DNA of 64,000 nt. Source: an uncultured virus (IMG/VR IMGVR_UViG_3300044655_000681). Taxonomy: Duplodnaviria > Heunggongvirae > Uroviricota > Caudoviricetes. Below, piece by piece: positions 1 through 64,000 of this stretch. Position numbers and translations under genes: made by a program. Where the stretch lies: the IMG/VR virus record IMGVR_UViG_3300044655_000681; one strand, written 5' to 3'. Below the pieces are notes generated by a model. The model worked only from the letters and a program-made list of their open reading frames with translations, had not been told where the DNA came from and did no database searches. Each line of letters starts with the position of its first letter. Positions within the stretch are counted from its first letter, which is position 1.

Positions 1-2
1 AC

Positions 3-131
3 ACACCCGAAATTAAACACATCAACGGCATGATTTATATGAATGACGGTGATTGGGTTGAAAGTTGTAGTGCCCTAGTAGAAGATTATGAAGGACGCTG
101 GGATATTATATATTGGAATGAAATTAAATAG
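3..131 (+). CDS. 3' end of a calcineurin-like metallophosphoesterase (UDP-2,3-diacylglucosamine diphosphatase/LpxH-like or PlcP-like); partial at window edge
   Basis: Frame 3 reads TPEIKHINGMIYMNDGDWVESCSALVEDYEGRWDIIYWNEIK*; Y.NDGDWVESC.ALVE is the C-terminal signature of this family. Confidence 0.75.
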   Translation, partial: TPEIKHINGMIYMNDGDWVESCSALVEDYEGRWDIIYWNEIK

Positions 132-143
132 GAGAGAATGTAA

Positions 144-1571
144 ATGACAATTCAACAGATTAAATCAATGATGTATTATGTAGTAGTAGCATTAGCTGTA
201 TCAATGGCCGGCTTAAAGCAAGCTCACGCAGACAGTACCACAGACATTGTCAATGCTTTAATTATGAAAGGGGTACTAACCGAAGAAGAAGGTGCTCTAA
301 TTAATAAAGGTCGCACTGGCGAAACAGGCGCAGTTAAAAAAGAGAAAGACGCTACAGTCCATGCGGCCAGCAAAATGAATATACGTGGCTACTTACAAAT
401 ACGAAATACTACTATGCTTAGTGGCGACGAAGGAGTTAACCTTTGGTCGGATCGATCTGTAGGTAATAAAAATTCTCTTGCTGACCAAGACAAAAACTTC
501 TTGATCCGACGTGCCCGTGTTATTATATCGGGTTCAGCAGGTGATCGTTTAGATTACTATATTCAACCTGACTTTGCTAGTACAGCAGGTACCACGGGTA
601 ACGTTGCGCAACTACGTGATGCCTATGGTGACGTATATCTAACCAAAGACAAAGTACATCGTGTGCGTGTAGGTCAAAGTAAAGTACCATATGGCTTTGA
701 AAACTTACAGTCTTCGCAAAATCGTTTAGCACTTGATCGTGCTGATGCCTTTAACAGCGCAGTACGTGATGAACGTGATTTAGGTGCGTTCTACTACTAC
801 ACACCAGATAATGTACAAAAGCTGTTTAAAGAAATACAAGATGGTGGTTTAAAACATTCAGGTAACTATGGTATGTTTGGCGTTGGTATATATAACGGCC
901 AGGGTGCTAACCAACAAGAGCGTAACGATAATTATCATACAGTGGCACGTTTTACTTACCCATGGAAAACAGCAAGCGGACAAATATACGAAGCTGGCGT
1001 ACAAGGTTATACAGGCAAGTATGTAAGAACAGGCAGTGCCTACAGAAGAAACATGGGCAACAACGTTTACGCAACTAAAACACCAACATTAGAACCAGGC
1101 AACACAACTGGATTCAAAGACGAACGAGTAGGTGTAAGTTTTATGATGTACCCACAACCGTTTGGTCTACAAGGTGAGTGGAACTGGGGCAAAACTCCTG
1201 GCTTAGATACCTCTGCTAGTACTGATGGTATTATCAAAGAAACTAACCTAAACGGTGGCTACATTCAAACTATGTATAAAATTGATAACTTCAAAGTTGG
1301 CGATACTAATGGTACATTAATTCCGTTTGTTAGATGGCAATACTTTGACGGTGCGTCAAAAGCAGAAACTAACTCACCAATGAACAAGGTAAATGATTGG
1401 GAGATGGGTGCTGAATGGCAAATTGCTCCAGAAGTTGAACTTGTGGCTTACTATCATATGATGAATCGTAGCAATTTAGTAACAGGCGCATCAGCTACTA
1501 CACTAGTAAAACAAGACTATGCTAACTTTAAAGCAGACGCCCTACGTGTTCAACTACAGTATAACTTTTAA
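144..1571 (+). CDS. Phosphate-selective porin (OprO/OprP family)
   Basis: Signal peptide, motifs IRRARV, LRDAY, RVGQSKVPYGFENLQSSQNRLALDR, C-terminal aromatic residue (QLQYNF); AGGAG RBS. Confidence 0.8.
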   Translation: MTIQQIKSMMYYVVVALAVSMAGLKQAHADSTTDIVNALIMKGVLTEEEGALINKGRTGETGAVKKEKDATVHAASKMNIRGYLQIRNTTMLSGDEGVNLWSDRSVGNKNSLADQDKNFLIRRARVIISGSAGDRLDYYIQPDFASTAGTTGNVAQLRDAYGDVYLTKDKVHRVRVGQSKVPYGFENLQSSQNRLALDRADAFNSAVRDERDLGAFYYYTPDNVQKLFKEIQDGGLKHSGNYGMFGVGIYNGQGANQQERNDNYHTVARFTYPWKTASGQIYEAGVQGYTGKYVRTGSAYRRNMGNNVYATKTPTLEPGNTTGFKDERVGVSFMMYPQPFGLQGEWNWGKTPGLDTSASTDGIIKETNLNGGYIQTMYKIDNFKVGDTNGTLIPFVRWQYFDGASKAETNSPMNKVNDWEMGAEWQIAPEVELVAYYHMMNRSNLVTGASATTLVKQDYANFKADALRVQLQYNF

Positions 1572-1798
1572 TCGCAAGAAAATTACTGGTCTTTAATGAT
1601 TTTACGTATGTTATTTAGGCTCTAACGGTGTTACTATATGTATAAGTACTAGTAACAAGCAAACAGTAATGTGAACTTGTTGCGATACTTGAAGTAAAGC
1701 AATCTCAAGTCGGACCTTTGTAGTACAATTTTTGTGTTACATCTCCGATGATCTGATTTGTGATTATTAACGTAATTTACAAATTTAGGAGAAATACT

Positions 1799-2114
1799 AT
1801 GTGGACTAAACCAGCAGCAACTGAAATGCGCTTTGGTTTAACGAAATAGGGACCAAATAAAATTGGGTGAATTGCTGGAACCTCTGAACATTAAGTTGAA
1901 GACAATCAGCAGCCAAGCTAGTTAGGGATAATTAGAAGGTTCAACGACTAATAGCATACCACTAGAACAGTGATGAAGCTAACACGAGCGCCCGACAATA
2001 TAGAAATATATTGATGATATAGTCTGAACAATATAGAAATATATTGATGGTAAGGATAAAGAGCCATACCGATAACACAAAGTCGAGATCACTATGTACG
2101 TAATGAACAAGTAA
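1799..2114 (+). CDS. pqqA: PQQ precursor peptide PqqA, split gene: exon 1 1799-1838, exon 2 2083-2114; spliced product MWTKPAATEMRFGFEITMYVMNK (23 aa)
   Basis: AGGAG RBS at 1787-1791; joining GGT T | TC GAG ATC ACT ATG TAC GTA ATG AAC AAG TAA restores the PqqA pattern MW.KP....R.GFE.TMY with ExxxY. Confidence 0.95.
1839..2082 (+). ncRNA. Group I self-splicing intron (244 nt, no ORF, IA-like) within pqqA
   Basis: P1: exon TTTGGTT (1832-1838) pairs with GACCAAA (1851-1857), U1838.G1851 wobble at the 5' splice site; P3 TTGGGTG 1863-69/CGCCCGA 1989-95; P4 TTGCTG 1872-77/CAGCAG 1907-12; P7 GACTA 1946-50/TAGTC 2020-24; extra stem between P7 and P3; terminal G2082. Confidence 0.93.
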
Positions 2115-2174
2115 TTGTTTGTTTCAACATAGCGTTACAAGAAACTGAACTAGCATCAAAGTTCAAAAAGAAAG

Positions 2175-2203
2175 AAAAAGCCCTATTTCGATAGGGCTTT
2201 TTT
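2175..2203. terminator. Bidirectional intrinsic terminator between pqqA and the HNH gene
   Basis: AAAAAGCCCTAT-TTCG-ATAGGGCTTTTTT; overlaps the HNH stop codon. Confidence 0.85.
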
Positions 2204-2866
2204 GTGGGCAGCGGACATAGTTCTACCTTTAGTAAATCCTGTAGGACACTCACCGGCTCTTACATTTTTAACACCATCAGTCCACCAAGTATAAGTTCCT
2301 TTGCTATAAACTGCCGACATTTTATCTCGATGTTCTTGAGTCCATTCTTTTCCGGGTAATCCTTTTTTAGGACTCGGTTGACCTTTGCGACTATTAGAGA
2401 TATTTTGTTTGGCTTCTTTGCCACGCTTCATACCTATATGAGGATGCTTGCCGTTACTGTACAATGCTTTTTTAGTAGCAGACATTTTAGCCTTTGCTTC
2501 ATCTGAGTGGTGTTTACGATAAAAGGAATTACCTTCGCCTTGTTGTTCTAAACTTCTCTTACTGGCATAATCTCTTCTAACAGTTTCATATAAGCGACTG
2601 TTAAAATATCTATCTTGATAGCCGTTAGCGGATTTCATGAGTATAGCTGCGTGTAACATTTTGTTTCTATCTTGTCCTGTTGTAAACTTTGTTAGTAGGA
2701 TATGGCAAATAAAGTGTTCGCGAGCTGTAAGGGCAACTAAGTTATCAGCATCGTCACTACCGCCTAAACTACGAGGCATAATGTGATGTAGTTCTGTGTA
2801 GCCTTCTAATACTCTATTACGAGCACAGACAATGATGTTGTTGTACCAAGTTTTATATTTGTTCAT
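2183..2866 (-). CDS. Free-standing HNH homing endonuclease with NUMOD3-like DNA-binding repeats
   Basis: YTELHHIMPRSLGGSDDADNLVALTAREHFICHILL HNH motif; HSDEAKAKMS NUMOD3-like motif; start chosen at MNKYK (2866), 5 nt after an ATAAATA late-type promoter. Confidence 0.88.
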   Translation of the reverse strand: MNKYKTWYNNIIVCARNRVLEGYTELHHIMPRSLGGSDDADNLVALTAREHFICHILLTKFTTGQDRNKMLHAAILMKSANGYQDRYFNSRLYETVRRDYASKRSLEQQGEGNSFYRKHHSDEAKAKMSATKKALYSNGKHPHIGMKRGKEAKQNISNSRKGQPSPKKGLPGKEWTQEHRDKMSAVYSKGTYTWWTDGVKNVRAGECPTGFTKGRTMSAAHKKALSK

Positions 2867-3019
2867 AATATTATTTATCACTTTGAAGTCATTATGTATA
2901 AACAAAACTTATTACGGCCATTTAAAAATACAATTAAAAAAACCTATTAATCAGGCTTTTTTTATTAAAAATTTTAATATATAATATATGTACATTAATA
3001 ATTTAATAAGGAGAAATAA

Positions 3020-3586
3020 ATGAGTTTAATCGGAAAACAAGTAGAAGAATTTAAAGCACAAGCATACCGTCAAGGCCAGTTTGTAGAAGTATCAGAGCAA
3101 GACTTAAAAGGTCGTTGGAGCATAGTATTCTTTTATCCAGCAGACTTTACATTTGTCTGCCCAACAGAATTAGCAGACTTACAAGACGCATACGCAAGTG
3201 ACTTCAAAGGCTTGGGCGTTGAAGTATACAGCGTAAGCACAGACACACACTTTGTACACAAAGCATGGGCAGATGCTACAGACACAATCCGTAACATCAC
3301 CTACACAATGATTGGTGATGCTAACCATCAGTTGGCTCGTCAATTTGGTGTGCTAATTGAAAGCGAAGGCTTAGCCGACCGCGGTACGTTTGTTATTGAT
3401 CCAGATGGTGTAGTACAGATCATTGAAATCAATCCAGGTGGCGTGGGTCGTGATGCTAAAGAGTTACTACGTAAAGTTAAAGCGGCAAAGTATACACGTG
3501 AACATCCAGGTGAAGTATGTCCGGCTAAATGGCAAGAAGGAAGTGCTACACTAGCACCAAGTTTGGATCTAGTTGGTAAACTATAA
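3020..3586 (+). CDS. ahpC: Alkyl hydroperoxide reductase C (2-Cys peroxiredoxin)
   Basis: [14 protein letters not shown] and GEVCPAKW motifs, C-terminal SLDLVGK. Confidence 0.95.
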
Positions 3587-3593
3587 TTAAATT

Positions 3594-3625
3594 ACGCCCT
3601 ACCAAAATGCGTAGGGCGTTCTCTT
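3594..3625 (+). terminator. Probable intrinsic terminator after ahpC
   Basis: ACGCCCTAC...GTAGGGCGT stem followed by TCTCTT. Confidence 0.55.
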
Positions 3626-3652
3626 GACTAGAATAAATATTGATAGTATAAT
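3624..3652 (+). promoter_or_regulatory. sigma70-type promoter (leaderless start of cyclase gene)
   Basis: TTGACT-17nt-TATAAT with ATG 7 nt downstream. Confidence 0.75.
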
Positions 3653-3658
3653 AATACT

Positions 3659-5683
3659 ATGATGAAAAATAAACTTAAAAAACTTCTAGTCAGTCCGTGG
3701 ACTGCGTTAATTACATTAGCTGTTATTGTAGTAGTAATCCTACAAGGACCTACGTTTGTAGAGTCAGTTAGACTCAGATACTTTGACACACTCATTGGCG
3801 GCAAGGCTCCTACAGAAAATAATATCTATACTGTAAACATAGATGAAGCTACATTAGACAAGTACGGGCAATGGCCATTTAAGCGTGACGAGTACGCTGA
3901 CCTAATTGATGACCTATACAAACATGGTGCCGGATTAGTTGTTTGGACCGTTATGATGCCGGAAGCAGATCGTCAAGGTGGCGATGCGGCCTTAGCATTA
4001 GAGCTAGAAGATCATCCAGTTATCTTAACTAATATGCCTAGTGAGACTAGTAAAAACATTCCACGTAAACCAGGCAGTGCTGTTATTGGTGACGAGTATA
4101 GCAACACAATTATTACCTATCCGGGTATTATTGCTAATATTCCAGAACTAGAACGTAATGCCGCAGGTGTTGGTATTGCTAATACGTTTCCAGAAGTAGA
4201 TGGGGTTAATCGTCGACTACCGTTGTTTGTTGGTTATGACAATAATGTATACCCAAGTATTCCATTAGAAGTATTACGTGTTATATCGCAGGACTCAACA
4301 TTCCAAGTTAAGCTAAATGAATTTGGTGTAGAGAAAATGCGCATACCAAGTTTCCGTCCTATTAGCACAGACAGTTTGGGTCGCATTTGGGTAGATTGGA
4401 GTCAAAAGTCGCAACAGGTATCAGCAGTCAACTTACCTAAAGACTTTGGCGGTGCTGTGGTTATTGTAGGCCTAAGTGCCGCTGGTTTAGCTAATCCGGT
4501 ACCAACTAGTATTGGTAGTGTATGGCCACAAGACATGCAGGCCGCTGTTATTGGTACACTAGCCAACAACGTAAACATTGAACGTCCATTCTGGGCAGAC
4601 AATGCTGAACTATTAGCACTTATTGTTATCTCACTTATTATTTTAATCTTAAGCCGTTGGGTATATGTTGGCTTAGGTGTAGGTATTGTGTTACTTGCTG
4701 GTATTACTCCGCTAACAATGTATGCGTTTGCGCATTACAACTTCTTGTTTGATGCTATTGTGCCAACAGCTGGTGGTGTACTGGTTATGCTACACGCTTA
4801 TGGTGTTAAGTTTATTAGTGAGTTCTTACAGAAACAACAGATCAAGAAACAATTTGGTAGCTATGTAAGTCCTGTGATTGTTGAACGCTTACAAAAAGAT
4901 CCAAGCCTAATTCGTTTAGGTGGCGAGGAAAAACAACTTACTGCGGTTATGACAGACATGCGTAACTTCACTGGCCTTGGCGAACGGTATGGTGCGGATG
5001 TAGAAGGTTTCACTGCTATCATGAACGCCTATATGACTGCTATCAGTAAACCTGTGTTTGCTAACGATGGTACACTGATTAAGTTCATCGGTGATGCGTC
5101 ATTACATATTCACGGTGCTCCTATTGATGATATTGATCATGCCTACAACGGTGTTAAGACCGCATTAGAAATGATTGAAGCAGTTGACAAGTTTAATGAA
5201 CATTTAGACAGCATTGGCAAACCACATGTAGGTATGGGCTGTGGAGTTAATACAGGCAAGATCCTAGTAGGTAACATTGGTAGTGAAGGCAAGATGGGCT
5301 ACGATGTATTGGGCGATCCTGTTAGTGTAGCGAGTCGTTTAGAAAGTCAAACTAAATCATATGGTGTGTTAATGATCATAGGCCCAGACACTGCTGAATT
5401 AGTTAAAGATCGTTTTGAACTGGTGTGGCTAGACAAGATTGCTGTTAAAGGTAAAGCAATTGGCCTAGACATCTACACTGTGGGCCATACTGTCGCGCAC
5501 ATGCACGAAGAATATCGTAAAGAATATACTCGAGGTGATTGGAAGAAAGCTATCATGTGGGCTAAGAAATTAGTTAACAACGACGAAGTAACAATTAAAC
5601 ATTATTATGAACTAATGATTGAACGTATGGAAGGTGGATTACCAGCAAATTGGGACGGCACTTACCATGCTACGAGCAAGTAG
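3659..5683 (+). CDS. CHASE2-domain class III adenylate/guanylate cyclase, membrane bound
   Basis: CHASE2 motifs (VNIDEATLDKYGQWPF, DGVNRRLPL), three TM helices, cyclase motifs TDMRNFT, KFIGDA, GNIGS..MGYDVLGDPVSVASRLE. Confidence 0.9.
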   Translation: MMKNKLKKLLVSPWTALITLAVIVVVILQGPTFVESVRLRYFDTLIGGKAPTENNIYTVNIDEATLDKYGQWPFKRDEYADLIDDLYKHGAGLVVWTVMMPEADRQGGDAALALELEDHPVILTNMPSETSKNIPRKPGSAVIGDEYSNTIITYPGIIANIPELERNAAGVGIANTFPEVDGVNRRLPLFVGYDNNVYPSIPLEVLRVISQDSTFQVKLNEFGVEKMRIPSFRPISTDSLGRIWVDWSQKSQQVSAVNLPKDFGGAVVIVGLSAAGLANPVPTSIGSVWPQDMQAAVIGTLANNVNIERPFWADNAELLALIVISLIILILSRWVYVGLGVGIVLLAGITPLTMYAFAHYNFLFDAIVPTAGGVLVMLHAYGVKFISEFLQKQQIKKQFGSYVSPVIVERLQKDPSLIRLGGEEKQLTAVMTDMRNFTGLGERYGADVEGFTAIMNAYMTAISKPVFANDGTLIKFIGDASLHIHGAPIDDIDHAYNGVKTALEMIEAVDKFNEHLDSIGKPHVGMGCGVNTGKILVGNIGSEGKMGYDVLGDPVSVASRLESQTKSYGVLMIIGPDTAELVKDRFELVWLDKIAVKGKAIGLDIYTVGHTVAHMHEEYRKEYTRGDWKKAIMWAKKLVNNDEVTIKHYYELMIERMEGGLPANWDGTYHATSK

Positions 5684-6458
5684 TTTTATATTACTGCTAT
5701 TATTTTGCTCCGCAGTGGTAGCAAAACCAATTACAGCAAAATCATTTTTAGTATCTGATACTACTGGTGAAGTTATATTAGAAAAGAATGCTGATCATGT
5801 ACAACCTATCGCTAGCATTACTAAACTAATGACGGTAATGGTTGTACTAAATGCTAATCAAAACTTAGATGAAATGATCACACTTGATCGTAGATTGGTC
5901 GGCAAGTATCATACTCGACTACCTCGTAGTGTTAAACAACTTACTCGTGGTGAGTTGATTGATCTTGCTATTGTTAAGAGTGATAACTTTGCCGCATATA
6001 CGTTAGGCGCAAATTATCCAGGCGGTGTGGCACGATGTATTGCTGAGATGAATCACATTGCGTTTGTACTAGGTATGTCAAGTACAACGTTTGCTGATCC
6101 AACTGGATTAGATCCTAACAATGTCAGTAATGCCCGTGACCTAAGTAAGTTAGTGCTGGCCGCAAACGAATATACAAAGATTACTGAAGCCAGCGGTAAA
6201 CCGCAGGTAAGCATACAAGTTAAACGTCGTTGGTGGCAGTTTGGTAACACTAATCCAATGGTTAGAAATAGCAACGATGTGCGAGTTAGTAAAACAGGTT
6301 ATATTGGTGCTAGCGGTGGTTGTGTGGTTATGTTACTTGATACTGAACTAGGACAGCGTGTAATTGTATTACTTGGTAGTAAAAATACTCGTACTAGATT
6401 TCCAGAAGCACAAAAAATCGCTGTAACAGTAAGCCACAGCGATATTGATGTTGATTAG
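5667..6458 (+). CDS. D-alanyl-D-alanine carboxy/endopeptidase (peptidase S11, PBP7-like)
   Basis: ASITKLMT (SxxK), SDN, KTG motifs; signal peptide from MLRASS. Confidence 0.88.
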   Translation: MLRASSFILLLLFCSAVVAKPITAKSFLVSDTTGEVILEKNADHVQPIASITKLMTVMVVLNANQNLDEMITLDRRLVGKYHTRLPRSVKQLTRGELIDLAIVKSDNFAAYTLGANYPGGVARCIAEMNHIAFVLGMSSTTFADPTGLDPNNVSNARDLSKLVLAANEYTKITEASGKPQVSIQVKRRWWQFGNTNPMVRNSNDVRVSKTGYIGASGGCVVMLLDTELGQRVIVLLGSKNTRTRFPEAQKIAVTVSHSDIDVD

Positions 6459-6781
6459 TCACTACCGCCACTAGCGGCTTTGTCATCTTCTGATTTTTTA
6501 TGAACTGCTTGATTAATTTCTTTCTCAGCTTCAACACGTTCATACTCAATAGTTTTACCACGTAGATGTAACACAGTGTTTACTTTTTGATTTAATCTTA
6601 TCAAATCGTTGTCTAGCATACGTATGCGATCTATCAAGGCAATTAGCACAGTATTTGCGTCTGAAATGACTGGTTTTACCTCTTTTGTGGCCCATTCCCA
6701 CACGTATTTTATAATAAATCCCATACCCACTGCCATAACAATGGGAAAGCCATATTTGTTTACTAAATCTACTACATCCAT
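6455..6781 (-). CDS. Small membrane protein with one TM helix and a coiled coil; paralogue of 8266-8547
   Basis: YGFPIVMA-TM-LIDRIRMLDNDLIRL resembles LGFPVAMA-TM-LDNRVKTMNHDVVRI. Confidence 0.65.
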   Translation of the reverse strand: MDVVDLVNKYGFPIVMAVGMGFIIKYVWEWATKEVKPVISDANTVLIALIDRIRMLDNDLIRLNQKVNTVLHLRGKTIEYERVEAEKEINQAVHKKSEDDKAASGGSD

Positions 6782-7329
6782 AATAAAATCCCTTGTAGCA
6801 TTAAGAATATACCTGCGCCTGCTAGGACAAAACTGCCCCAGAACAATGCCATGCTAACACTTAAGATGCTTGCTGATAATAACACAATTGCTAGTTGATA
6901 TGCTGTACTAGCATAACCTACCCAAGGTAGTTGTTGTTTGTAATGATCACGATCTGCTTCTAATGCCTTGGCCTGAGTAAACAATGCTGGTTTACCTTCT
7001 TCGCCTAGTTCATAACTAGCGGCTTTATCACTAAACTTCTTAGCTTTGGCAGGATCTGTAATTTGCTGTGCGGCTAGTTCATACTGTGTTTGTTTAATAC
7101 TCTTAGCTTGATAGAATGCCCAGATGTCATTGGCTTGAATAGTGTTGTTCATTACTTTACTGTTTAAGCTACCTTGTAGCCACATGTTAAATGCTAACAG
7201 TGCCGCAAAGATGTTGATAACTAAACCAGCTTTTGATTTAATTAACTTTTCAGTTGCTGACTGATCTACTTCTTTACCGTCTTTCTTTTGACGTGTTACC
7301 ATCTTGATTACTGTATCGTGTAATGCCAT
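6772..7329 (-). CDS. DUF4337-like membrane protein
   Basis: ANDIWAFYQAKSIKQ motif; LQ/AIVLLSASIL-type TM segment. Confidence 0.65.
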   Translation of the reverse strand: MALHDTVIKMVTRQKKDGKEVDQSATEKLIKSKAGLVINIFAALLAFNMWLQGSLNSKVMNNTIQANDIWAFYQAKSIKQTQYELAAQQITDPAKAKKFSDKAASYELGEEGKPALFTQAKALEADRDHYKQQLPWVGYASTAYQLAIVLLSASILSVSMALFWGSFVLAGAGIFLMLQGILLWM

Positions 7330-8105
7330 TATCCATTATCTCCATCTGCCCATCGTCTTAAGTTAGCTGCATATCGGGTGATACTGTGATTAACAAAGAA
7401 GTTGATATTTTTACGTTTTAATCCTACTAAGAATCCGCGCCATACGTCTTTGGTCACTTGCCAGAATGTTAGGCTACGCAAGTAACCGTAGTGATTCATA
7501 TAGTACATGCCACCAAAGTGTCTAAACGGCCATAACGGAACACGTGCTACAATATCGGCATTGTTTACAAAACGGAAGTGTAGTACACCTGTTGCTTCGA
7601 TGCCTTTAATATAAGCCTTATTGCCCACTCTAGGACTACCATAGGTAAACAATGCCTGTGGATTGGGGCAAGATTCAGTACGTTGTAAGCGATAAGCTAC
7701 AATAGTTGCCATAGCGGCACCTAGACTATGCCCAGTACACCATACAGTGCGAGTTTTGCCATAGTCATTAGCAAGTTCTTCCAAATCGTGCCAAATATGA
7801 TCTACACTAGTTTTAAATCCTAGGTGATTTTTACCAACACCAGTTGAACTCTTAACTGGTATAGCCGCTAAGTCGCTAACAATATCAGCAAACTCTGTGG
7901 GTTCTGTACCTCGACAAACAATAACTAGGTCATCGTCATTCTTAAGCCAATATGCTTGGCTACCTTCACGATCGATAAACGTGGCATCAAATCCTAATTC
8001 AGCAAAAGCATTAACTCCGTCACGCGGTTCTAAATAAGCAATCTCACTAAACTTAGCCATTAACCAAGCCTGTTCTGGAAATGCTCGCATATTAATAGCT
8101 GACAT
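7329..8105 (-). CDS. Class 3 lipase (alpha/beta hydrolase)
   Basis: CRGTE, TGHSLGAA nucleophile elbow, YGSPRVGN, RFVNNADIVARVP, C-terminal H; start MSAIN overlaps upstream TAA. Confidence 0.9.
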   Translation of the reverse strand: MSAINMRAFPEQAWLMAKFSEIAYLEPRDGVNAFAELGFDATFIDREGSQAYWLKNDDDLVIVCRGTEPTEFADIVSDLAAIPVKSSTGVGKNHLGFKTSVDHIWHDLEELANDYGKTRTVWCTGHSLGAAMATIVAYRLQRTESCPNPQALFTYGSPRVGNKAYIKGIEATGVLHFRFVNNADIVARVPLWPFRHFGGMYYMNHYGYLRSLTFWQVTKDVWRGFLVGLKRKNINFFVNHSITRYAANLRRWADGDNG

Positions 8106-8266
8106 TATACTAGTACCCCTACTAAAAATCCTAAGAACGCACCGAAGAATAGTGCTATAACCATATCTCGATCGTGCCAAATTGGTTGATTTTTCATCCA
8201 TTCATAACTAGCTCTATGATACGGCCACTTAGTTTCGTCCCACTCAACTCTCCAACGATTTTTCAT
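8105..8266 (-). CDS. Small membrane protein, 53 aa (not in ORF track)
   Basis: MKNRWRVEWDETKWPYHRASYEWMKNQPIWHDRDMVIALFFGAFLGFLVGVLV*; TAATG overlaps at both ends. Confidence 0.7.
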   Translation of the reverse strand: MKNRWRVEWDETKWPYHRASYEWMKNQPIWHDRDMVIALFFGAFLGFLVGVLV

Positions 8267-8547
8267 TAATCTCTCCTTGCATCATTTTTACCGTCTGCTC
8301 GAGCAATACGGTCTACATCAGGGCGTAGGCCTAATGCGTTACTAACGATAGTATCAATACGTACCACGTCATGGTTCATTGTTTTTACACGATTGTCTAA
8401 TGCTGTGATGATGCCAGCCATGCCCTTGATTGATCCAAGTACACCGCCTAGTAATAGTTTGATTGTTAGATAAACGAAATAGCCACCAGCTAAGGCCATT
8501 GCTACAGGAAACCCTAGGTCTCCAATGAGTTTGAAAATGTCGCCCAT
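8266..8547 (-). CDS. Small membrane protein; paralogue of 6455-6781
   Basis: AGGAG RBS before MGDIF; TATAAATA late-type promoter upstream (8582-8589, minus strand). Confidence 0.7.
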   Translation of the reverse strand: MGDIFKLIGDLGFPVAMALAGGYFVYLTIKLLLGGVLGSIKGMAGIITALDNRVKTMNHDVVRIDTIVSNALGLRPDVDRIARADGKNDARRD

Positions 8548-8597
8548 ACTTGCTCCTTGAATTTTGTTGTTATTGTACAAGTATTTATAGATTTTGG

Positions 8598-8626
8598 TTG
8601 ACTTTTCGATAAGTAGACTATATAAT
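8598..8626 (+). promoter_or_regulatory. Early sigma70-type promoter
   Basis: TTGACT-17-TATAAT preceded by ATTTTGG. Confidence 0.8.
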
Positions 8627-8654
8627 GTAGTTGTATTGTTAATAAGGAATAGTA

Positions 8655-8957
8655 ATGAAAAGACTAATTACAGCATTAATTTTAGCAACTTTAAGCACAA
8701 CTGCCTTAGCAGACGGAAGAGGTCACGGTCATCATGGATATCGTGGTAACAATAGCGGTGGAGATGTACTAATTCCATTAATTGTTGGCGGTACTATAGG
8801 TTACATTATTGCTCAACCAAGGCAGCAAACAGTAGTAGCACAACAACCAGTTAATCTAAATCAAAGTTATGGGGCTAGCCAACCAATTTACGAATATCAA
8901 GATATCTACTTTGAAGATTGTGGTTGTATGAAACGTGTGCTAATTAAGATTAATTAA
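8655..8957 (+). CDS. Hypothetical secreted protein
   Basis: Signal peptide, Gly/His-rich segment, AAGGA RBS. Confidence 0.65.
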   Translation: MKRLITALILATLSTTALADGRGHGHHGYRGNNSGGDVLIPLIVGGTIGYIIAQPRQQTVVAQQPVNLNQSYGASQPIYEYQDIYFEDCGCMKRVLIKIN

Positions 8958-10227
8958 TTAGGGTTCTAAAGATATTATCGTAGGCTATGGCGGTGTCATC
9001 ATAGCCTATTTCTTTGAATAAGGTTTTAGTATTATCCAATAATTCTCTGGAAATGATTTCTTTAAATTCGCCGTAAAAATGATTGAAATTGTGTTCTACA
9101 ATTGGTTCAATACGTCGAATAACCTGCTGTTTATCGGCATCAGATAAGTTACAGTACCAGTTAAGTTGGTCTACTACAGCTTCAACTCTACGATCATTGT
9201 CTTTAATTTGATCATATCGTTCATCTATAATACCCTCAAATGTTTTAAAACCATAGCTACGCAAATACTCCAAGTTACCGGGAGCAGCCAGCAACATAAA
9301 AGGCTGTTTGCCAACAATAGGTTTGAATATTTTTTCTGTTAGATGTAGTTTGTTATAGTAAAATACGGTTTCGGTTACTATATGCCAAAAGCTATCAACG
9401 TCTGGCATATCATTAAATGGGGCATAGCTATTGATATTTCTTAAAACATTAGCACTTGCTGATCCTAATACAGATGGGGAGTCGATGACTAATTTATCAA
9501 TATTAGTTAGATTTCTTTCTATGTGAAGTTTAGCATGCTCGCTTAATTTACTATTAGTGTTGGCAGTTTCATCTCGCCAATCGTCAAATAAGTTATCAGT
9601 GACATTAAAACTAACTAGGCCTTTGGATAATAAGCCGGCCTCTGCTAACTGAGATATAAAATATATTCTATAACTTCTATCGTCGGTTATTATTCTATTA
9701 AAGCTGATAAAATCATACTTATAATTACGAATAACTTGTTTACTAAAGTTCAACGCATGAAATCCACGATACCAATCTAAGGCCGCAAAGCCGTGGAAGA
9801 AGTAATATAAACTGCTAAGATTGTATCTAGACACACTCTCATTGACCTCAGGAGAAATTTCACTGGTAACTAGTGTGCCCTGTTTATAGATAAATTCTAC
9901 ATGGTCTTTGTAAAATTCTATTTCTTCAACATCTACAGGTATGCCGTAAGGTAATGAATTGGTATCACATAGATCTTGTATTTGTTCTAAAGTATACTTA
10001 TTTGGCCAAGTGAACATATCTATATAATCGTTGGAAAATTTATTAATAAATGGTTCTTGATCATACAGGAAGATTTTTCTAGTGGTGTGCTTCCCAGGCG
10101 TAAATATTGATATATCAGAAAGAGTTAAATTAGATGTTTTTATTACTCCATTTTTTAAATATGAGAGTTCAAACTCTTTAAAAAGTTCTTGGTACAAAAA
10201 TTCGTAAACGTGATCAATTTGGAGCAT
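8950..10227 (-). CDS. Hypothetical protein, possibly glycosyltransferase-like
   Basis: Long ORF with IVTETVFY..LTEKIFKPI...QPF...L.YLRSYGFKTF motif common in large-phage modification islands. Confidence 0.55.
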   Translation of the reverse strand: MLQIDHVYEFLYQELFKEFELSYLKNGVIKTSNLTLSDISIFTPGKHTTRKIFLYDQEPFINKFSNDYIDMFTWPNKYTLEQIQDLCDTNSLPYGIPVDVEEIEFYKDHVEFIYKQGTLVTSEISPEVNESVSRYNLSSLYYFFHGFAALDWYRGFHALNFSKQVIRNYKYDFISFNRIITDDRSYRIYFISQLAEAGLLSKGLVSFNVTDNLFDDWRDETANTNSKLSEHAKLHIERNLTNIDKLVIDSPSVLGSASANVLRNINSYAPFNDMPDVDSFWHIVTETVFYYNKLHLTEKIFKPIVGKQPFMLLAAPGNLEYLRSYGFKTFEGIIDERYDQIKDNDRRVEAVVDQLNWYCNLSDADKQQVIRRIEPIVEHNFNHFYGEFKEIISRELLDNTKTLFKEIGYDDTAIAYDNIFRTLIN

Positions 10228-10228
10228 T

Positions 10229-11467
10229 ATGTCAATTCAATTAAAAAATGTAGGATTCATCGGAATCGGTAAACTTGGCCTACCATGTGCTGAGGTAATG
10301 GCACAACACTATGATGTTACTGGCTATGATATTTATCTTAAAGAATCTGACAGAATAAAGATTTCACCTACATTAGCGGGCGCCGTTCAAGGCAAGGACA
10401 TTATCTTTGTAGCAGTACAAACACCACATGATCCAATCTATGGTGGTGAAGAACCAATTACACATTTAGCTAATAAGGACTTTGATTATACTGTTGTTAA
10501 TCAAGTCTTGGCAGACATTAATCAATATGTTACACAAAATCAGTTAGTGGTACTAATTTCAACTGTATTACCGGGCACAACACGTAGGGAACTACGCAAA
10601 CATATTACCAACGCACGGTTCATCTATAACCCATATCTTATTGCCATGGGCAGTGTGGAATGGGACATGGTTAATCCGGAAATGATTATTATTGGCACTG
10701 AAGATGGTAGCCAAACAGGTGATGCTCGACTACTTCGAGACTTCTACACACCCCTTATGGAAAACGATCCGCGCTACGCTATTGGCACTTGGGATGAAGC
10801 AGAATGTATTAAAGTATTTTACAACACGTTTATCAGTGCTAAAATCAGTCTAGTCAATATGATACAAGACGTGGCTATGCGGCAAGGCAATATTGACGTT
10901 GATGTAGTTACAGATGCCTTAGCACAATCTACTACACGTATCATGAGTCCCAAGTATATGACAGCAGGTATGGGCGATGCTGGACCGTGCCATCCACGTG
11001 ATAATATTGCGCTACGCTATCTAGCACAGGAATTAAACTTAGGATACGATCTCTTTGACACCATTATGAAGGCTCGTGAAAAGCAAGCAGATAATTTAGC
11101 CATGTATCTAACAGACTTATCAGATCAGTACGATTTACCAGTCGTCATTCATGGCAAGGCCTATAAGCCCGATATTGACATGCTGGACGGTAGTTACAGT
11201 TTACTAATCGGTCATTCCTTAGATGATGTGCGCATACCTTACGTATACGCAGATCCATTAACTGGCGACGTTGTTGAGGATGGTACTGACGCTATTGTAT
11301 TACTGGCGCACAATCGCCAAGTAACTTACGGGTACATTGGAGAATTACCTGAACAACAGTTGTACTTTAAACCAGGACCTAACAGTATTATCTTAGATCC
11401 GTGGCGCAAGTTCACTAGTCCTAATTACAAAGTAATCCATTACGGAAATACTCGTGGTCAATTTTAA
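10229..11467 (+). CDS. UDP-glucose/GDP-mannose dehydrogenase family protein
   Basis: GFIGIGKLG Rossmann motif, STVLPGT, AECIKVFYN, G.AGPCHPRD catalytic Cys. Confidence 0.88.
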   Translation: MSIQLKNVGFIGIGKLGLPCAEVMAQHYDVTGYDIYLKESDRIKISPTLAGAVQGKDIIFVAVQTPHDPIYGGEEPITHLANKDFDYTVVNQVLADINQYVTQNQLVVLISTVLPGTTRRELRKHITNARFIYNPYLIAMGSVEWDMVNPEMIIIGTEDGSQTGDARLLRDFYTPLMENDPRYAIGTWDEAECIKVFYNTFISAKISLVNMIQDVAMRQGNIDVDVVTDALAQSTTRIMSPKYMTAGMGDAGPCHPRDNIALRYLAQELNLGYDLFDTIMKAREKQADNLAMYLTDLSDQYDLPVVIHGKAYKPDIDMLDGSYSLLIGHSLDDVRIPYVYADPLTGDVVEDGTDAIVLLAHNRQVTYGYIGELPEQQLYFKPGPNSIILDPWRKFTSPNYKVIHYGNTRGQF

Positions 11468-11957
11468 CATAGAACCATTCTGGGATGATAGCTTTAAACA
11501 ACTAGACTACAGTGTAGAAGCATTTAACAATCCTAACGACACAGCTGAGTGGATGGAACAGGGCTATCCTGGTAAGTTCACTGGTGCTATGTGCGACATG
11601 CGTAAGTCTCAGCCTGTTTGGAATCCTATGTTTGTTAAATACTTTAATAGGCTCGGGTGGAAGGATGTGGGCACTAGTTATTATCGTATGAGCAGTGGCA
11701 CTATATTGCCTGTTCATCAAGATACCTACAAACGCTACATAGAACTGTTTGACCTCGAGGGTCAAGAACATACTATACATCGTGCCATAGTATTCTTAGA
11801 ACCGTGGGCCAGTGGGCATTACTTAGAAGTTAATAGTGAACCTGTTACTAAGTGGTCAGCCGGCGATGTAGTTACTTGGTGTTACGATACACCACATATG
11901 GCAGCCAACATGGGACTAACACCGAGATACACTTTACAAATTACAGGACATGTATGA
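11454..11957 (+). CDS. Putative 2OG-Fe(II) oxygenase (cupin fold)
   Basis: PVHQD ... PHMAAN ... RYTLQITG (HxD...H...R). Confidence 0.7.
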   Translation: MVNFNIEPFWDDSFKQLDYSVEAFNNPNDTAEWMEQGYPGKFTGAMCDMRKSQPVWNPMFVKYFNRLGWKDVGTSYYRMSSGTILPVHQDTYKRYIELFDLEGQEHTIHRAIVFLEPWASGHYLEVNSEPVTKWSAGDVVTWCYDTPHMAANMGLTPRYTLQITGHV

Positions 11958-12868
11958 AATTAAGCACGAGCAATGAATGGGGTAAATTAAAAAGCATAGT
12001 GGTAGGTTCAGCTACACACGCAAACTGGCCCAGTAATGATCCGGTGTTTAGCCAAGAAAGTTCTAAGACCTTATGGACAGAAACTCCGGTGCCCAGTGGC
12101 GCAGTGCCGCAATGGATTGTAGATGAAGCTAACGAAGATTTAGATGAGCTCGCCGGTGTATTAACTAAACTAGGTGTCGAAGTACATCGTCCTAATGCTA
12201 TGAACTTTGTTGAACGTGGGGGTATGTACAACTACTGCCCTCGTGACAGATTGTTGATTGCTGGCGATCGTATAATTGATCCTGCTATGATGTATCCTTG
12301 TCGAGACCAAGAACGTGAAACACTGGACTATGTGATTGACAGTGCGCGAGCTGTGTACAATATGCCACGTGGACAGGGTATGGTTATGGATGCTGCTAAT
12401 GTAGCACGATTGGGGCGTACCTGGTTGTACTTAGAAAGTGCCAGTGGCAATCGCAAAGCCTATGAATGGCTTTGCGAACAACTGCCTGATATCACAATTG
12501 AACTAGTAAACTTCTATAGCGGCGTACATATTGATTCAACTATCTGTCCCCTACGTGAAGGCTTTGTGGTATTAAATGCCAGTCGAGTTACTCCAGCTAA
12601 TTGCCCCAAGGCCTTTGAGGGATGGACTAAACTTTGGGTCAACGATTGTGTGCCACAAACATTCTATGAGTATCCTTACGCTAGTAAATGGATTGGCATG
12701 AACATGCTGAGTATTGATCCTAACACTGTTATTGTAGATCGTCAGCAATTTGACCTAATAGAAGACCTAGAACAGGCTGGGTTTACAACCATCCCTTTAC
12801 AAATGCGCCACGCTAGAACACTAGGGGGCGGGTTCCATTGTGTAACACTTGATTTAGTTAGAGAATAA
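11954..12868 (+). CDS. Amidinotransferase (glycine/inosamine-phosphate amidinotransferase family)
   Basis: NEWGKLKSIVVG, YCPRD, DAAN, HIDST, LGGGFHCVTLDLVR with catalytic Cys; ATGA overlap start. Confidence 0.88.
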   Translation: MKLSTSNEWGKLKSIVVGSATHANWPSNDPVFSQESSKTLWTETPVPSGAVPQWIVDEANEDLDELAGVLTKLGVEVHRPNAMNFVERGGMYNYCPRDRLLIAGDRIIDPAMMYPCRDQERETLDYVIDSARAVYNMPRGQGMVMDAANVARLGRTWLYLESASGNRKAYEWLCEQLPDITIELVNFYSGVHIDSTICPLREGFVVLNASRVTPANCPKAFEGWTKLWVNDCVPQTFYEYPYASKWIGMNMLSIDPNTVIVDRQQFDLIEDLEQAGFTTIPLQMRHARTLGGGFHCVTLDLVRE

Positions 12869-12896
12869 CTAAATATTTGTAACAATTGGAAACATT

Positions 12897-13628
12897 ATGC
12901 CGCTAAGTTTTGCGACCTACACTAATATATCTGTAAATGCTCTAGAGTTTAATCCTCGTAGCCAAGATGTCATTACTAAAAAACAAGAAATAATCAGTAG
13001 TATCTCTTCTCATTACAGTAAGAATCCTACTAGTGTGTTGTTTTTTGGCTTCAGTCCGATGATACTGGGTATGACATATAAACAAATTTTCGTCACGGGC
13101 ATATCCGATGAAACAAAAAATTACCTAGACCGCAGCGGAATTAAATACACATACATCGAAACTAATCAGTTAGACAACTATAAGAAACAATTTAGTTGGG
13201 TAATTGCCAGCGATGAGTATTTAACATTTGCCAGCACCGAAGATGAACAGCGTACTAATGTTGAAGTTTTGGCTAGTTTAGCCAAAGACCTAATAGTAAC
13301 TACGTTGAAGGATTATAAGAATCAAGATTTTAAAGATAGAGAATTTAGTCAACCGTTAGCAGTACACAATGGTAAGGATCATAAGATATTTTTAGAATAT
13401 CACAATTATGATTATGAAGATAAAAATTCGTGGACTACAAGCGTTTATGAATTACAAGGCAATAATAGTATAAGCTACGGTCCGTTTGCTCGTCGTAGTA
13501 TGTTTTTTAAACAAATGGCCAAGTTTAGTATTGATGCTGGAGCAAAGAATTTCTTTGTACACAAAAATTTAATGTATAAAAGTCTCATCAAAAAGAATTA
13601 TGAGCATGTGATTAGTATAAGTTTCTAA
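12897..13628 (+). CDS. Hypothetical protein (possibly degenerate methyltransferase fold)
   Basis: 243-aa ORF with a start after a TAAATA motif; function not recognisable. Confidence 0.55.
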   Translation: MPLSFATYTNISVNALEFNPRSQDVITKKQEIISSISSHYSKNPTSVLFFGFSPMILGMTYKQIFVTGISDETKNYLDRSGIKYTYIETNQLDNYKKQFSWVIASDEYLTFASTEDEQRTNVEVLASLAKDLIVTTLKDYKNQDFKDREFSQPLAVHNGKDHKIFLEYHNYDYEDKNSWTTSVYELQGNNSISYGPFARRSMFFKQMAKFSIDAGAKNFFVHKNLMYKSLIKKNYEHVISISF

Positions 13629-13647
13629 TCCGTTTTTCGAGAATACC

Positions 13648-14916
13648 ATGGATATCAATGATCAACTGCAGTCTATCGTTGCCGGTTTGATTGGCAACCT
13701 TAAAACTAGTCTAGAGCAAGAACTACAAGACAAAATTTCTAAAGAAGTAGTAGCTAAAGTAGCAAACACTGAATTAGATTCTATAATTTCTAAACAAATA
13801 GAAGCAGAGCTAGCTAGCAGGTTAGAGAAATTTAACTTCGCAGACACTAGCAAAGCTCATCTAACTAAATTAACCGCAGACATTACTAAAGAAATTGGTG
13901 ACAACATTGGCGAACAAGCACGTAATCAAGTAACTAGTGAAGTAGCCAGACGACTAGCACTTATCGATCTCGGACAACAAGTGGATGAGTTAGTAAAAAG
14001 CAAATTAGAATCTATTATTAAATTAAATAAATTCCCAGAACGTAGCATTCCACATACTAGTATCCAATTTGATAAATTTACCATCAGTGGTAATGTCGTC
14101 AAGGGCGGCATTATATCAAATTTTAGTAGTACAGGTATAGAAGACTTAACAACTAAGGTACAAATGACCTTAATGGATCAGGCTGTGGCATTTGAAGGGC
14201 CTGTGTGGGCACCGAGTGCTAACATTAAAGGTAAACTGGTAGTTGACGGTGACCTAATAGTTAATGGTGAAATGCCCACAGACTGTAATGCGTTTATTAA
14301 AATTGTAGACTACAGCGCAGATAAAGTACGTACTTTACTTAACACAGAATTGTTCACAGGCTTCAGTGACATTATCTATAAACAGATTGCCGAAAAAGGT
14401 ATTGATCTAGACAAGATCACCCAAAGCGGTAAAGAAATTGTCAAAGGATCACAACTAGGATACCATATTGTAGACACAAACATTCAACGTTTGGGTATGG
14501 TACGAGATTTTCAAACCACAGGTGAAAATTTACTTACTAATACATTGTATGTAACTAATAAGCGTGTCGGTATTAACACTATAGATCCAAGTACAGTTTT
14601 TGTAATATGGGACGAAGAAGTTGAAATGATTGTGACTAAACGTCGGCAAGATGTCGGATTCATTGGAAGCCAGCGCAGACAAGCAGTTATTTTAGGTAGT
14701 AATAACAAAGATAATATAGTCTTAACTCCTGAAGGCACAGTTGAGATTGAAAATCTAAGTGTAGGGAATGTACCAATGACGTCAGCGGCTGTTATTCCCA
14801 ACTATGAAGCAATCACAGGCACGATTGTTTGGAATGAAGCTCCAAGTCTAGGAGGTCCAATGGGTTGGGTTTGTCTAGGTGGCACACGTTGGGCTAAATT
14901 TGGTAAGATAGAATAA
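13648..14916 (+). CDS. Putative virion structural protein (N-terminal coiled coil, C-terminal fibre-like beta domain)
   Basis: RVGINTIDP and GTIVWNEAPSLGGPMGWVC...WAKFG motifs typical of phage tail proteins. Confidence 0.55.
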   Translation: MDINDQLQSIVAGLIGNLKTSLEQELQDKISKEVVAKVANTELDSIISKQIEAELASRLEKFNFADTSKAHLTKLTADITKEIGDNIGEQARNQVTSEVARRLALIDLGQQVDELVKSKLESIIKLNKFPERSIPHTSIQFDKFTISGNVVKGGIISNFSSTGIEDLTTKVQMTLMDQAVAFEGPVWAPSANIKGKLVVDGDLIVNGEMPTDCNAFIKIVDYSADKVRTLLNTELFTGFSDIIYKQIAEKGIDLDKITQSGKEIVKGSQLGYHIVDTNIQRLGMVRDFQTTGENLLTNTLYVTNKRVGINTIDPSTVFVIWDEEVEMIVTKRRQDVGFIGSQRRQAVILGSNNKDNIVLTPEGTVEIENLSVGNVPMTSAAVIPNYEAITGTIVWNEAPSLGGPMGWVCLGGTRWAKFGKIE

Positions 14917-14919
14917 CGG

Positions 14920-14948
14920 TTGACAAACTAGTATTCTGGTGCTATAAT
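14920..14948 (+). promoter_or_regulatory. Consensus sigma70 promoter (leaderless start of uvsE)
   Basis: TTGACA-17-TATAAT with ATG 7 nt downstream and no SD sequence. Confidence 0.85.
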
Positions 14949-14954
14949 AGCTCT

Positions 14955-15986
14955 ATGAATACTAAACGCATTGGCTTTGCTTGTAAGTGGATTGATCGCC
15001 CCGATCAAGTTCTTGGGATCAAACCTCTTGATGATGCTAAACAGTATAATACCGGAAGTACAACAGTAGCATGGCTTAATCGCCAGACTAAGGAAGTTGC
15101 CGAACAAAAACTATGGGACCTAATGGTAGGTAACATAGAATCAACACGTAAGTTAATAGAACGAATTGGAACATTAAATGGCAACCTTAGGATGGTTCGT
15201 ATCAGCTCTGATATACTACCAGTATACACTCAGTCTGATTGGTGTTATTTTTGGCGCAAGCCTGATGTCGTTAGTTATTGCGAACAGGCGTTCAGTAAGG
15301 TGGGTGAGCTTGCTCGTTTGCTTGATGTGCGTTTATCTTTTCATCCAGGTCAATTCACAGTACTTGCGAGTGATAATGATGACATTGTTCGAAGAAGTAT
15401 AGACGAATTTGAATACCATGCGGATATGATCCGTTGGATGGGCTATGGTCGGACATTCCAAGACTTCAAGTGTAACGTACACATTGCTGGCCGTAGAGGC
15501 GCACAGGGTATACGCGATGTATATCCTAAACTTTCTGTTGAAGCACGTAATACTATTACTATTGAAAATGAGGAGATGAAACATGGACTTGTGGATTGCC
15601 TTGAGCTTTATGATCTTGTGCCAATTGTGCTTGATATACATCATCATTGGGTCCGAGAGGGAGAATATATCTCAAGTAATGACCCAAGAGTTGCGAAGGT
15701 TATTGAAAGTTGGCGTGGCGTGCGTCCTGCTTGTCATTACAGCGTATCTCGTGAGGACGTATTGGTTGGGCATGCTACTGACGTTGCCCCTAACTACCAA
15801 CAGCTTATAGAGACAGGATACAAAAAAAGCAAGATGCGAGCGCACAGTGACTTCTATTGGAACACTGCGGTTAACGAGTGGGCATTAGAACACCTAGCAT
15901 GGGCAGATATTATGTGCGAGGCTAAGGGTAAGAACTTGGCTAGCTTTAGTTTATATGAACGTGCTAAACAACTAGAGTTAGTATGA
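14955..15986 (+). CDS. uvsE: UV DNA damage endonuclease
   Basis: RIGFAC, RISSDILP, RLSFHPGQFTVLAS, TIEN, VLDIHHHW, HYS, RAHSD, DIMCEAKGK. Confidence 0.92.
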   Translation: MNTKRIGFACKWIDRPDQVLGIKPLDDAKQYNTGSTTVAWLNRQTKEVAEQKLWDLMVGNIESTRKLIERIGTLNGNLRMVRISSDILPVYTQSDWCYFWRKPDVVSYCEQAFSKVGELARLLDVRLSFHPGQFTVLASDNDDIVRRSIDEFEYHADMIRWMGYGRTFQDFKCNVHIAGRRGAQGIRDVYPKLSVEARNTITIENEEMKHGLVDCLELYDLVPIVLDIHHHWVREGEYISSNDPRVAKVIESWRGVRPACHYSVSREDVLVGHATDVAPNYQQLIETGYKKSKMRAHSDFYWNTAVNEWALEHLAWADIMCEAKGKNLASFSLYERAKQLELV

Positions 15987-16219
15987 TGGGTACAGGGTAC
16001 ACTGATTATTGGGGCAGTATGTGGGATAGCAGATGGGAATGGAGTTCAAAATTTGCTTATTTCCCACGTAGGTTAGATAGTGGCCAATGGATTTGGTTCA
16101 AAGAATATTATTATGGGGTTAGAGAAATTCACGTACCAGCCGGCGAAGGTCCAGTTATCTTACATCAATATATGACTCCAGAAGAATTTACTTGGGAAAT
16201 GCTAAAACAAGAGTCGTAA
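15983..16219 (+). CDS. Hypothetical protein
   Basis: ATGA overlap with uvsE; Trp-rich 78-aa ORF. Confidence 0.6.
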   Translation: MMGTGYTDYWGSMWDSRWEWSSKFAYFPRRLDSGQWIWFKEYYYGVREIHVPAGEGPVILHQYMTPEEFTWEMLKQES

Positions 16220-16243
16220 AAAAGCACCGGAAGGTGCTTTTTT
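16218..16243. terminator. Bidirectional intrinsic terminator
   Basis: AAAAAAGCACC-GGAA-GGTGCTTTTTT between convergent genes. Confidence 0.85.
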
Positions 16244-16255
16244 GTTGAGTTAAAC

Positions 16256-16612
16256 TTATTTCTTCTTAGCTGGCTTAGCCTTAGCAACCTGCGCTGGTTT
16301 GACTGCTCCGTTATCACCTTTAGTAGTACCGTTGGTGATAGATGGTTTAGCCTGGCTAACTTTGGCAACAGTTCCTGCCTTAACCTTGTTGCCACGATAC
16401 GGGCGACGTTTTTTGTTAGCTGGTTTTGGAGCAACTGCTGCCTTAACTGCGTCGGGGTTAGGGTCAGTAATAGCCCGTACCTTATTAATAGGTTTAGCTG
16501 GCGGAATGTAAATAGCCTCTGGCGCTTTTGTTTTACTTGGTGGTGTTAAAATTTCTTTTACAGTTTCTTGTGGAGCACCGAACCCGAAAAGTTGTTTGAT
16601 AAAATTAATCAT
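16256..16612 (-). CDS. Basic Lys/Ala/Pro-rich hypothetical protein
   Basis: AAGGAG RBS and ATAAATA motif upstream of MINFIKQLFG; histone-H1-like composition. Confidence 0.7.
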   Translation of the reverse strand: MINFIKQLFGFGAPQETVKEILTPPSKTKAPEAIYIPPAKPINKVRAITDPNPDAVKAAVAPKPANKKRRPYRGNKVKAGTVAKVSQAKPSITNGTTKGDNGAVKPAQVAKAKPAKKK

Positions 16613-16671
16613 TGAAAATCTCCTTGTATAATATTTATTCATTATATACGCATAGATAAAATTTATTTCAC

Positions 16672-16700
16672 TTGACATTTTGGTAAAATGACTGTATAAT
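16672..16700 (+). promoter_or_regulatory. Early promoter (repeat family)
   Basis: TTGACA TTTTGGTAAAATGACTG TATAAT. Confidence 0.85.
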
Positions 16701-16731
16701 AGCACTTATACACTAAAGCAATGGAGACACA

Positions 16732-17127
16732 ATGACATACACATTTGATGAAAACTTAGTTAGCGACCTACATAAAGATGCACGTGGTTCACGCCCAGAT
16801 GAATACTTTTGGGAAGAATGGACCAACATTGATGCGGCTGGCAAACAGTCGATTTGGGAACGTTTATTGGGTGAACTTGATGTTGCTATCGTTGAAGAAC
16901 AAACCCGTGAACAACAGGCAATTGCTAGTTTTGAAAAACACGTTGCTTCGTTGGAATCAATCAGCAACTCACGTAAACAATCTATTAGATGGATTGTTGA
17001 AGGGTTGGCTCTTACGGATTCAGATAAAATGTATGGTGGCGATTACATCTGCTACAAGTTAGGTCTACCATACAGCTATGCTAAAGAATTTGATGAAGTA
17101 CTGCAGGAATTGGCACTTTTTGGTTGA
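16732..17127 (+). CDS. Hypothetical early protein
   Basis: GGAG RBS, directly after a consensus promoter. Confidence 0.75.
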   Translation: MTYTFDENLVSDLHKDARGSRPDEYFWEEWTNIDAAGKQSIWERLLGELDVAIVEEQTREQQAIASFEKHVASLESISNSRKQSIRWIVEGLALTDSDKMYGGDYICYKLGLPYSYAKEFDEVLQELALFG

Positions 17128-17152
17128 CATTTTGGTTAAATGACTGTATAAT
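17124..17152 (+). promoter_or_regulatory. Early promoter (repeat family)
   Basis: TTGACA TTTTGGTTAAATGACTG TATAAT. Confidence 0.88.
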
Positions 17153-17184
17153 GCTACACATAAACTGTTAATAAGGAAGAACAA

Positions 17185-17469
17185 ATGGCATACGTAGTCT
17201 ACAACAAAGAAACAACTAAAACAATACGAGCTAAAGCATATGGTAAAGAATACTATGCTACAGAAGCTGCCGCTAAAGCGTTCTTAACACGTATGACCAA
17301 AATGGGCTATCGTAAAGAAGATTTTGCCGTAGCAGAAATTAGTGACTTCCGTGCTAACATTGAAAAGTATGAAACTGTTACTAATCTAATGTCAGGTAAA
17401 CCTGTTCGCCAAAGTGTTAACACTCCGTTGAGTTGTGATGTTAGCTCAGAAACTTATTGGAGCATGTAA
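17185..17469 (+). CDS. Hypothetical early protein
   Basis: AAGGA RBS; C-terminal NTPLSCDVSSETYWSM. Confidence 0.75.
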   Translation: MAYVVYNKETTKTIRAKAYGKEYYATEAAAKAFLTRMTKMGYRKEDFAVAEISDFRANIEKYETVTNLMSGKPVRQSVNTPLSCDVSSETYWSM

Positions 17470-17477
17470 GATTTTGG

Positions 17478-17506
17478 TTGACATTTTGGTTAAATGACTG
17501 TATAAT
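17478..17506 (+). promoter_or_regulatory. Early promoter (repeat family)
   Basis: Identical core to 17124-17152. Confidence 0.88.
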
Positions 17507-17538
17507 GTTACACATAAACTAATAACACGGAGCAAAAT

Positions 17539-17817
17539 ATGACAACTTCAATTAAAACACAAGCTGATTTAGATTGGGAAATACAAGCATACGGTATGAC
17601 AGAAGCTTCTGTCAAACACCTTGTAGAAACACAAGCCTTTCCAGGTACAGAGTTGATGTTTGCCGCTGGTATGTTAAGTGACGCCCAAGAAATACTTTCA
17701 GCAGAATGGAACCCCAACGGCGTAGATGCTCATCATGCTAACCGCGCTCGCCAGATGATTAACTGCGCCAAATACATCATGTTCAATCAAATGCGTGAAG
17801 AAAGAGCAGCAGCTTAA
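17539..17817 (+). CDS. Hypothetical early protein
   Basis: GGAG RBS; ends ERAAA. Confidence 0.75.
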   Translation: MTTSIKTQADLDWEIQAYGMTEASVKHLVETQAFPGTELMFAAGMLSDAQEILSAEWNPNGVDAHHANRARQMINCAKYIMFNQMREERAAA

Positions 17818-18014
17818 TGATAGATGGATTTGATCATGTAGGTGACGATCATAAGTGTAGTGTTTGCGCTTGTGATTTTACTGAAGACGAGGGCGGCCTA
17901 CTAGGGTACTTTGGTATGTTACCTGTAGCATTTTGTCCATTTTGTTTTAGTTCTATGTGCGATATGGTTAGTCAATTGTCAATTGATGAAAATTTAGAAG
18001 AGGAGGCCGCTTAA
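17817..18014 (+). CDS. Small putative zinc-binding protein
   Basis: CSVC...CPFC; TAATG coupling; ends EEEAA. Confidence 0.65.
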   Translation: MIDGFDHVGDDHKCSVCACDFTEDEGGLLGYFGMLPVAFCPFCFSSMCDMVSQLSIDENLEEEAA

Positions 18015-18442
18015 TGGGTTTAGATATGTATGCTTACGTTGCCGCTAGAGAAGGGCAACAAAAAGAGTTTTGGGCTGATGGTGAGTTTGATTCCGAAACT
18101 GGCGATTACGTCAACCCCAAAGTAACTAAACCCTTAGAAATTGCCTACTGGCGTAAACACCCAAACCTACATGGTTGGATGGAAGAACTTTGGAATAGCA
18201 AAGGTCGCCCACGTGACAACGATGACGACGAAACGTTTAACGGTATTGAACTTGAACTAACATGGGAAGATATTGACATGTTGGAGGAAGATATCAATCA
18301 AGGCGCACTACCTGGTACAAGTGGTTTCTTCTTTGGTGATCCGGCAGACGACTACTATCGTGAGGATGACCTGAAGTTTATTAAGGAAGCACGTAGTCAG
18401 TTGTTCTTAGGTTTACGTGTATTTTACAATTCAAGTTGGTAG
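18014..18442 (+). CDS. Conserved phage hypothetical protein (MGLDMY...YWRKHPNLHGWM type)
   Basis: GAGG RBS, TAATG coupling, GFFFG and YNSSW motifs. Confidence 0.75.
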   Translation: MGLDMYAYVAAREGQQKEFWADGEFDSETGDYVNPKVTKPLEIAYWRKHPNLHGWMEELWNSKGRPRDNDDDETFNGIELELTWEDIDMLEEDINQGALPGTSGFFFGDPADDYYREDDLKFIKEARSQLFLGLRVFYNSSW

Positions 18443-18449
18443 ATTTTGG

Positions 18450-18478
18450 TTGACTTTTTGGTTAAATGAGTCTATAAT
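18450..18478 (+). promoter_or_regulatory. Early promoter (repeat family)
   Basis: TTGACT TTTTGGTTAAATGAGTC TATAAT. Confidence 0.85.
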
Positions 18479-18507
18479 AGCATTTAACAGTTAGATAAGG
18501 AGCCAAT

Positions 18508-18744
18508 ATGTTTGTATACCTAAAAGCAGATGAAGGCAAAATTGTAGTTAGTATAGACGATTCTGTAGTAGGTTCTGTTAACTCAGCCCAAGAACTTGCA
18601 GAGCTATTTAGAACCCACGGTGTTACTCTAGAGTCAGAAATTTACAATAGTAGTAGTATTGATTTTGCTGATGAATACGGATTTGAGTCCGAGGGTGATG
18701 CGCACGAAATTATTGAACAAGCATTGGAATTAATCGGAGAATAG
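18508..18744 (+). CDS. Acidic hypothetical protein
   Basis: AAGGAG RBS after promoter. Confidence 0.7.
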   Translation: MFVYLKADEGKIVVSIDDSVVGSVNSAQELAELFRTHGVTLESEIYNSSSIDFADEYGFESEGDAHEIIEQALELIGE

Positions 18745-18745
18745 T

Positions 18746-18925
18746 ATGGATAAGGCAATTAAAGTAATTAAAGGTATTGGCGAAGTTGGTATTGATACTA
18801 ATGCTAGTCCGGGTCTTGGCCGTTGGTATGTTAAGCACTACAAGTTAGGCTATGATGTGTCAGGCTTTGACAGTGAAGAAGAAGCCTTAATGGAATTAGA
18901 ATATGTTGAAATGGACATGGCCTAA
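18746..18925 (+). CDS. Hypothetical protein, 59 aa (not in ORF track)
   Basis: GGAG RBS; MDKAIKVIKGIGEVGIDTNASPGLGRWYVKHYKLGYDVSGFDSEEEALMELEYVEMDMA*; fills the gap exactly. Confidence 0.7.
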   Translation: MDKAIKVIKGIGEVGIDTNASPGLGRWYVKHYKLGYDVSGFDSEEEALMELEYVEMDMA

Positions 18926-19152
18926 TGATCAACCATGGTCTACAATGGTTAGGAACCTCATGTTTAATTACCATGTATGTGATCATGAGCTTCTACCCTG
19001 AGCTATATCCTGTTAACATCATCCTTGGTTGCTTTGGCGGATTGTTCTATTTTATATGGAGTTTTCGTGTGGACAACCGTCCGCAGATGATAGTCAATGC
19101 CGCTGGTATACTAGTCTGCTTGGCTGGCTTAATTAAGTTATATTTTGGTTGA
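18925..19152 (+). CDS. Small 3-TM membrane protein
   Basis: Three hydrophobic segments; resembles 58803-59048. Confidence 0.65.
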   Translation: MINHGLQWLGTSCLITMYVIMSFYPELYPVNIILGCFGGLFYFIWSFRVDNRPQMIVNAAGILVCLAGLIKLYFG

Positions 19153-19177
19153 CTTTTTGGTTAAATGACTGTATAAT
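19149..19177 (+). promoter_or_regulatory. Early promoter (repeat family)
   Basis: TTGACT TTTTGGTTAAATGACTG TATAAT. Confidence 0.88.
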
Positions 19178-19210
19178 GTTACACATACACTAACAACACA
19201 GGAGCAATAA

Positions 19211-19531
19211 ATGGACTTTCAAGCTATTCACAACGAAGCACAAACAGCAGCAACTAACGCTCAAAACGCTTTTCTTAAAACATACGGCGAAATGGCCTAC
19301 TGTGGTTTTGCTTGGGTTAATGTTTATGTAGACCGTACTAACTCAACAGAAGCCAAAGGCTTACTTGGTGTTGGTTTTAAGAAAGATTACCGTCCTAAAT
19401 GTTTAAACTTGTGGAGCCCAGGTAACTACCATGGTCAAAGCATGGATGTATTAGAAGAAGGTGCTCGTGCTTACGCAGAAGTACTAAGTAAATATGGTTT
19501 CCGTGCTTATGCTGGTTCACGTGCTGACTAA
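19211..19531 (+). CDS. Hypothetical early protein
   Basis: AGGAG RBS; CGFAWV...QSMD..E.GA.AYA.VL motif seen in phage early genes. Confidence 0.75.
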   Translation: MDFQAIHNEAQTAATNAQNAFLKTYGEMAYCGFAWVNVYVDRTNSTEAKGLLGVGFKKDYRPKCLNLWSPGNYHGQSMDVLEEGARAYAEVLSKYGFRAYAGSRAD

Positions 19532-19547
19532 TAAGGAAAGGTATTAA

Positions 19548-19799
19548 ATGAAACAACTAGACTTACAAGATGATTTCGCGTACAATAATGAAGAAGAAGC
19601 CGAAATGGGTCAGCTTCATGCCATTCATAATAACATGAATGCTATCGCTGAAGTTCAACGTCAATTAAATAAACAAGCCCAACAACCTAGCGCAGAAGAG
19701 TGTGAGGAATGTGATGACGAAATTCCAGAAGCACGTCGACTAGCTATTCCAGGCGTTCAACTTTGTGTATTTTGTAAAGAGCGACAAGAACGTCATTAA
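19548..19799 (+). CDS. DksA/TraR family C4 zinc-finger protein
   Basis: CEECDDEIPEARRLAIPGVQLCVFCKE. Confidence 0.88.
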   Translation: MKQLDLQDDFAYNNEEEAEMGQLHAIHNNMNAIAEVQRQLNKQAQQPSAEECEECDDEIPEARRLAIPGVQLCVFCKERQERH

Positions 19800-19818
19800 A
19801 TAAAACAAAAGGAACAGT

Positions 19819-20439
19819 ATGCCAAATTTAGTACCAATGGTAGTAGAGCGCACTTCAGAAGGAGAGCGCAGTTACGACATTTATAGTCGTCTACTCAAAG
19901 ATCGTATTGTTATGTTAGACACTGATGTTAGTCAACATTCAGCTAGTTTAATTGTAGCACAATTACTGTTCTTAGAAAGTGAAAGCCCAGAGAAAGACAT
20001 CTTATTCTACATCAATAGTCCGGGCGGTAGCGTGACTGCCGGTCTAGCAATATACGATACAATGCAGTTTATTAAATGTGATGTGTCGACTATTGTTATC
20101 GGTCAGGCCTGTTCAATGGGGTCATTCTTAGCACAGGCCGGAACTCCGGGTAAGAGGTTAGTCTTACCGGAATCACGTACTATGATTCACCGTGTTAGTT
20201 CAGGTACTCCGGGCACTAGCGGTACAGTTCATGTACAGGAATTAGAATTTGAAGATGCTCGTCGTGCTTTTGAAGAAAGTAAGCGTATTAACGAACGCTT
20301 AACTGAGTTGTATGTGCGTCATAATACCGCAGGCAAAACCTACGAAGATTTATTCTCAGCAATGAAATTTGACACTTTCTTAAGTGCGGCTGAAGCAGTT
20401 GCCTACGGTCTAGCTGATGAAGTCGTTACTAAAAGATGA
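19819..20439 (+). CDS. clpP: ATP-dependent Clp protease proteolytic subunit
   Basis: [48 protein letters not shown] (Ser), MIH (His), FDTFL (Asp). Confidence 0.95.
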
Positions 20440-21521
20440 ATTTGTTAAAACTTACCTACACTACTACAACAGATAGTTTTAAATTAAAAGTTTTTTTAGA
20501 CTCTAAGCCAATAGAATTTATACAAACTGATAATTGTATTGAAATACCCTGCGACCTGACGCAGGGTTTTCATTTGCTAACAGTACAACTTATTAAATAT
20601 GGTGTAGGTGATTTGGTAATTTTTAAATCAGCTGAGTTAGACGGGGTTGATTTTAAACATACATTTTATACAATGTTTGCCAATCCCAGTATGGTCCAAA
20701 CTACCTGTTTGTCTTCAGAGTATAAAATATTAAGTTTGCCATTTATGAATCCACTAGCATGGTGGTTTAGTTCTTGTGCTATAAAAATTCCTTCGAAGTA
20801 TTATAGCGGGGGATTATATGAAGAATTATCAGTATACTACCCGCAATCGATTGACCCAGGTTCCGACTATCCCAAAGTAATTAGAGATTACTTTAAAGAG
20901 AACATGGATTTTTATGTCCATCCAAAGTACACTGTGGATCAATCATATTTTAGAAACGATGTTCCTTATGTGTTAATAGGCGATAGAATTAGCTATGATG
21001 AAACTGCACTGTTTAAAGAATTTACAAATAACTTAGAATTCTTAATAGGCAATTCGGCAGACTATCTTAAAAAAGATTCTAAACAAAGTTCGGGCTCACA
21101 GGGCACGTGTTTGGTTACGGTTGTTAATGTGAGAACAGATGGTAGTGACTATGATCTAGATAGGTCTTTTCATTTTAATAAAAAACAATTCCCAGCCCTT
21201 TACGAGTTTTTTAAACAGCTACCTATAAAGGATGTAGTACATGCCTTTGTTGGTATCCTAGCACCCAAGCAGTCAATACAGCCGCACGTTGACTCTTATG
21301 TAGGGTTTGAATCTGTATTAGAAAATTACCAAGGTTGTAATAAATTATATATTCCAATCAACTTCAAACCTGGTAACTACTTTAAAATTGCCAATGTTGG
21401 AAATATTCCTACAGACCAAGGTCCGGTCTTAGTAAATACTCAACACTTTGTACACGGGCTATTTAACGACAGCGCGGAGTACAGATTTGCTATTGGGATA
21501 ATAGGATCAAAAATACAATAA
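20436..21521 (+). CDS. Protein with C-terminal Asp/Asn beta-hydroxylase-like 2OG-Fe(II) domain (paralogue 1)
   Basis: L.P...IQPHVD ... YIPINF ... [11 protein letters not shown]. Confidence 0.65.
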
Positions 21522-22609
21522 TGTTAACCATCAATTACACTGCATCCGCTGTAGAATTTAAATTAAAAGTCTTAGTAGATTTTGTATCTGTAGATTTTAC
21601 ACAAACAGCTACTCGACTCGAAGTACCTTGTGAGCTAACACAAGGCTTCCATCTATTAGAAATTTACCTAGTAGAATACAATGCCGATACACAGATTGAA
21701 TTTACTTCAGCACAATTAAATGGTCAAGACTTTAGGCATACCATTTATGCTATGTTTGATAACAACACACATAGTCAAACAACTAAACTATCGGAGCACA
21801 CTAGAGCAGTAACCTTACCATTTATGAATCCGTTGATTTGGTGGATTACTGCCTGTTTGGAACGAATTCCAAATAAACTGTTTGCTGGTCAGCTATATGA
21901 AACTATGAGTGTGTATTACCCGCAGTCTATTCAACTTAACCACAAGTACCCACAAGAGATTCGTGACTATTTCTTTTACAACAGAGATTTTCATGCGCAT
22001 CTAAAATACAGCGTACAAGACACATACTTCAAACACGAAGTTCCTTATCTACTATTAGGTGATCTAGTTAAGTATGACGAAACAGCCATGGTACAGGAAT
22101 TGTTTAATAACTTAGATTTTCTTAAACAGCAATTAAAAGAGTATTACGGGCAACGGGGATCAGGAAAGCCACTAGGACAAGGTACACAGTTTGTGTCGTT
22201 GTTTGACAACATAAATTCAGATTCCGACTCTTACAACCCTAAATTAGATTTTATGTTAGATCCATTGCAATTTCCTAAGATGTTAGAATTCTTTGAAAAT
22301 CTACCTGTACAAAAAGTATTTCATTCTATGCTAGGATTGCTTGGCCCTGGGCAAGTGATATTACCGCATGTTGACAAATATACCGGCCACGAAACCTTTA
22401 TGGAGAGCTATGGTGGATGTAGTCAAATCTATATTCCACTAAACTTTAAACCTGGCAATTATTTTAAAATGACCAATGTTGGTATTGTGCCCACAGATCA
22501 AGGTGCAGTGTTAATGAATAATCATGATCTAACTCACGCATTAGTAAATGATAGTGACGAATATAGATTCGCTATCTTAATTGTAGGTACAAAGTTGCCC
22601 AATGCTTAA
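21521..22609 (+). CDS. Protein with C-terminal Asp/Asn beta-hydroxylase-like 2OG-Fe(II) domain (paralogue 2)
   Basis: LGPGQVILPHVD ... YIPLNF ... HALVNDSDEYR; collinear with the upstream gene. Confidence 0.65.
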   Translation: MLTINYTASAVEFKLKVLVDFVSVDFTQTATRLEVPCELTQGFHLLEIYLVEYNADTQIEFTSAQLNGQDFRHTIYAMFDNNTHSQTTKLSEHTRAVTLPFMNPLIWWITACLERIPNKLFAGQLYETMSVYYPQSIQLNHKYPQEIRDYFFYNRDFHAHLKYSVQDTYFKHEVPYLLLGDLVKYDETAMVQELFNNLDFLKQQLKEYYGQRGSGKPLGQGTQFVSLFDNINSDSDSYNPKLDFMLDPLQFPKMLEFFENLPVQKVFHSMLGLLGPGQVILPHVDKYTGHETFMESYGGCSQIYIPLNFKPGNYFKMTNVGIVPTDQGAVLMNNHDLTHALVNDSDEYRFAILIVGTKLPNA

Positions 22610-23924
22610 AGATAATTTTTGTTCTAGCCCTTGGTTTCATATTAGACTCAATCCGTCTGGTAACTACAGACCTTGTCGCTGGATATCATTTCAAAAAGAC
22701 AGTGACAATGAATATCACATGTCTAACACATCCATTATGGACTATATGAATTCTACCATGATGAAAGATGTGCGTACACAGATGTTAGCTGGTGAGAAAT
22801 TATCAATGTGCGAGTGGTGCCACTACGATGATAGTGTTAATAAAGTCAGCGGTAGAAAAATACAACTGCTAAAAAGTGCAGTAAACACCAATAACTTTGA
22901 CAAAACATTTTGTTCAAGCCCACACTACAAATTGTTTAACTACAGTCACGAACATCGGGGCGAAACTAACTGCCATCCAGTAGATCTGCAAATTGATCTT
23001 GGCAACACCTGTAATGGTGCCTGCATAATGTGTACACCAACCTACAGTAGTAAGCTAGCCAATGATTATGTTGAGTTGAATAAACTTGAACCTAAACTAT
23101 TTGACATCTTTCCTTATCGCAAGAATTGGACCGACGATCCTGCACTAGTTGATAAGTTTGTTAGTGAACTAGCTGAACTGCCTAATATTAAGTATATTCA
23201 TTTCTTGGGTGGTGAAACACTTTATCTAAAGAGTTTTTACACTATCTGCAATCGTTTAATTGACCTTGGTATTGCCAAAGAAATCAGTATAGGAACTACT
23301 ACCAACTGTTCGGTTTATAATAAAGAGCTAGAGCATATTATTAAAAACTTTAAACATGTACACCTAGGACTAAGTGTAGAAACATTTCATAGCTTAAATG
23401 ACTACATTAGATGGCCAAGCAACATTAACCAAGTGACTAACCACATACAGAAATTTATCGAATTACGAAAAGAAAATAGTATGCATCTTAGTCTGCGTAT
23501 TACTCCGAACATCTTTTCTATTTTTTATTTAGATACAATCTTTGAGTTTATGCTACAAAATAGGATTACTGCGGAAAGTTGTACAGTACTGCGAGAGCCG
23601 CCGTGCCTACGTGCAGAGCTATTACCTCCAGAGTTAATTAAAATTTGCGCAGATAAACTCAATCAACTAATTGTAAAATATAATCTAAGCCCAAATGCCG
23701 CAACAGTAATCAATCGACGACATAACGATTTCACTGAAGACGTGATAACAGATACAATATTTGAATTTAAGTATCTCTTTGAAAACATGCAGCCTCCAGT
23801 AGATGTAGATGAACAGCGCCAAGATCTAGTTAAATTTATTCAAGCGTTTGAACAAGTACACAACAATAATATTTTAGATTACCTACCAGAATATGAAGAA
23901 TTTTTACGAAGCTACGGTTACTAA
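22602..23924 (+). CDS. Radical SAM protein with N-terminal twitch-like auxiliary domain
   Basis: FCSSPW...RPC...CEWC N-terminal Cys set; CNGACIMC (CX3CX2C); FLGGE. Confidence 0.85.
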   Translation: MLKDNFCSSPWFHIRLNPSGNYRPCRWISFQKDSDNEYHMSNTSIMDYMNSTMMKDVRTQMLAGEKLSMCEWCHYDDSVNKVSGRKIQLLKSAVNTNNFDKTFCSSPHYKLFNYSHEHRGETNCHPVDLQIDLGNTCNGACIMCTPTYSSKLANDYVELNKLEPKLFDIFPYRKNWTDDPALVDKFVSELAELPNIKYIHFLGGETLYLKSFYTICNRLIDLGIAKEISIGTTTNCSVYNKELEHIIKNFKHVHLGLSVETFHSLNDYIRWPSNINQVTNHIQKFIELRKENSMHLSLRITPNIFSIFYLDTIFEFMLQNRITAESCTVLREPPCLRAELLPPELIKICADKLNQLIVKYNLSPNAATVINRRHNDFTEDVITDTIFEFKYLFENMQPPVDVDEQRQDLVKFIQAFEQVHNNNILDYLPEYEEFLRSYGY

Positions 23925-24276
23925 ACCTAATCTAAAGTTAACAGTCATGTTAACACTGAATCCAAATGAACAATGTCTTTGTGTGGCGCTGGTCAATGGC
24001 GAGGTTGTACACGACGGGTTATTAACAGTGCCAAAAGCAATTAACTGTTTGGTACCAAACAATAACCCAATAGAAATTAAAGTTATTACAACTCGTGTAC
24101 ACCCAGAAGCGGTCGCCATCGGTGTTACAGTTGATAACTTGCCTATAATCCCACTATATCAGCAGTATGCTAGTCCCCCAACTGATTATATTGATTATAA
24201 TGGCGAATGGGTCCTAACAATCCCAAATTTTTATCCATGGTATCATAGTGCCACTGGACAAGGATGGATTGCTTAA
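23893..24276 (+). CDS. Hypothetical protein
   Basis: 127-aa ORF overlapping the radical SAM stop. Confidence 0.6.
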   Translation: MKNFYEATVTKPNLKLTVMLTLNPNEQCLCVALVNGEVVHDGLLTVPKAINCLVPNNNPIEIKVITTRVHPEAVAIGVTVDNLPIIPLYQQYASPPTDYIDYNGEWVLTIPNFYPWYHSATGQGWIA

Positions 24277-24284
24277 TATTTTGG

Positions 24285-24313
24285 TTGACATTTTGGTTAA
24301 ATGAATGTATAAT
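24285..24313 (+). promoter_or_regulatory. Early promoter (repeat family)
   Basis: TTGACA TTTTGGTTAAATGAATG TATAAT. Confidence 0.85.
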
Positions 24314-24337
24314 GTATTTGTAAGTTAATTAACGGAG

Positions 24338-24538
24338 ATGAAAATGCCACAATTTGAAGTCATGTATAAAGTATTAACTAATAACATTAATGAAGGCGGT
24401 GCTTGGGAATCTACAGGCCCTAGTCATTATACCACTGTGGTTACAGCACTATATCAAAGTGCCGCCGAACAAATGGTAAAAAATATGAATGGCGGGCCTA
24501 ACCACTGTCATATTATTCGTGCGGTAGCAATTGGCTAA
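24338..24538 (+). CDS. Hypothetical protein (true start may be ATG 24344)
   Basis: GGAG RBS after promoter. Confidence 0.65.
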   Translation: MKMPQFEVMYKVLTNNINEGGAWESTGPSHYTTVVTALYQSAAEQMVKNMNGGPNHCHIIRAVAIG

Positions 24539-24548
24539 GGAGAAGTAA

Positions 24549-24740
24549 ATGGCAAAAGGTAAGAAACAGGTAGTAAAAAACGTAACTGATTTTAATGTTG
24601 CGATTTTTGATAATGGATTCACTCTTAACTACAACGGTAACGATAGTGAAGGTGATTGGGCAGAGGCGAAAGTAATCGTCGCTGATATTGATAAACTTTG
24701 TGAATTAATACGTGGCGTTGTAGAACTTCCACGCGAATAA
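24549..24740 (+). CDS. Hypothetical protein
   Basis: AAGGAG RBS. Confidence 0.7.
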   Translation: MAKGKKQVVKNVTDFNVAIFDNGFTLNYNGNDSEGDWAEAKVIVADIDKLCELIRGVVELPRE

Positions 24741-24753
24741 TTTAGGAGATAAT

Positions 24754-25056
24754 ATGTTTAAAGTAACAGGTGTTTCAACGTTAAACGGTAAGACTAAAGT
24801 TCGTTTTGCTAATGATCTAGTTAGTCGTGTTAAGATGTTAGTTAAGGATGGGCATCAAGATATTGAGTTATTAGAATTGCCAGAACCATTGTCCAAGGGT
24901 GATGTCGTTAAGTATCTTAAAACTACAGATCTTGTTAATGTTCCTCGTTTTGCTGAAGCTATTGCCAACGCAGATGAGAAGTACAATACAGTGAAAGTAT
25001 CTAAACCTGCTATTAGCTTAGACGCAATTAAAGCACGTGCTGGGATTGTAGCCTAA
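24754..25056 (+). CDS. Hypothetical protein
   Basis: AGGAG RBS; KVRFAND motif; ends AGIVA. Confidence 0.75.
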   Translation: MFKVTGVSTLNGKTKVRFANDLVSRVKMLVKDGHQDIELLELPEPLSKGDVVKYLKTTDLVNVPRFAEAIANADEKYNTVKVSKPAISLDAIKARAGIVA

Positions 25057-25169
25057 TGAAGGTTAAGTTTAGTTATATTGGCCTAGAAGGTAAGTTAGTA
25101 TATACACGTGATTTAGGCACACACAAAACCTACAGAATTGGTCCTATTGTGGTCAAGGTGTATAAGTAA
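25056..25169 (+). CDS. Hypothetical 37-aa protein (not in ORF track)
   Basis: TAATG coupling; MKVKFSYIGLEGKLVYTRDLGTHKTYRIGPIVVKVYK*. Confidence 0.45.
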   Translation: MKVKFSYIGLEGKLVYTRDLGTHKTYRIGPIVVKVYK

Positions 25170-25299
25170 ATATACAATAAAACTAAAGTAGGTATGCTAT
25201 CTAGTGTATGCTGGGTAGCATATACTGCGGTATGTTAGGTAACACATGATTTTCGGCCTCTTCCGTGTATAATTATTAGTATACACAGGAGAAGTTGAA

Positions 25300-25533
25300 A
25301 TGAAAGTAAGCGTTTTATTAGCAGTATTATTAGCAGTTGCTGGCGTAGCATCAGCTGATGAAGTTAAACAGAACACTCAACATCAACTATCAAAACGTCC
25401 TTATGCGGCTCCGGTTGTAGATAAGGAAACATTTGATGGTGCGGTTGTTGATAAAAAAGAAGTAGAGCAACCTAAGCAGTTAAATTTACACATGTTAGGT
25501 CGTCGAGCATATTCAGAAAAGACGGCCGACTAA
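25300..25533 (+). CDS. Small secreted protein with internal repeat
   Basis: AGGAG RBS; signal peptide ending ASA; HQLSKRPY and HMLGRRAY repeat. Confidence 0.75.
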   Translation: MKVSVLLAVLLAVAGVASADEVKQNTQHQLSKRPYAAPVVDKETFDGAVVDKKEVEQPKQLNLHMLGRRAYSEKTAD

Positions 25534-25534
25534 A

Positions 25535-25880
25535 GAAATTGTTGTAGCCGAAAGGCAAAGTTGTAAAGTAAGGCATGTTGGACGGCGGTTCGATTCCGCC
25601 CAGGTCCACCATAAGCATATTCGACCCTATTCCGGATTGGGTGACATGTAACAGAGTGTGCTTTTGATGGGCCTGACCAGGTTTTCGACAGCGTGAGATA
25701 GGATAACAACTCAACACGTGGGGTCACGTAAAATACAAAAATCGTAAATGCAACAGCAAATACAAAAGACGTAGTTAAAGTGTCAATGGGTCGTGGCTTC
25801 CGCTTCGGTTCACGCACTGAAGCTTTAGCAGCCTAAGAAACTGCTCGTCCGGGGTAGCTATACCTTGTTACCAAAAATAG
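25535..25880 (+). ncRNA. ssrA: Circularly permuted (two-piece) tmRNA: acceptor piece ends at CCA 25611, intervening segment 25612-25668, coding piece starts 25669; outer ends approximate
   Basis: T-arm GGCGG-TTCGATT-CCGCC then CAGGTCC-A-CCA; downstream GGGCCTG pairs with CAGGTCC giving G3.U70; TTCGAC-AGCGTG pairs with CATGTTG-GAC; tag frame 25750-25836 ATANTKDVVKVSMGRGFRFGSRTEALAA*. Confidence 0.93.
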
Positions 25881-25881
25881 T

Positions 25882-25908
25882 AGGAAGCACCTTCGGGTGC
25901 TTTCTTTT
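25882..25908 (+). terminator. Intrinsic terminator after tmRNA
   Basis: AGGAAGCACC-TTCG-GGTGCTTTCTTTT. Confidence 0.88.
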
Positions 25909-26017
25909 GTCTAGCATTTCTAGCAGTATATTCCACACAAGATAGTTTGTGTGGCACGAGTACTATGCTATAATATTTGCGTGGCACAAATAATAAAATA
26001 TGCCATACAAATTTTGG

Positions 26018-26046
26018 TTGACATTTTGGATGATTGAGTATACAAT
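26018..26046 (+). promoter_or_regulatory. Early promoter (repeat family variant)
   Basis: ATTTTGG-TTGACA-17-TACAAT. Confidence 0.75.
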
Positions 26047-26085
26047 AATAAAACTAAGGCAAACAACAGAAATGAAAGGTTTGGT

Positions 26086-26733
26086 ATGTCAAAAGTTCAA
26101 GCAGTTATTGATCTAAAAAAATTAGGAATGACATTAACCCAATGGAAAAAGTTCATAGGTAATGCTGGTGAATGGCAGCAGATTATCGAATACAGTCGCC
26201 ATATTCGAGATATGACACAAGGGTGGACCAAAGTTGGTAGACTAACTGATTGGAAACCAGCGCACGGTCCTTTTGTTCCCGGAACTTACGCATTTGTCTA
26301 TGACCCAAAGAATAAAATTGAAAACCCCATTACTGAACGCGGAGTTATGAATATAGGTGAAACTACCCGCCCTGGACACAAACGTATTGTTATGCATCAA
26401 CTGTGTCTCAGAGGAAAAAAATCTAATATGGCCGATAAATGGCAATCACAGGCTCCACGTATTAACGAAATGTATAATTGTGATATTTTAAACGAATTAC
26501 ACAATATTACGATATTCTTTCGACCACATAATGTTACAGATGAAGCATTTGAGGGTGATCGAACACATAGCTCTAATATGGAGACACAAGCCCATGCTCA
26601 GTATGCAGCTATCTGGGGAGCATTGACTCCAGGTAATACTAGAGATTTACCAGACGGAAATTTAATTGAACAGTGTCGCGTGTTTTTGGCTGAACGAGGC
26701 CACAAAGTTTATAGACCAAAAAGATTGACATAA
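26086..26733 (+). CDS. Hypothetical protein, possibly divergent GIY-YIG-fold nuclease
   Basis: GTYAF ... MNIGET ... KRIVMH ... E ... PGN spacing resembles GIY..YIG..R..E..N. Confidence 0.45.
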   Translation: MSKVQAVIDLKKLGMTLTQWKKFIGNAGEWQQIIEYSRHIRDMTQGWTKVGRLTDWKPAHGPFVPGTYAFVYDPKNKIENPITERGVMNIGETTRPGHKRIVMHQLCLRGKKSNMADKWQSQAPRINEMYNCDILNELHNITIFFRPHNVTDEAFEGDRTHSSNMETQAHAQYAAIWGALTPGNTRDLPDGNLIEQCRVFLAERGHKVYRPKRLT

Positions 26734-26753
26734 GTAATTATCTGTAATACACT
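26725..26753 (+). promoter_or_regulatory. Probable promoter for groES-groEL
   Basis: TTGACA-17-TACACT. Confidence 0.65.
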
Positions 26754-26817
26754 ATATGTTTCGTGCCTATCTAGGGCGTCGCATATAAATTTTATTTGCT
26801 TAATAAAGGAGTAAGAA

Positions 26818-27111
26818 ATGAAGTTAAATCCAATCCACGACCGCGTAGTCGTCAAACGTATCGATGCCGATACACAAACAGCAGGTGGCATCATCATTCC
26901 AGATAATGTTGCTGAAAAACCAGATCAAGGTATTGTCCTAGCAGTAGGCCAGGGTCGCCGTACAGAAGATGGCACATTAATTCCTATGACGTTGAAAGAA
27001 AACGATCGGGTGTTATTTGGTAAACATTCTGGTCAAGCAGTTAAGATTGAGGGCGAAGAAGTACTCGTTCTTAAAGAAGATGAAATTTTTGCAGTTATTG
27101 AGGAGAACTAA
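26818..27111 (+). CDS. groES: Co-chaperonin GroES
   Basis: [33 protein letters not shown]. Confidence 0.96.
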
Positions 27112-28737
<1,626 letters not shown>

Positions 28738-28760
28738 TTAACTACTAGTTTAATTCTCTC

Positions 28761-28791
28761 AAAATAGCACCTTCGGGTGCTATTTTTTTTT
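28761..28791 (+). terminator. Intrinsic terminator
   Basis: AAAATAGCACC-TTCG-GGTGCTATTTTTTTTT. Confidence 0.9.
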
Positions 28792-28837
28792 GGCTAGCAT
28801 AAATAACATTATACAGCTTTTTGGGAGATATGGAACA

Positions 28838-29503
28838 ATGGCTAATAAGAACTTCGTAGTTCACAACGGACTCACCGTTGGTGCCTTAACAATCGACGCC
28901 GCAACAGGCGACATCAACACATCAGGTAACGTAAACATTTCAGGTAGCGTTGGCGTAAGCTCTATCGCTAAAAATGATTCTAGCATTAGCATCACTGACA
29001 CTGGATCAGGATCTTCGGTAAGCATTAGCATTGATGGCACAACAGAACACACAGTCGACGCAGACGGTGTAAATTTAGCAACCGGTGACAGGTATGCTAT
29101 TAACGGTACATCAGTACTAAACGCAACTACACTTGGATCTGCTGTAGTAAATTCTAGTTTAACTACAGTAGGTAACCTAACAGCATTAAGCGTTGCCGGT
29201 GATACTAGTATCTACGGTAACTTAACTGTACAAGGTTTAAGTACACTTAACGGTGGCACACTAACACTTGGTGATAGTAATACAGATAATGTTGTATTTG
29301 GCGCAGATATTAATAGTAATGTTATTCCAAATACAAATTCTACATTTAACTTAGGCAGTTCTAGTTATCGTTGGAACAACGTTTACGGCACAACAGGTAA
29401 TTTAACTACACTATCAGTAACAACTGCAGCTGGAATTACATTAGCTGGAGCAATAGTAGCAACAACAGATGACGCAACCGCTTTAGCGATCGCATTAGGA
29501 TAA
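28838..29503 (+). CDS. Putative tail fibre/virion protein
   Basis: CATAAATA late-type promoter at 28798; G/T/N/S-rich; FNLGSSSYRWNNVY motif; ends ALAIALG. Confidence 0.7.
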   Translation: MANKNFVVHNGLTVGALTIDAATGDINTSGNVNISGSVGVSSIAKNDSSISITDTGSGSSVSISIDGTTEHTVDADGVNLATGDRYAINGTSVLNATTLGSAVVNSSLTTVGNLTALSVAGDTSIYGNLTVQGLSTLNGGTLTLGDSNTDNVVFGADINSNVIPNTNSTFNLGSSSYRWNNVYGTTGNLTTLSVTTAAGITLAGAIVATTDDATALAIALG

Positions 29504-29507
29504 TTAT

Positions 29508-29840
29508 ATGGCAAATACATTTTATAGAAAATTAAGTAGAAACGTAGGAACATCTTCAACGGCAATTGGTAGTTATACTGTTGCTGCAGATACTACTTCA
29601 GTAATAGTTGGATTAACTGTGTGTAATACATCGGGTGCTACAGTAGCAGTAGATATTACTGTAAACGACGGCACAAATGATTATTACATTGTTAAGGCAG
29701 CTCCTATAAGTGCTGGTGGTGCTTTAGTACCAATTGGTGGCGAACAAAAGATTATTTTAACTACCAACGACAGTGTTAAAATTAAAAGCGATTCAGCAAG
29801 TTCAATTGACGCAGTTTTAAGTATCATGGAGATAACATAA
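29508..29840 (+). CDS. Putative virion structural (fibre connector) protein
   Basis: MANTF...SIMEIT type small protein typically found between fibre genes of large myoviruses. Confidence 0.65.
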   Translation: MANTFYRKLSRNVGTSSTAIGSYTVAADTTSVIVGLTVCNTSGATVAVDITVNDGTNDYYIVKAAPISAGGALVPIGGEQKIILTTNDSVKIKSDSASSIDAVLSIMEIT

Positions 29841-29841
29841 T

Positions 29842-31452
29842 ATGGCATATATTGGTTTACAACCTCAACAAAGAACGGTTGCTACCAGTACACAAACACT
29901 TAGCGGGAATGGTGCCGACTTTGAATTTAGTCTTAACCGAGCAGTAAGTAAAGCTGCTGACGTTTTAGTATTTGTGGGTTCCACTGTACAAGTTCCGGAA
30001 CTTGATTATACTGCGTACGATAACACACTATTATTTTCAACTGCTCCAACAAGTGGCACTAATAACATCAGTGTTAACTACAAAGCAGGTGCATTATCTA
30101 CTATCTATATTTCAGCAAACTCGTATCCTGTTGGATCAACTGTTAGTCCAAGTATTCGGTCAGCTGATGCTGCTAGTACTGGTATATATTTTCCAACCAC
30201 TACTAGTTTAGGTTTAACTGTTTCTGGAAACACACGATTAACAGTTACAAATAGCCCAACTGCTTCGAGCACATCAACTGGTGCTGTTCGTATTGTTGGT
30301 GGCGTGGGTATTTCGCAAAAATTGTACGTCGGCGGTGCTACTAACATTGTCGATACTACGCAGGCTACAAACAGCACAAGTGGTGCTCTTATTGTAGCAG
30401 GTGGTGCTGGTATTGCTAAAGACGTGTTTATTGCTGGCCAACTATCAGTAGCCGGTGACTTTACAGTAGCGGGGCAATTTACCACAACAGGTTCAGATAG
30501 TTTAGCAGTTAACGATCCGTTTATTTTCCTAGCCAATGCCAACCCAGGCGATAACTTAGATTCCGGTTTTGTTTCGTCATATTATGATGGTAGTAATACA
30601 CGCTATACAGGCATATTCCGCGATATTACAGACAGTAAATATAAATTATTTAAAAATTTACTAGTACAGCCAACTACTACTGTAGACACTGGTAACGTAA
30701 GTTTTCAATATGCTGATTTTGTAGTAGGTAATCTAACAGCAACAACTATTACAGGTACAGTAGATGGAGCAAACATCACTACTATAGGTAACCTAACTAG
30801 TTTAAGTGTTGCTGGTACTGTTTCTAGTTGGGGCATTAACTACCTTTACAGTACTCAGGCTGCTAGTTCAACAACTACAGGCGCTCTACAAGTTAAAGGT
30901 GGTGCCGGTATAGTTGGTAATTTATACGCAGGTGCTTTTTATACTGCGGGTGCGCTGAATGTAAACAGTGGCAACGGTGCCATAGCTATAGTTAATAGTG
31001 GTACTAGCGGCGTAGGTAATGTTGGAGCAAGTGGTGCTGCGTTTAACACAGTATTTGCTAAATCAACTTCAGCACAATACGCTGACGTTGCTGAAAATTA
31101 TCTAGCAGATGCAGCATATGAACCAGGTACAGTCCTACACTTTGGTGGCGAGTACGAAGTAAGTCAATGTAACGTTGATGCTTGTACACGAGTAGCTGGT
31201 GTAGTATCTACAAATCCAGCATACATCATGAATGATGCTTTAGCGGGTGAACATGTAGCCACAGTAGCGTTGCTAGGTCGTGTGCCTTGTAAGGTGGATG
31301 GTCCTGTACAACGAGGTGATATGATGGTCTCGGCAGGTAATGGCCGTGCTAGGTCTGACGCTAATCCTAAACTAGGATCAGTGATAGGTAAAGCATTAGA
31401 GGACTTTAGTGGCACTACAGGCGTTATTGAAGTAGTTGTAGGTAGGAACTAG
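29842..31452 (+). CDS. Tail fibre protein with C-terminal intramolecular chaperone-like domain
   Basis: MAYIG start; STSTGAL.V.GG.GI repeats; YADVAENY...GVVSTNPAY...GRVPCKV...IGKAL C-terminus. Confidence 0.75.
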   Translation: MAYIGLQPQQRTVATSTQTLSGNGADFEFSLNRAVSKAADVLVFVGSTVQVPELDYTAYDNTLLFSTAPTSGTNNISVNYKAGALSTIYISANSYPVGSTVSPSIRSADAASTGIYFPTTTSLGLTVSGNTRLTVTNSPTASSTSTGAVRIVGGVGISQKLYVGGATNIVDTTQATNSTSGALIVAGGAGIAKDVFIAGQLSVAGDFTVAGQFTTTGSDSLAVNDPFIFLANANPGDNLDSGFVSSYYDGSNTRYTGIFRDITDSKYKLFKNLLVQPTTTVDTGNVSFQYADFVVGNLTATTITGTVDGANITTIGNLTSLSVAGTVSSWGINYLYSTQAASSTTTGALQVKGGAGIVGNLYAGAFYTAGALNVNSGNGAIAIVNSGTSGVGNVGASGAAFNTVFAKSTSAQYADVAENYLADAAYEPGTVLHFGGEYEVSQCNVDACTRVAGVVSTNPAYIMNDALAGEHVATVALLGRVPCKVDGPVQRGDMMVSAGNGRARSDANPKLGSVIGKALEDFSGTTGVIEVVVGRN

Positions 31453-31460
31453 GAGAAGAT

Positions 31461-31865
31461 ATGGCATATATTGGTCAAACCCCACAAGTTGGGAATTTTG
31501 TTAAATTAGATGATATCAGCGTATTATTTGATGATAGTCAGTCTACATTTAACACAGAAGTATCGAGTGTTTCTTACACAGTTAGTAATCCTTTTGCTAC
31601 ATTGGTGATTGCAGATGGTAATGCGCTTGAACCTGGAGTAGACTACTACTTCAACAACGACACAATCGTTTTTAACACAGCACCATCGAGTACTTGGTTA
31701 AATAAGTTTTGGGTCATAGTGTATGGAGACGTACTTGATTCTGGTATACCAAGTGCCGGAACTATTACTAATGACAAACTTACTAACAGTACGTTGGCAT
31801 ACGTTAAATTTTCAGCAACATTAAAAGCTAGATTGCTAGCAGACTCTATTATTTTCGGGACATAA
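31461..31865 (+). CDS. Putative virion structural protein
   Basis: MAYIG start, KLDDIS..FD, LEPGVDY motif. Confidence 0.65.
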   Translation: MAYIGQTPQVGNFVKLDDISVLFDDSQSTFNTEVSSVSYTVSNPFATLVIADGNALEPGVDYYFNNDTIVFNTAPSSTWLNKFWVIVYGDVLDSGIPSAGTITNDKLTNSTLAYVKFSATLKARLLADSIIFGT

Positions 31866-31869
31866 AAAA

Positions 31870-34800
31870 ATGGCAAGACAACAACTTAAAAATTATGTGT
31901 TTACACCAGGTGGTTCTGGAGTAGGTACTGTTAAATTACCGGGTAATTATGAATTATCTGACATCTTAACAATCTTAAATGCTACTGACCAAACATTTAT
32001 TTACAACTTTGCTGACCCGGGAATGGGTGCTACAATATCTTGGGTTGCTGGAACCGACAGTGATTTCCCACAAAGCCAAGACGGTGTAACTACGTTAACT
32101 CTTACTTCTAGTACTTCGAGTATGAGTGCTAGTGACACCTTAGCGGTATACGCTGAAACAGGTGCTCAAATTACTCGTCCTTGGGAATTTGGTACTGATG
32201 CTGTTGAACGTACACGTGTAGCTGCGCCACAATCACTAATCGATGCTGACTTTGAGTACGGCTTACAAAATACCAAATGGCAATCATTATTCTTAAATAA
32301 CGATATTCCAAGTTTATATGAATTACCCGGTAGTGAAATTACAGCCAACACCTCGGGTTATGTAACGTTCTTAGGCACTGGTACTGTTTCAAACAATAGT
32401 GATACTAGTATTACATTAACTAACCAATCTGGTGACACTGGGTCAGCTAACTGGACAGCTAACGACTATGCTTTAATTGTTAACCCATACGTGGCTGGCC
32501 CACCCGGAACTACTTATGTAACAGCCAATGCTGCGATCGGTAACCAAAGAACTATTATTGTAGCTAACACAGCACCTTACTCGGCTGGGGATCAGCTAGT
32601 AGTTAGTTACTTACCTACTACTAACCAAACCACAGTGGCTACAACTATTTCATCTGGCGCTACTACTACTCTTGCGTTGACTAGTGCTAGCGGTATTGCT
32701 GCCGGTGCTATGTTAATGGTACAAACTAACACAGCAGATGTTTGGGAATTGATGATGGTTACTAGCGTCGTAATTAATGACGCTACAGTAGTTCGTCGTC
32801 GTATGAACAGTAACTCAGGTAATATTAACCTAAACAGCGGCAACGGCGTTCGTATTGTAGGCAACGTTGAAATAGCAAAAATTCAATCAGTTGACAGCAA
32901 TACCGCATTAAGTTTAGATCGCGCTTGGATGAACATACCGTCAGCTGATAATTTATTAGCAGGTTCTGTACTACAAAAACTTAACTTCGATCCGTTAACA
33001 GGGTCTGGTTCAAACGTAGAAATCGTTAAAGCTTCGAGCATAACAACTACTCTTAACGGTGCGCAGACAATCGCTCGTGCGCAAGCAGGTACAACAGCGA
33101 TTAATGCTGCTCCTGAAGGTAGTTACTATATTCGATTAGCTGGTGTTTTCCAAGCAGGGTCTACTAACGTACCACAAGTAGGACTTAATATTCCAGCACA
33201 TGGCCACAGCGGGGGTCAATTTACTTCAACTACTAACCATAACAACAGTAATACAGAAGGTATATACCAGCTTGTTACTGCTGAGACTAATTATTTCTTC
33301 TACTATCCACGCAGATCAACTAACTTAAACATTGGTTATCCATTGAATCGTTATGATACACAAATTCGTAAAGCAGCTTTGTTTACAGGTGCTTCACTAC
33401 CAATATCAACTATTACTAGTGATGGGGGTACTCCGAGTACTATCACAGTAACAACTCCATATGCTCACGGTATTAGTCCAGGTACTCCAATTATTGTTGA
33501 TCTGAACGCAGGTACTAACCAACAAGTTGGTGAAGGTTCATTTACTGTATTGAGTATCCCTTCAACAACTACATTTACCTATCAAGGTAAAGCAGGCGGC
33601 GCATTAAGTGGCTCACCAGCTGGTAGTGTTTACATTCGTCCAAGTGCATTCTTTATACATAGACCGTTTGATGGCGGGGTATTGTTAGGTTCAGGCACGC
33701 CGCACCATGGTGCTATGGCTGCTAGACAAAGTAAAAAATACTTCCGTTACCAATCTGGTAAAGGTCTAATGTGGACTTCTGGTACCTTACTATCAACTAA
33801 CTTCGACGTAGCGGCTATTACTGCTGATGGAACCACAGCATTGTCGAGTACTATTACAATTACTTCAGAAAATGAACACTATTTACAAATCGGTGCTAAC
33901 GTTAAATTAAGTGGCATAGCTACCAGCGGATATAATGGTAATTATACTATATCGTCTATTACATCTGACAATACATTTACAGTAACGGCTCAAGAAACCC
34001 TAGGTTCAGCGACACCAGTTCTTAACGAACAACCTAAAATTAATGTTAGTGGGTGGCACGGCGCTTCGGTACGTGCCGGTATCTTTGATGAACAAAACGG
34101 TGCTTTCTGGGAAAATACTGGTGTTAAATTAAACGTAGTACTGCGTTCAGCTACATTCCAAACTACAGGTTTTGTGAGTTTAGAAGTTGGTAGTAACTTA
34201 ATCACAGGTGATGGTACATGTCGCTTTAAAGAACAGCTAAAACAATATGATCGCGTGGTTATTCGCGGTATGAGTCATACAGTGACAAGCATCAGCGATA
34301 ATAACAACATGACGGTTAGTCCGCCATGGCGTGGTGTAAGCAATCAATCTCGTGTTAAAATGTCACGTGTTATTGAAAAACGAGTGCCACAAAACGAATT
34401 TAACATTGACAAGATTGATGGTACTGGCCCTAGCGGTTACCAAATTGACGTTACTAAAATGCAGATGCTATTAGTACAATACACATGGTACGGTGCTGGT
34501 TTCGTTGAGTACGGCGTGCGCGGTCCAAACGGTAACTTCATTATGTGTCATCGTATTATGAATAATAACGTTAACGATGAAGCTTATTTCCGTTCTGGTA
34601 ACTTACCAGTGCGCTATGCTGCTAACAATGAATCACCTGGATCTAAATTAACAAGTACAATTAACTCAGGAGCGTCAACATTGACAGTAGATGATGCTAG
34701 TCAGTTCCCTCCCGCAACTATAGCTAACCCAGTGTATATACAAATTGAAAATGAAGTTATCAAATACTCTAGTATTGATTATTCATTGAATCAATTAGGT

Positions 34801-35550
34801 AACCTAACACGCGGTGCTACATTTACTCTGTGGCAAGATGGTGGAAGTAAATCATTCACTATGGGATCAGCTGCCAGTCACGAGGCAGGACTTGGTGTAG
34901 CAATATTGAGCTGTACCAGTGCTCCTACAATTAACCACTGGGGTTCAGCAGTGATTATGGATGGCGGTTTTGATGAAGATCGAGGCTATTCATTTACATA
35001 CTCATCTGGTAACGTTGCGTTCCCGACGGGAACAGGAACAGTCACATCATTCGCTATGCGCCTAACACCAGCAGTATCAAATACTATTATTGGTGACTTG
35101 GGCACACGTGACTTGATTAATCGTGCGCAATTAATCCTAAATGACATGGTTGTAAACTTTACTGGTGCGAATAGTCGTTACTTAGTTGAGGGTATTTTAA
35201 ATCCAACTAATATTAATGCTGCAACAACTGGGTGGATTAACTTAAACAGTGCTGCCAGTGGCTTCCAACCAAGCTTCACACAGTTTGCTGCAAATAGTTC
35301 AATATCATACACAAGTTTAAGTTATGCTACAGGTGGTGAACGTTTGTTTGCTATTCCAATTAACTCAACTAACTCTGGTACACTAGATCTAAGTCGTGTT
35401 AAACAGATTGTTACTTCAGCTATTCCGGGCACTGGTGTTTATCCAGATGGTCCAGAATTATTGGCCATTAATGTAACATCATTGACTACAATAGGTACAG
35501 CAAATACACGTGGTGATATTCAAATTTCGTTTACTGAATCACAAGCGTAA
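31870..35550 (+). CDS. Large virion structural protein (tail-associated, 1226 aa)
   Basis: T/S/G-rich beta protein; DADFEYGLQ.TKW and RQSKKYFRYQSGKG motifs seen in myovirus structural proteins. Confidence 0.7.
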   Translation: MARQQLKNYVFTPGGSGVGTVKLPGNYELSDILTILNATDQTFIYNFADPGMGATISWVAGTDSDFPQSQDGVTTLTLTSSTSSMSASDTLAVYAETGAQITRPWEFGTDAVERTRVAAPQSLIDADFEYGLQNTKWQSLFLNNDIPSLYELPGSEITANTSGYVTFLGTGTVSNNSDTSITLTNQSGDTGSANWTANDYALIVNPYVAGPPGTTYVTANAAIGNQRTIIVANTAPYSAGDQLVVSYLPTTNQTTVATTISSGATTTLALTSASGIAAGAMLMVQTNTADVWELMMVTSVVINDATVVRRRMNSNSGNINLNSGNGVRIVGNVEIAKIQSVDSNTALSLDRAWMNIPSADNLLAGSVLQKLNFDPLTGSGSNVEIVKASSITTTLNGAQTIARAQAGTTAINAAPEGSYYIRLAGVFQAGSTNVPQVGLNIPAHGHSGGQFTSTTNHNNSNTEGIYQLVTAETNYFFYYPRRSTNLNIGYPLNRYDTQIRKAALFTGASLPISTITSDGGTPSTITVTTPYAHGISPGTPIIVDLNAGTNQQVGEGSFTVLSIPSTTTFTYQGKAGGALSGSPAGSVYIRPSAFFIHRPFDGGVLLGSGTPHHGAMAARQSKKYFRYQSGKGLMWTSGTLLSTNFDVAAITADGTTALSSTITITSENEHYLQIGANVKLSGIATSGYNGNYTISSITSDNTFTVTAQETLGSATPVLNEQPKINVSGWHGASVRAGIFDEQNGAFWENTGVKLNVVLRSATFQTTGFVSLEVGSNLITGDGTCRFKEQLKQYDRVVIRGMSHTVTSISDNNNMTVSPPWRGVSNQSRVKMSRVIEKRVPQNEFNIDKIDGTGPSGYQIDVTKMQMLLVQYTWYGAGFVEYGVRGPNGNFIMCHRIMNNNVNDEAYFRSGNLPVRYAANNESPGSKLTSTINSGASTLTVDDASQFPPATIANPVYIQIENEVIKYSSIDYSLNQLGNLTRGATFTLWQDGGSKSFTMGSAASHEAGLGVAILSCTSAPTINHWGSAVIMDGGFDEDRGYSFTYSSGNVAFPTGTGTVTSFAMRLTPAVSNTIIGDLGTRDLINRAQLILNDMVVNFTGANSRYLVEGILNPTNINAATTGWINLNSAASGFQPSFTQFAANSSISYTSLSYATGGERLFAIPINSTNSGTLDLSRVKQIVTSAIPGTGVYPDGPELLAINVTSLTTIGTANTRGDIQISFTESQA

Positions 35551-35569
35551 TTGTAATGTAGTAAAGAAT

Positions 35570-35596
35570 AATAGGACCTTCGGGTCCTATTTTCTT
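35570..35596 (+). terminator. Intrinsic terminator
   Basis: AATAGGACC-TTCG-GGTCCTATTTTCTT, followed by GATAAATA late-type promoter. Confidence 0.85.
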
Positions 35597-35627
35597 GATA
35601 AATACTCTAAAGACAAGAGTTTAAATA

Positions 35628-37904
35628 ATGGCATTAACCAGACCAAGATATAGTCAAATTTACGATACCGATTACAAACAAAGCGTCCGTGTGGCAACCA
35701 CAGAGGATGTTGGTAATCTGTTAGCTACAGGTAATATGACCAACACGATTGATGGTAAATCATTAGCCGTTGCTGACCGTATTTTAGTTAAAGACCAAAG
35801 TGACATTAAACAAAATGGTATCTATAGAGTAGTAACTGCGGGCACAGGCAGTGATGGTACGTGGGTTAGGGCATTAGATGCCGACGCTAGTGATAAAGTT
35901 ACAAGTGGTATGACTACCACTGTTGCCGAAGGCGATACTCATATTAGTAAAACATTCAAATTATCCACCCCCGATCCTATTACGTTAGGAGTTACAGGGT
36001 TAACTTTTATTAACCCATTTGTAGCAGGTACGGCTGCGGGCGGCAATACACAAATACAATTCAATGACAGTGGTGTTGCTGGCGCTACAGCTGGATTGAC
36101 GTTTAATAAGACTGGTAATGTATTAACAGTCGGTGGTAATATTAATGTAACAGGTAGTATATTGCCATCAGCAAATATTACCTATGACTTAGGTAGTCCT
36201 ACACAACGTTGGCGTGATGGCTGGTTTAGCGGCACCACCATACATATCGGTACTGAATCAATGAGTGTTGGTACGGACGGTACTTGGGCATTTACCAGTG
36301 GTGGCTCTACAGTACAACTAGGGATAGACGCAGACTTCAATCCGCCAAATGCCAATATCTCAGGCAATGTAACTGCTACTAATTATTTGTTTGCCAACGG
36401 CACTCCGGTAATGACTGTAGTTGGTACTATGATTAGTGTTGCTAATACTGCTATGAAAGGCTATGCTGACAGTGCTGTATCAACGTTAACCAGCAACGCG
36501 GCAGTACAAGCAGGTGATATAGCAACTCTTTACGCAAACGTTGGAGTACAATCGGGCAGTATAGTAACAGCTAATACTGCTATGAAAGGTTATGTTGACG
36601 CAGTTACTACTGCGTGGACTGCTAATGCCGGAGCACAAAGCGGTGCTATCGCTAGTACAAACACAGCAATCACCACAGCTAACACAGCTATGAAAGGGTA
36701 TGTAGATGGGCAGATTACTAGTCTGGTTAATGGATCCCCGTCGACATTGGATACGTTAAATGAACTTGCATCTGCGTTAGGCAATGATGCTAATTTGAGT
36801 GTGACACTTACCTCGTTAATTGGTAATGTACAAGCAAATGTTACCTCTGCCAACACAGCAATGAAAGGATATGTTGATGCAATAAACACAACACTAACTT
36901 CAAATGCTGCTGTACAGTCTGGTGCTATTGACAGTGCCACAACAGCTATTACCACAGCCAACACAGCAATGAAAGGGTATGTTGACAGCGGGCTAACTGC
37001 ACGTGTTACAAGTGTTTCAGGAACCGCACCAGTTACATCAAGTGGCGGAACTACACCGGCAATTAGTATGGCAGCCGCAACTGCATCAGCTAATGGTTAC
37101 ATGACCAGCACCTATGCCTCTAAATTAGATGGTATTGCGGCCGGTGCAACTAATGTAACTAACACCAATCAACTTACTAATGGTGCTGGATTTGTTACAG
37201 CATCAGTTACATTAACTACTGCGGCACAACCAAACATTACGTCAACTGGTACATTGACTGGTTTGACCTTGTCTGGAACGATTACCGGTAAAACTGGCAC
37301 AGGCGGTAACGTTGCGGCATCAAATGATTCAGGATCAATGAGTGTCCGCGGTGACAGCACTAATGCGGCAGTAATTTCATTCCATCGACCGGGTGCATAC
37401 GCAATTAATATGGGGCTCGATACCGATAATGTGTTTAAGATTGGTGGTTGGTCGGACGGTGCAAGTACATATCGTATGCAGGTTACATCTGCAGGAGTTA
37501 TTACCGGCACAGCAACTACCGCACGTTACGCTGACTTAGCCGAAGTTTATCGTAGCGATCGTAACTATATCCCGGGCACTGTGTTAGTATTTGGTGGTAC
37601 TAGTGAAGTTACAGTCAGTTTAATTAGTCACGATACTAAAGTTATAGGTGTGGTATCAACTAACCCAGCATATCTAATGAATAGTGAGTTAGAGGGTGTA
37701 GCAGTAGCTCTACAAGGTCGTGTACCCTGTCGTGTATTAGGTCCTGTGGTTAAAGGTGATCGTGTAGTTACTAGTGATGTACGCGGTGTAGCAGAACGTT
37801 TAGATATGACCAAATATCAACCAGGTTGTATCATTGGCAAGGCATTAGACTCTGTGCCAGATGGTGAAATAGCCACAATCGAAGTAGTAGTTGGGCGCAA
37901 TTAA
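35628..37904 (+). CDS. Tail fibre protein with coiled-coil repeats and C-terminal chaperone-like domain
   Basis: DRILVKDQ...QNGIY..W.RA.DAD N-terminal module; PSTLDTLNELASALGND; YADLAE...GRVPC...IGKAL..IEVVVGRN. Confidence 0.8.
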   Translation: MALTRPRYSQIYDTDYKQSVRVATTEDVGNLLATGNMTNTIDGKSLAVADRILVKDQSDIKQNGIYRVVTAGTGSDGTWVRALDADASDKVTSGMTTTVAEGDTHISKTFKLSTPDPITLGVTGLTFINPFVAGTAAGGNTQIQFNDSGVAGATAGLTFNKTGNVLTVGGNINVTGSILPSANITYDLGSPTQRWRDGWFSGTTIHIGTESMSVGTDGTWAFTSGGSTVQLGIDADFNPPNANISGNVTATNYLFANGTPVMTVVGTMISVANTAMKGYADSAVSTLTSNAAVQAGDIATLYANVGVQSGSIVTANTAMKGYVDAVTTAWTANAGAQSGAIASTNTAITTANTAMKGYVDGQITSLVNGSPSTLDTLNELASALGNDANLSVTLTSLIGNVQANVTSANTAMKGYVDAINTTLTSNAAVQSGAIDSATTAITTANTAMKGYVDSGLTARVTSVSGTAPVTSSGGTTPAISMAAATASANGYMTSTYASKLDGIAAGATNVTNTNQLTNGAGFVTASVTLTTAAQPNITSTGTLTGLTLSGTITGKTGTGGNVAASNDSGSMSVRGDSTNAAVISFHRPGAYAINMGLDTDNVFKIGGWSDGASTYRMQVTSAGVITGTATTARYADLAEVYRSDRNYIPGTVLVFGGTSEVTVSLISHDTKVIGVVSTNPAYLMNSELEGVAVALQGRVPCRVLGPVVKGDRVVTSDVRGVAERLDMTKYQPGCIIGKALDSVPDGEIATIEVVVGRN
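36441..36986 (+). repeat. Five intragenic copies of a 30-nt repeat encoding ANTAMKGY(V/A)D
   Basis: Copies start at 36441, 36570, 36678, 36849 and 36957, in frame, mostly with synonymous differences. Confidence 0.9.
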
Positions 37905-37908
37905 TCTC

Positions 37909-37937
37909 TTGACAACCTAATCAATTGGCTGTATAAT
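37909..37937 (+). promoter_or_regulatory. sigma70 consensus promoter
   Basis: TTGACA-17-TATAAT. Confidence 0.85.
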
Positions 37938-37966
37938 ATGCTTTATACTAATTAATAAGGCATGTC

Positions 37967-39277
37967 ATGAACACTCCTTGGTCCGTAATAGCGCAATTAG
38001 AAGCAGATAACAGCAGACTTTATAAAGAAGACGTGATCGCAAAAGAGGCGGCCGCAAGCAATACAGAATTCTTTGCTGGCTGTCGTATGGCCTTAGACGC
38101 TATGATTACCTTTGGTGTTAAAAAAGTAGATGAAAAGAAAGGTCCAGGACAGGGACTTACATGGCAAGGATTTAAACAACTTGCTGATGGACTTGCTAAT
38201 CGTCAACTTACTGGTAATGCCGCAATTCAAGCAGTAAACTATGCCCGCATGAAAGCCACAGAAGAGCAGTGGAACTTGTGGTATCGTCGTATCCTTATCA
38301 AAGACCTGCGCTGTGGTGTAAGTGAAAAAACCATCAACAAAGCTGTAGAGAAAGACTACCTAGATTATGTTATTCCTGTGTTTACTTGTCAACTTGCCCA
38401 CGATAGTGCAAATCATGAATCTAAGGTTATAGGCGAAAAACTTATTGAGGTCAAGCTCGATGGAGTTCGTGTTATTGCTATTGTCTATCCAACTGGCGCA
38501 GTTAGTCTTTTTAGCCGAAACGGTAAATCATTAGACAACTTTCCATTAGTTGAGCAACAACTAAAGAAACATGCCATATTCTTTGCTGAACCTGTAGTAC
38601 TCGACGGCGAAATTATGTCAGCAAGTTTCCAAGATCTAATGAAACAAATCCATCGTAAAGATGACACTAAATCAACTGACGCTGTACTTAATTTATTTGA
38701 TATTCTTACCTTACGTGAGTTTCAACTAGGTCGTGGGGAACATCGTCAAATTGATCGTACTACTAGTTTAATGGCTTGGTATAATCAGTTTGCTGACCAT
38801 ATGCCTAACATTACAGTAGTCGGGCAAGAATTGATTGATTTGAGTACAGAAGAAGGCCAAAAACGCTTTAAACAGGTCAACAGTGACGCTGTAGCCGGTG
38901 GATATGAAGGTATTATGATCAAGGATCCTAGTGCTGTATATGAGTGTAAACGATCAGTAGCATGGCTTAAACTTAAACCATTTATTGAAGTTAGTTTGGA
39001 GGTAACAAATGTCGAAGAAGGAACAGGAAGGAACCAAGGTCGTTTGGGGGCGTTGGTGTGCAGTGGTGAAGACGATGGCCGTAGTATTGTTGTTAACTGC
39101 GGTAGCGGCTTTAGTGATGACGATCGTAGAACTTATTGGGACAACCGTGGCCAGTTGGTTGGTCAAATAGTTGAGGTTCGTGCTGATGCTATCACACAAA
39201 ATCAAGACGGTACTTACTCGTTACGGTTTCCTAGGTTCTTGCGTTTTAGGGGGTTTGAAGTTGGCGAAAAACTTTAA
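37967..39277 (+). CDS. ATP-dependent DNA ligase
   Basis: EVKLDGVR (motif I), VLDGEI, YEGIMIK, WLKLKP, SLRFPRF. Confidence 0.95.
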   Translation: MNTPWSVIAQLEADNSRLYKEDVIAKEAAASNTEFFAGCRMALDAMITFGVKKVDEKKGPGQGLTWQGFKQLADGLANRQLTGNAAIQAVNYARMKATEEQWNLWYRRILIKDLRCGVSEKTINKAVEKDYLDYVIPVFTCQLAHDSANHESKVIGEKLIEVKLDGVRVIAIVYPTGAVSLFSRNGKSLDNFPLVEQQLKKHAIFFAEPVVLDGEIMSASFQDLMKQIHRKDDTKSTDAVLNLFDILTLREFQLGRGEHRQIDRTTSLMAWYNQFADHMPNITVVGQELIDLSTEEGQKRFKQVNSDAVAGGYEGIMIKDPSAVYECKRSVAWLKLKPFIEVSLEVTNVEEGTGRNQGRLGALVCSGEDDGRSIVVNCGSGFSDDDRRTYWDNRGQLVGQIVEVRADAITQNQDGTYSLRFPRFLRFRGFEVGEKL

Positions 39278-39518
39278 GTTAGCGCAAGACGCTAATCGTA
39301 GTGTAGTCTATGGTGCTATGTTAGAAATTACTAAGAATCCACGCCTATGGCGCAGTAGTCCTGTAGGTAGAGAGTACTGCCACTTAACAGAAGAAGGACG
39401 AGAAGTCATCGTAGATCTAATGCAGGACCTATTACGTACTGTAGATATATTAGAAAAGAAAGCCATAGATCAACGTGCTAAAGAAATTACATTTGACATT
39501 TTGAAAGGTAAAGAATAA
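39261..39518 (+). CDS. Hypothetical protein
   Basis: Likely TTG start overlapping the ligase end; start uncertain. Confidence 0.55.
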   Translation: MAKNFKLAQDANRSVVYGAMLEITKNPRLWRSSPVGREYCHLTEEGREVIVDLMQDLLRTVDILEKKAIDQRAKEITFDILKGKE

Positions 39519-39571
39519 TGTTATTAGGGTGGGGTATGGACGCATTTACTAAATCAATAGAAAGGAATCGT

Positions 39572-39844
39572 ATGATATTGACTAAAGAAGAACTGTTGGA
39601 AGAATTAAAATACCGTATATGTGAAGTAACATTTACCAAAGTAAACGGTGAAACCCGCACTATGCCCTGTACCCTCAGACCAGACCTTGTGCCTGCGTAT
39701 GAGCGTAAAACACCGGTTAAAGAGGCTACTGAAAAGGAATCTGCTACACTTAGCGTATGGTGTATAGACAAACAGGCATGGCGCAGTTTCCGTGTAGACA
39801 GCGTAACTGATTTTAAAATTGAAGTTGAATTACATGGAATTTAA
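39572..39844 (+). CDS. WYL_2/SH3-fold-like phage protein
   Basis: VTFTKVNGETRTMPCTL ... VW..DKQAWRSFR motif; AAGGA RBS. Confidence 0.75.
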   Translation: MILTKEELLEELKYRICEVTFTKVNGETRTMPCTLRPDLVPAYERKTPVKEATEKESATLSVWCIDKQAWRSFRVDSVTDFKIEVELHGI

Positions 39845-39854
39845 CCAAAAGTAG

Positions 39855-39883
39855 TTGACAATATCATTAACTGAGTATATAAT
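39855..39883 (+). promoter_or_regulatory. sigma70 consensus promoter
   Basis: TTGACA-17-TATAAT. Confidence 0.85.
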
Positions 39884-39948
39884 ATACACATGCTTAGAAA
39901 TTAAGCAACACATATATATATTTTTTAATCGTTATGGAGAAGTAAACA

Positions 39949-40197
39949 ATGGCAAATTTAGCTAAAGTAACAAACCAAGTAGCATTCTTAGAAAAGTATT
40001 TACGCGGTACAGGTAAAACATTATCAGCTGCTCAAGCGGCAGCTAACTACGGTATCAAAAACTTACCAGCTCGTATGTCAGAGTTCCGTAAATGCGGTCT
40101 AGTAGTTAAAACAGAAGTAAACACCACTGGTAAAACTGCTTACGCTGTTACTGCTCGTGATGTTAATGGTTCACGTGCTCGTGCGTTTATTGCTTAA
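39949..40197 (+). CDS. Small winged helix-turn-helix DNA-binding protein
   Basis: LSAAQAAANYGIKNLPARMSEFRKCG HTH-like segment; GGAG RBS. Confidence 0.65.
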   Translation: MANLAKVTNQVAFLEKYLRGTGKTLSAAQAAANYGIKNLPARMSEFRKCGLVVKTEVNTTGKTAYAVTARDVNGSRARAFIA

Positions 40198-40221
40198 TTA
40201 AGCGACAGAAGCTGTAACCAC

Positions 40222-40248
40222 AAAAAAGCCGCTTAAAGCGGCTTTTTT
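40222..40248. terminator. Bidirectional intrinsic terminator
   Basis: AAAAAAGCCGC-TTAAA-GCGGCTTTTTT. Confidence 0.88.
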
Positions 40249-40259
40249 ATTCACTATAG

Positions 40260-40658
40260 TTAATTACTAAATATTTCGGCGTCCATGATTTCTACTGTAA
40301 GTTGGCGCAGGCCTTCTTTATTGGTGTTTTCTAAAGTATCAATTGTTTGAGTTATGCCATTAGCATTACAATATTCAACAACTTCAGGATCTGCCTTCAT
40401 AGCAGTAATTGCAGCTAACATATTTCTGCCGTCTGCCAAATATAAATCTAATGTAGATTGGTCTGGAAATTCTAAATCTACGCAAAGTGCCTTAGTCTCT
40501 AAAGTAAACGGGCCCTGATCCCAAGCAGTAACTTCGGGGTGGGCAGATAAAAACTCGTACTTGTAACTTAAATAATCCTGTAGTTTTGGGTAAAAAATAA
40601 TTTCTACAGGTTCAGCAGTTGATGATATCGTTGACTTGTATACTAGAGATATTGACAT
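40260..40658 (-). CDS. Hypothetical protein
   Basis: AAGGA RBS and GATAAATA motif upstream on the minus strand. Confidence 0.7.
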   Translation of the reverse strand: MSISLVYKSTISSTAEPVEIIFYPKLQDYLSYKYEFLSAHPEVTAWDQGPFTLETKALCVDLEFPDQSTLDLYLADGRNMLAAITAMKADPEVVEYCNANGITQTIDTLENTNKEGLRQLTVEIMDAEIFSN

Positions 40659-40693
40659 ATTGTATTTCCTTTTAATTATTTATCAATGATTGA

Positions 40694-40722
40694 TTGACTT
40701 TTCGGTTTATTGAGTGTATAAT
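40694..40722 (+). promoter_or_regulatory. Early promoter (repeat family variant)
   Basis: TTGACT-TTTCGGTTTATTGAGTG-TATAAT. Confidence 0.8.
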
Positions 40723-40750
40723 GTATTTGTTTTAAACGTTACGGAACTTA

Positions 40751-41335
40751 ATGATGACTACCAACCAGACGTATCTAGCAATCGGAGTGGCAATATTTGT
40801 AAGTAATGTAATGTATGCAGAATATCAAAATTCACGTATTAGCAGTATTGAAAATAATATTCAAGGAATACATGAAGATATTAAAGAGATCAAAAATATT
40901 ATAATAGAACAAGCACCAGTTACAATTGACTATTCACGCCGTGATGTTGATTGCTTGGCACGTAATATCTATTATGAAGCAGGTGTAGAAGATCAAGTTG
41001 GTAAAATTGCCGTGGCGCAAGTGACACTTAATCGTGTTAAGTCGGGTTACTGGGGTAAGAATATTTGTAAGGTAGTTTATGCTGATAGTCAATTCAGTTG
41101 GACCAAAGTTAAGCGCCGAGCTTGGATCCAACCTAAAGGTGCCAACTGGGAAGAAAGTAAGTTAATAGCCAATCAGGTATTGAGTTACGGTGTTCGTATT
41201 AAACCATTACGAAAGGCCCTATTCTATCACGCAGACTATGTTAGACCAAATTGGCGTGATAACAGTAAACGTATTACAAAATTAGGGCAACACATTTTTT
41301 ACACACAAGCAAAGGGAAATTCAATTAAACTGTGA
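40751..41335 (+). CDS. Cell wall hydrolase (SleB/Hydrolase_2 family)
   Basis: CLARNIYYEA, AVAQVTLNRV, ICKVVY..SQFSW, FYHADYVRPNW, GQHIFY. Confidence 0.9.
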   Translation: MMTTNQTYLAIGVAIFVSNVMYAEYQNSRISSIENNIQGIHEDIKEIKNIIIEQAPVTIDYSRRDVDCLARNIYYEAGVEDQVGKIAVAQVTLNRVKSGYWGKNICKVVYADSQFSWTKVKRRAWIQPKGANWEESKLIANQVLSYGVRIKPLRKALFYHADYVRPNWRDNSKRITKLGQHIFYTQAKGNSIKL

Positions 41336-41769
41336 AATACTTCAGTTACGGAATGAATACTAATCTAGCACAAATGGCTCGTCGTTGCCCTAAAGCTGTG
41401 AGCCTAGGAGCCGCAGTATTGCCAGGATTCCGCTTTGAGTTCAAATCATTTGCCACTGTGGTTGCTGATTATGAAATGGACACAGTTGGGGTAGTTTGGG
41501 AAATATCAGATGAATGTGAGGACGCACTGGATATCTTAGAAGGATATCCTATCTATTATACTAAACAAATAGTCACAGTGTTTATTGATGGTACACCACA
41601 CACTGCCATGACCTACTTAATGTATCCAGATGAACAACTTAGCTTACCAAGCAATAGCTACTACAATCTAGTGGCAGACGGCTACGAGGATCATGGCATT
41701 AGTATTGATCAATTAAATCTTGCCATTGATCGTGTACAAAATCAATACTTGACAGCAGAAGCTGTTTAG
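41332..41769 (+). CDS. Gamma-glutamylcyclotransferase family protein
   Basis: YFSYGMN...QMARRCP, GVVWEI....LDILEGYP.YY. Confidence 0.85.
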   Translation: MKYFSYGMNTNLAQMARRCPKAVSLGAAVLPGFRFEFKSFATVVADYEMDTVGVVWEISDECEDALDILEGYPIYYTKQIVTVFIDGTPHTAMTYLMYPDEQLSLPSNSYYNLVADGYEDHGISIDQLNLAIDRVQNQYLTAEAV

Positions 41770-41777
41770 TGTATAAT
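41749..41777 (+). promoter_or_regulatory. sigma70 consensus promoter
   Basis: TTGACA-17-TATAAT. Confidence 0.8.
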
Positions 41778-41802
41778 GTAGTTAATGTAAAGGGAGAACA
41801 CT

Positions 41803-42567
41803 ATGGCATCTGAACAGGAAAAAGAAGAATTACTACAGACACTTAAATTTACACCACAGACTTATCGTGTTGAGATCTGGGGCTACGGTGGCGAAGTCTA
41901 TTGGGGCAAAGTTGACCGTAAGATCTACGACTTCTTTAAAGAAAAAGCCATTGACATTGAACAGTATGCCAGCAGTTGGGAAGAACGTATGTGGGATGAT
42001 ATTCCATTTGATCTGCGCCCGTTCGACCCAGGTAGTCCATATGAATGCGATGATGTACATACCAGTGGTGCTACATTTGATGACAGTAGCCACATTGTAG
42101 TATACGATGAAACTGGCGCACAAGTGTGGACTAGTCCATTGGGTAACATCGGTCTTGAAGCTAATGGTGCTACAAGTGACTGTATAGATGAACGCTATAT
42201 CAATGATGTTTACGAGCCGGGCACTCCAGTATTTTATGGTGCTCAAGGTGAAAAGGGTACGTTCTTTGGCAATGACTTTGAGATTAAAGCGCCGTTTGAT
42301 CCTAGCAAACTACGTGTACTTTATGAAGACATGGATGGTTGGGAAATTACCACTGGGGTACAGTATGATGGTGAGGACATTGATGGCAACGACTACGACA
42401 CCAACGGTAAATGGGGCGAAAACAAGTGGATCATTGTAGGCGATACTGAAGAAGTCTATGAAGGTGAAGAACGTGACGAAGATGATTACGAAGACACCAG
42501 TGATGACGATGAAGAAATTACACTCGACGACGACGATGAATCTAACGCAACTGAGCAGGGCGGCTAA
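41803..42567 (+). CDS. Acidic hypothetical protein
   Basis: GGGAG RBS; GYGGE motif, Asp/Glu-rich tail. Confidence 0.75.
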   Translation: MASEQEKEELLQTLKFTPQTYRVEIWGYGGEVYWGKVDRKIYDFFKEKAIDIEQYASSWEERMWDDIPFDLRPFDPGSPYECDDVHTSGATFDDSSHIVVYDETGAQVWTSPLGNIGLEANGATSDCIDERYINDVYEPGTPVFYGAQGEKGTFFGNDFEIKAPFDPSKLRVLYEDMDGWEITTGVQYDGEDIDGNDYDTNGKWGENKWIIVGDTEEVYEGEERDEDDYEDTSDDDEEITLDDDDESNATEQGG

Positions 42568-42971
42568 TGGCAACAGTATATCCAACAAATAGCGTAACTA
42601 TGGCATCGGGGGCAGGCAATTATGGCAACTTAACCTTGGGCGCAGGTGGATCTAGTACTGTTACTATGTCAGGAGCAGGTGGCAGTGGCGGAACTGGCAG
42701 TATATTAATGTCTAGTGCTGTTAGTAATAATTGGGCTAGCACTAGTGCTAAAACATCAATGTCTGGGCAACTAACCCTGGAAGGTGATAATGCTGACTTA
42801 GTAATGAATGGTGTTAGTTTAAAAGGTATCTTGGACAGCATTACTGATCGTCTAAGTATCTTACAACCTAAGCCAGAATTGTTAGCTAAGTATGATAATC
42901 TGCGCGAAGCATACGAGCATTACAAGACCTTAGAAGCATTGTTACACCAAGAGGATGACAATGCAAAATAG
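42567..42971 (+). CDS. Hypothetical protein (Gly/Ser-rich N-terminus)
   Basis: TAATG coupling. Confidence 0.7.
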   Translation: MATVYPTNSVTMASGAGNYGNLTLGAGGSSTVTMSGAGGSGGTGSILMSSAVSNNWASTSAKTSMSGQLTLEGDNADLVMNGVSLKGILDSITDRLSILQPKPELLAKYDNLREAYEHYKTLEALLHQEDDNAK

Positions 42972-43137
42972 GTTAGATGTGCGTAATATTACCAAGGTTA
43001 ATAATATTAGTCGTTGGTGTCAACGTAATTTACAGGATGAAGACTGGCAGTTAGAATTGTTAAGTATGTTTCCGGCGCACTATAAGTTTGAATTTAAAGA
43101 TCCGCACATGTCAACTATAGCGGCATTAGCATCTTAG
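42961..43137 (+). CDS. Hypothetical protein
   Basis: GAGG RBS; fills the gap; start 42955 or 42961. Confidence 0.5.
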   Translation: MQNRLDVRNITKVNNISRWCQRNLQDEDWQLELLSMFPAHYKFEFKDPHMSTIAALAS

Positions 43138-43146
43138 GGAAATAAA

Positions 43147-43977
43147 ATGAGAAATTATTGGACTTGTGGTAAATTTGCTGATTGGTTACGTGGCACAGCT
43201 AAACCTGATAGTGCTACTAGCGAAGGATGGGATAAGTGGAAGAAAGATGCAACATCTGCTCATCCATTTCGTTGGTGGCTTGCCGAAGAAGCACTAGATA
43301 CGTTAGACGATGCTTGGAACTATATTCCTGGCAAGATAAACGATGTGCGCTATTACCTAAACAATCGCTACACAAGTAAGACACACGCACTTACCAGCAG
43401 ACTTAAACGTGGGCAATGGCATGAGTTTGGCGAGCGTTTACTACATTGTTCATTTGACAGTTTTGTAGACTTTATCGAAATAGAAACTGCGTGGAATCAT
43501 GTCATGTGGGGCGATGAAGAATTACGTGTAAAATACAATTTACCATGGTGGAGAGAACGGTGGTATACTCGTTGGTTTATGGAGTGGCGCTGTCCAGAAG
43601 CCGCTATTGCGCACTTAGAGTGGGAAATGACTCTTAAGTATAACGACGAATGGACAAAGAAGAAAGATCCATTATACGGTATGCTGACTCCGCAGGCAGA
43701 AGCCGCTAAAGAGAAATGGGCATTGTACTACTGGTGGAAACATGTACGTCCGCAACGTGCCGATGTATATGACTACTGTGGTTGGACTGCTTATTGTAAT
43801 GAACGTGAAAAGGCTAATCCCAATGGTTGGTTATTAGAAAATAACAAGTCTAAGCGAGATAAAAAACGTAGCAAAGAGTTGTTGGAAGCTATGCGTATAC
43901 TTGAAAAACAATACGCAGATGAGGATGAAGCTATGTTGATTCGTTTAGTTAAATTAAGGGAAAGTTTATGGACATAA
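43147..43977 (+). CDS. Trp-rich hypothetical protein
   Basis: 276-aa ORF, AGGGA RBS. Confidence 0.75.
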   Translation: MRNYWTCGKFADWLRGTAKPDSATSEGWDKWKKDATSAHPFRWWLAEEALDTLDDAWNYIPGKINDVRYYLNNRYTSKTHALTSRLKRGQWHEFGERLLHCSFDSFVDFIEIETAWNHVMWGDEELRVKYNLPWWRERWYTRWFMEWRCPEAAIAHLEWEMTLKYNDEWTKKKDPLYGMLTPQAEAAKEKWALYYWWKHVRPQRADVYDYCGWTAYCNEREKANPNGWLLENNKSKRDKKRSKELLEAMRILEKQYADEDEAMLIRLVKLRESLWT

Positions 43978-44285
43978 TTTTAAATATTATAATGTTTTTT
44001 GTAAGCATATTTGCTGTCATTGGTTTTATATTTGTCTATTTGTTTATTAAGAATGTACGGATAATAAAGAAAGAAGTTGGACGAATAGACAAAACACTAA
44101 CTGATGTTAAACTAGTGTACATTGAACAGGTAAACACTATGCTTATGATGCATGACCGTATTACTCGTAGCTTTGTAGCGCAAGCACCTACTGAAGATGA
44201 ACTGTGGGCTAAAGCTAAAGCACTATATCCAAGTAAAGAGCTTATTTTAAGTGATAATCCGGACTTGACAACTACTGAAAAGTAG
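43968..44285 (+). CDS. Hypothetical membrane-anchored protein
   Basis: N-terminal TM helix. Confidence 0.65.
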   Translation: MDIILNIIMFFVSIFAVIGFIFVYLFIKNVRIIKKEVGRIDKTLTDVKLVYIEQVNTMLMMHDRITRSFVAQAPTEDELWAKAKALYPSKELILSDNPDLTTTEK

Positions 44286-44326
44286 TGTATACTAGCATTT
44301 ACACAATTAAGTTATAGGTAAATTAT

Positions 44327-44722
44327 ATGACCATGCACTTACTGCCACCGATGTATTCAACAACAGGTAAAAAGAAAGGTAAACAAAAACATCGTAATGC
44401 TACTGCCGCTAATACTGCCCGTAAGAATGCCGAATCTTGGCGAGCGTTGCTAGATAAGTGGGGTGTAAAAGATGAAGGTACCAAAGTACGACCAACTACC
44501 CGAGTGGCTACAACTAGTGGTTATAGTCCTGCACATGATCCTAAGCGCAGTACCCGCCATATTCCTAGCTTGGATACTGGGCAAGGTCTAGCGGCTCGTC
44601 CGGCAGACAAAGTCTACACAGGCGATGCTATGCTAGGGGTAAGCGTATTACATAAGTCAAATGGCATTCCTGTGTTCCGTCAAGAAGATGCTATTGACAT
44701 TAGTAAAATGAGACGTGGATAA
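44327..44722 (+). CDS. Conserved phage hypothetical protein
   Basis: Promoter TTGACA-17-TATACT at 44265-44293; VYTG..MLG...LHKSN..PVF....A.DIS.MRR motif seen in T4-like phages. Confidence 0.75.
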   Translation: MTMHLLPPMYSTTGKKKGKQKHRNATAANTARKNAESWRALLDKWGVKDEGTKVRPTTRVATTSGYSPAHDPKRSTRHIPSLDTGQGLAARPADKVYTGDAMLGVSVLHKSNGIPVFRQEDAIDISKMRRG

Positions 44723-44907
44723 TGATAAAATTTATAGGTTATGTAGTAAGTTGGGTATTGTATTGGTTGGGTGATTTAGTAAGTAAACCTATGCACTATA
44801 TCAATTGGTGGTGGTTATATCCTGTGTATAATCGCCTAATGATCTGGAGTTATGACATACAAGATTGGGCCGGTGCCAATGGTCCATGGAGAGAAACTAA
44901 TGGGTGA
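44722..44907 (+). CDS. Hypothetical protein
   Basis: TAATG coupling. Confidence 0.6.
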   Translation: MIKFIGYVVSWVLYWLGDLVSKPMHYINWWWLYPVYNRLMIWSYDIQDWAGANGPWRETNG

Positions 44908-45136
44908 CATAATAATTGATGATGAATGGGTTGAAGCATTTTACGACTACGGAATTAACAATAAAAACACTATTACGTTTTTCAGCGGCGCAACTGAAGA
45001 TAGCGAAATGTTGCGAGTGGCACCAGATGGGTTCTATGTTCGTGGTGTACGAGTAGAAGCTGACGATAAAGAAGCAAAAGAGGTATACACTGCATTTAAA
45101 CAGTGGTTAACATGGAATACACTAAGCAGTAACTAA
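44900..45136 (+). CDS. Hypothetical protein
   Basis: GGAG RBS before MGDII. Confidence 0.6.
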   Translation: MGDIIIDDEWVEAFYDYGINNKNTITFFSGATEDSEMLRVAPDGFYVRGVRVEADDKEAKEVYTAFKQWLTWNTLSSN

Positions 45137-45161
45137 ATAGTGTATTAAGGAAAAGCTCAGT

Positions 45162-45377
45162 TTGGCAAAAGAAGAAGCATTAAAGTTTACAGGAAAAGTA
45201 GAAGAAGTACTAGGTAATAGTATGTTCCGTGTTAAATTAGAAAATGGGCATGAAGTTATCGCGTATATTGGCGGTAAAATGCGCATGCACACTATTAAAA
45301 TTATCATGGGCGATACTGTAGAATTAGAAATGACCCCTTATGATTTATCTAAAGCAAGGATAGTATACAGACGATGA
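45162..45377 (+). CDS. infA: Translation initiation factor IF-1
   Basis: MAKEE...[56 protein letters not shown] start. Confidence 0.95.
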
Positions 45378-45703
45378 ACTTAATTGATGTTAAACCAAAC
45401 GCAGTAATTAAACTTAAGCAGTTATTTGCTGAAGAAAACAATCCTAACATGAAACTACGTGTATTTGTACAAGGTGGTGGATGTAGTGGATTCCAATATG
45501 GCTTTACCTTTGATGAAACGCAAAATGAAGATGACTTTCTATTGGATATCGAAGGTGTTAATGTGTTAATAGACAGTATGAGTAGTCAATACCTTCAAGG
45601 TGCTGAAATTGATTTTATTGAAAGCCTGTCGGGTAGCCAATTTAGTATTAAGAATCCACAGGCTACAACTACCTGTGGATGCGGTAGTAGTTTTGGTGTA
45701 TAA
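45374..45703 (+). CDS. erpA: A-type iron-sulfur cluster insertion protein (ErpA/IscA)
   Basis: [22 protein letters not shown] and TTCGCGSSF. Confidence 0.9.
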
Positions 45704-45882
45704 CTAAACAGTCCGAGAACGCCTCTTAACAATGCGCACCATTCTATAGCTAGAATTTACTAGTGAACCCTATAGACGTATAGGGCTACGGTCTTCCGGG
45801 AGGATAACTCCCAACCCTTTCCCCTTTCTTCTTTATCTGTCCTAACATAAATACAATATAGTATTTAGAATAGAGCACAGAC

Positions 45883-46221
45883 ATGACTATAACCACAGAA
45901 CAATTTGTAGACGTAAATACCGGATCAGTAGCCAATGATGGTACCGGTGACAGTTTGCGTACGGCTTTTATTAAAGTCAATAAAAATTTTGCTAATATCA
46001 GCAGTATCGGTTTTGATTCCGGTGACATTAATTGTCAAGGCAATATCGAAGTATCGGGATATGCCACTATTAATGGAAATTTAATAGTTAGCGGCCAATA
46101 CGTCCCTACTGCAAATAATAGTTTAGGTACCGCAGGCCAAATCACTTGGAGCAGTGGTAACGTTTATATTTGTGTAGCAGCCAATACATGGGTTCGTGCT
46201 AGTTTAACTAGCGCATTCTAA
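45883..46221 (+). CDS. Putative baseplate/tail structural protein
   Basis: G..ANDGTGDSLRTAF.KVN.NF motif (as in T4 gp9/gp10-like N-termini); YICVAANTW.R. Confidence 0.7.
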   Translation: MTITTEQFVDVNTGSVANDGTGDSLRTAFIKVNKNFANISSIGFDSGDINCQGNIEVSGYATINGNLIVSGQYVPTANNSLGTAGQITWSSGNVYICVAANTWVRASLTSAF

Positions 46222-46232
46222 TAGGATAAACA

Positions 46233-49200
46233 ATGGCATTACCAAAGTGGATAACTCCAGCCGGCAATCTAGGAATAGTACCTGAATTAGATTACTATCA
46301 GTTCCCACTGGATGCTTATGATGCTAGTGGCGGCACATTAGTTTTTAGCCGTGTATCGGGACGTTTGCCTCCGGGCATACAGGTAGTAACTACAGGTAAA
46401 TTACAGGGCATTCCTGTAAGTGAACTGGGCGGCGATAAGAATGTTGAATATCGCTTTACTATCCGAGTTACCAACACCACAACCAATGCGGTAGCAGACC
46501 GTACATTTAACCTAACAGTTACCAACGTTGCTCCACCAGTAATCATTCCCAGGAATGTCTACTTAGGTCTATATCTAGACGGTACAGTAGTTAATCAACA
46601 ATTAGAAGCAATCGAATCAACCCCAGGTGCTACACTAACGTGGCGTGTTAAAAGTGGCGAAACTCCACCAGGTTTATCTCTTAGTACTTCTGGTCTTTTA
46701 AATGGATATGTAGAACCTATTCAAGATCCGGCACCGGGTACACAAGATGGGTGGGACGCAACTGCTTGGAACTATTTAGGATGGGATTTCCCTCTTAGAG
46801 CTATCAGTAAAACATTTACATTTACTGTAGAAGTGTTTGATGGGGTTAATTACGATCTATCAACTTATCGATTACAAGTATATCCTAGAAGCAGTTTAAC
46901 CGCAGACAATGATTCATTACCTGTAGATACCAGCACATTGACCACAGGTGTTGGCCTAAGTATTGACTATGGTAGCCTACACAATCCAATCATCACAACT
47001 GTTCAATCAGACCTTGTTCCAGCACGTCAAGGTAGTTATTTTAGCTTCAACGTAGATGCCATTGACCTAGACAATGATGTACTACAATACTCAGTGCCGG
47101 TTATAGCATCTGGTGCTTTTGACGAACAATACCTAATAGGTAATAGTATACCTTATGTAGCTGCTACTCCTATTAATGGGAACTTATTTGCTGGTTCTTG
47201 GCCTGATGCCCAATACACCATACTGCCAGAAAACACTGTTAGTACCAGCACTGTTGATCTATCCACACCAAATCTTTTGCCCGGCGATTTAATTAAAGTA
47301 AGTGATTCGACTAATTTTTGGCGCGAAGCAACTGTAAATAATCATAGTAGATTAAGACTATTTGGCAACACTATTTTAACAGGTAATGTTGGTGATTCGA
47401 TCACCCAAACATCACAACTAGGTAGTACTGCTAATATCATAGCTATAGGTGCCACAACTGGAACTATCACATTTACTGGTAATGTTATTAATGCCAATGT
47501 TGGCGACTATATTACACAACCGGATTCAGGCGCAAACGCAACAATAACATCTGCGGCAATCAGCACCTATACTGCGGTTGTTACCTTTAACAGTGGTACC
47601 TTTACAATAGGATCTGGGAATATACAGGTCAATGGCAGCAATGTTGGAATTACTGCCGTCTACCCGACAGATGTGTCTTGTTATACTGATTTAGATGTAA
47701 TCTACACTGGCAGTGTTTTTACTACAAACAGCAATGCTTATCCATTAGTGTTTAACGGAGTTAGTACTGATCAATATCCTGTTAGTGTAGTTAGCGTTGG
47801 GGTATCATTAGGTGACCTAGCAGATGAAGGCACAGTTGGATTTGATGAAGGCAAATTTGATCAAGGCCAACTAGCATTGCCCGCTGGATTATCAATTGAT
47901 CTTGGCTCGGGTTGGATTACAGGTCAATTACCTAGCCAAACAGTTAATGAAGTTACCTACGACTTCGAAGTTGTAGTATACAAACGTGACGATACTAGCT
48001 ACAGTGATAGTAAATTATACACATTAACTGTATTAGGTGATCTTAATAATAAGATTAATTGGATTACAGCAAGTGATCTAGGAACAATTGAAAACGGTAA
48101 AATAAGTGACATTGTCCTAGAAGCAGTGTCAACTAAAGATAAACCGCTGTTTTACAAATTAAGCGCCAATGGGTCGCATAGATTACCACAGGGGTTAATA
48201 GTACAATCATCAGGGCAGATCTCAGGTCGTGTGAGCTTTGAAATTTTTAGTCTAGATGTGTCGACCACCACGATCGACGGTAGCGGAACCACGTTTGACA
48301 ATACATACACCTTTACTGTAACTGCCAGTGATTATGGTCAAACTGTTAGTGCAGACCAAACATTTACTATGCGAGTTGTAGTTAGAAATACCAAACCATA
48401 CGAAGATTTGTACCTTAAAGCATTCTTAAGTATGCCGCAACGATTAATGTTCAACACATTAATGAACAATACATCTGTATTTCCACCAGCATCAATTTAT
48501 CGTGGAAATGATCCATTCTTTGGCTTGGCCAAGGAAGTTAAAACATTATTTTTACCTGGATTAGATGCTAGTACACTAAGTGACTATATAACTGCCGCTA
48601 ATACGAACCATTTTACTAAACGACTACAGTTTGGTGACGTAAAAACCGCAGTGGCTTTAGATTCAAATTTTAATGTAAAATACGAAGTTGTATATGTTGA
48701 AATCAAAGATGAAAATACTAGTGCGTCTGGTGCTCCAGCAAATACCATTAACCTAGCCAATGTAATAGACGTTCCATATTACGACCAAGATGGAAATTCA
48801 TACAATGTAGTATATCCTAATGCTTTTGATAATATGAAATCAGCAATGGTTAATGCTTTAGGATATGCTAACAAAGGTGCCCTCCCTGATTGGATGACTA
48901 GTAAACAACCAAATGGTCGTGTACTTGGATTTACCCGAGCTGTAGTGTTGGCCTATACCACTCCAGGTGAAAGCGGTAAAATTGCCTATAGATTAACAGC
49001 ACAAAACTTTAACTTTAATCAACTCGACTTTACTGTTGATCGTTACGAACTTGATAATAGTTACAGCAATAACTACGATACTAGTGTGGGAGCATTTGTT
49101 ACTGCTAGCGAAACAACGTTTGATCGTTATCCAGCATTATCTAGTACGTTCGTAGCACAGGGTACAGTTGATTATGCTTCACCAACTGCGTTTGATAGTA

Positions 49201-49910
49201 TCAATAAACACACAGTATCTTATATTAAAAATACACTCGGTGGTATTGACGGATATAAAAACTTCAAAGATGGCGATACTCTAGTATTTGCTGAACAAGA
49301 ATTCTTCCTCGGGCAAAACGATATCGGCGACTATAATCAAGGTTGGAATAATGTAACTTCTACCTGGGATGGTGACAAATGGGATGACAGTATTAATACT
49401 GTCACAACATCTGATGATTTAGGGTGGGACGCGGCTAACTACGTACCGGGATATAATGAATACCTATTAGGTACAGCATACGTAGACGGGTCAGCTGGTT
49501 TCCCCACTACTCCCGCCAATGGCGACCTATTTACATACAGTGATACGTTATATGTATATATGGAATCCGTTCTTCGTTGGCGTGTAGTTAACCAAAGAGC
49601 AGGTATATGGCAAATTAACATCGGGTCAGACGATCTTGTGACTCTAACATTAATTTCAGCTATCGGATTTAATGATAAAGTCTACGTCAGACACGGATTT
49701 ACCTACGGTGGTACGAATATATACTTTGACCCAACTGTTAAAGCTGGTAACTTGCTACCAAATTACAGTGTAATTCCTCAACAAATTCGCACTACCTATA
49801 CTACATTTGATGGTAACGGTACACGGTTCTTTAGTAATCGCGATTCTTATACTGTTCCAGGAAGCAATGATAAATATATTAAATTTCCCAAAACTGGAGT
49901 ATTTACATAA
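46233..49910 (+). CDS. Large baseplate/virion protein with putative Ig-like (He_PIG-type) repeats
   Basis: Repeated SG.LPPG......G.L.G and YTFTV motifs. Confidence 0.7.
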   Translation: MALPKWITPAGNLGIVPELDYYQFPLDAYDASGGTLVFSRVSGRLPPGIQVVTTGKLQGIPVSELGGDKNVEYRFTIRVTNTTTNAVADRTFNLTVTNVAPPVIIPRNVYLGLYLDGTVVNQQLEAIESTPGATLTWRVKSGETPPGLSLSTSGLLNGYVEPIQDPAPGTQDGWDATAWNYLGWDFPLRAISKTFTFTVEVFDGVNYDLSTYRLQVYPRSSLTADNDSLPVDTSTLTTGVGLSIDYGSLHNPIITTVQSDLVPARQGSYFSFNVDAIDLDNDVLQYSVPVIASGAFDEQYLIGNSIPYVAATPINGNLFAGSWPDAQYTILPENTVSTSTVDLSTPNLLPGDLIKVSDSTNFWREATVNNHSRLRLFGNTILTGNVGDSITQTSQLGSTANIIAIGATTGTITFTGNVINANVGDYITQPDSGANATITSAAISTYTAVVTFNSGTFTIGSGNIQVNGSNVGITAVYPTDVSCYTDLDVIYTGSVFTTNSNAYPLVFNGVSTDQYPVSVVSVGVSLGDLADEGTVGFDEGKFDQGQLALPAGLSIDLGSGWITGQLPSQTVNEVTYDFEVVVYKRDDTSYSDSKLYTLTVLGDLNNKINWITASDLGTIENGKISDIVLEAVSTKDKPLFYKLSANGSHRLPQGLIVQSSGQISGRVSFEIFSLDVSTTTIDGSGTTFDNTYTFTVTASDYGQTVSADQTFTMRVVVRNTKPYEDLYLKAFLSMPQRLMFNTLMNNTSVFPPASIYRGNDPFFGLAKEVKTLFLPGLDASTLSDYITAANTNHFTKRLQFGDVKTAVALDSNFNVKYEVVYVEIKDENTSASGAPANTINLANVIDVPYYDQDGNSYNVVYPNAFDNMKSAMVNALGYANKGALPDWMTSKQPNGRVLGFTRAVVLAYTTPGESGKIAYRLTAQNFNFNQLDFTVDRYELDNSYSNNYDTSVGAFVTASETTFDRYPALSSTFVAQGTVDYASPTAFDSINKHTVSYIKNTLGGIDGYKNFKDGDTLVFAEQEFFLGQNDIGDYNQGWNNVTSTWDGDKWDDSINTVTTSDDLGWDAANYVPGYNEYLLGTAYVDGSAGFPTTPANGDLFTYSDTLYVYMESVLRWRVVNQRAGIWQINIGSDDLVTLTLISAIGFNDKVYVRHGFTYGGTNIYFDPTVKAGNLLPNYSVIPQQIRTTYTTFDGNGTRFFSNRDSYTVPGSNDKYIKFPKTGVFT

Positions 49911-50854
49911 TGAGTAGTATTAACCCGAATAACATTGACGGTACATATCCGATCGCTGGTCAAGACAACGACAGCCAAGGTTTCCGCGATAACTTTACAA
50001 ATATTAAAAACAACTTAACCTTTGCTAAAACTGAGATTGATGATCTACAAAGCAGGGTAATAGTTACTAGCCAATTGCCGGGTGGACAGGCAATTGAAAC
50101 ACAAAACAATTTAAACAATAGTCTACTAGTTGGCGCACAATTAAAGAAAACTACATTAACAGTTAAAGACCTAGGATCACTTAGCGGCGCTGTTGATGTA
50201 AGCTGGGCTGACAGTAGCTATCAACTATTACAAACTAACGGTAGTGTGGCTTTAACTTTTTCAGGTTGGCCAACTAGTGGTTTTTACGGTAGCCTAATCT
50301 TAGAAATTGGTATAACAAATACAGCCCACACAATTACCTTACCATCCGAAGTTAGCGTAGGCAATGCTCGTATCCAAGGTGCTAGCGTAAGTAATGTAAT
50401 TACAGTTGATACTGTTGACATTATTCAACTCGAATTTAGTACTTGGGATAACGGTGATACTATTACTGTTAAGGACTTATCTCGCAACTACGATACTACT
50501 GATGGCTCCTTCAATGTTAGTGGTAATTTAACTATTGCTGGTGGACGTCGTGATACTGGCTATTTGCACATAGGTTCTCCTGCTAGTGACTTTAGTACCC
50601 AGGCCAACGTTGGTATTAGTCGTGTGGTTATTGACCCAAGTGCGACCATTGCCAACGGCACATTGACATTACCACCAGGCAACGTTGATGCTACTATTGT
50701 TACTGTTAGTTCAACTGCTGATATTACAGCATTTGCTATTAAAGGCTACGGCAACGTAGTAGTTAAACCAAGTGCCAACGTTACATTGACTGCTGGTACC
50801 AGTGTAGAATACTTCTACAAAGCCAGTGAATGGAAATGGTACAAAGTACGTTAA
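49910..50854 (+). CDS. Putative virion structural protein
   Basis: YPIAGQDNDSQGFRDNF N-terminal motif; TAATG coupling. Confidence 0.65.
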   Translation: MSSINPNNIDGTYPIAGQDNDSQGFRDNFTNIKNNLTFAKTEIDDLQSRVIVTSQLPGGQAIETQNNLNNSLLVGAQLKKTTLTVKDLGSLSGAVDVSWADSSYQLLQTNGSVALTFSGWPTSGFYGSLILEIGITNTAHTITLPSEVSVGNARIQGASVSNVITVDTVDIIQLEFSTWDNGDTITVKDLSRNYDTTDGSFNVSGNLTIAGGRRDTGYLHIGSPASDFSTQANVGISRVVIDPSATIANGTLTLPPGNVDATIVTVSSTADITAFAIKGYGNVVVKPSANVTLTAGTSVEYFYKASEWKWYKVR

Positions 50855-50923
50855 TTTAATACCAAAACCACTTGACTCCTTATGTTACATTAGTATATAA
50901 TGTAGTATAAGGAGTTTTTCATT

Positions 50924-51331
50924 ATGCAAATTGATTTAAACAAGTATCATGACTTTGTTCAAGTAGTAACTAGCAAAGAATCAAACTATCCTGATGACTT
51001 TATAGCTAGAATTAAAGAAATCAACGATACCACAACCATTAATCCAAGTTTATTATTAACAGCCGCAATGGGCTTAGCCGCAGAAGGTGGCGAGTTTGTT
51101 GAAATTCCTAAGAAGATTGTATTTCAGGGTAAACCAGTAAACGAAGAAAACATCTTTCATATGAAACGTGAACTAGGTGATATCATGTGGTATTGGATCA
51201 ACGCTTGCCGCGCACTTAACCTAGACCCCAACGATGTTATTGCTGAAAATGTACGCAAGTTAGAATCACGTTACCCAGGTGGTAGCTTTGACGCACACTA
51301 CAGCGAGAATCGTCGAGACGGAGATTTATAA
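50924..51331 (+). CDS. MazG-like nucleotide pyrophosphohydrolase
   Basis: GLAAEGGEFVEIPKK, KRELGDIMWY, NVRKLESRYP. Confidence 0.88.
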   Translation: MQIDLNKYHDFVQVVTSKESNYPDDFIARIKEINDTTTINPSLLLTAAMGLAAEGGEFVEIPKKIVFQGKPVNEENIFHMKRELGDIMWYWINACRALNLDPNDVIAENVRKLESRYPGGSFDAHYSENRRDGDL

Positions 51332-51570
51332 TGCACCCACTTGCCCCAAATCTAACAGGCTTTACTGATGACGAATTACACGGTAAAAGAGCAGAACTAC
51401 AAAATCGTATGATGTTTGCTTATCGTATGGGGCACGGTGATATGATTGGTCAGATTCAACTATTGTTAAATGATTATGATATGGAAATTCAAAAGCGTAA
51501 TCAAAAAATGCTAGAAGATATGAATAAAAATGGCAAGAACTTCGCAGACAAAATTAATATCAGCAAATGA
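51331..51570 (+). CDS. Hypothetical protein
   Basis: TAATG coupling, GGAG RBS. Confidence 0.7.
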   Translation: MHPLAPNLTGFTDDELHGKRAELQNRMMFAYRMGHGDMIGQIQLLLNDYDMEIQKRNQKMLEDMNKNGKNFADKINISK

Positions 51571-52079
51571 AATACGACGAATACGGTAGAACTTTTACAA
51601 CTAGCAACGAGCTATGCGAATTACTGTATAGGAATCCCCAGCTGGATTTAAGCCTGTTTTTGGTAGAAGATCCGCAGGATTTTAACAAAAGTAGAGCCGA
51701 TTTACACGCAGAAGTGCCTAATTTGAAAGGCTATGTAACCTTAGCCGATAGTATTGAAGAATTTGATCAACGCTTTCAAAACAAATGGCACATGCCCGAT
51801 GAATATAAAAAATTAGACATCGCCGAATACATTTTGGGTTTATGTCAAGAAGAGTATGAACTACAACGTGTGGCCCAAGAGTTATTACTATATCAAGAAC
51901 GTGATTTGTTTGATCTACTGCGTTACTTAAAATATCTAGTAGATACCTTGCGCAAAAATAATGTAGTATGGGGAGTAGGACGAGGATCAAGTGTAGCAAG
52001 TTATGTACTATTCTTGTTAGGAGTACATAAAATTAACAGTATATATTATGATTTATCTGTGGAAGAATTCCTCAAATAA
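51567..52079 (+). CDS. Short DNA polymerase III alpha (DnaE)-like fragment protein
   Basis: RV..EL......L.YLVD.LR...V.WGVGRGSSVASYVLFLLGV..I matches the DnaE GRGS region; ends before the catalytic DID motif. Confidence 0.75.
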   Translation: MKYDEYGRTFTTSNELCELLYRNPQLDLSLFLVEDPQDFNKSRADLHAEVPNLKGYVTLADSIEEFDQRFQNKWHMPDEYKKLDIAEYILGLCQEEYELQRVAQELLLYQERDLFDLLRYLKYLVDTLRKNNVVWGVGRGSSVASYVLFLLGVHKINSIYYDLSVEEFLK

Positions 52080-52104
52080 ATACGCATATAATAGGAGAAA
52101 CAAA

Positions 52105-52569
52105 ATGTCAAATATCTATAGAACTGCTGGTGGGAAACAGATTAATATGGATTCGTTGCGTATAGCAAATGAAAGTGTTATTGCTGTAGGTAATATGAGA
52201 ACAAATGCTCGCGGTGACCAATTAGGCCCCGGTGGCAATGTAGTTAAATCTAGAACACAATTATTACAAGATTATCATAAACTTAATACCCCAGTTATTA
52301 ATCATTCACCGTTGGAAGAAGATTCTGCGCCTGCTAACGATATCAAGGCAGCTATGGCTAATACTAGAAAATTAAAAACCCCCACAATCGGTGCTGCTCC
52401 CAATCCGGTGATCGAAGAAGAAGAAGTATCAGAACCGGGGTATGTAAAACCTCGTGGCAGTTTTGCTGAAGCAGTAGCAGGCCAAACTGAAGTTAGTACT
52501 GAATTATTAGATCCAAAACCATTGAATGGTAGTTTGGGCAGTCAAGCGCAAGGCGTACAACGCATTTAA
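52105..52569 (+). CDS. Hypothetical protein
   Basis: ATAAATA motif and AGGAG RBS before MSNIY; AVGNMRTNARGDQLGPGG. Confidence 0.7.
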   Translation: MSNIYRTAGGKQINMDSLRIANESVIAVGNMRTNARGDQLGPGGNVVKSRTQLLQDYHKLNTPVINHSPLEEDSAPANDIKAAMANTRKLKTPTIGAAPNPVIEEEEVSEPGYVKPRGSFAEAVAGQTEVSTELLDPKPLNGSLGSQAQGVQRI

Positions 52570-52578
52570 AGGATAGAT

Positions 52579-52935
52579 ATGGCTAGTGTATTTGAACCAG
52601 ATAGAGTTAAAAAAATTAGAGCATTACAAGATCACGTTATTGTAACTGATATGAATTTTGATCAAAAGATCAGCTACGGTGGCATTATTATACCTAACAC
52701 TGACGGTAAGTTAGAGGGTATCCATCCTAGATGGGGTCGTGTGTATGCTATCGGTAACCGGCAACGTGATATTCGTGTAGGACAATATGTCCTGGTTAAA
52801 CACGGTCGTTGGACTCGGGGCGTTGACATTATCGACGATGATGGTGAAAAAACTATACGTCGAGTTGATCAAAATGACATCTTAATGATCAGTGATGAAC
52901 CGGTACAAGATGAAACTATCGGAAGAGGCTTATAG
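52579..52935 (+). CDS. Divergent GroES-like co-chaperonin
   Basis: RALQDHVIV, SYGGIIIP, G.VYAIG, I.VGQ.VL, V..NDIL pattern. Confidence 0.75.
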   Translation: MASVFEPDRVKKIRALQDHVIVTDMNFDQKISYGGIIIPNTDGKLEGIHPRWGRVYAIGNRQRDIRVGQYVLVKHGRWTRGVDIIDDDGEKTIRRVDQNDILMISDEPVQDETIGRGL

Positions 52936-52994
52936 TATTGACAATTAGATTTTTTTATGTTAATATATAACTTATTAAAAATAAAGGAACTAGT

Positions 52995-53159
52995 GTGAAT
53001 AACTTAGATCAAGTAGTGATTGACCAACACAATCTGGCACGTCAGGTTGAAGAAGTATTCGGGCAGTGTAAACTCAGCATAGAAATGCGTAGAATTGCTG
53101 ATACACTTTCGACTCTTAAAAGTCCACTTAAACAATCAACAGCTAAAGGCGATCAATGA
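52995..53159 (+). CDS. Hypothetical 54-aa protein (not in ORF track)
   Basis: AAGGA RBS, GTG start, ATGA overlap with the clamp loader gene. Confidence 0.55.
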   Translation: MNNLDQVVIDQHNLARQVEEVFGQCKLSIEMRRIADTLSTLKSPLKQSTAKGDQ

Positions 53160-54076
53160 AACAATTATGGGTAGAACAATACCGTCCCAACGATGTGGAT
53201 GGTTATGTGTTTCGCGATGAAGCACAACGAACACAGGTTAAACAATGGATTAAAGAAGGTAGTATTCCGCACTTACTGTTCTCAGGAGCAGCAGGTATTG
53301 GTAAAACTACCCTAGCTAAGATCCTTATCAATCAATTGGGCATCGACGAATATGATCTATTAGAACTAAATGCGTCTCGTGAGAATAACGTAGACACAGT
53401 TCGTGATCGTATTACTAACTTCGTACAAACTATGCCTTTTGGTAAATTTAAGGTTGTATTATTAGACGAAGCTGATTATCTAAGTCCAAATGCGCAGGCA
53501 GCTTTACGTGGAGTTATGGAAAGCTATAGTGAAACAGCACGTTTTATCTTAACCTGTAACTATCCACACAAAATTATCCCAGCACTACATAGTCGTTGTC
53601 AAGGCTTTCACATTGAGAAAGTTGACCATACTGAGTTTACAGCACGTGCGGCAACTGTGTTAGTAACAGAAGGTGTGGACTTTGACTTAGATACCTTAGA
53701 TAGTTTTGTAACTACTACCTATCCAGACCTGCGTAAGTGTTTAAACCTGCTACAAATGAACAGTGTTGATGGTAAGTTAAAACCACCAATTGGCAGTAGC
53801 GCAGGCTCGGCAGATTACAAATTAGCAATGGTTGATTTATTCAAACACGGTAAAATTCGAGAAGCCCGCAAGCTATTATGTGAACAGGCTCGCCCAGAAG
53901 AAATGGAAGAAATTATCTCATGGGCATATAATAACTTACAACTCTGGAGCAACAACGAAGAAGGGCAAGACGAAGCAATTCTTACTATACGAAAGGCAGC
54001 AGTTAATGCTTCTTTTGTGGCAGATCAAGAAATAAACCTTGCCGCTATGATGGTAGAACTCTCACAAATTAAATAA
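53156..54076 (+). CDS. Clamp loader small subunit (RFC/T4 gp44-like AAA+ ATPase)
   Basis: WVEQYRP, GAAGIGKTT, ELNAS, LLDEAD, FILTCNY, SRC motif. Confidence 0.93.
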   Translation: MKQLWVEQYRPNDVDGYVFRDEAQRTQVKQWIKEGSIPHLLFSGAAGIGKTTLAKILINQLGIDEYDLLELNASRENNVDTVRDRITNFVQTMPFGKFKVVLLDEADYLSPNAQAALRGVMESYSETARFILTCNYPHKIIPALHSRCQGFHIEKVDHTEFTARAATVLVTEGVDFDLDTLDSFVTTTYPDLRKCLNLLQMNSVDGKLKPPIGSSAGSADYKLAMVDLFKHGKIREARKLLCEQARPEEMEEIISWAYNNLQLWSNNEEGQDEAILTIRKAAVNASFVADQEINLAAMMVELSQIK

Positions 54077-54120
54077 GCAACGTAACCAGAATGTATAAAT
54101 AACATTATAAGGAGATTATA

Positions 54121-54747
54121 ATGACATTATGCGCATTTGGGTGTGGTAGCAAAGCAAAATTTATTCAAAAGAATGGCAAGGAAATATGTGAAGTTAAGGC
54201 AAGTAAATGCCCTGCGCTAAGAGCAAAAAATATAAGTAATACTGGCAGAAGATTCTCTGCAGAGCATAAAGAAAAACTTAGTAAATCAAATAAAGAAACA
54301 AAATCTAAACAAACCATTGTAGCATGGAATAAAGGAATAACAAAAGAAATTCATTCTGGGATGATGGCAGTTTCAGAAGCACAAAAGCGTATAGCAATAG
54401 AGCAAATTACTAAAATTATCTCATCAACTGATCCGATATACAATAACTTCAGAAAATACAGAAGTAGAATAGTAACTAGATCAAATTATAATTATAAATT
54501 GAATAAACAGTTACTAAACCCAGAAAATAAAAAAATTGGGAGGTTTGGGGATAATGTTTATCATTTAGATCATCTCTACCCTGTGGCAGAAGGTTTTAGA
54601 TATAGTGTACCAATCGAACTAATGTCGGCTGTTGAGAATTTACAAATTTTACCATATAAAGAAAATATTTCAAAAAGTAATAAATTGATCAATGATACTC
54701 CGGTGTCGATAAAACAATACTTAAAGGAACAACAAATTGGCAAATAA
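54121..54747 (+). CDS. Putative free-standing HNH endonuclease with NUMOD3-like motif
   Basis: FSAEHKEKLS; YHLDHLYPV...ENLQILPYKENISKSNK; perfect TATAAATA at 54094-54101; very AT-rich. Confidence 0.75.
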   Translation: MTLCAFGCGSKAKFIQKNGKEICEVKASKCPALRAKNISNTGRRFSAEHKEKLSKSNKETKSKQTIVAWNKGITKEIHSGMMAVSEAQKRIAIEQITKIISSTDPIYNNFRKYRSRIVTRSNYNYKLNKQLLNPENKKIGRFGDNVYHLDHLYPVAEGFRYSVPIELMSAVENLQILPYKENISKSNKLINDTPVSIKQYLKEQQIGK

Positions 54748-55036
54748 AAGCATTTATCTAATAGCAAAATACGCAGGTGTTCCAAAAGATCCAACACAAA
54801 CTAGTAAACCAGGATACATGAAAAATCCTGAGAATATTCATTATGATGAACAAGTATACATTGCTCGTGGCCTAAGGCAAAAAGACCTTCAAAACCAAGT
54901 AATTTTGAACCTAACTGAAGAGAAAATCATTAAAAACATCTTCAATCCTGGCAAATCTTTTGAAGAAATCTTTACTCACTACTATGACAGCTATGCTGAC
55001 TATATTGACGATTGTGTTAATCAACTAAATTCTTAG
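54737..55036 (+). CDS. Hypothetical protein
   Basis: AAGGA RBS, TTG start. Confidence 0.65.
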   Translation: MANKSIYLIAKYAGVPKDPTQTSKPGYMKNPENIHYDEQVYIARGLRQKDLQNQVILNLTEEKIIKNIFNPGKSFEEIFTHYYDSYADYIDDCVNQLNS

Positions 55037-56069
55037 TTAGAGAATTATTGATTAATGGTTGCTCTTTAACGCCACAGTGACTATTACAACGCAATAGTCT
55101 TCCATCTTTATAACTAGTCTTAGCCCAAGAGTCTTCTACCTTACTAAACCACTCCATACATTCACGTAAAGGGTGGTTTAACGCATTTATTTTTTGATCT
55201 GCTATCAATACTTTTACCTGCTCATTACCCCAAGAAGTTGCGGGCCCGTAAGTACTAGAATACATACCTAAATAACAACACGGGCTTATATCACCGTTAG
55301 AAGACACATAAATTGATCCTTCATTTATAATCTGACAGACTATTTTTTCGTGTACAGGTTCTTGATAGTTTGGACCTGGGAAATTAACAATAACATCTTC
55401 TAATTCTTTATGATATGTTTTATATTTTCCTACGTCTCTAGTACCAATATCATGTGAATAGTCACCATTACGATCGTATACAGTGCCTTGATTCCTACTA
55501 TGATCAACTAGTTCAAACTCAGCGAATCCCAAATCTACCGACATTTGCCTACATGCGTCAATCTGATGTTGATTATGATCAAATTTAATCATTTTCCATC
55601 TAGCACAACCACCTGCGGCTATATATGTTTTTGCATTGTCTATTACTCGTTGCCAATCAGTGTCTATTCGATACAGATGATGTGTATCTGCTAGACCATC
55701 TAGACAAAAGTGAATTTCTATATTCTTAGTTGCTCCTAATTGATGCCAGAAGTCTTTAGTCCTGGCACTACCGTTGGTGCTTATAAATACTTTTAATTTT
55801 GTATTGTTTGTTTGGAAATATTTGATAATTTCTAGAGCATCTGACGCTAGCATAAAATCACCAAAATTACCATTTAGGTAGATATCTCGCAATCGACTTA
55901 CAAAACTAACGTCAAACATAGTTTTAATATTATCAAGAGAAAGAGAAGTTACTGGGTAACCTAAATTCATCGGGTACCCATGAAAGTTTCTAGGGCACAG
56001 AGGGCACCTAGCATTACAATTTGAAGAGAGCTCTAAATGTAGAGCCCTCACGTCCTCATATTTAATCAT
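55017..56069 (-). CDS. Radical SAM protein with C-terminal SPASM/twitch-like Cys cluster
   Basis: CNARCPLC; NGNFGD; STNG; C...IYVSSNGDISPCC...CNSHC. Confidence 0.88.
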   Translation of the reverse strand: MIKYEDVRALHLELSSNCNARCPLCPRNFHGYPMNLGYPVTSLSLDNIKTMFDVSFVSRLRDIYLNGNFGDFMLASDALEIIKYFQTNNTKLKVFISTNGSARTKDFWHQLGATKNIEIHFCLDGLADTHHLYRIDTDWQRVIDNAKTYIAAGGCARWKMIKFDHNQHQIDACRQMSVDLGFAEFELVDHSRNQGTVYDRNGDYSHDIGTRDVGKYKTYHKELEDVIVNFPGPNYQEPVHEKIVCQIINEGSIYVSSNGDISPCCYLGMYSSTYGPATSWGNEQVKVLIADQKINALNHPLRECMEWFSKVEDSWAKTSYKDGRLLRCNSHCGVKEQPLINNSLTKNLVD

Positions 56070-56085
56070 GCAATTATTTATTGCA

Positions 56086-56829
56086 TTAAATTTCCTTGTA
56101 AATTTTTAACACCTCCGCAACCGCCGGATGGCGCATAATGTCTCTACTCGCAAATTCTACACCGGCTACGTACTTACTGTGTTGGTACTGTTCAACAAGA
56201 CCCTTAAAGTCTAGTAGACCGTTGTCAAGTTCTTTACGGTCAGCCTGACGTGTATCACCTGTTACCACTATTTTGGATCCATCACCGAGTCGCGTTAGGA
56301 GCATCTTCATCTGTCCAGGAGTGGCGTTTTGCATTTCATCTGCTACTATCCAACTATCCTTAAAAGTGCGACCTCTCATATATGCCAGTGGAGCTATCTC
56401 TATTTGTTGTTCTTCTAGCATACGGGTAATTTCTTTTGGACTCCAGTACTCTGCCATAACATCAAACAGAGGTCTAGTCCACGGTTCCATCTTAGCGTTA
56501 ATATCACCTGGTAGGAAACCATGCTTCTCATCATCCACCCCTACCGCTGGACGAGTTAGTACAATCTTCTTCACCTCCCCTTCTTTATAGGCTTTAATAC
56601 CGGCTAACACGGCTAACATGGTTTTACCCGTACCGGCTGGACCTGTGGCAAAAACAATGCTTTTGTCTTCGTTGGTCAATAAACTAATATATTCTTCTTG
56701 ATTTATACTTTTAGGAATCAGTTGGACTGATTTACGTTGCTGGACATAATTATTAAAACTTAATACGTTCTTATCTTCTGTTGCGAATGCTACTGCGTTG
56801 TTACTGCGTGATCTGCGATGTCTTGACAA
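56086..56829 (-). CDS. phoH: PhoH family ATPase
   Basis: GPAGTGKT, LTRPAV, GFLPG, APLAYMRGRTF, DEMQN, MKMLLTRLG, GDTRQAD; TTG start after AAGGAG. Confidence 0.95.
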   Translation of the reverse strand: MSRHRRSRSNNAVAFATEDKNVLSFNNYVQQRKSVQLIPKSINQEEYISLLTNEDKSIVFATGPAGTGKTMLAVLAGIKAYKEGEVKKIVLTRPAVGVDDEKHGFLPGDINAKMEPWTRPLFDVMAEYWSPKEITRMLEEQQIEIAPLAYMRGRTFKDSWIVADEMQNATPGQMKMLLTRLGDGSKIVVTGDTRQADRKELDNGLLDFKGLVEQYQHSKYVAGVEFASRDIMRHPAVAEVLKIYKEI

Positions 56830-56946
56830 TTGAAGCTCCTTTGAAGTGTTGTACCGATTAAAGGCATCATGTACACAGATATTTAAGAGCAATTTTTTGG
56901 AGGAAAGTGAGTAGTTATATTTTTAAGATCTAGACTAAGTATTAAG

Positions 56947-57462
56947 CTACCTATGCCACTCAGCATAGATTCTATTTCCAGTATCCCATCTAGCAACGGC
57001 CAACCTAAAACCAAACTGTTCTGCAAATTCGGCTTGTTTAGCAATAGTCCACGGATAAAAGTCTATAAGTTTACACTGGTCATTGTTATGATCTGCTAGT
57101 CCCGGATTACAACGCCAGTAGATGCGTGCTTTAGGTTTAAGGGCCCTAACTACTATGTTAATTTGATTTAGTATCGTAGCTTCATTGCCGAAGTTAATAC
57201 TTCCTAAACAAAAGGCTACATCGTAACGCTTAACTGGATTAAAATCTTCTACAGCTATTTTATAATCAGCACTTTCGTTAGCAGGATCTATACCAATTAG
57301 ATCCGGTATTCGTAATTTAAATTCATTAAATCCACAACCAACGTCAATTACCTGCTCACCGGATTTAATTTTATCCACTAAGCTCCACCCCGAATAAGTG
57401 TATTGGTCTAAGTTAGATTGCCAAACTGTTGAAAAATAATTATTAAGGTCTTCTTGTCGCAT
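56947..57462 (-). CDS. Class I SAM-dependent methyltransferase
   Basis: VIDVGCG, GIDP, YDVAFCLGSI. Confidence 0.8.
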   Translation of the reverse strand: MRQEDLNNYFSTVWQSNLDQYTYSGWSLVDKIKSGEQVIDVGCGFNEFKLRIPDLIGIDPANESADYKIAVEDFNPVKRYDVAFCLGSINFGNEATILNQINIVVRALKPKARIYWRCNPGLADHNNDQCKLIDFYPWTIAKQAEFAEQFGFRLAVARWDTGNRIYAEWHR

Positions 57463-57474
57463 ATAATTAATTAT

Positions 57475-58041
57475 ATGACATTACCAAACCACATATTTTT
57501 CACAGGTGTTCCGGGAAGCCGGTGGAGTGGGATTGCACAAGTATTAGAAACAATACCTGGTATGAATACCAGTGACCGTACACCCGAACGTAACTACACC
57601 CACCATACCTATACAGGACACGTGGGGGCATATTTTGGTCGTGGTATGGAGCTTGACGCTATTCCTGAAGCTAGTTATGTAGATCAAGCATGGGCAGAAC
57701 TAGGTGGGTGTAAGTTAGTTAAAAGTCATGATTGGGCATATAAATTAAATGAACTGCCCGGTTGGATCATGCTAGTGTATCGTCCGGACATGAGCAGTTA
57801 TGCTTGGTGGCACGAAGCCGGTGGATTTCAAATCAAATATCCCTGTTATGATGCCTACAAGGATAGTGTGGGTATGTTGAGTGAAATTACAGCACAGAAT
57901 AAAGCCATCTTAGAGTTTGGTATGATAAATAACTGTAAGTGGGAGTATTTCACATCCGGGTGGATTAAAGAAAACTTCAACGCAGACATTAATGTAACTA
58001 ACATCTGGCCAGATATACTAGTTACATTGATTAAAAAATAA
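57475..58041 (+). CDS. Hypothetical protein, P-loop/sulfotransferase-like fold
   Basis: FFTGVPGSRWS, VKSH, LVYRP motifs. Confidence 0.55.
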   Translation: MTLPNHIFFTGVPGSRWSGIAQVLETIPGMNTSDRTPERNYTHHTYTGHVGAYFGRGMELDAIPEASYVDQAWAELGGCKLVKSHDWAYKLNELPGWIMLVYRPDMSSYAWWHEAGGFQIKYPCYDAYKDSVGMLSEITAQNKAILEFGMINNCKWEYFTSGWIKENFNADINVTNIWPDILVTLIKK

Positions 58042-58060
58042 CGTTATTATAGGAAATAAA

Positions 58061-58750
58061 ATGAACTCAAAACAATTTGTTGCTAAACTAGCACAAGATA
58101 ATGAAGCACTATTTCGAGCAAGTGAAATGAACGTTGAAGCATACTTTGCTAGTAACCCTAGCCAAGAAGCACTAGTAGAACACTTTACTGGTCGTATGGT
58201 TAACGAACGTATGAACATGGTTGAAATCTCAGCTAAAGTAGCTAGCGCACCTGCTGATACATCAGTGGAAGACCTAGCATTATTAAGTAAACAAGCATTA
58301 GATGAAGCCAACCATTTCCGTATGGTTAAAGAAGTAATTGAACACATCACAGGCGAGAAAGTTGATGTTGAAGCGGCTATTGCAGCTGAAGCAGCTAAAC
58401 CAACTGCTAAAGGTGCTGCGCTATTAGCTAAGTACGAAGCACAAAACGATCCATTGGCACTTGCGGCTTATCAATTCATTGCTGAAGGTCGTGCAGAACG
58501 TGTATGGAACAAAATGGCTGAATGTATTCAAGACGAATTCATTAGCACAACATACGCTAAGATTGCTAAAGATGAAGGCTTCCACAGCAACATCGGCCGT
58601 CGTAGTTTAGAGTTGTTGGCTACAGATGCTGATACACAAGCACGCATTGAGCAAATTGCTCGCACAATGCGTATGGACTTGTTCGCTGTATCATGTATGA
58701 ATACAACAGCAACGTCAGAAGCTGTAAAATTAATGAACAGTGCTTACTAA
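58061..58750 (+). CDS. Ferritin-like di-iron carboxylate protein
   Basis: E...DEANH ... E ... DEGFH paired ExxH motifs. Confidence 0.78.
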   Translation: MNSKQFVAKLAQDNEALFRASEMNVEAYFASNPSQEALVEHFTGRMVNERMNMVEISAKVASAPADTSVEDLALLSKQALDEANHFRMVKEVIEHITGEKVDVEAAIAAEAAKPTAKGAALLAKYEAQNDPLALAAYQFIAEGRAERVWNKMAECIQDEFISTTYAKIAKDEGFHSNIGRRSLELLATDADTQARIEQIARTMRMDLFAVSCMNTTATSEAVKLMNSAY

Positions 58751-58776
58751 GCATAATTAATTATATAAGTTTCAAA

Positions 58777-58801
58777 CAAAAGGGACTTAGGTCCCTTTTT
58801 T
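58777..58801 (+). terminator. Probable intrinsic terminator
   Basis: AAAAGGGAC-TTAG-GTCCCTTTTT. Confidence 0.75.
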
Positions 58802-58802
58802 A

Positions 58803-59048
58803 ATGACCAGGATTTCAATGAAAGATTATACAAAGATAGTCAAATGGTTTTCAGCAACAATGATCTTATGTGCTATGCCTTTACATATTTTAGGTATCAC
58901 TCCCTGGAACAGTATCTTACAAATCATCGGTGCTTTCGGTTGGGTTTATGTAGGATTTAAATGGAATGAAAAAAGTTTAATTACCAACTTCTTGCCGCAG
59001 ATCTTTATGATCATTGCTGGATTAATTTACTTTGCCTATTACAAATGA
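58803..59048 (+). CDS. Small 3-TM membrane protein (start may be 58818)
   Basis: Three hydrophobic helices; W..VGF.WNE.SL...N. Confidence 0.65.
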   Translation: MTRISMKDYTKIVKWFSATMILCAMPLHILGITPWNSILQIIGAFGWVYVGFKWNEKSLITNFLPQIFMIIAGLIYFAYYK

Positions 59049-59581
59049 AAATAGCAATTACCCAACGACAAACAGTAATCAACGGAATCACGTACGACTG
59101 CCTTGAACAAGGTTGGTACCGTTTATTCTTCGAGCATGAATTAATTATTGTACCAAATTTAGTTCATATAGACTTAGATGTAGATATGCTAGTCTTGTCG
59201 GGTGGAAATCATACAGAAGCACGCCGCAAAACAGAACTTTGGTGTTGTGAACAAGCAGACAGAACTGGTATTCCTATCTTAGGTGTCTGTCATGGGGCAT
59301 TCTTTTTAAACTATGCGTTGGGTGGAATAAATGCGGAAATACACGGCCATCGTAACATTGAACATACCGTCACTATGGAAGGTGAAGAACACACAGTAAA
59401 CAGCTATCATGAACAGTGTATATACGAATTAGGAAAAAATTTAAAACCAGTAGCGTGGACTGACAGTCACACAGAAGCATTCAAACACGTAAACAAACCT
59501 ATATGGGGATTGGTATGGCATCCGGAACGCATGGATGATCCAGTATTGCCCAGTGATTTGAGGAAATTAATTAATGGCTAA
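59045..59581 (+). CDS. Class I glutamine amidotransferase-like (peptidase C26 / gamma-glutamyl hydrolase)
   Basis: LSGG, PILGVCHG (Cys), VNSYH, WHPE (His-Glu). Confidence 0.88.
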   Translation: MKIAITQRQTVINGITYDCLEQGWYRLFFEHELIIVPNLVHIDLDVDMLVLSGGNHTEARRKTELWCCEQADRTGIPILGVCHGAFFLNYALGGINAEIHGHRNIEHTVTMEGEEHTVNSYHEQCIYELGKNLKPVAWTDSHTEAFKHVNKPIWGLVWHPERMDDPVLPSDLRKLING

Positions 59582-60203
59582 GAAGATGTTAATATTGACT
59601 GGTCCGCAAGGGGCCGGTAATCATCTATGGAGTAAAATCTTTAGTCTACATCCGGAAGTCTACGGGTGGAAAACTCTATTAGACAACTATTGGGAAGCAC
59701 ATCGTTTCGCAGAACCGTTTGCCGAATACTGGCGCAATCCTGAGTTACTAAAAGAATTTGATTGGTCGCAAAGTGATTACTATTTTACCAGTATCAGCGT
59801 ACCATTGGGTATAGGTGATGCTAAATGGTCACCTGATATAGAAATGTTTGTTAGGAACTTAATGCGTGTCGGCATACATCCCGAGTTAGTAGTGTGTGGC
59901 AGAGATCAAAATATTCTACACCAACAACAGACTAGGCTACGAGGTGAAAATACAATTCCATTATTAATGTCAGCATTGGAATATACCTTTATAGCTCCAA
60001 AATTTATTAGTTATGAGTTATTACAACTATATAAACAACAATACATCAAAACATTAAATTTTAATATACCTGTTGCTTGGGATGATCTTAGGATTAACGA
60101 ATTTTTAGCAGAAGACAGTAACGCAAAATACGTTAAGTATGTAGAAGAATATTTTTTAGACGAATGTAATCGTACTGGAACAGTACTAAAACAAAAACCA
60201 TGA
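59574..60203 (+). CDS. P-loop/sulfotransferase-like protein (paralogue 1)
   Basis: LILTGPQGAGNHLWS, RD.NI, ISYE. Confidence 0.6.
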   Translation: MAKKMLILTGPQGAGNHLWSKIFSLHPEVYGWKTLLDNYWEAHRFAEPFAEYWRNPELLKEFDWSQSDYYFTSISVPLGIGDAKWSPDIEMFVRNLMRVGIHPELVVCGRDQNILHQQQTRLRGENTIPLLMSALEYTFIAPKFISYELLQLYKQQYIKTLNFNIPVAWDDLRINEFLAEDSNAKYVKYVEEYFLDECNRTGTVLKQKP

Positions 60204-60850
60204 AAACGTTATTAATAATCACAGGGCCGCAGGGCAGTGGCAATCATTTATTCAGTCGTATCTTAAGTACACATAGTAGTGTAGGTGGATGGAAAAGCCT
60301 ACTAGACAAGTATTGGGTTCCTAGCGACGAAGAACCTTTTGCCGAGTTTTGGGTACACCCAGAACGCTTAACAGAAGAACACTTTGATGGGTATGACTAC
60401 TGGTTAGCTAATGTTAGTTGCCCGTTCTTCTTCGACGGCACACGCTATATACCTAAAATACTCGAAGTAGCCAAACAAGCCCGTGGCTTTGGAATTGACG
60501 TTAAGATTGCTATTATCACTCGAGATATGAATATTAACGCAGAACAACAGTTACGTGTACGTAAGGAAATAACTACCCCAATTGCGCAGGATTATTACTA
60601 TAATCATCTCATTCCCAGCGATTTTCCTATACATTTCCTATCAAACGAAGCCTTATTTTTACACCGAGAGCATTACCTAGGTTACGTAGAAAGAACTTTG
60701 AGTTTCCCTATAGACCGCACTAATCCTAATATTTTTAAGTTTTTAGATCAAGATCCTAATGCTAAGTACGTTAAGCATGTAGACGAATATTGGCTGGATC
60801 AAGAAGTATGGCACGGTGTACAAGCAAAGAAAGCTCGCGGAATTGAATAA
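60200..60850 (+). CDS. P-loop/sulfotransferase-like protein (paralogue 2)
   Basis: LIITGPQGSGNHLFS; collinear with the upstream gene (GWK.LLD.YW, EPFAE.W, D.NAKYVK.V.EY.LD). Confidence 0.6.
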   Translation: MKTLLIITGPQGSGNHLFSRILSTHSSVGGWKSLLDKYWVPSDEEPFAEFWVHPERLTEEHFDGYDYWLANVSCPFFFDGTRYIPKILEVAKQARGFGIDVKIAIITRDMNINAEQQLRVRKEITTPIAQDYYYNHLIPSDFPIHFLSNEALFLHREHYLGYVERTLSFPIDRTNPNIFKFLDQDPNAKYVKHVDEYWLDQEVWHGVQAKKARGIE

Positions 60851-60876
60851 ATAACATAAAGAACTAGTGAATTACT

Positions 60877-61407
60877 ATGGCCAAACCACTTAAAGATATT
60901 ATTGAAAACACAAAAGAAATATTCATGACAGACAGTGCTCTGAATAGTCTATTAGACTTTGAGCGTGTATTGGATGAATTAGATCTATACGTATTTGCTA
61001 ACTGGAAACAAGGTGAACTTGTAGAAGGCCCAGTATACGAAAAATATTTCGTGAGTTGTACGTTTATGTGGCCGTATAAACTAATGCCTGACCCGCGCGG
61101 CGGCGAGCGACTATTAGACTACGACTGTGAAGTTTACTATAGTAAAGATACGTTAGAATATCCTGTCAAAGTAGAAAATCCCGACGATTTTGAACCGGGT
61201 ACTAAAATGCCAAAAATGGGCAAAAAGCCTGTGTGGTTAGTAACAGTAGTAATGCCTAAAAAACTAATGCAGGAAATTAATCAAGGTAGCTTAGAGTTAG
61301 AAAGTGCTACGCTTGACATGGAAGATGTCGAACAGGCCTACGAAGAAGGTGACGATAGCTCTACAAATTTTGATCAAGAAGACGTAAATGCGCAACCAAC
61401 AGCTTAA
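60877..61407 (+). CDS. Conserved phage hypothetical protein
   Basis: ATAAATA motif upstream; 176-aa ORF. Confidence 0.7.
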   Translation: MAKPLKDIIENTKEIFMTDSALNSLLDFERVLDELDLYVFANWKQGELVEGPVYEKYFVSCTFMWPYKLMPDPRGGERLLDYDCEVYYSKDTLEYPVKVENPDDFEPGTKMPKMGKKPVWLVTVVMPKKLMQEINQGSLELESATLDMEDVEQAYEEGDDSSTNFDQEDVNAQPTA

Positions 61408-61945
61408 TGAAAATTTAGAAATGGGCGATCTAAAACGCCTAGTACACAATGAACTACACATTGATGAATACAAGTCAAAAATGGGTGGAGATGACGCTGT
61501 GTGCGTAATTAGTTTCAAAGTTTCTGGGAAAGAGCCAGCTGCCGACCTAGTTAGCTTTATCGAAAAAGGCTACGATTGGGTCTTAGATGCTGATGTTAGC
61601 TCAGGTGAGAAAGAGGGCGGCGACTACCTAGTGTTTGTTGAGATAGATCGTAGAACAGATGTACCAAAAGATATTGTACAATTAATCGACGATATCAATA
61701 ACCTAACAGAACAAACGTTAGAAGGGTGGCGTGTTCGTTATCACAAATCAGCGACTGAGCATCCGCTAACAGTTGACGCACTTACAAAAATTATACCGTT
61801 AACTCCAGAAGCATATCGCAAAAAGTTTAACAGTAATCAAGAAGAGTTAGATCAACTCAAAACAGCAGCTGGCGTCGAAGTTACAACTAAAGCACCTAAA
61901 AATGAATACACCGAAAGTTTGAGGGTAGCAGCTGGTATCAGATAA
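61388..61945 (+). CDS. Conserved phage hypothetical protein
   Basis: 185-aa ORF overlapping the previous gene. Confidence 0.7.
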   Translation: MRNQQLNENLEMGDLKRLVHNELHIDEYKSKMGGDDAVCVISFKVSGKEPAADLVSFIEKGYDWVLDADVSSGEKEGGDYLVFVEIDRRTDVPKDIVQLIDDINNLTEQTLEGWRVRYHKSATEHPLTVDALTKIIPLTPEAYRKKFNSNQEELDQLKTAAGVEVTTKAPKNEYTESLRVAAGIR

Positions 61946-61960
61946 CAAAAGGAATCAATA

Positions 61961-62806
61961 ATGCAGATAAGCGCAGCAATAATCAAATCACTATTTCCAA
62001 AATACAAACACCCAGAAGACCTAGCAGAAGTACTTACAGAGCAATTTGAAAAGTACGAGATTAACACAGTTAATCGTGCGGCAGGCTTCCTGGCACAATG
62101 CGGACATGAGTCAGCAGGCTTTACAATTCTCAAAGAAAACTTAAACTACTCAGCAGAGGGTTTAAACAAAATCTTTAAAAAATACTTCCCTACACTAGCA
62201 GACGCAACTCCTTATGCTCGAAATCCACAAAAGATTGCTAATAAAGTATACGGTAATAGAATGGGCAATGGTCCAGAGTCTAGTGGCGATGGATTTAAGT
62301 TCTGTGGTCGTGGCGCTATTCAACTTACGGGTCGCGATAACTATACACAGTTTGCTAAATCAGTAGGATTAACTGTAGAAGAAGCAGTAGCAGACTTAGA
62401 AACCTTAGATGGTGCTATTGAGTCGGCTTGCTGGTTTTGGAAAAAGAATGGCTTAAACGCTATCTGTGATGCAGATGATATTGTTAAAATGACCAAACGT
62501 ATCAACGGTGGTACAATTGGCTTAGAAGACCGTACAAAGCACTACAAAGAAGCTAAACACTTATTAGGTGGTGGACACGTAGCAGAGTCACATGCCGCAC
62601 CTGCTACAGCTACAGAGTACGTAACAGTGCGTGTAGGTAGCAATAACGACACAGTTAAAGCAGTACAAAAGGCTCTAGGACAAACAGCAGATGGCAAGTT
62701 TGGTCCAGGTACAGAGAAAGCAGTTAAAGCATGGCAAACAGCGCACGGGCTAACAGCAGACGGTATTGTTGGTCCAGCAACTATCAAAAAAATGCTAGGA
62801 GAATAA
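61961..62806 (+). CDS. Endolysin: GH19 catalytic domain plus C-terminal peptidoglycan-binding domain
   Basis: FLAQCGHES, ENLNYS, GRGAIQLTGRDNY, TKRINGG; DGKFGPGTEKAVKAWQ...DGIVGPAT. Confidence 0.93.
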   Translation: MQISAAIIKSLFPKYKHPEDLAEVLTEQFEKYEINTVNRAAGFLAQCGHESAGFTILKENLNYSAEGLNKIFKKYFPTLADATPYARNPQKIANKVYGNRMGNGPESSGDGFKFCGRGAIQLTGRDNYTQFAKSVGLTVEEAVADLETLDGAIESACWFWKKNGLNAICDADDIVKMTKRINGGTIGLEDRTKHYKEAKHLLGGGHVAESHAAPATATEYVTVRVGSNNDTVKAVQKALGQTADGKFGPGTEKAVKAWQTAHGLTADGIVGPATIKKMLGE

Positions 62807-62807
62807 C

Positions 62808-63269
62808 ATGTTCTTACTACATTTTTTGCCAGATGGATTCTTACAACTTATTATTAACATTGTACTATTAACAGGCGCTGGCTTAACTGGCATCGGTTTC
62901 TTTCTAGTAGGATTTATCCCTGGTCTGCGCAATTACAAAACTCTAATACAAATTGTTGGTGTTATTCTATTAGTAGTTGGTATCTACTGGAAGGGTGGCT
63001 ATGGTGTTGAAATGGAGTGGCGTGCTAAGGTCGCTGAACTAGAAGCCAAAGTTGCAGCTGCTGAAGTTAAAAGCAAAGAAGTAAACACAATAATAAAAGA
63101 AAAGATCGTTACTAAAACTAAAGTAATACACGATACTAAAGTAATAACCAAGCAGGTTCTTAAAGAAGTTGAGAAGCGTATTGATAGTGAATGTACTATC
63201 TCGCCAGAAGTAATTGACATATTAAATGCCGCGGCACGTAACGAAACTCCAAAAGGAGTACAACAATGA
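62808..63269 (+). CDS. Putative inner-membrane spanin (Rz-like)
   Basis: N-terminal TM segments followed by a coiled coil and a Cys; directly after the endolysin. Confidence 0.65.
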   Translation: MFLLHFLPDGFLQLIINIVLLTGAGLTGIGFFLVGFIPGLRNYKTLIQIVGVILLVVGIYWKGGYGVEMEWRAKVAELEAKVAAAEVKSKEVNTIIKEKIVTKTKVIHDTKVITKQVLKEVEKRIDSECTISPEVIDILNAAARNETPKGVQQ

Positions 63270-63529
63270 GATACTTATTAGTTTTAGCAATATTTTTAGC
63301 TGGGTGCGCAACGACGGTACCAGTTAAACCAAAATGGCCAGAGGTTCCTGCTGATTTAACAACTACCTGCGATAAGTTAGGTGAAGTTAAAGCAGATACT
63401 AAAAAGCTAAGTGAAGTAGTAGGTGTAGTTGTAGACAATTACGCACTGTATCATGAATGTCACGTTAAGGTGGACGGTTGGACTGATTGGTACAATGAAC
63501 AGAAAAAAGTCTACGAAGAAGTTAAATAA
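63266..63529 (+). CDS. Putative outer-membrane spanin lipoprotein (Rz1-like)
   Basis: Lipobox LAGC, Pro-rich segment, two further Cys. Confidence 0.75.
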   Translation: MRYLLVLAIFLAGCATTVPVKPKWPEVPADLTTTCDKLGEVKADTKKLSEVVGVVVDNYALYHECHVKVDGWTDWYNEQKKVYEEVK

Positions 63530-63556
63530 TATTATAATAACACAAGGAGCAAGACA

Positions 63557-63847
63557 ATGACAACTCAAGCAGAAAAGAAATCAGAAGATTGGATGACCAC
63601 AAAATGGCGTCCGTTAATGGCTGTAACATATATGGCTACTATCTGGTTTGATTTTATTTTAGGACCGATCCTATTCAACATACTACAATACTGGAATCCA
63701 GGACAAGCAATTGGCATGTGGGTACCGTTGACCTTACAAGGTGGTGGTTTATACCATATCTCCATGGGTGCTATTTTAGGTATCGCAGCTTGGACACGCG
63801 GTAAAGAAAAAGTAGCAAGCATTGAAGCAGGTGAAGCGGGAAAGTAA
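63557..63847 (+). CDS. Putative holin (GTA 3TM holin-like)
   Basis: KWRP.MA..Y, TM helices, GAILGIAAWTRG.EK; in the lysis cassette. Confidence 0.7.
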   Translation: MTTQAEKKSEDWMTTKWRPLMAVTYMATIWFDFILGPILFNILQYWNPGQAIGMWVPLTLQGGGLYHISMGAILGIAAWTRGKEKVASIEAGEAGK

Positions 63848-64000
63848 CAGGGTTTGAGGACACCCCCGTAACAAGTCCTTCAGAGCCTGTTTGGTTAAGC
63901 CAAAGCGCACCAGAGGATAACGTACCTGTAGCAGCAGATCAACCAGCAGTGGTTAACGACCCAGAAGTTGCTAAAGGTTATGCTGAAGCTATTTCAGGCT
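63838..64000 (+). other. Candidate -1 programmed frameshift site (G GGA AAG, 63838-63844) and -1 frame extension running off the window end
   Basis: Slippery heptamer in the last two holin codons; stem-loop 63846-63891; -1 frame open from 63835 to the end with no ATG. Confidence 0.65.

Follow-up and report, generated by a model that had tools for sequence, protein, structure and literature searches.

The window analysed here, a stretch of 64 kb, carries at positions 1799–2114 a pqqA gene that is split by a group I intron and followed, 68 nt past the pqqA stop codon, by a convergent gene for an HNH endonuclease (Table 1). Direct reading of the sequence bears out the original prediction in its coordinates, ribosome-binding site, exons and 244-nt insert ending in G. 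The start codon is the ATG at 1799, the intron splits codon 14 after its first base, and joining the exons by their coordinates yields 72 nt, i.e., 23 codons and a stop; the intron is 3.4 times as long as the gene that it splits (244/72), as had been stated. Without splicing, the frame ends after 16 residues at TAG 1847–1849, and a stop stands in frame at the equivalent codon in all seven aligned intron variants. Both the Glu and the Tyr of the ExxxY motif are encoded by exon 2 and become part of the product only once the intron is removed, so that the unspliced product does lack, as was claimed, both PQQ-forming residues. The + strand of the intron holds a single ORF, a 20-codon TTG-initiated frame at 1863–1925. 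Exon 1 shares 90–92% identity with its counterpart in the intron-less alleles that related phages carry. The hairpin in the gap between the two genes, detected on the - strand by a terminator scan and with its + strand T run read from the sequence, is likely a two-way terminator for pqqA and the HNH gene. A promoter scan of 1500–3100 returned 6 sites against 6.7 expected, none of them upstream of pqqA.

Table 1 Features of the split pqqA gene, its intron and the adjoining endonuclease gene (positions in the 64-kb window)
Feature	Position	Strand	Remarks
Shine-Dalgarno AGGAG	1787..1791	+	7 nt ahead of ATG; direct sequence reading
pqqA exon 1	1799..1838	+	codons 1-13 and base 1 of codon 14
P1	1832..1857	+	exon 1832-1838 with internal guide sequence 1851-1857; Rfam alignment
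ORF-less group I intron	1839..2082	+	244 nt, ends in G2082; RF00028
In-frame TAG stop	1847..1849	+	9 nt into intron, P1 loop
P3	1863-1869/1989-1995	+	intron helix
P4	1873-1878/1906-1911	+	intron helix
P5	1883-1885/1900-1902	+	intron helix
P5a	1887-1889/1895-1897	+	intron helix
P6	1912-1913/1939-1940	+	intron helix
P6a	1918-1924/1929-1935	+	intron helix
P7	1944,1946-1950/2020-2025	+	intron helix
P7.1	1952-1955/1978-1981 and 1960-1963/1969-1972	+	intron helix
P8	1996-2002/2007-2013	+	intron helix
P9	2029-2035/2040-2046	+	intron helix
P9.1	2049-2055/2064-2070	+	intron helix
pqqA exon 2	2083..2114	+	remainder of codon 14 through TAA 2112-2114
G+C-rich hairpin, T run on either strand	2175..2202	.	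in the gap between pqqA and the HNH gene; probable two-way terminator
Free-standing HNH and NUMOD3 homing endonuclease gene	2183..2905	-	240 aa from first possible start

The window is phage DNA, in line with the original prediction: PHROGs for virion, tail, lysis and replication functions are distributed across it, and related IMG/VR contigs reach up to 218,902 bp. The phage is a jumbo phage, probably with freshwater Methylophilaceae as its host. A blastn search of INPHARED with window positions 1–8000 found no related phage and no record covering 80% of the query. The matches obtained were to ahpC-like and intron-core sequence only, and the rows labelled as Staphylococcus and Listeria ‘phage’ correspond to ahpC and not to the intron, so that organism counts from this search are left aside.

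The peptide spliced in silico is identical to that of a natural uninterrupted allele (L088:3001–3069; 23 residues). Scored through this allele, it passes both PqqA models, PF08042 at 42.1 bits (cut-off 21.1) and the NCBIfam equivalog TIGR02107 at 40.2 bits (cut-off 20), and the assignment of the gene as pqqA holds. In all ten other intron-bearing loci (eight distinct contigs), removal of introns of 240–246 nt likewise restores a 23-codon ORF. The precursor peptide PqqA is consumed at one molecule per PQQ. That PqqE/PqqD cross-link the two ExxxY residues, Glu and Tyr, is established (refs 50–51 as cited in PMC7678222). No pqqB–E genes were seen in the 64-kb window, which would leave use of the phage peptide to the PqqB–E enzymes of the host. 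Two radical-SAM proteins (22602–23924 and 55017–56069), considered as candidates for a phage PqqE, reach no PqqE model; their best matches are a twitch-domain family and sub-threshold maturases.

The insert is a real group I intron, as the original prediction proposed. Rfam model RF00028 (Intron_gpI) matches at 1829–2046 on the + strand with 84.5 bits (gathering score 50; E 4.6e-20, computed for the whole 64-kb window), the alignment spans model positions 1–253 of 253, and this is the sole intron match within the window. A homologous intron (L085) scores 70 bits on the same model. P1 comprises 7 bp between the exon sequence TTTGGTT and the guide GACCAAA, with U1838·G1851 at the 5′ splice site. 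It is 100% paired in all seven variants, its splice-site U·G is invariant, and in L290 a compensatory change of exon and guide converts U-A to A-U, the exon change being synonymous. The core from P3 to P9 includes the P3/P7 pseudoknot and the G-binding P7, and the intron ends in the terminal G (omega G; G2082 in the window), the last intron base being G in all ten other loci as well. P1 with its U·G, P3, P4 and P7 had been anticipated. Beyond that list the intron also has P5, P6, P7.1, P8, P9 and P9.1, and the HNH gene at 2183–2905 had likewise gone unmentioned. P2 is absent in both the Rfam alignment and the hand-drawn structure.

Conservation of these helices was gauged across the seven distinct intron variants. 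In the hand-drawn structure, 95.0% of 519 cells are paired, compared with 26.5–42.0% when the partners are slid against each other; P3, P4, P6a, P7, P7.1 and P9 are paired throughout (100%), followed by P8 (95.7%) and P5 (88.1%). Two-sided changes occur at 11 pairs, a number reached by none of 500 shuffles, and are located in P6a, P7.1, P8 and P9, plus P1, while the invariant P7 carries no covariation information. The MFE centroid fold recovers P3, P4, P5a, P6a, P7.1, P8, P9 and P9.1. P10 is weak: as drawn (5 bp, 1846–1850 with 2083–2087), it is 65.6% paired overall and forms three of its five pairs in the window, whereas lineages L289 and L290 show good pairing. Protein-independent, guanosine-initiated self-splicing is the predicted mode of removal.

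Phage copies of pqqA are common, with at least 120 IMG/VR contigs in locus scans that cover alleles with an exon 1 of the AATEM type and introns beginning with TAAC. Among the 120 viral loci listed, 119 have the gene uninterrupted. Phage pqqA has already been published as an auxiliary gene of Methylophilaceae phages from Lake Baikal (Coutinho 2020; Microbiome 8:163, PMC7678222), together with the proposal that it boosts PQQ-dependent methanol oxidation; the idea that phage PqqA feeds host methanol oxidation, which the original prediction also put forward, dates from that report, and what is new here is the extent of the phage copies. These phages resemble ours in carrying the PqqA precursor gene in freshwater methylotroph phages, whereas pqqA here is split by an intron and the passages of PMC7678222 drawn on mention none. 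Phage pqqA and group I introns were each known before; in agreement with the original prediction, no description of an intron within pqqA was found in the literature searched. The intron occurs at the same site in at least eight other contigs, and its seven distinct variants show strong covariation. In close relatives of the phage (porin 88–96% identical), the pqqA at this position lacks the intron. A MAG contig labelled Methylopumilus (L227) breaks off after 41 nt of pqqA, at the point of insertion. Assembly may have stopped there because the intron is polymorphic, a possibility on which the single base past the site is uninformative.

The HNH protein carries PF01844 and PF07460 and matches phrog_655, ‘homing endonuclease’, with E 2e-47. 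Among solved structures, its sole match is to a group II intron maturase, in the HNH motif (E 2.6e-4), and this is uninformative on the target. Homologues 73–74% identical lie downstream of the intron-bearing pqqA in L294, L295 and L298. Among the matches listed, an HNH gene is found at most ~130 nt downstream in nine of nine intron-bearing contigs vs. four of 143 intron-less alleles with at least 1 kb of downstream sequence (viral 4/71, bacterial 0/72), both counts comprising non-independent events since the loci are phylogenetically related. Beyond the pqqA-intron(-HNH) cassette, the intron-bearing loci are no longer homologous to one another, and their flanks are jumbo-phage-like or T4-like, the latter in L290 and L291 with RegA, the gp44/62 clamp loader and gp45. 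Three otherwise unrelated contigs share a single uninterrupted block of homology (window 1690–2902) that comprises both the intron and the HNH gene of the window type.

HNH linkage in all nine cases, together with presence and absence of the intron in near-identical phages, is characteristic of selfish mobile elements, and the stop of homology at the cassette makes a mobile intron with a free-standing endonuclease the best reading. The locus combines features of collaborative homing, namely an ORF-less intron with an adjacent free-standing endonuclease and their joint presence or absence among related genomes. We consider it highly probable that intron and endonuclease gene constitute a selfish two-part element of this kind and not a regulator. 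The intron would fold on the transcript, where pairing of the TTTGGTT exon with the GACCAAA guide would set the 5′ splice site at the U·G, and its removal at the terminal G would restore the frame with the cross-linked Glu and Tyr. The HNH enzyme would cut intron-less pqqA of co-infecting phages near the insertion site, and recombinational repair would then copy the intron, the endonuclease gene and flanking pqqA into the cut genome. Protection of carriers would come either from the intron, which splits the site, or from changes in exon 2. Both the target of the endonuclease and homing itself are predictions from sequence. Two HNH types occur at the site, the 240-aa protein of the window and one of 159 aa (L085:2114–2593), in both orientations and with only the catalytic motif in common, and they need not share a target.

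Free-standing endonucleases are described in reviews as common between conserved phage genes, and the HNH gene could in principle be a bystander that spreads alone into the gap after pqqA, with the intron being inherited or moving independently, e.g., by reverse splicing. Occupancy of the site by two unrelated HNH types in both orientations, as well as the HNH gene at the same place in four intron-less loci, would fit such a history. However, we regard it as rather unlikely given the contrast between intron-bearing and intron-less loci in HNH linkage and the single homology block that unites intron and HNH gene in three otherwise unrelated contigs. In addition, the intron-less alleles with an HNH gene all (4/4) share a changed exon 2, the variant TLYVMNR, as would be expected of target-site immunity to an enzyme that recognises pqqA itself; this coincidence is a hint, indirect as it is, of such immunity.

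A variant of the homing model, to which we give a small chance, holds that the HNH enzymes recognise pqqA itself and that the element is a weapon against the pqqA of rival phages and of the host, in addition to being a parasite, with the 72-nt gene as its landing pad. Its premise is that rival phages, and the several chromosomal copies of the Methylophilaceae host, have almost the same pqqA sequence. If true, an intron- or TLYVMNR-protected phage copy would alone stay intact during infection as a template for the cofactor precursor, and pqqA would move DNA between unrelated phage lineages (jumbo, T4-like).

Environmental RNA contains the predicted junction in spliced form, in one sample. The joint 1838→2083, skipping 244 nt, is present in assembled contigs of RNA runs X23 (depth 16.4) and X24 (depth 25.4), which derive from one sample of one study and were searched as contigs, not reads (the joint carries the flag ‘between: not known’); the original prediction had named this junction, 1838|2083, as a check. 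Contigs of DNA runs X1 and X2, which contain 86–89% of the region’s words and are unbroken across 1741–2947 and 1741–2983, do not have the joint. Breaks in the RNA contigs coincide exactly with the k-mer limits of a bubble formed by spliced and unspliced paths (1810–2112, plus a path starting at 2083), and their shared path begins exactly at 2083. Some RNA bins, e.g., 1601–1800, are without cover, and nothing was read from them. The intron-containing path is deeper than the joint in both runs (44.3 and 65.1 vs. 16.4 and 25.4), contig depths being no measure of expression or splicing efficiency. Splicing may be incomplete, or excised intron or some DNA may inflate the depth of the intron path.

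The original prediction further held that splicing gates PqqA production, in which case the intron would be retained since conditional splicing sets the supply of phage PqqA. The deeper intron-containing path and the stop 9 nt into the intron in all seven variants could be read in this way, and one bacterial group I intron is described as a metabolite-controlled switch (review PMC3984707). However, the contig depths are unfit to gauge splicing efficiency, and early in-frame stops are usual in phage introns according to the same review. The pqqA intron has no aptamer-like extra domain that could act as a sensor, every helix being a standard group I element. Close relatives of the phage lack the intron, as do nearly all of the viral loci listed, and a homing endonuclease gene accompanies it in 9/9 intron-bearing loci. 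The gating claim is not upheld by these observations, and we consider it very improbable. There is next to no probability that the interrupted pqqA is a dead copy and that the joint stems from an intron-less twin allele transcribed in the one RNA sample: two variant joints with substituted letters show that these lakes do harbour alleles without the intron, in DNA as well as in RNA, but the exact joint is absent from both DNA runs, the window’s 60-nt junction is found in none of 250 uninterrupted alleles fetched, the nearest differing at 6 of 60 positions, and all seven variants keep, unlike a dead copy, their exons intact and in frame and their ribozyme pairings through compensatory changes.

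The mobile intron with its free-standing endonuclease has a counterpart in cyanophage S-PM2, where collaborative homing was described for the psbA intron and F-CphI (Zeng, Bonocora & Shub 2009; Bonocora & Shub 2009, as cited in PMC3984707). Both systems have an adjacent free-standing endonuclease and an intron that is polymorphic among related phages. In contrast to psbA, the host gene here is a 72-nt RiPP precursor that the intron exceeds in length, the nuclease belongs to the HNH/NUMOD3 and not the EndoVII-like type, with putative cleavage at the insertion site, and the pqqA sites have two unrelated HNH lineages in both orientations. Group I introns in protein genes of T4-like phages are likewise known from T4 and its relatives (td, nrdB and nrdD), and in mobE/I-TevIII trans-homing a free-standing HNH endonuclease mobilises a neighbouring intron (PMC2790892, PMC2988022). 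The pqqA system differs from these in its target gene, in the lack of an ORF in the intron and in the occurrence of the cassette also in a non-T4 jumbo phage.

Among the matches listed, the closest nucleotide matches to the intron core are introns in DNA polymerase genes of Herelleviridae Bacillus phages, with 68.6% identity over 1844–2077 in phage Belinda, located in the gap of the split polymerase gene, and 80–82% over ~1903–2007 in three other Bacillus phages. These introns share with the pqqA intron the P7.1 hairpin between P7 and P3′. However, they reside in large replication genes and often have the HNH gene inside the intron, whereas the pqqA intron is ORF-less, is without P2 and has the HNH gene outside. 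The SPO1-type intron we take to be of class IA2 and to encode I-HmuI.

A 23-codon RiPP precursor gene, shorter than its ribozyme, is a new, and extreme, addition to the host genes of phage group I introns. ORF callers give a 16-residue stub or nothing at such a locus, and intron-bearing phage copies of pqqA are consequently undercounted in surveys of viral auxiliary genes. After cyanophage psbA, pqqA is the second natural case of an auxiliary metabolic gene with an ORF-less intron and a free-standing endonuclease. The several independent lineages, the two nuclease types, the apparent exon-2 immunity variant and the RNA evidence make target choice and immunity testable in this system. Finally, the finding of uninterrupted pqqA in 119 of 120 viral loci listed favours the notion that precursor-peptide supply matters in infection.

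Re-reading of the window sequence reproduced exactly the coordinates predicted for a split pqqA, the gene for the PQQ precursor peptide. The frame opening at ATG 1799 covers 40 nt of exon 1, to 1838, and when unspliced comprises 16 residues before a TAG (1847–1849). With the 244 nt of 1839–2082, which end in G, removed and the flanks ligated, exon 2 (2083–2114) completes a 72-nt reading frame: 23 codons and a TAA stop. The PqqA profiles were tested with a natural uninterrupted allele from an IMG/VR contig (L088:3001–3069) rather than with the joined sequence; its peptide is exactly that of the window spliced in silico, and scores of 42.1 bits against Pfam PqqA (cut-off 21.1) and 40.2 bits against the NCBIfam equivalog TIGR02107 (cut-off 20) agree with the claim that the spliced product is PqqA. 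Because both residues of the ExxxY motif are encoded in exon 2, a usable precursor can arise from spliced RNA only.

The proposed group I intron was borne out by a covariance-model check. Rfam RF00028 (group I intron) matches 1829–2046 on the plus strand over the full model length, at 84.5 bits (gathering score 50; E 4.6e-20 for the 64-kb window), and the Rfam scan gave no second intron match within the 64-kb window. G+C content is 36.5% in the intron vs. 39.2% in the window. In the Rfam alignment U1838, at position six of the exon strand of P1, faces G1851, a U·G wobble being the mark of a group I 5′ splice site; P2 is deleted, and ~36 nt are inserted between the P7 5′ strand and the P3 3′ strand. 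The centroid of a thermodynamic fold of 1829–2090 holds P3, P4, P5a, P6a, P7.1, P8, P9, and P9.1 (z = −2.29).

Searching with exon 1 joined to the first four intron bases recovered four viral and six metagenome loci, two pairs of which are the same contigs, leaving eight distinct intron-bearing contigs besides the window. In all eight the intron (240–246 nt) occupies the same position, ends in G, and leaves a restored 23-codon PqqA frame. An alignment of seven distinct variants, whose gene sequences are 82–93% identical to that of the window, was scored on a structure derived partly from the Rfam alignment and partly by eye. Standard pairs fill 95.0% of 519 cells, vs. 26.5–42.0% with the 3′ partners slid by 1–3 columns, and 11 pairs have changed on both sides (shuffled mean 5.9; 11 reached in 0 of 500 shuffles), with the double changes located in P1, P6a, P7.1, P8, and P9. 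The most telling covariation is in P1 of L290, one of the intron-bearing contigs, where the exon codon GGT has become GGA, a synonymous substitution compensated by A to U in the guide sequence. The U·G at the splice site is retained in 7/7 variants, P7 and P4 are invariant, and P10 is weak (65.6% paired). In all seven the reading frame also meets a stop within the P1 loop, at codon 17; phage introns are known for such early in-frame stops, which according to the review PMC3984707 are thought to hold ribosomes off the folding ribozyme. Phage pqqA harbors an intact standard group I ribozyme. The nearest nucleotide matches to its core are Bacillus phage introns: phage Belinda matches 1844–2077 at 68.6% identity within the gap of its split DNA polymerase gene, and introns of three other Bacillus phages are 80–82% identical over about 1903–2007. 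These relatives and the P7.1 hairpin suggest subgroup IA. The 34 IMG/VR stretches that share a 17-nt P5/P4 core word with this intron (L132–L165) include pqqA only in L138 and L158; the remainder are related introns outside pqqA.

The predicted 1838|2083 junction was found in environmental RNA. Over window 1–6000, contigs of two metatranscriptome runs (X23 and X24, from one sample of one study) contain the joint at depths of 16.4 and 25.4, with 244 nt skipped and ends TA..AG. It is absent from the lake DNA runs X1 and X2, which hold 0.89 and 0.86 of the region's words and whose contigs are unbroken over 1741–2947 and 1741–2983. The method is able to detect intron-less alleles, since other joints with replaced letters, representing variant intron-less alleles, appear once in DNA run X2 and once in RNA run X23. 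The window's own 60-nt junction is absent from the 250 uninterrupted alleles among all fetched loci, the closest differing at 6/60 positions. The RNA assemblies also hold a 303-nt piece corresponding exactly to 1810–2112 and a piece beginning exactly at 2083, limits that match those of a k = 31 assembly graph built from a mixture of spliced and unspliced molecules. The evidence consists of assembled contigs, not reads, from a single sample, with the joint marked 'between: not known'. In these contigs depth is greater along the path that retains the intron than at the spliced joint, contig depth being no measure of splicing efficiency. We conclude that the intron is spliced in nature, its exons being ligated at the predicted site. 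The accompanying idea that splicing gates PqqA production gained no backing, as our analysis revealed no sign of regulated splicing.

Absent from the original prediction was an HNH gene beside pqqA, and such a gene lies at most about 130 nt downstream of pqqA in 9/9 intron-bearing contigs. There are two types, with only the catalytic motif in common: the window, L294, L295, and L298 have the window type, which is about 240 aa long and convergent with pqqA, and the other type, of ~159 aa, is co-directional in L289, L290, L291, and L292 and convergent in L293. For comparison, uninterrupted alleles were de-duplicated and limited to those followed by 1 kb or more of sequence; an HNH gene occurs within 1 kb of pqqA in 4 of the 71 viral alleles and in 0 of the 72 bacterial ones. 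All four of these alleles (L005, L007, L011, and L034) carry the exon-2 variant TLYVMNR, not TMYVMNK. Seven TLYVMNR alleles were fetched, five with an HNH gene (the near-duplicates L005/L006 count once in the 4 of 71), one without (L056), and one with a flank too short to judge (L113). Judged from this pattern, TLYVMNR may be a nuclease-resistant target variant.

Within the window's phage group, the porin-ahpC locus exists in several states: L001 has pqqA with neither intron nor HNH gene; L005/L006, L007, and L011 have an uninterrupted TLYVMNR allele next to an HNH gene of one or the other type; the window has intron plus HNH; and pqqA was not detected between porin and ahpC in L002–L004 and L008–L010. 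Similarity among intron-bearing loci stops at the cassette. In L294, L295, and L298 it spans window 1690–2902, and in L289–L292 it is confined to the gene and its intron, about 380 nt; the flanks of L290 and L291 are T4-like (RegA, gp44/62 clamp loader, gp45). Intron presence is therefore polymorphic among close relatives, the intron is tightly linked to free-standing HNH genes, and the cassette is common to unrelated phages. The arrangement most likely reflects collaborative homing, as described for cyanophage psbA and T-even phages in PMC3984707. On this reading, when a co-infecting phage has pqqA without the intron, the HNH enzyme would cut or nick that gene close to the insertion site, and repair from the intron-bearing genome would copy the intron together with the nuclease gene and adjoining pqqA sequence; the nuclease-carrying genome would be spared self-cutting via the intron or the exon-2 variant. 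The cost of the intron would be low because it splices.

Features of the window surrounding and including the split pqqA
Feature	Position	Strand	Details
Phosphate-selective porin O/P	144–1571	+	PF07396, E 4e-37; directly upstream of pqqA; without PHROG match
Shine-Dalgarno AGGAG	1787–1791	+	upstream of ATG at 1799
pqqA exon 1	1799–1838	+	
Intron	1839–2082	+	
pqqA exon 2	2083–2114	+	
Hairpin, likely terminator	2175–2202		common to pqqA and HNH gene
HNH gene	2183–2905	-	HNH + NUMOD3 protein, 240 residues; opposite strand to pqqA, 68 nt past its stop; phrog_655 'homing endonuclease', E 2e-47
Host-like gene run after pqqA cassette	3020–8201		AhpC peroxiredoxin, CHASE2 adenylate/guanylate cyclase, D-Ala-D-Ala carboxypeptidase, DUF4337, class 3 lipase
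phrog_18771 (function unknown) paralogue pair	6455–6781 and 8266–8580	-	small proteins 1.5 kb apart
ClpP-like protease, two unannotated ~360-aa proteins, twitch-domain radical-SAM protein	19819–24276	+	radical-SAM protein NF033640, 252.7 bits
tmRNA	25519–25927	+	Rfam beta_tmRNA 88.3 bits (gathering score 84), tmRNA_permuted 88.1 bits
GroES + GroEL	26818–28737	+	phrog_3188; phrog_5725, 585 bits; just after tmRNA

PHROG scans of 84 ORFs confirmed that pqqA is phage-encoded, with virion structural proteins, tail fibres, endolysins, holin, spanin, DNA ligase, clamp loader, PhoH, and MazG found across the window. The upstream porin recurs at 88–96% identity in 11 IMG/VR loci, the longest contig among them being 218,902 bp, and the window belongs to a jumbo phage group. 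Host-like genes include porin O/P, AhpC, a CHASE2 cyclase (phrog_35576, 677 bits, full length), GroES/GroEL, and ClpP. The porin gene may serve as an auxiliary gene for phosphate uptake; the window also encodes PhoH (56086–56892). ARAGORN classes the tmRNA as permuted and gives it a tag peptide of unusual length that ends in ALAA. The ClpP-to-radical-SAM stretch could be a maturation cluster, and a phrog_18771 homologue also lies near the intron-bearing pqqA of L293.

When codons 1–10 of the window pqqA were searched for as a degenerate pattern, at least 120 viral contigs and, in one-genome-per-species contigs, at least 124 bacterial stretches matched. Among the 120 viral matches listed, 119 carry a 23-codon pqqA without interruption, L085 being the one with a split gene. 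Most bacterial matches listed are Methylophilaceae (Methylophilus, Methylotenera, Methylopumilus, Methylobacillus, OM43), with a few MAGs labelled otherwise, and several genomes have 3–4 copies. No intron was found in the 129 bacterial alleles examined (126 intact 23-codon frames, two cut by the end of the fetched stretch, one early stop). One of the two cut alleles, on a 3.8-kb Methylopumilus-labelled MAG contig (L227:3001–3041), stops at the contig end 41 nt into pqqA, one base past the insertion site, which may reflect an assembly break from intron polymorphism. Since the bacterial matches are mostly Methylophilaceae, the host is likely a freshwater member of this family, and the runs holding the window region, from lake water, fit a freshwater host.

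One PqqA is consumed per PQQ, and phage PqqA could plausibly serve as extra substrate for host PqqB–E, the support for this role being pqqA conservation in many phages and the multiple host copies. That phage PqqA may aid host methanol oxidation is not new: Coutinho et al. 2020 (PMC7678222) report PqqA in a Lake Baikal Methylophilaceae phage population and propose such a boost. In the literature searched, only that paper and a 2026 reservoir study came up for phage PqqA. Consistent with the original prediction, our search of literature outside subscription journals found no description of an intron in pqqA among the matches listed. The RiPP and group I intron literature matches listed include none on an intron in a RiPP precursor gene, and the literature searched contained nothing relevant tying self-splicing to pyrroloquinoline quinone. 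The element is of a known kind, in which a group I intron sits in an auxiliary gene of a phage and is partnered with a free-standing endonuclease; new here are the host gene, pqqA, and the extreme ratio of intron to gene size, making this a well supported, moderately surprising, and readily testable find.
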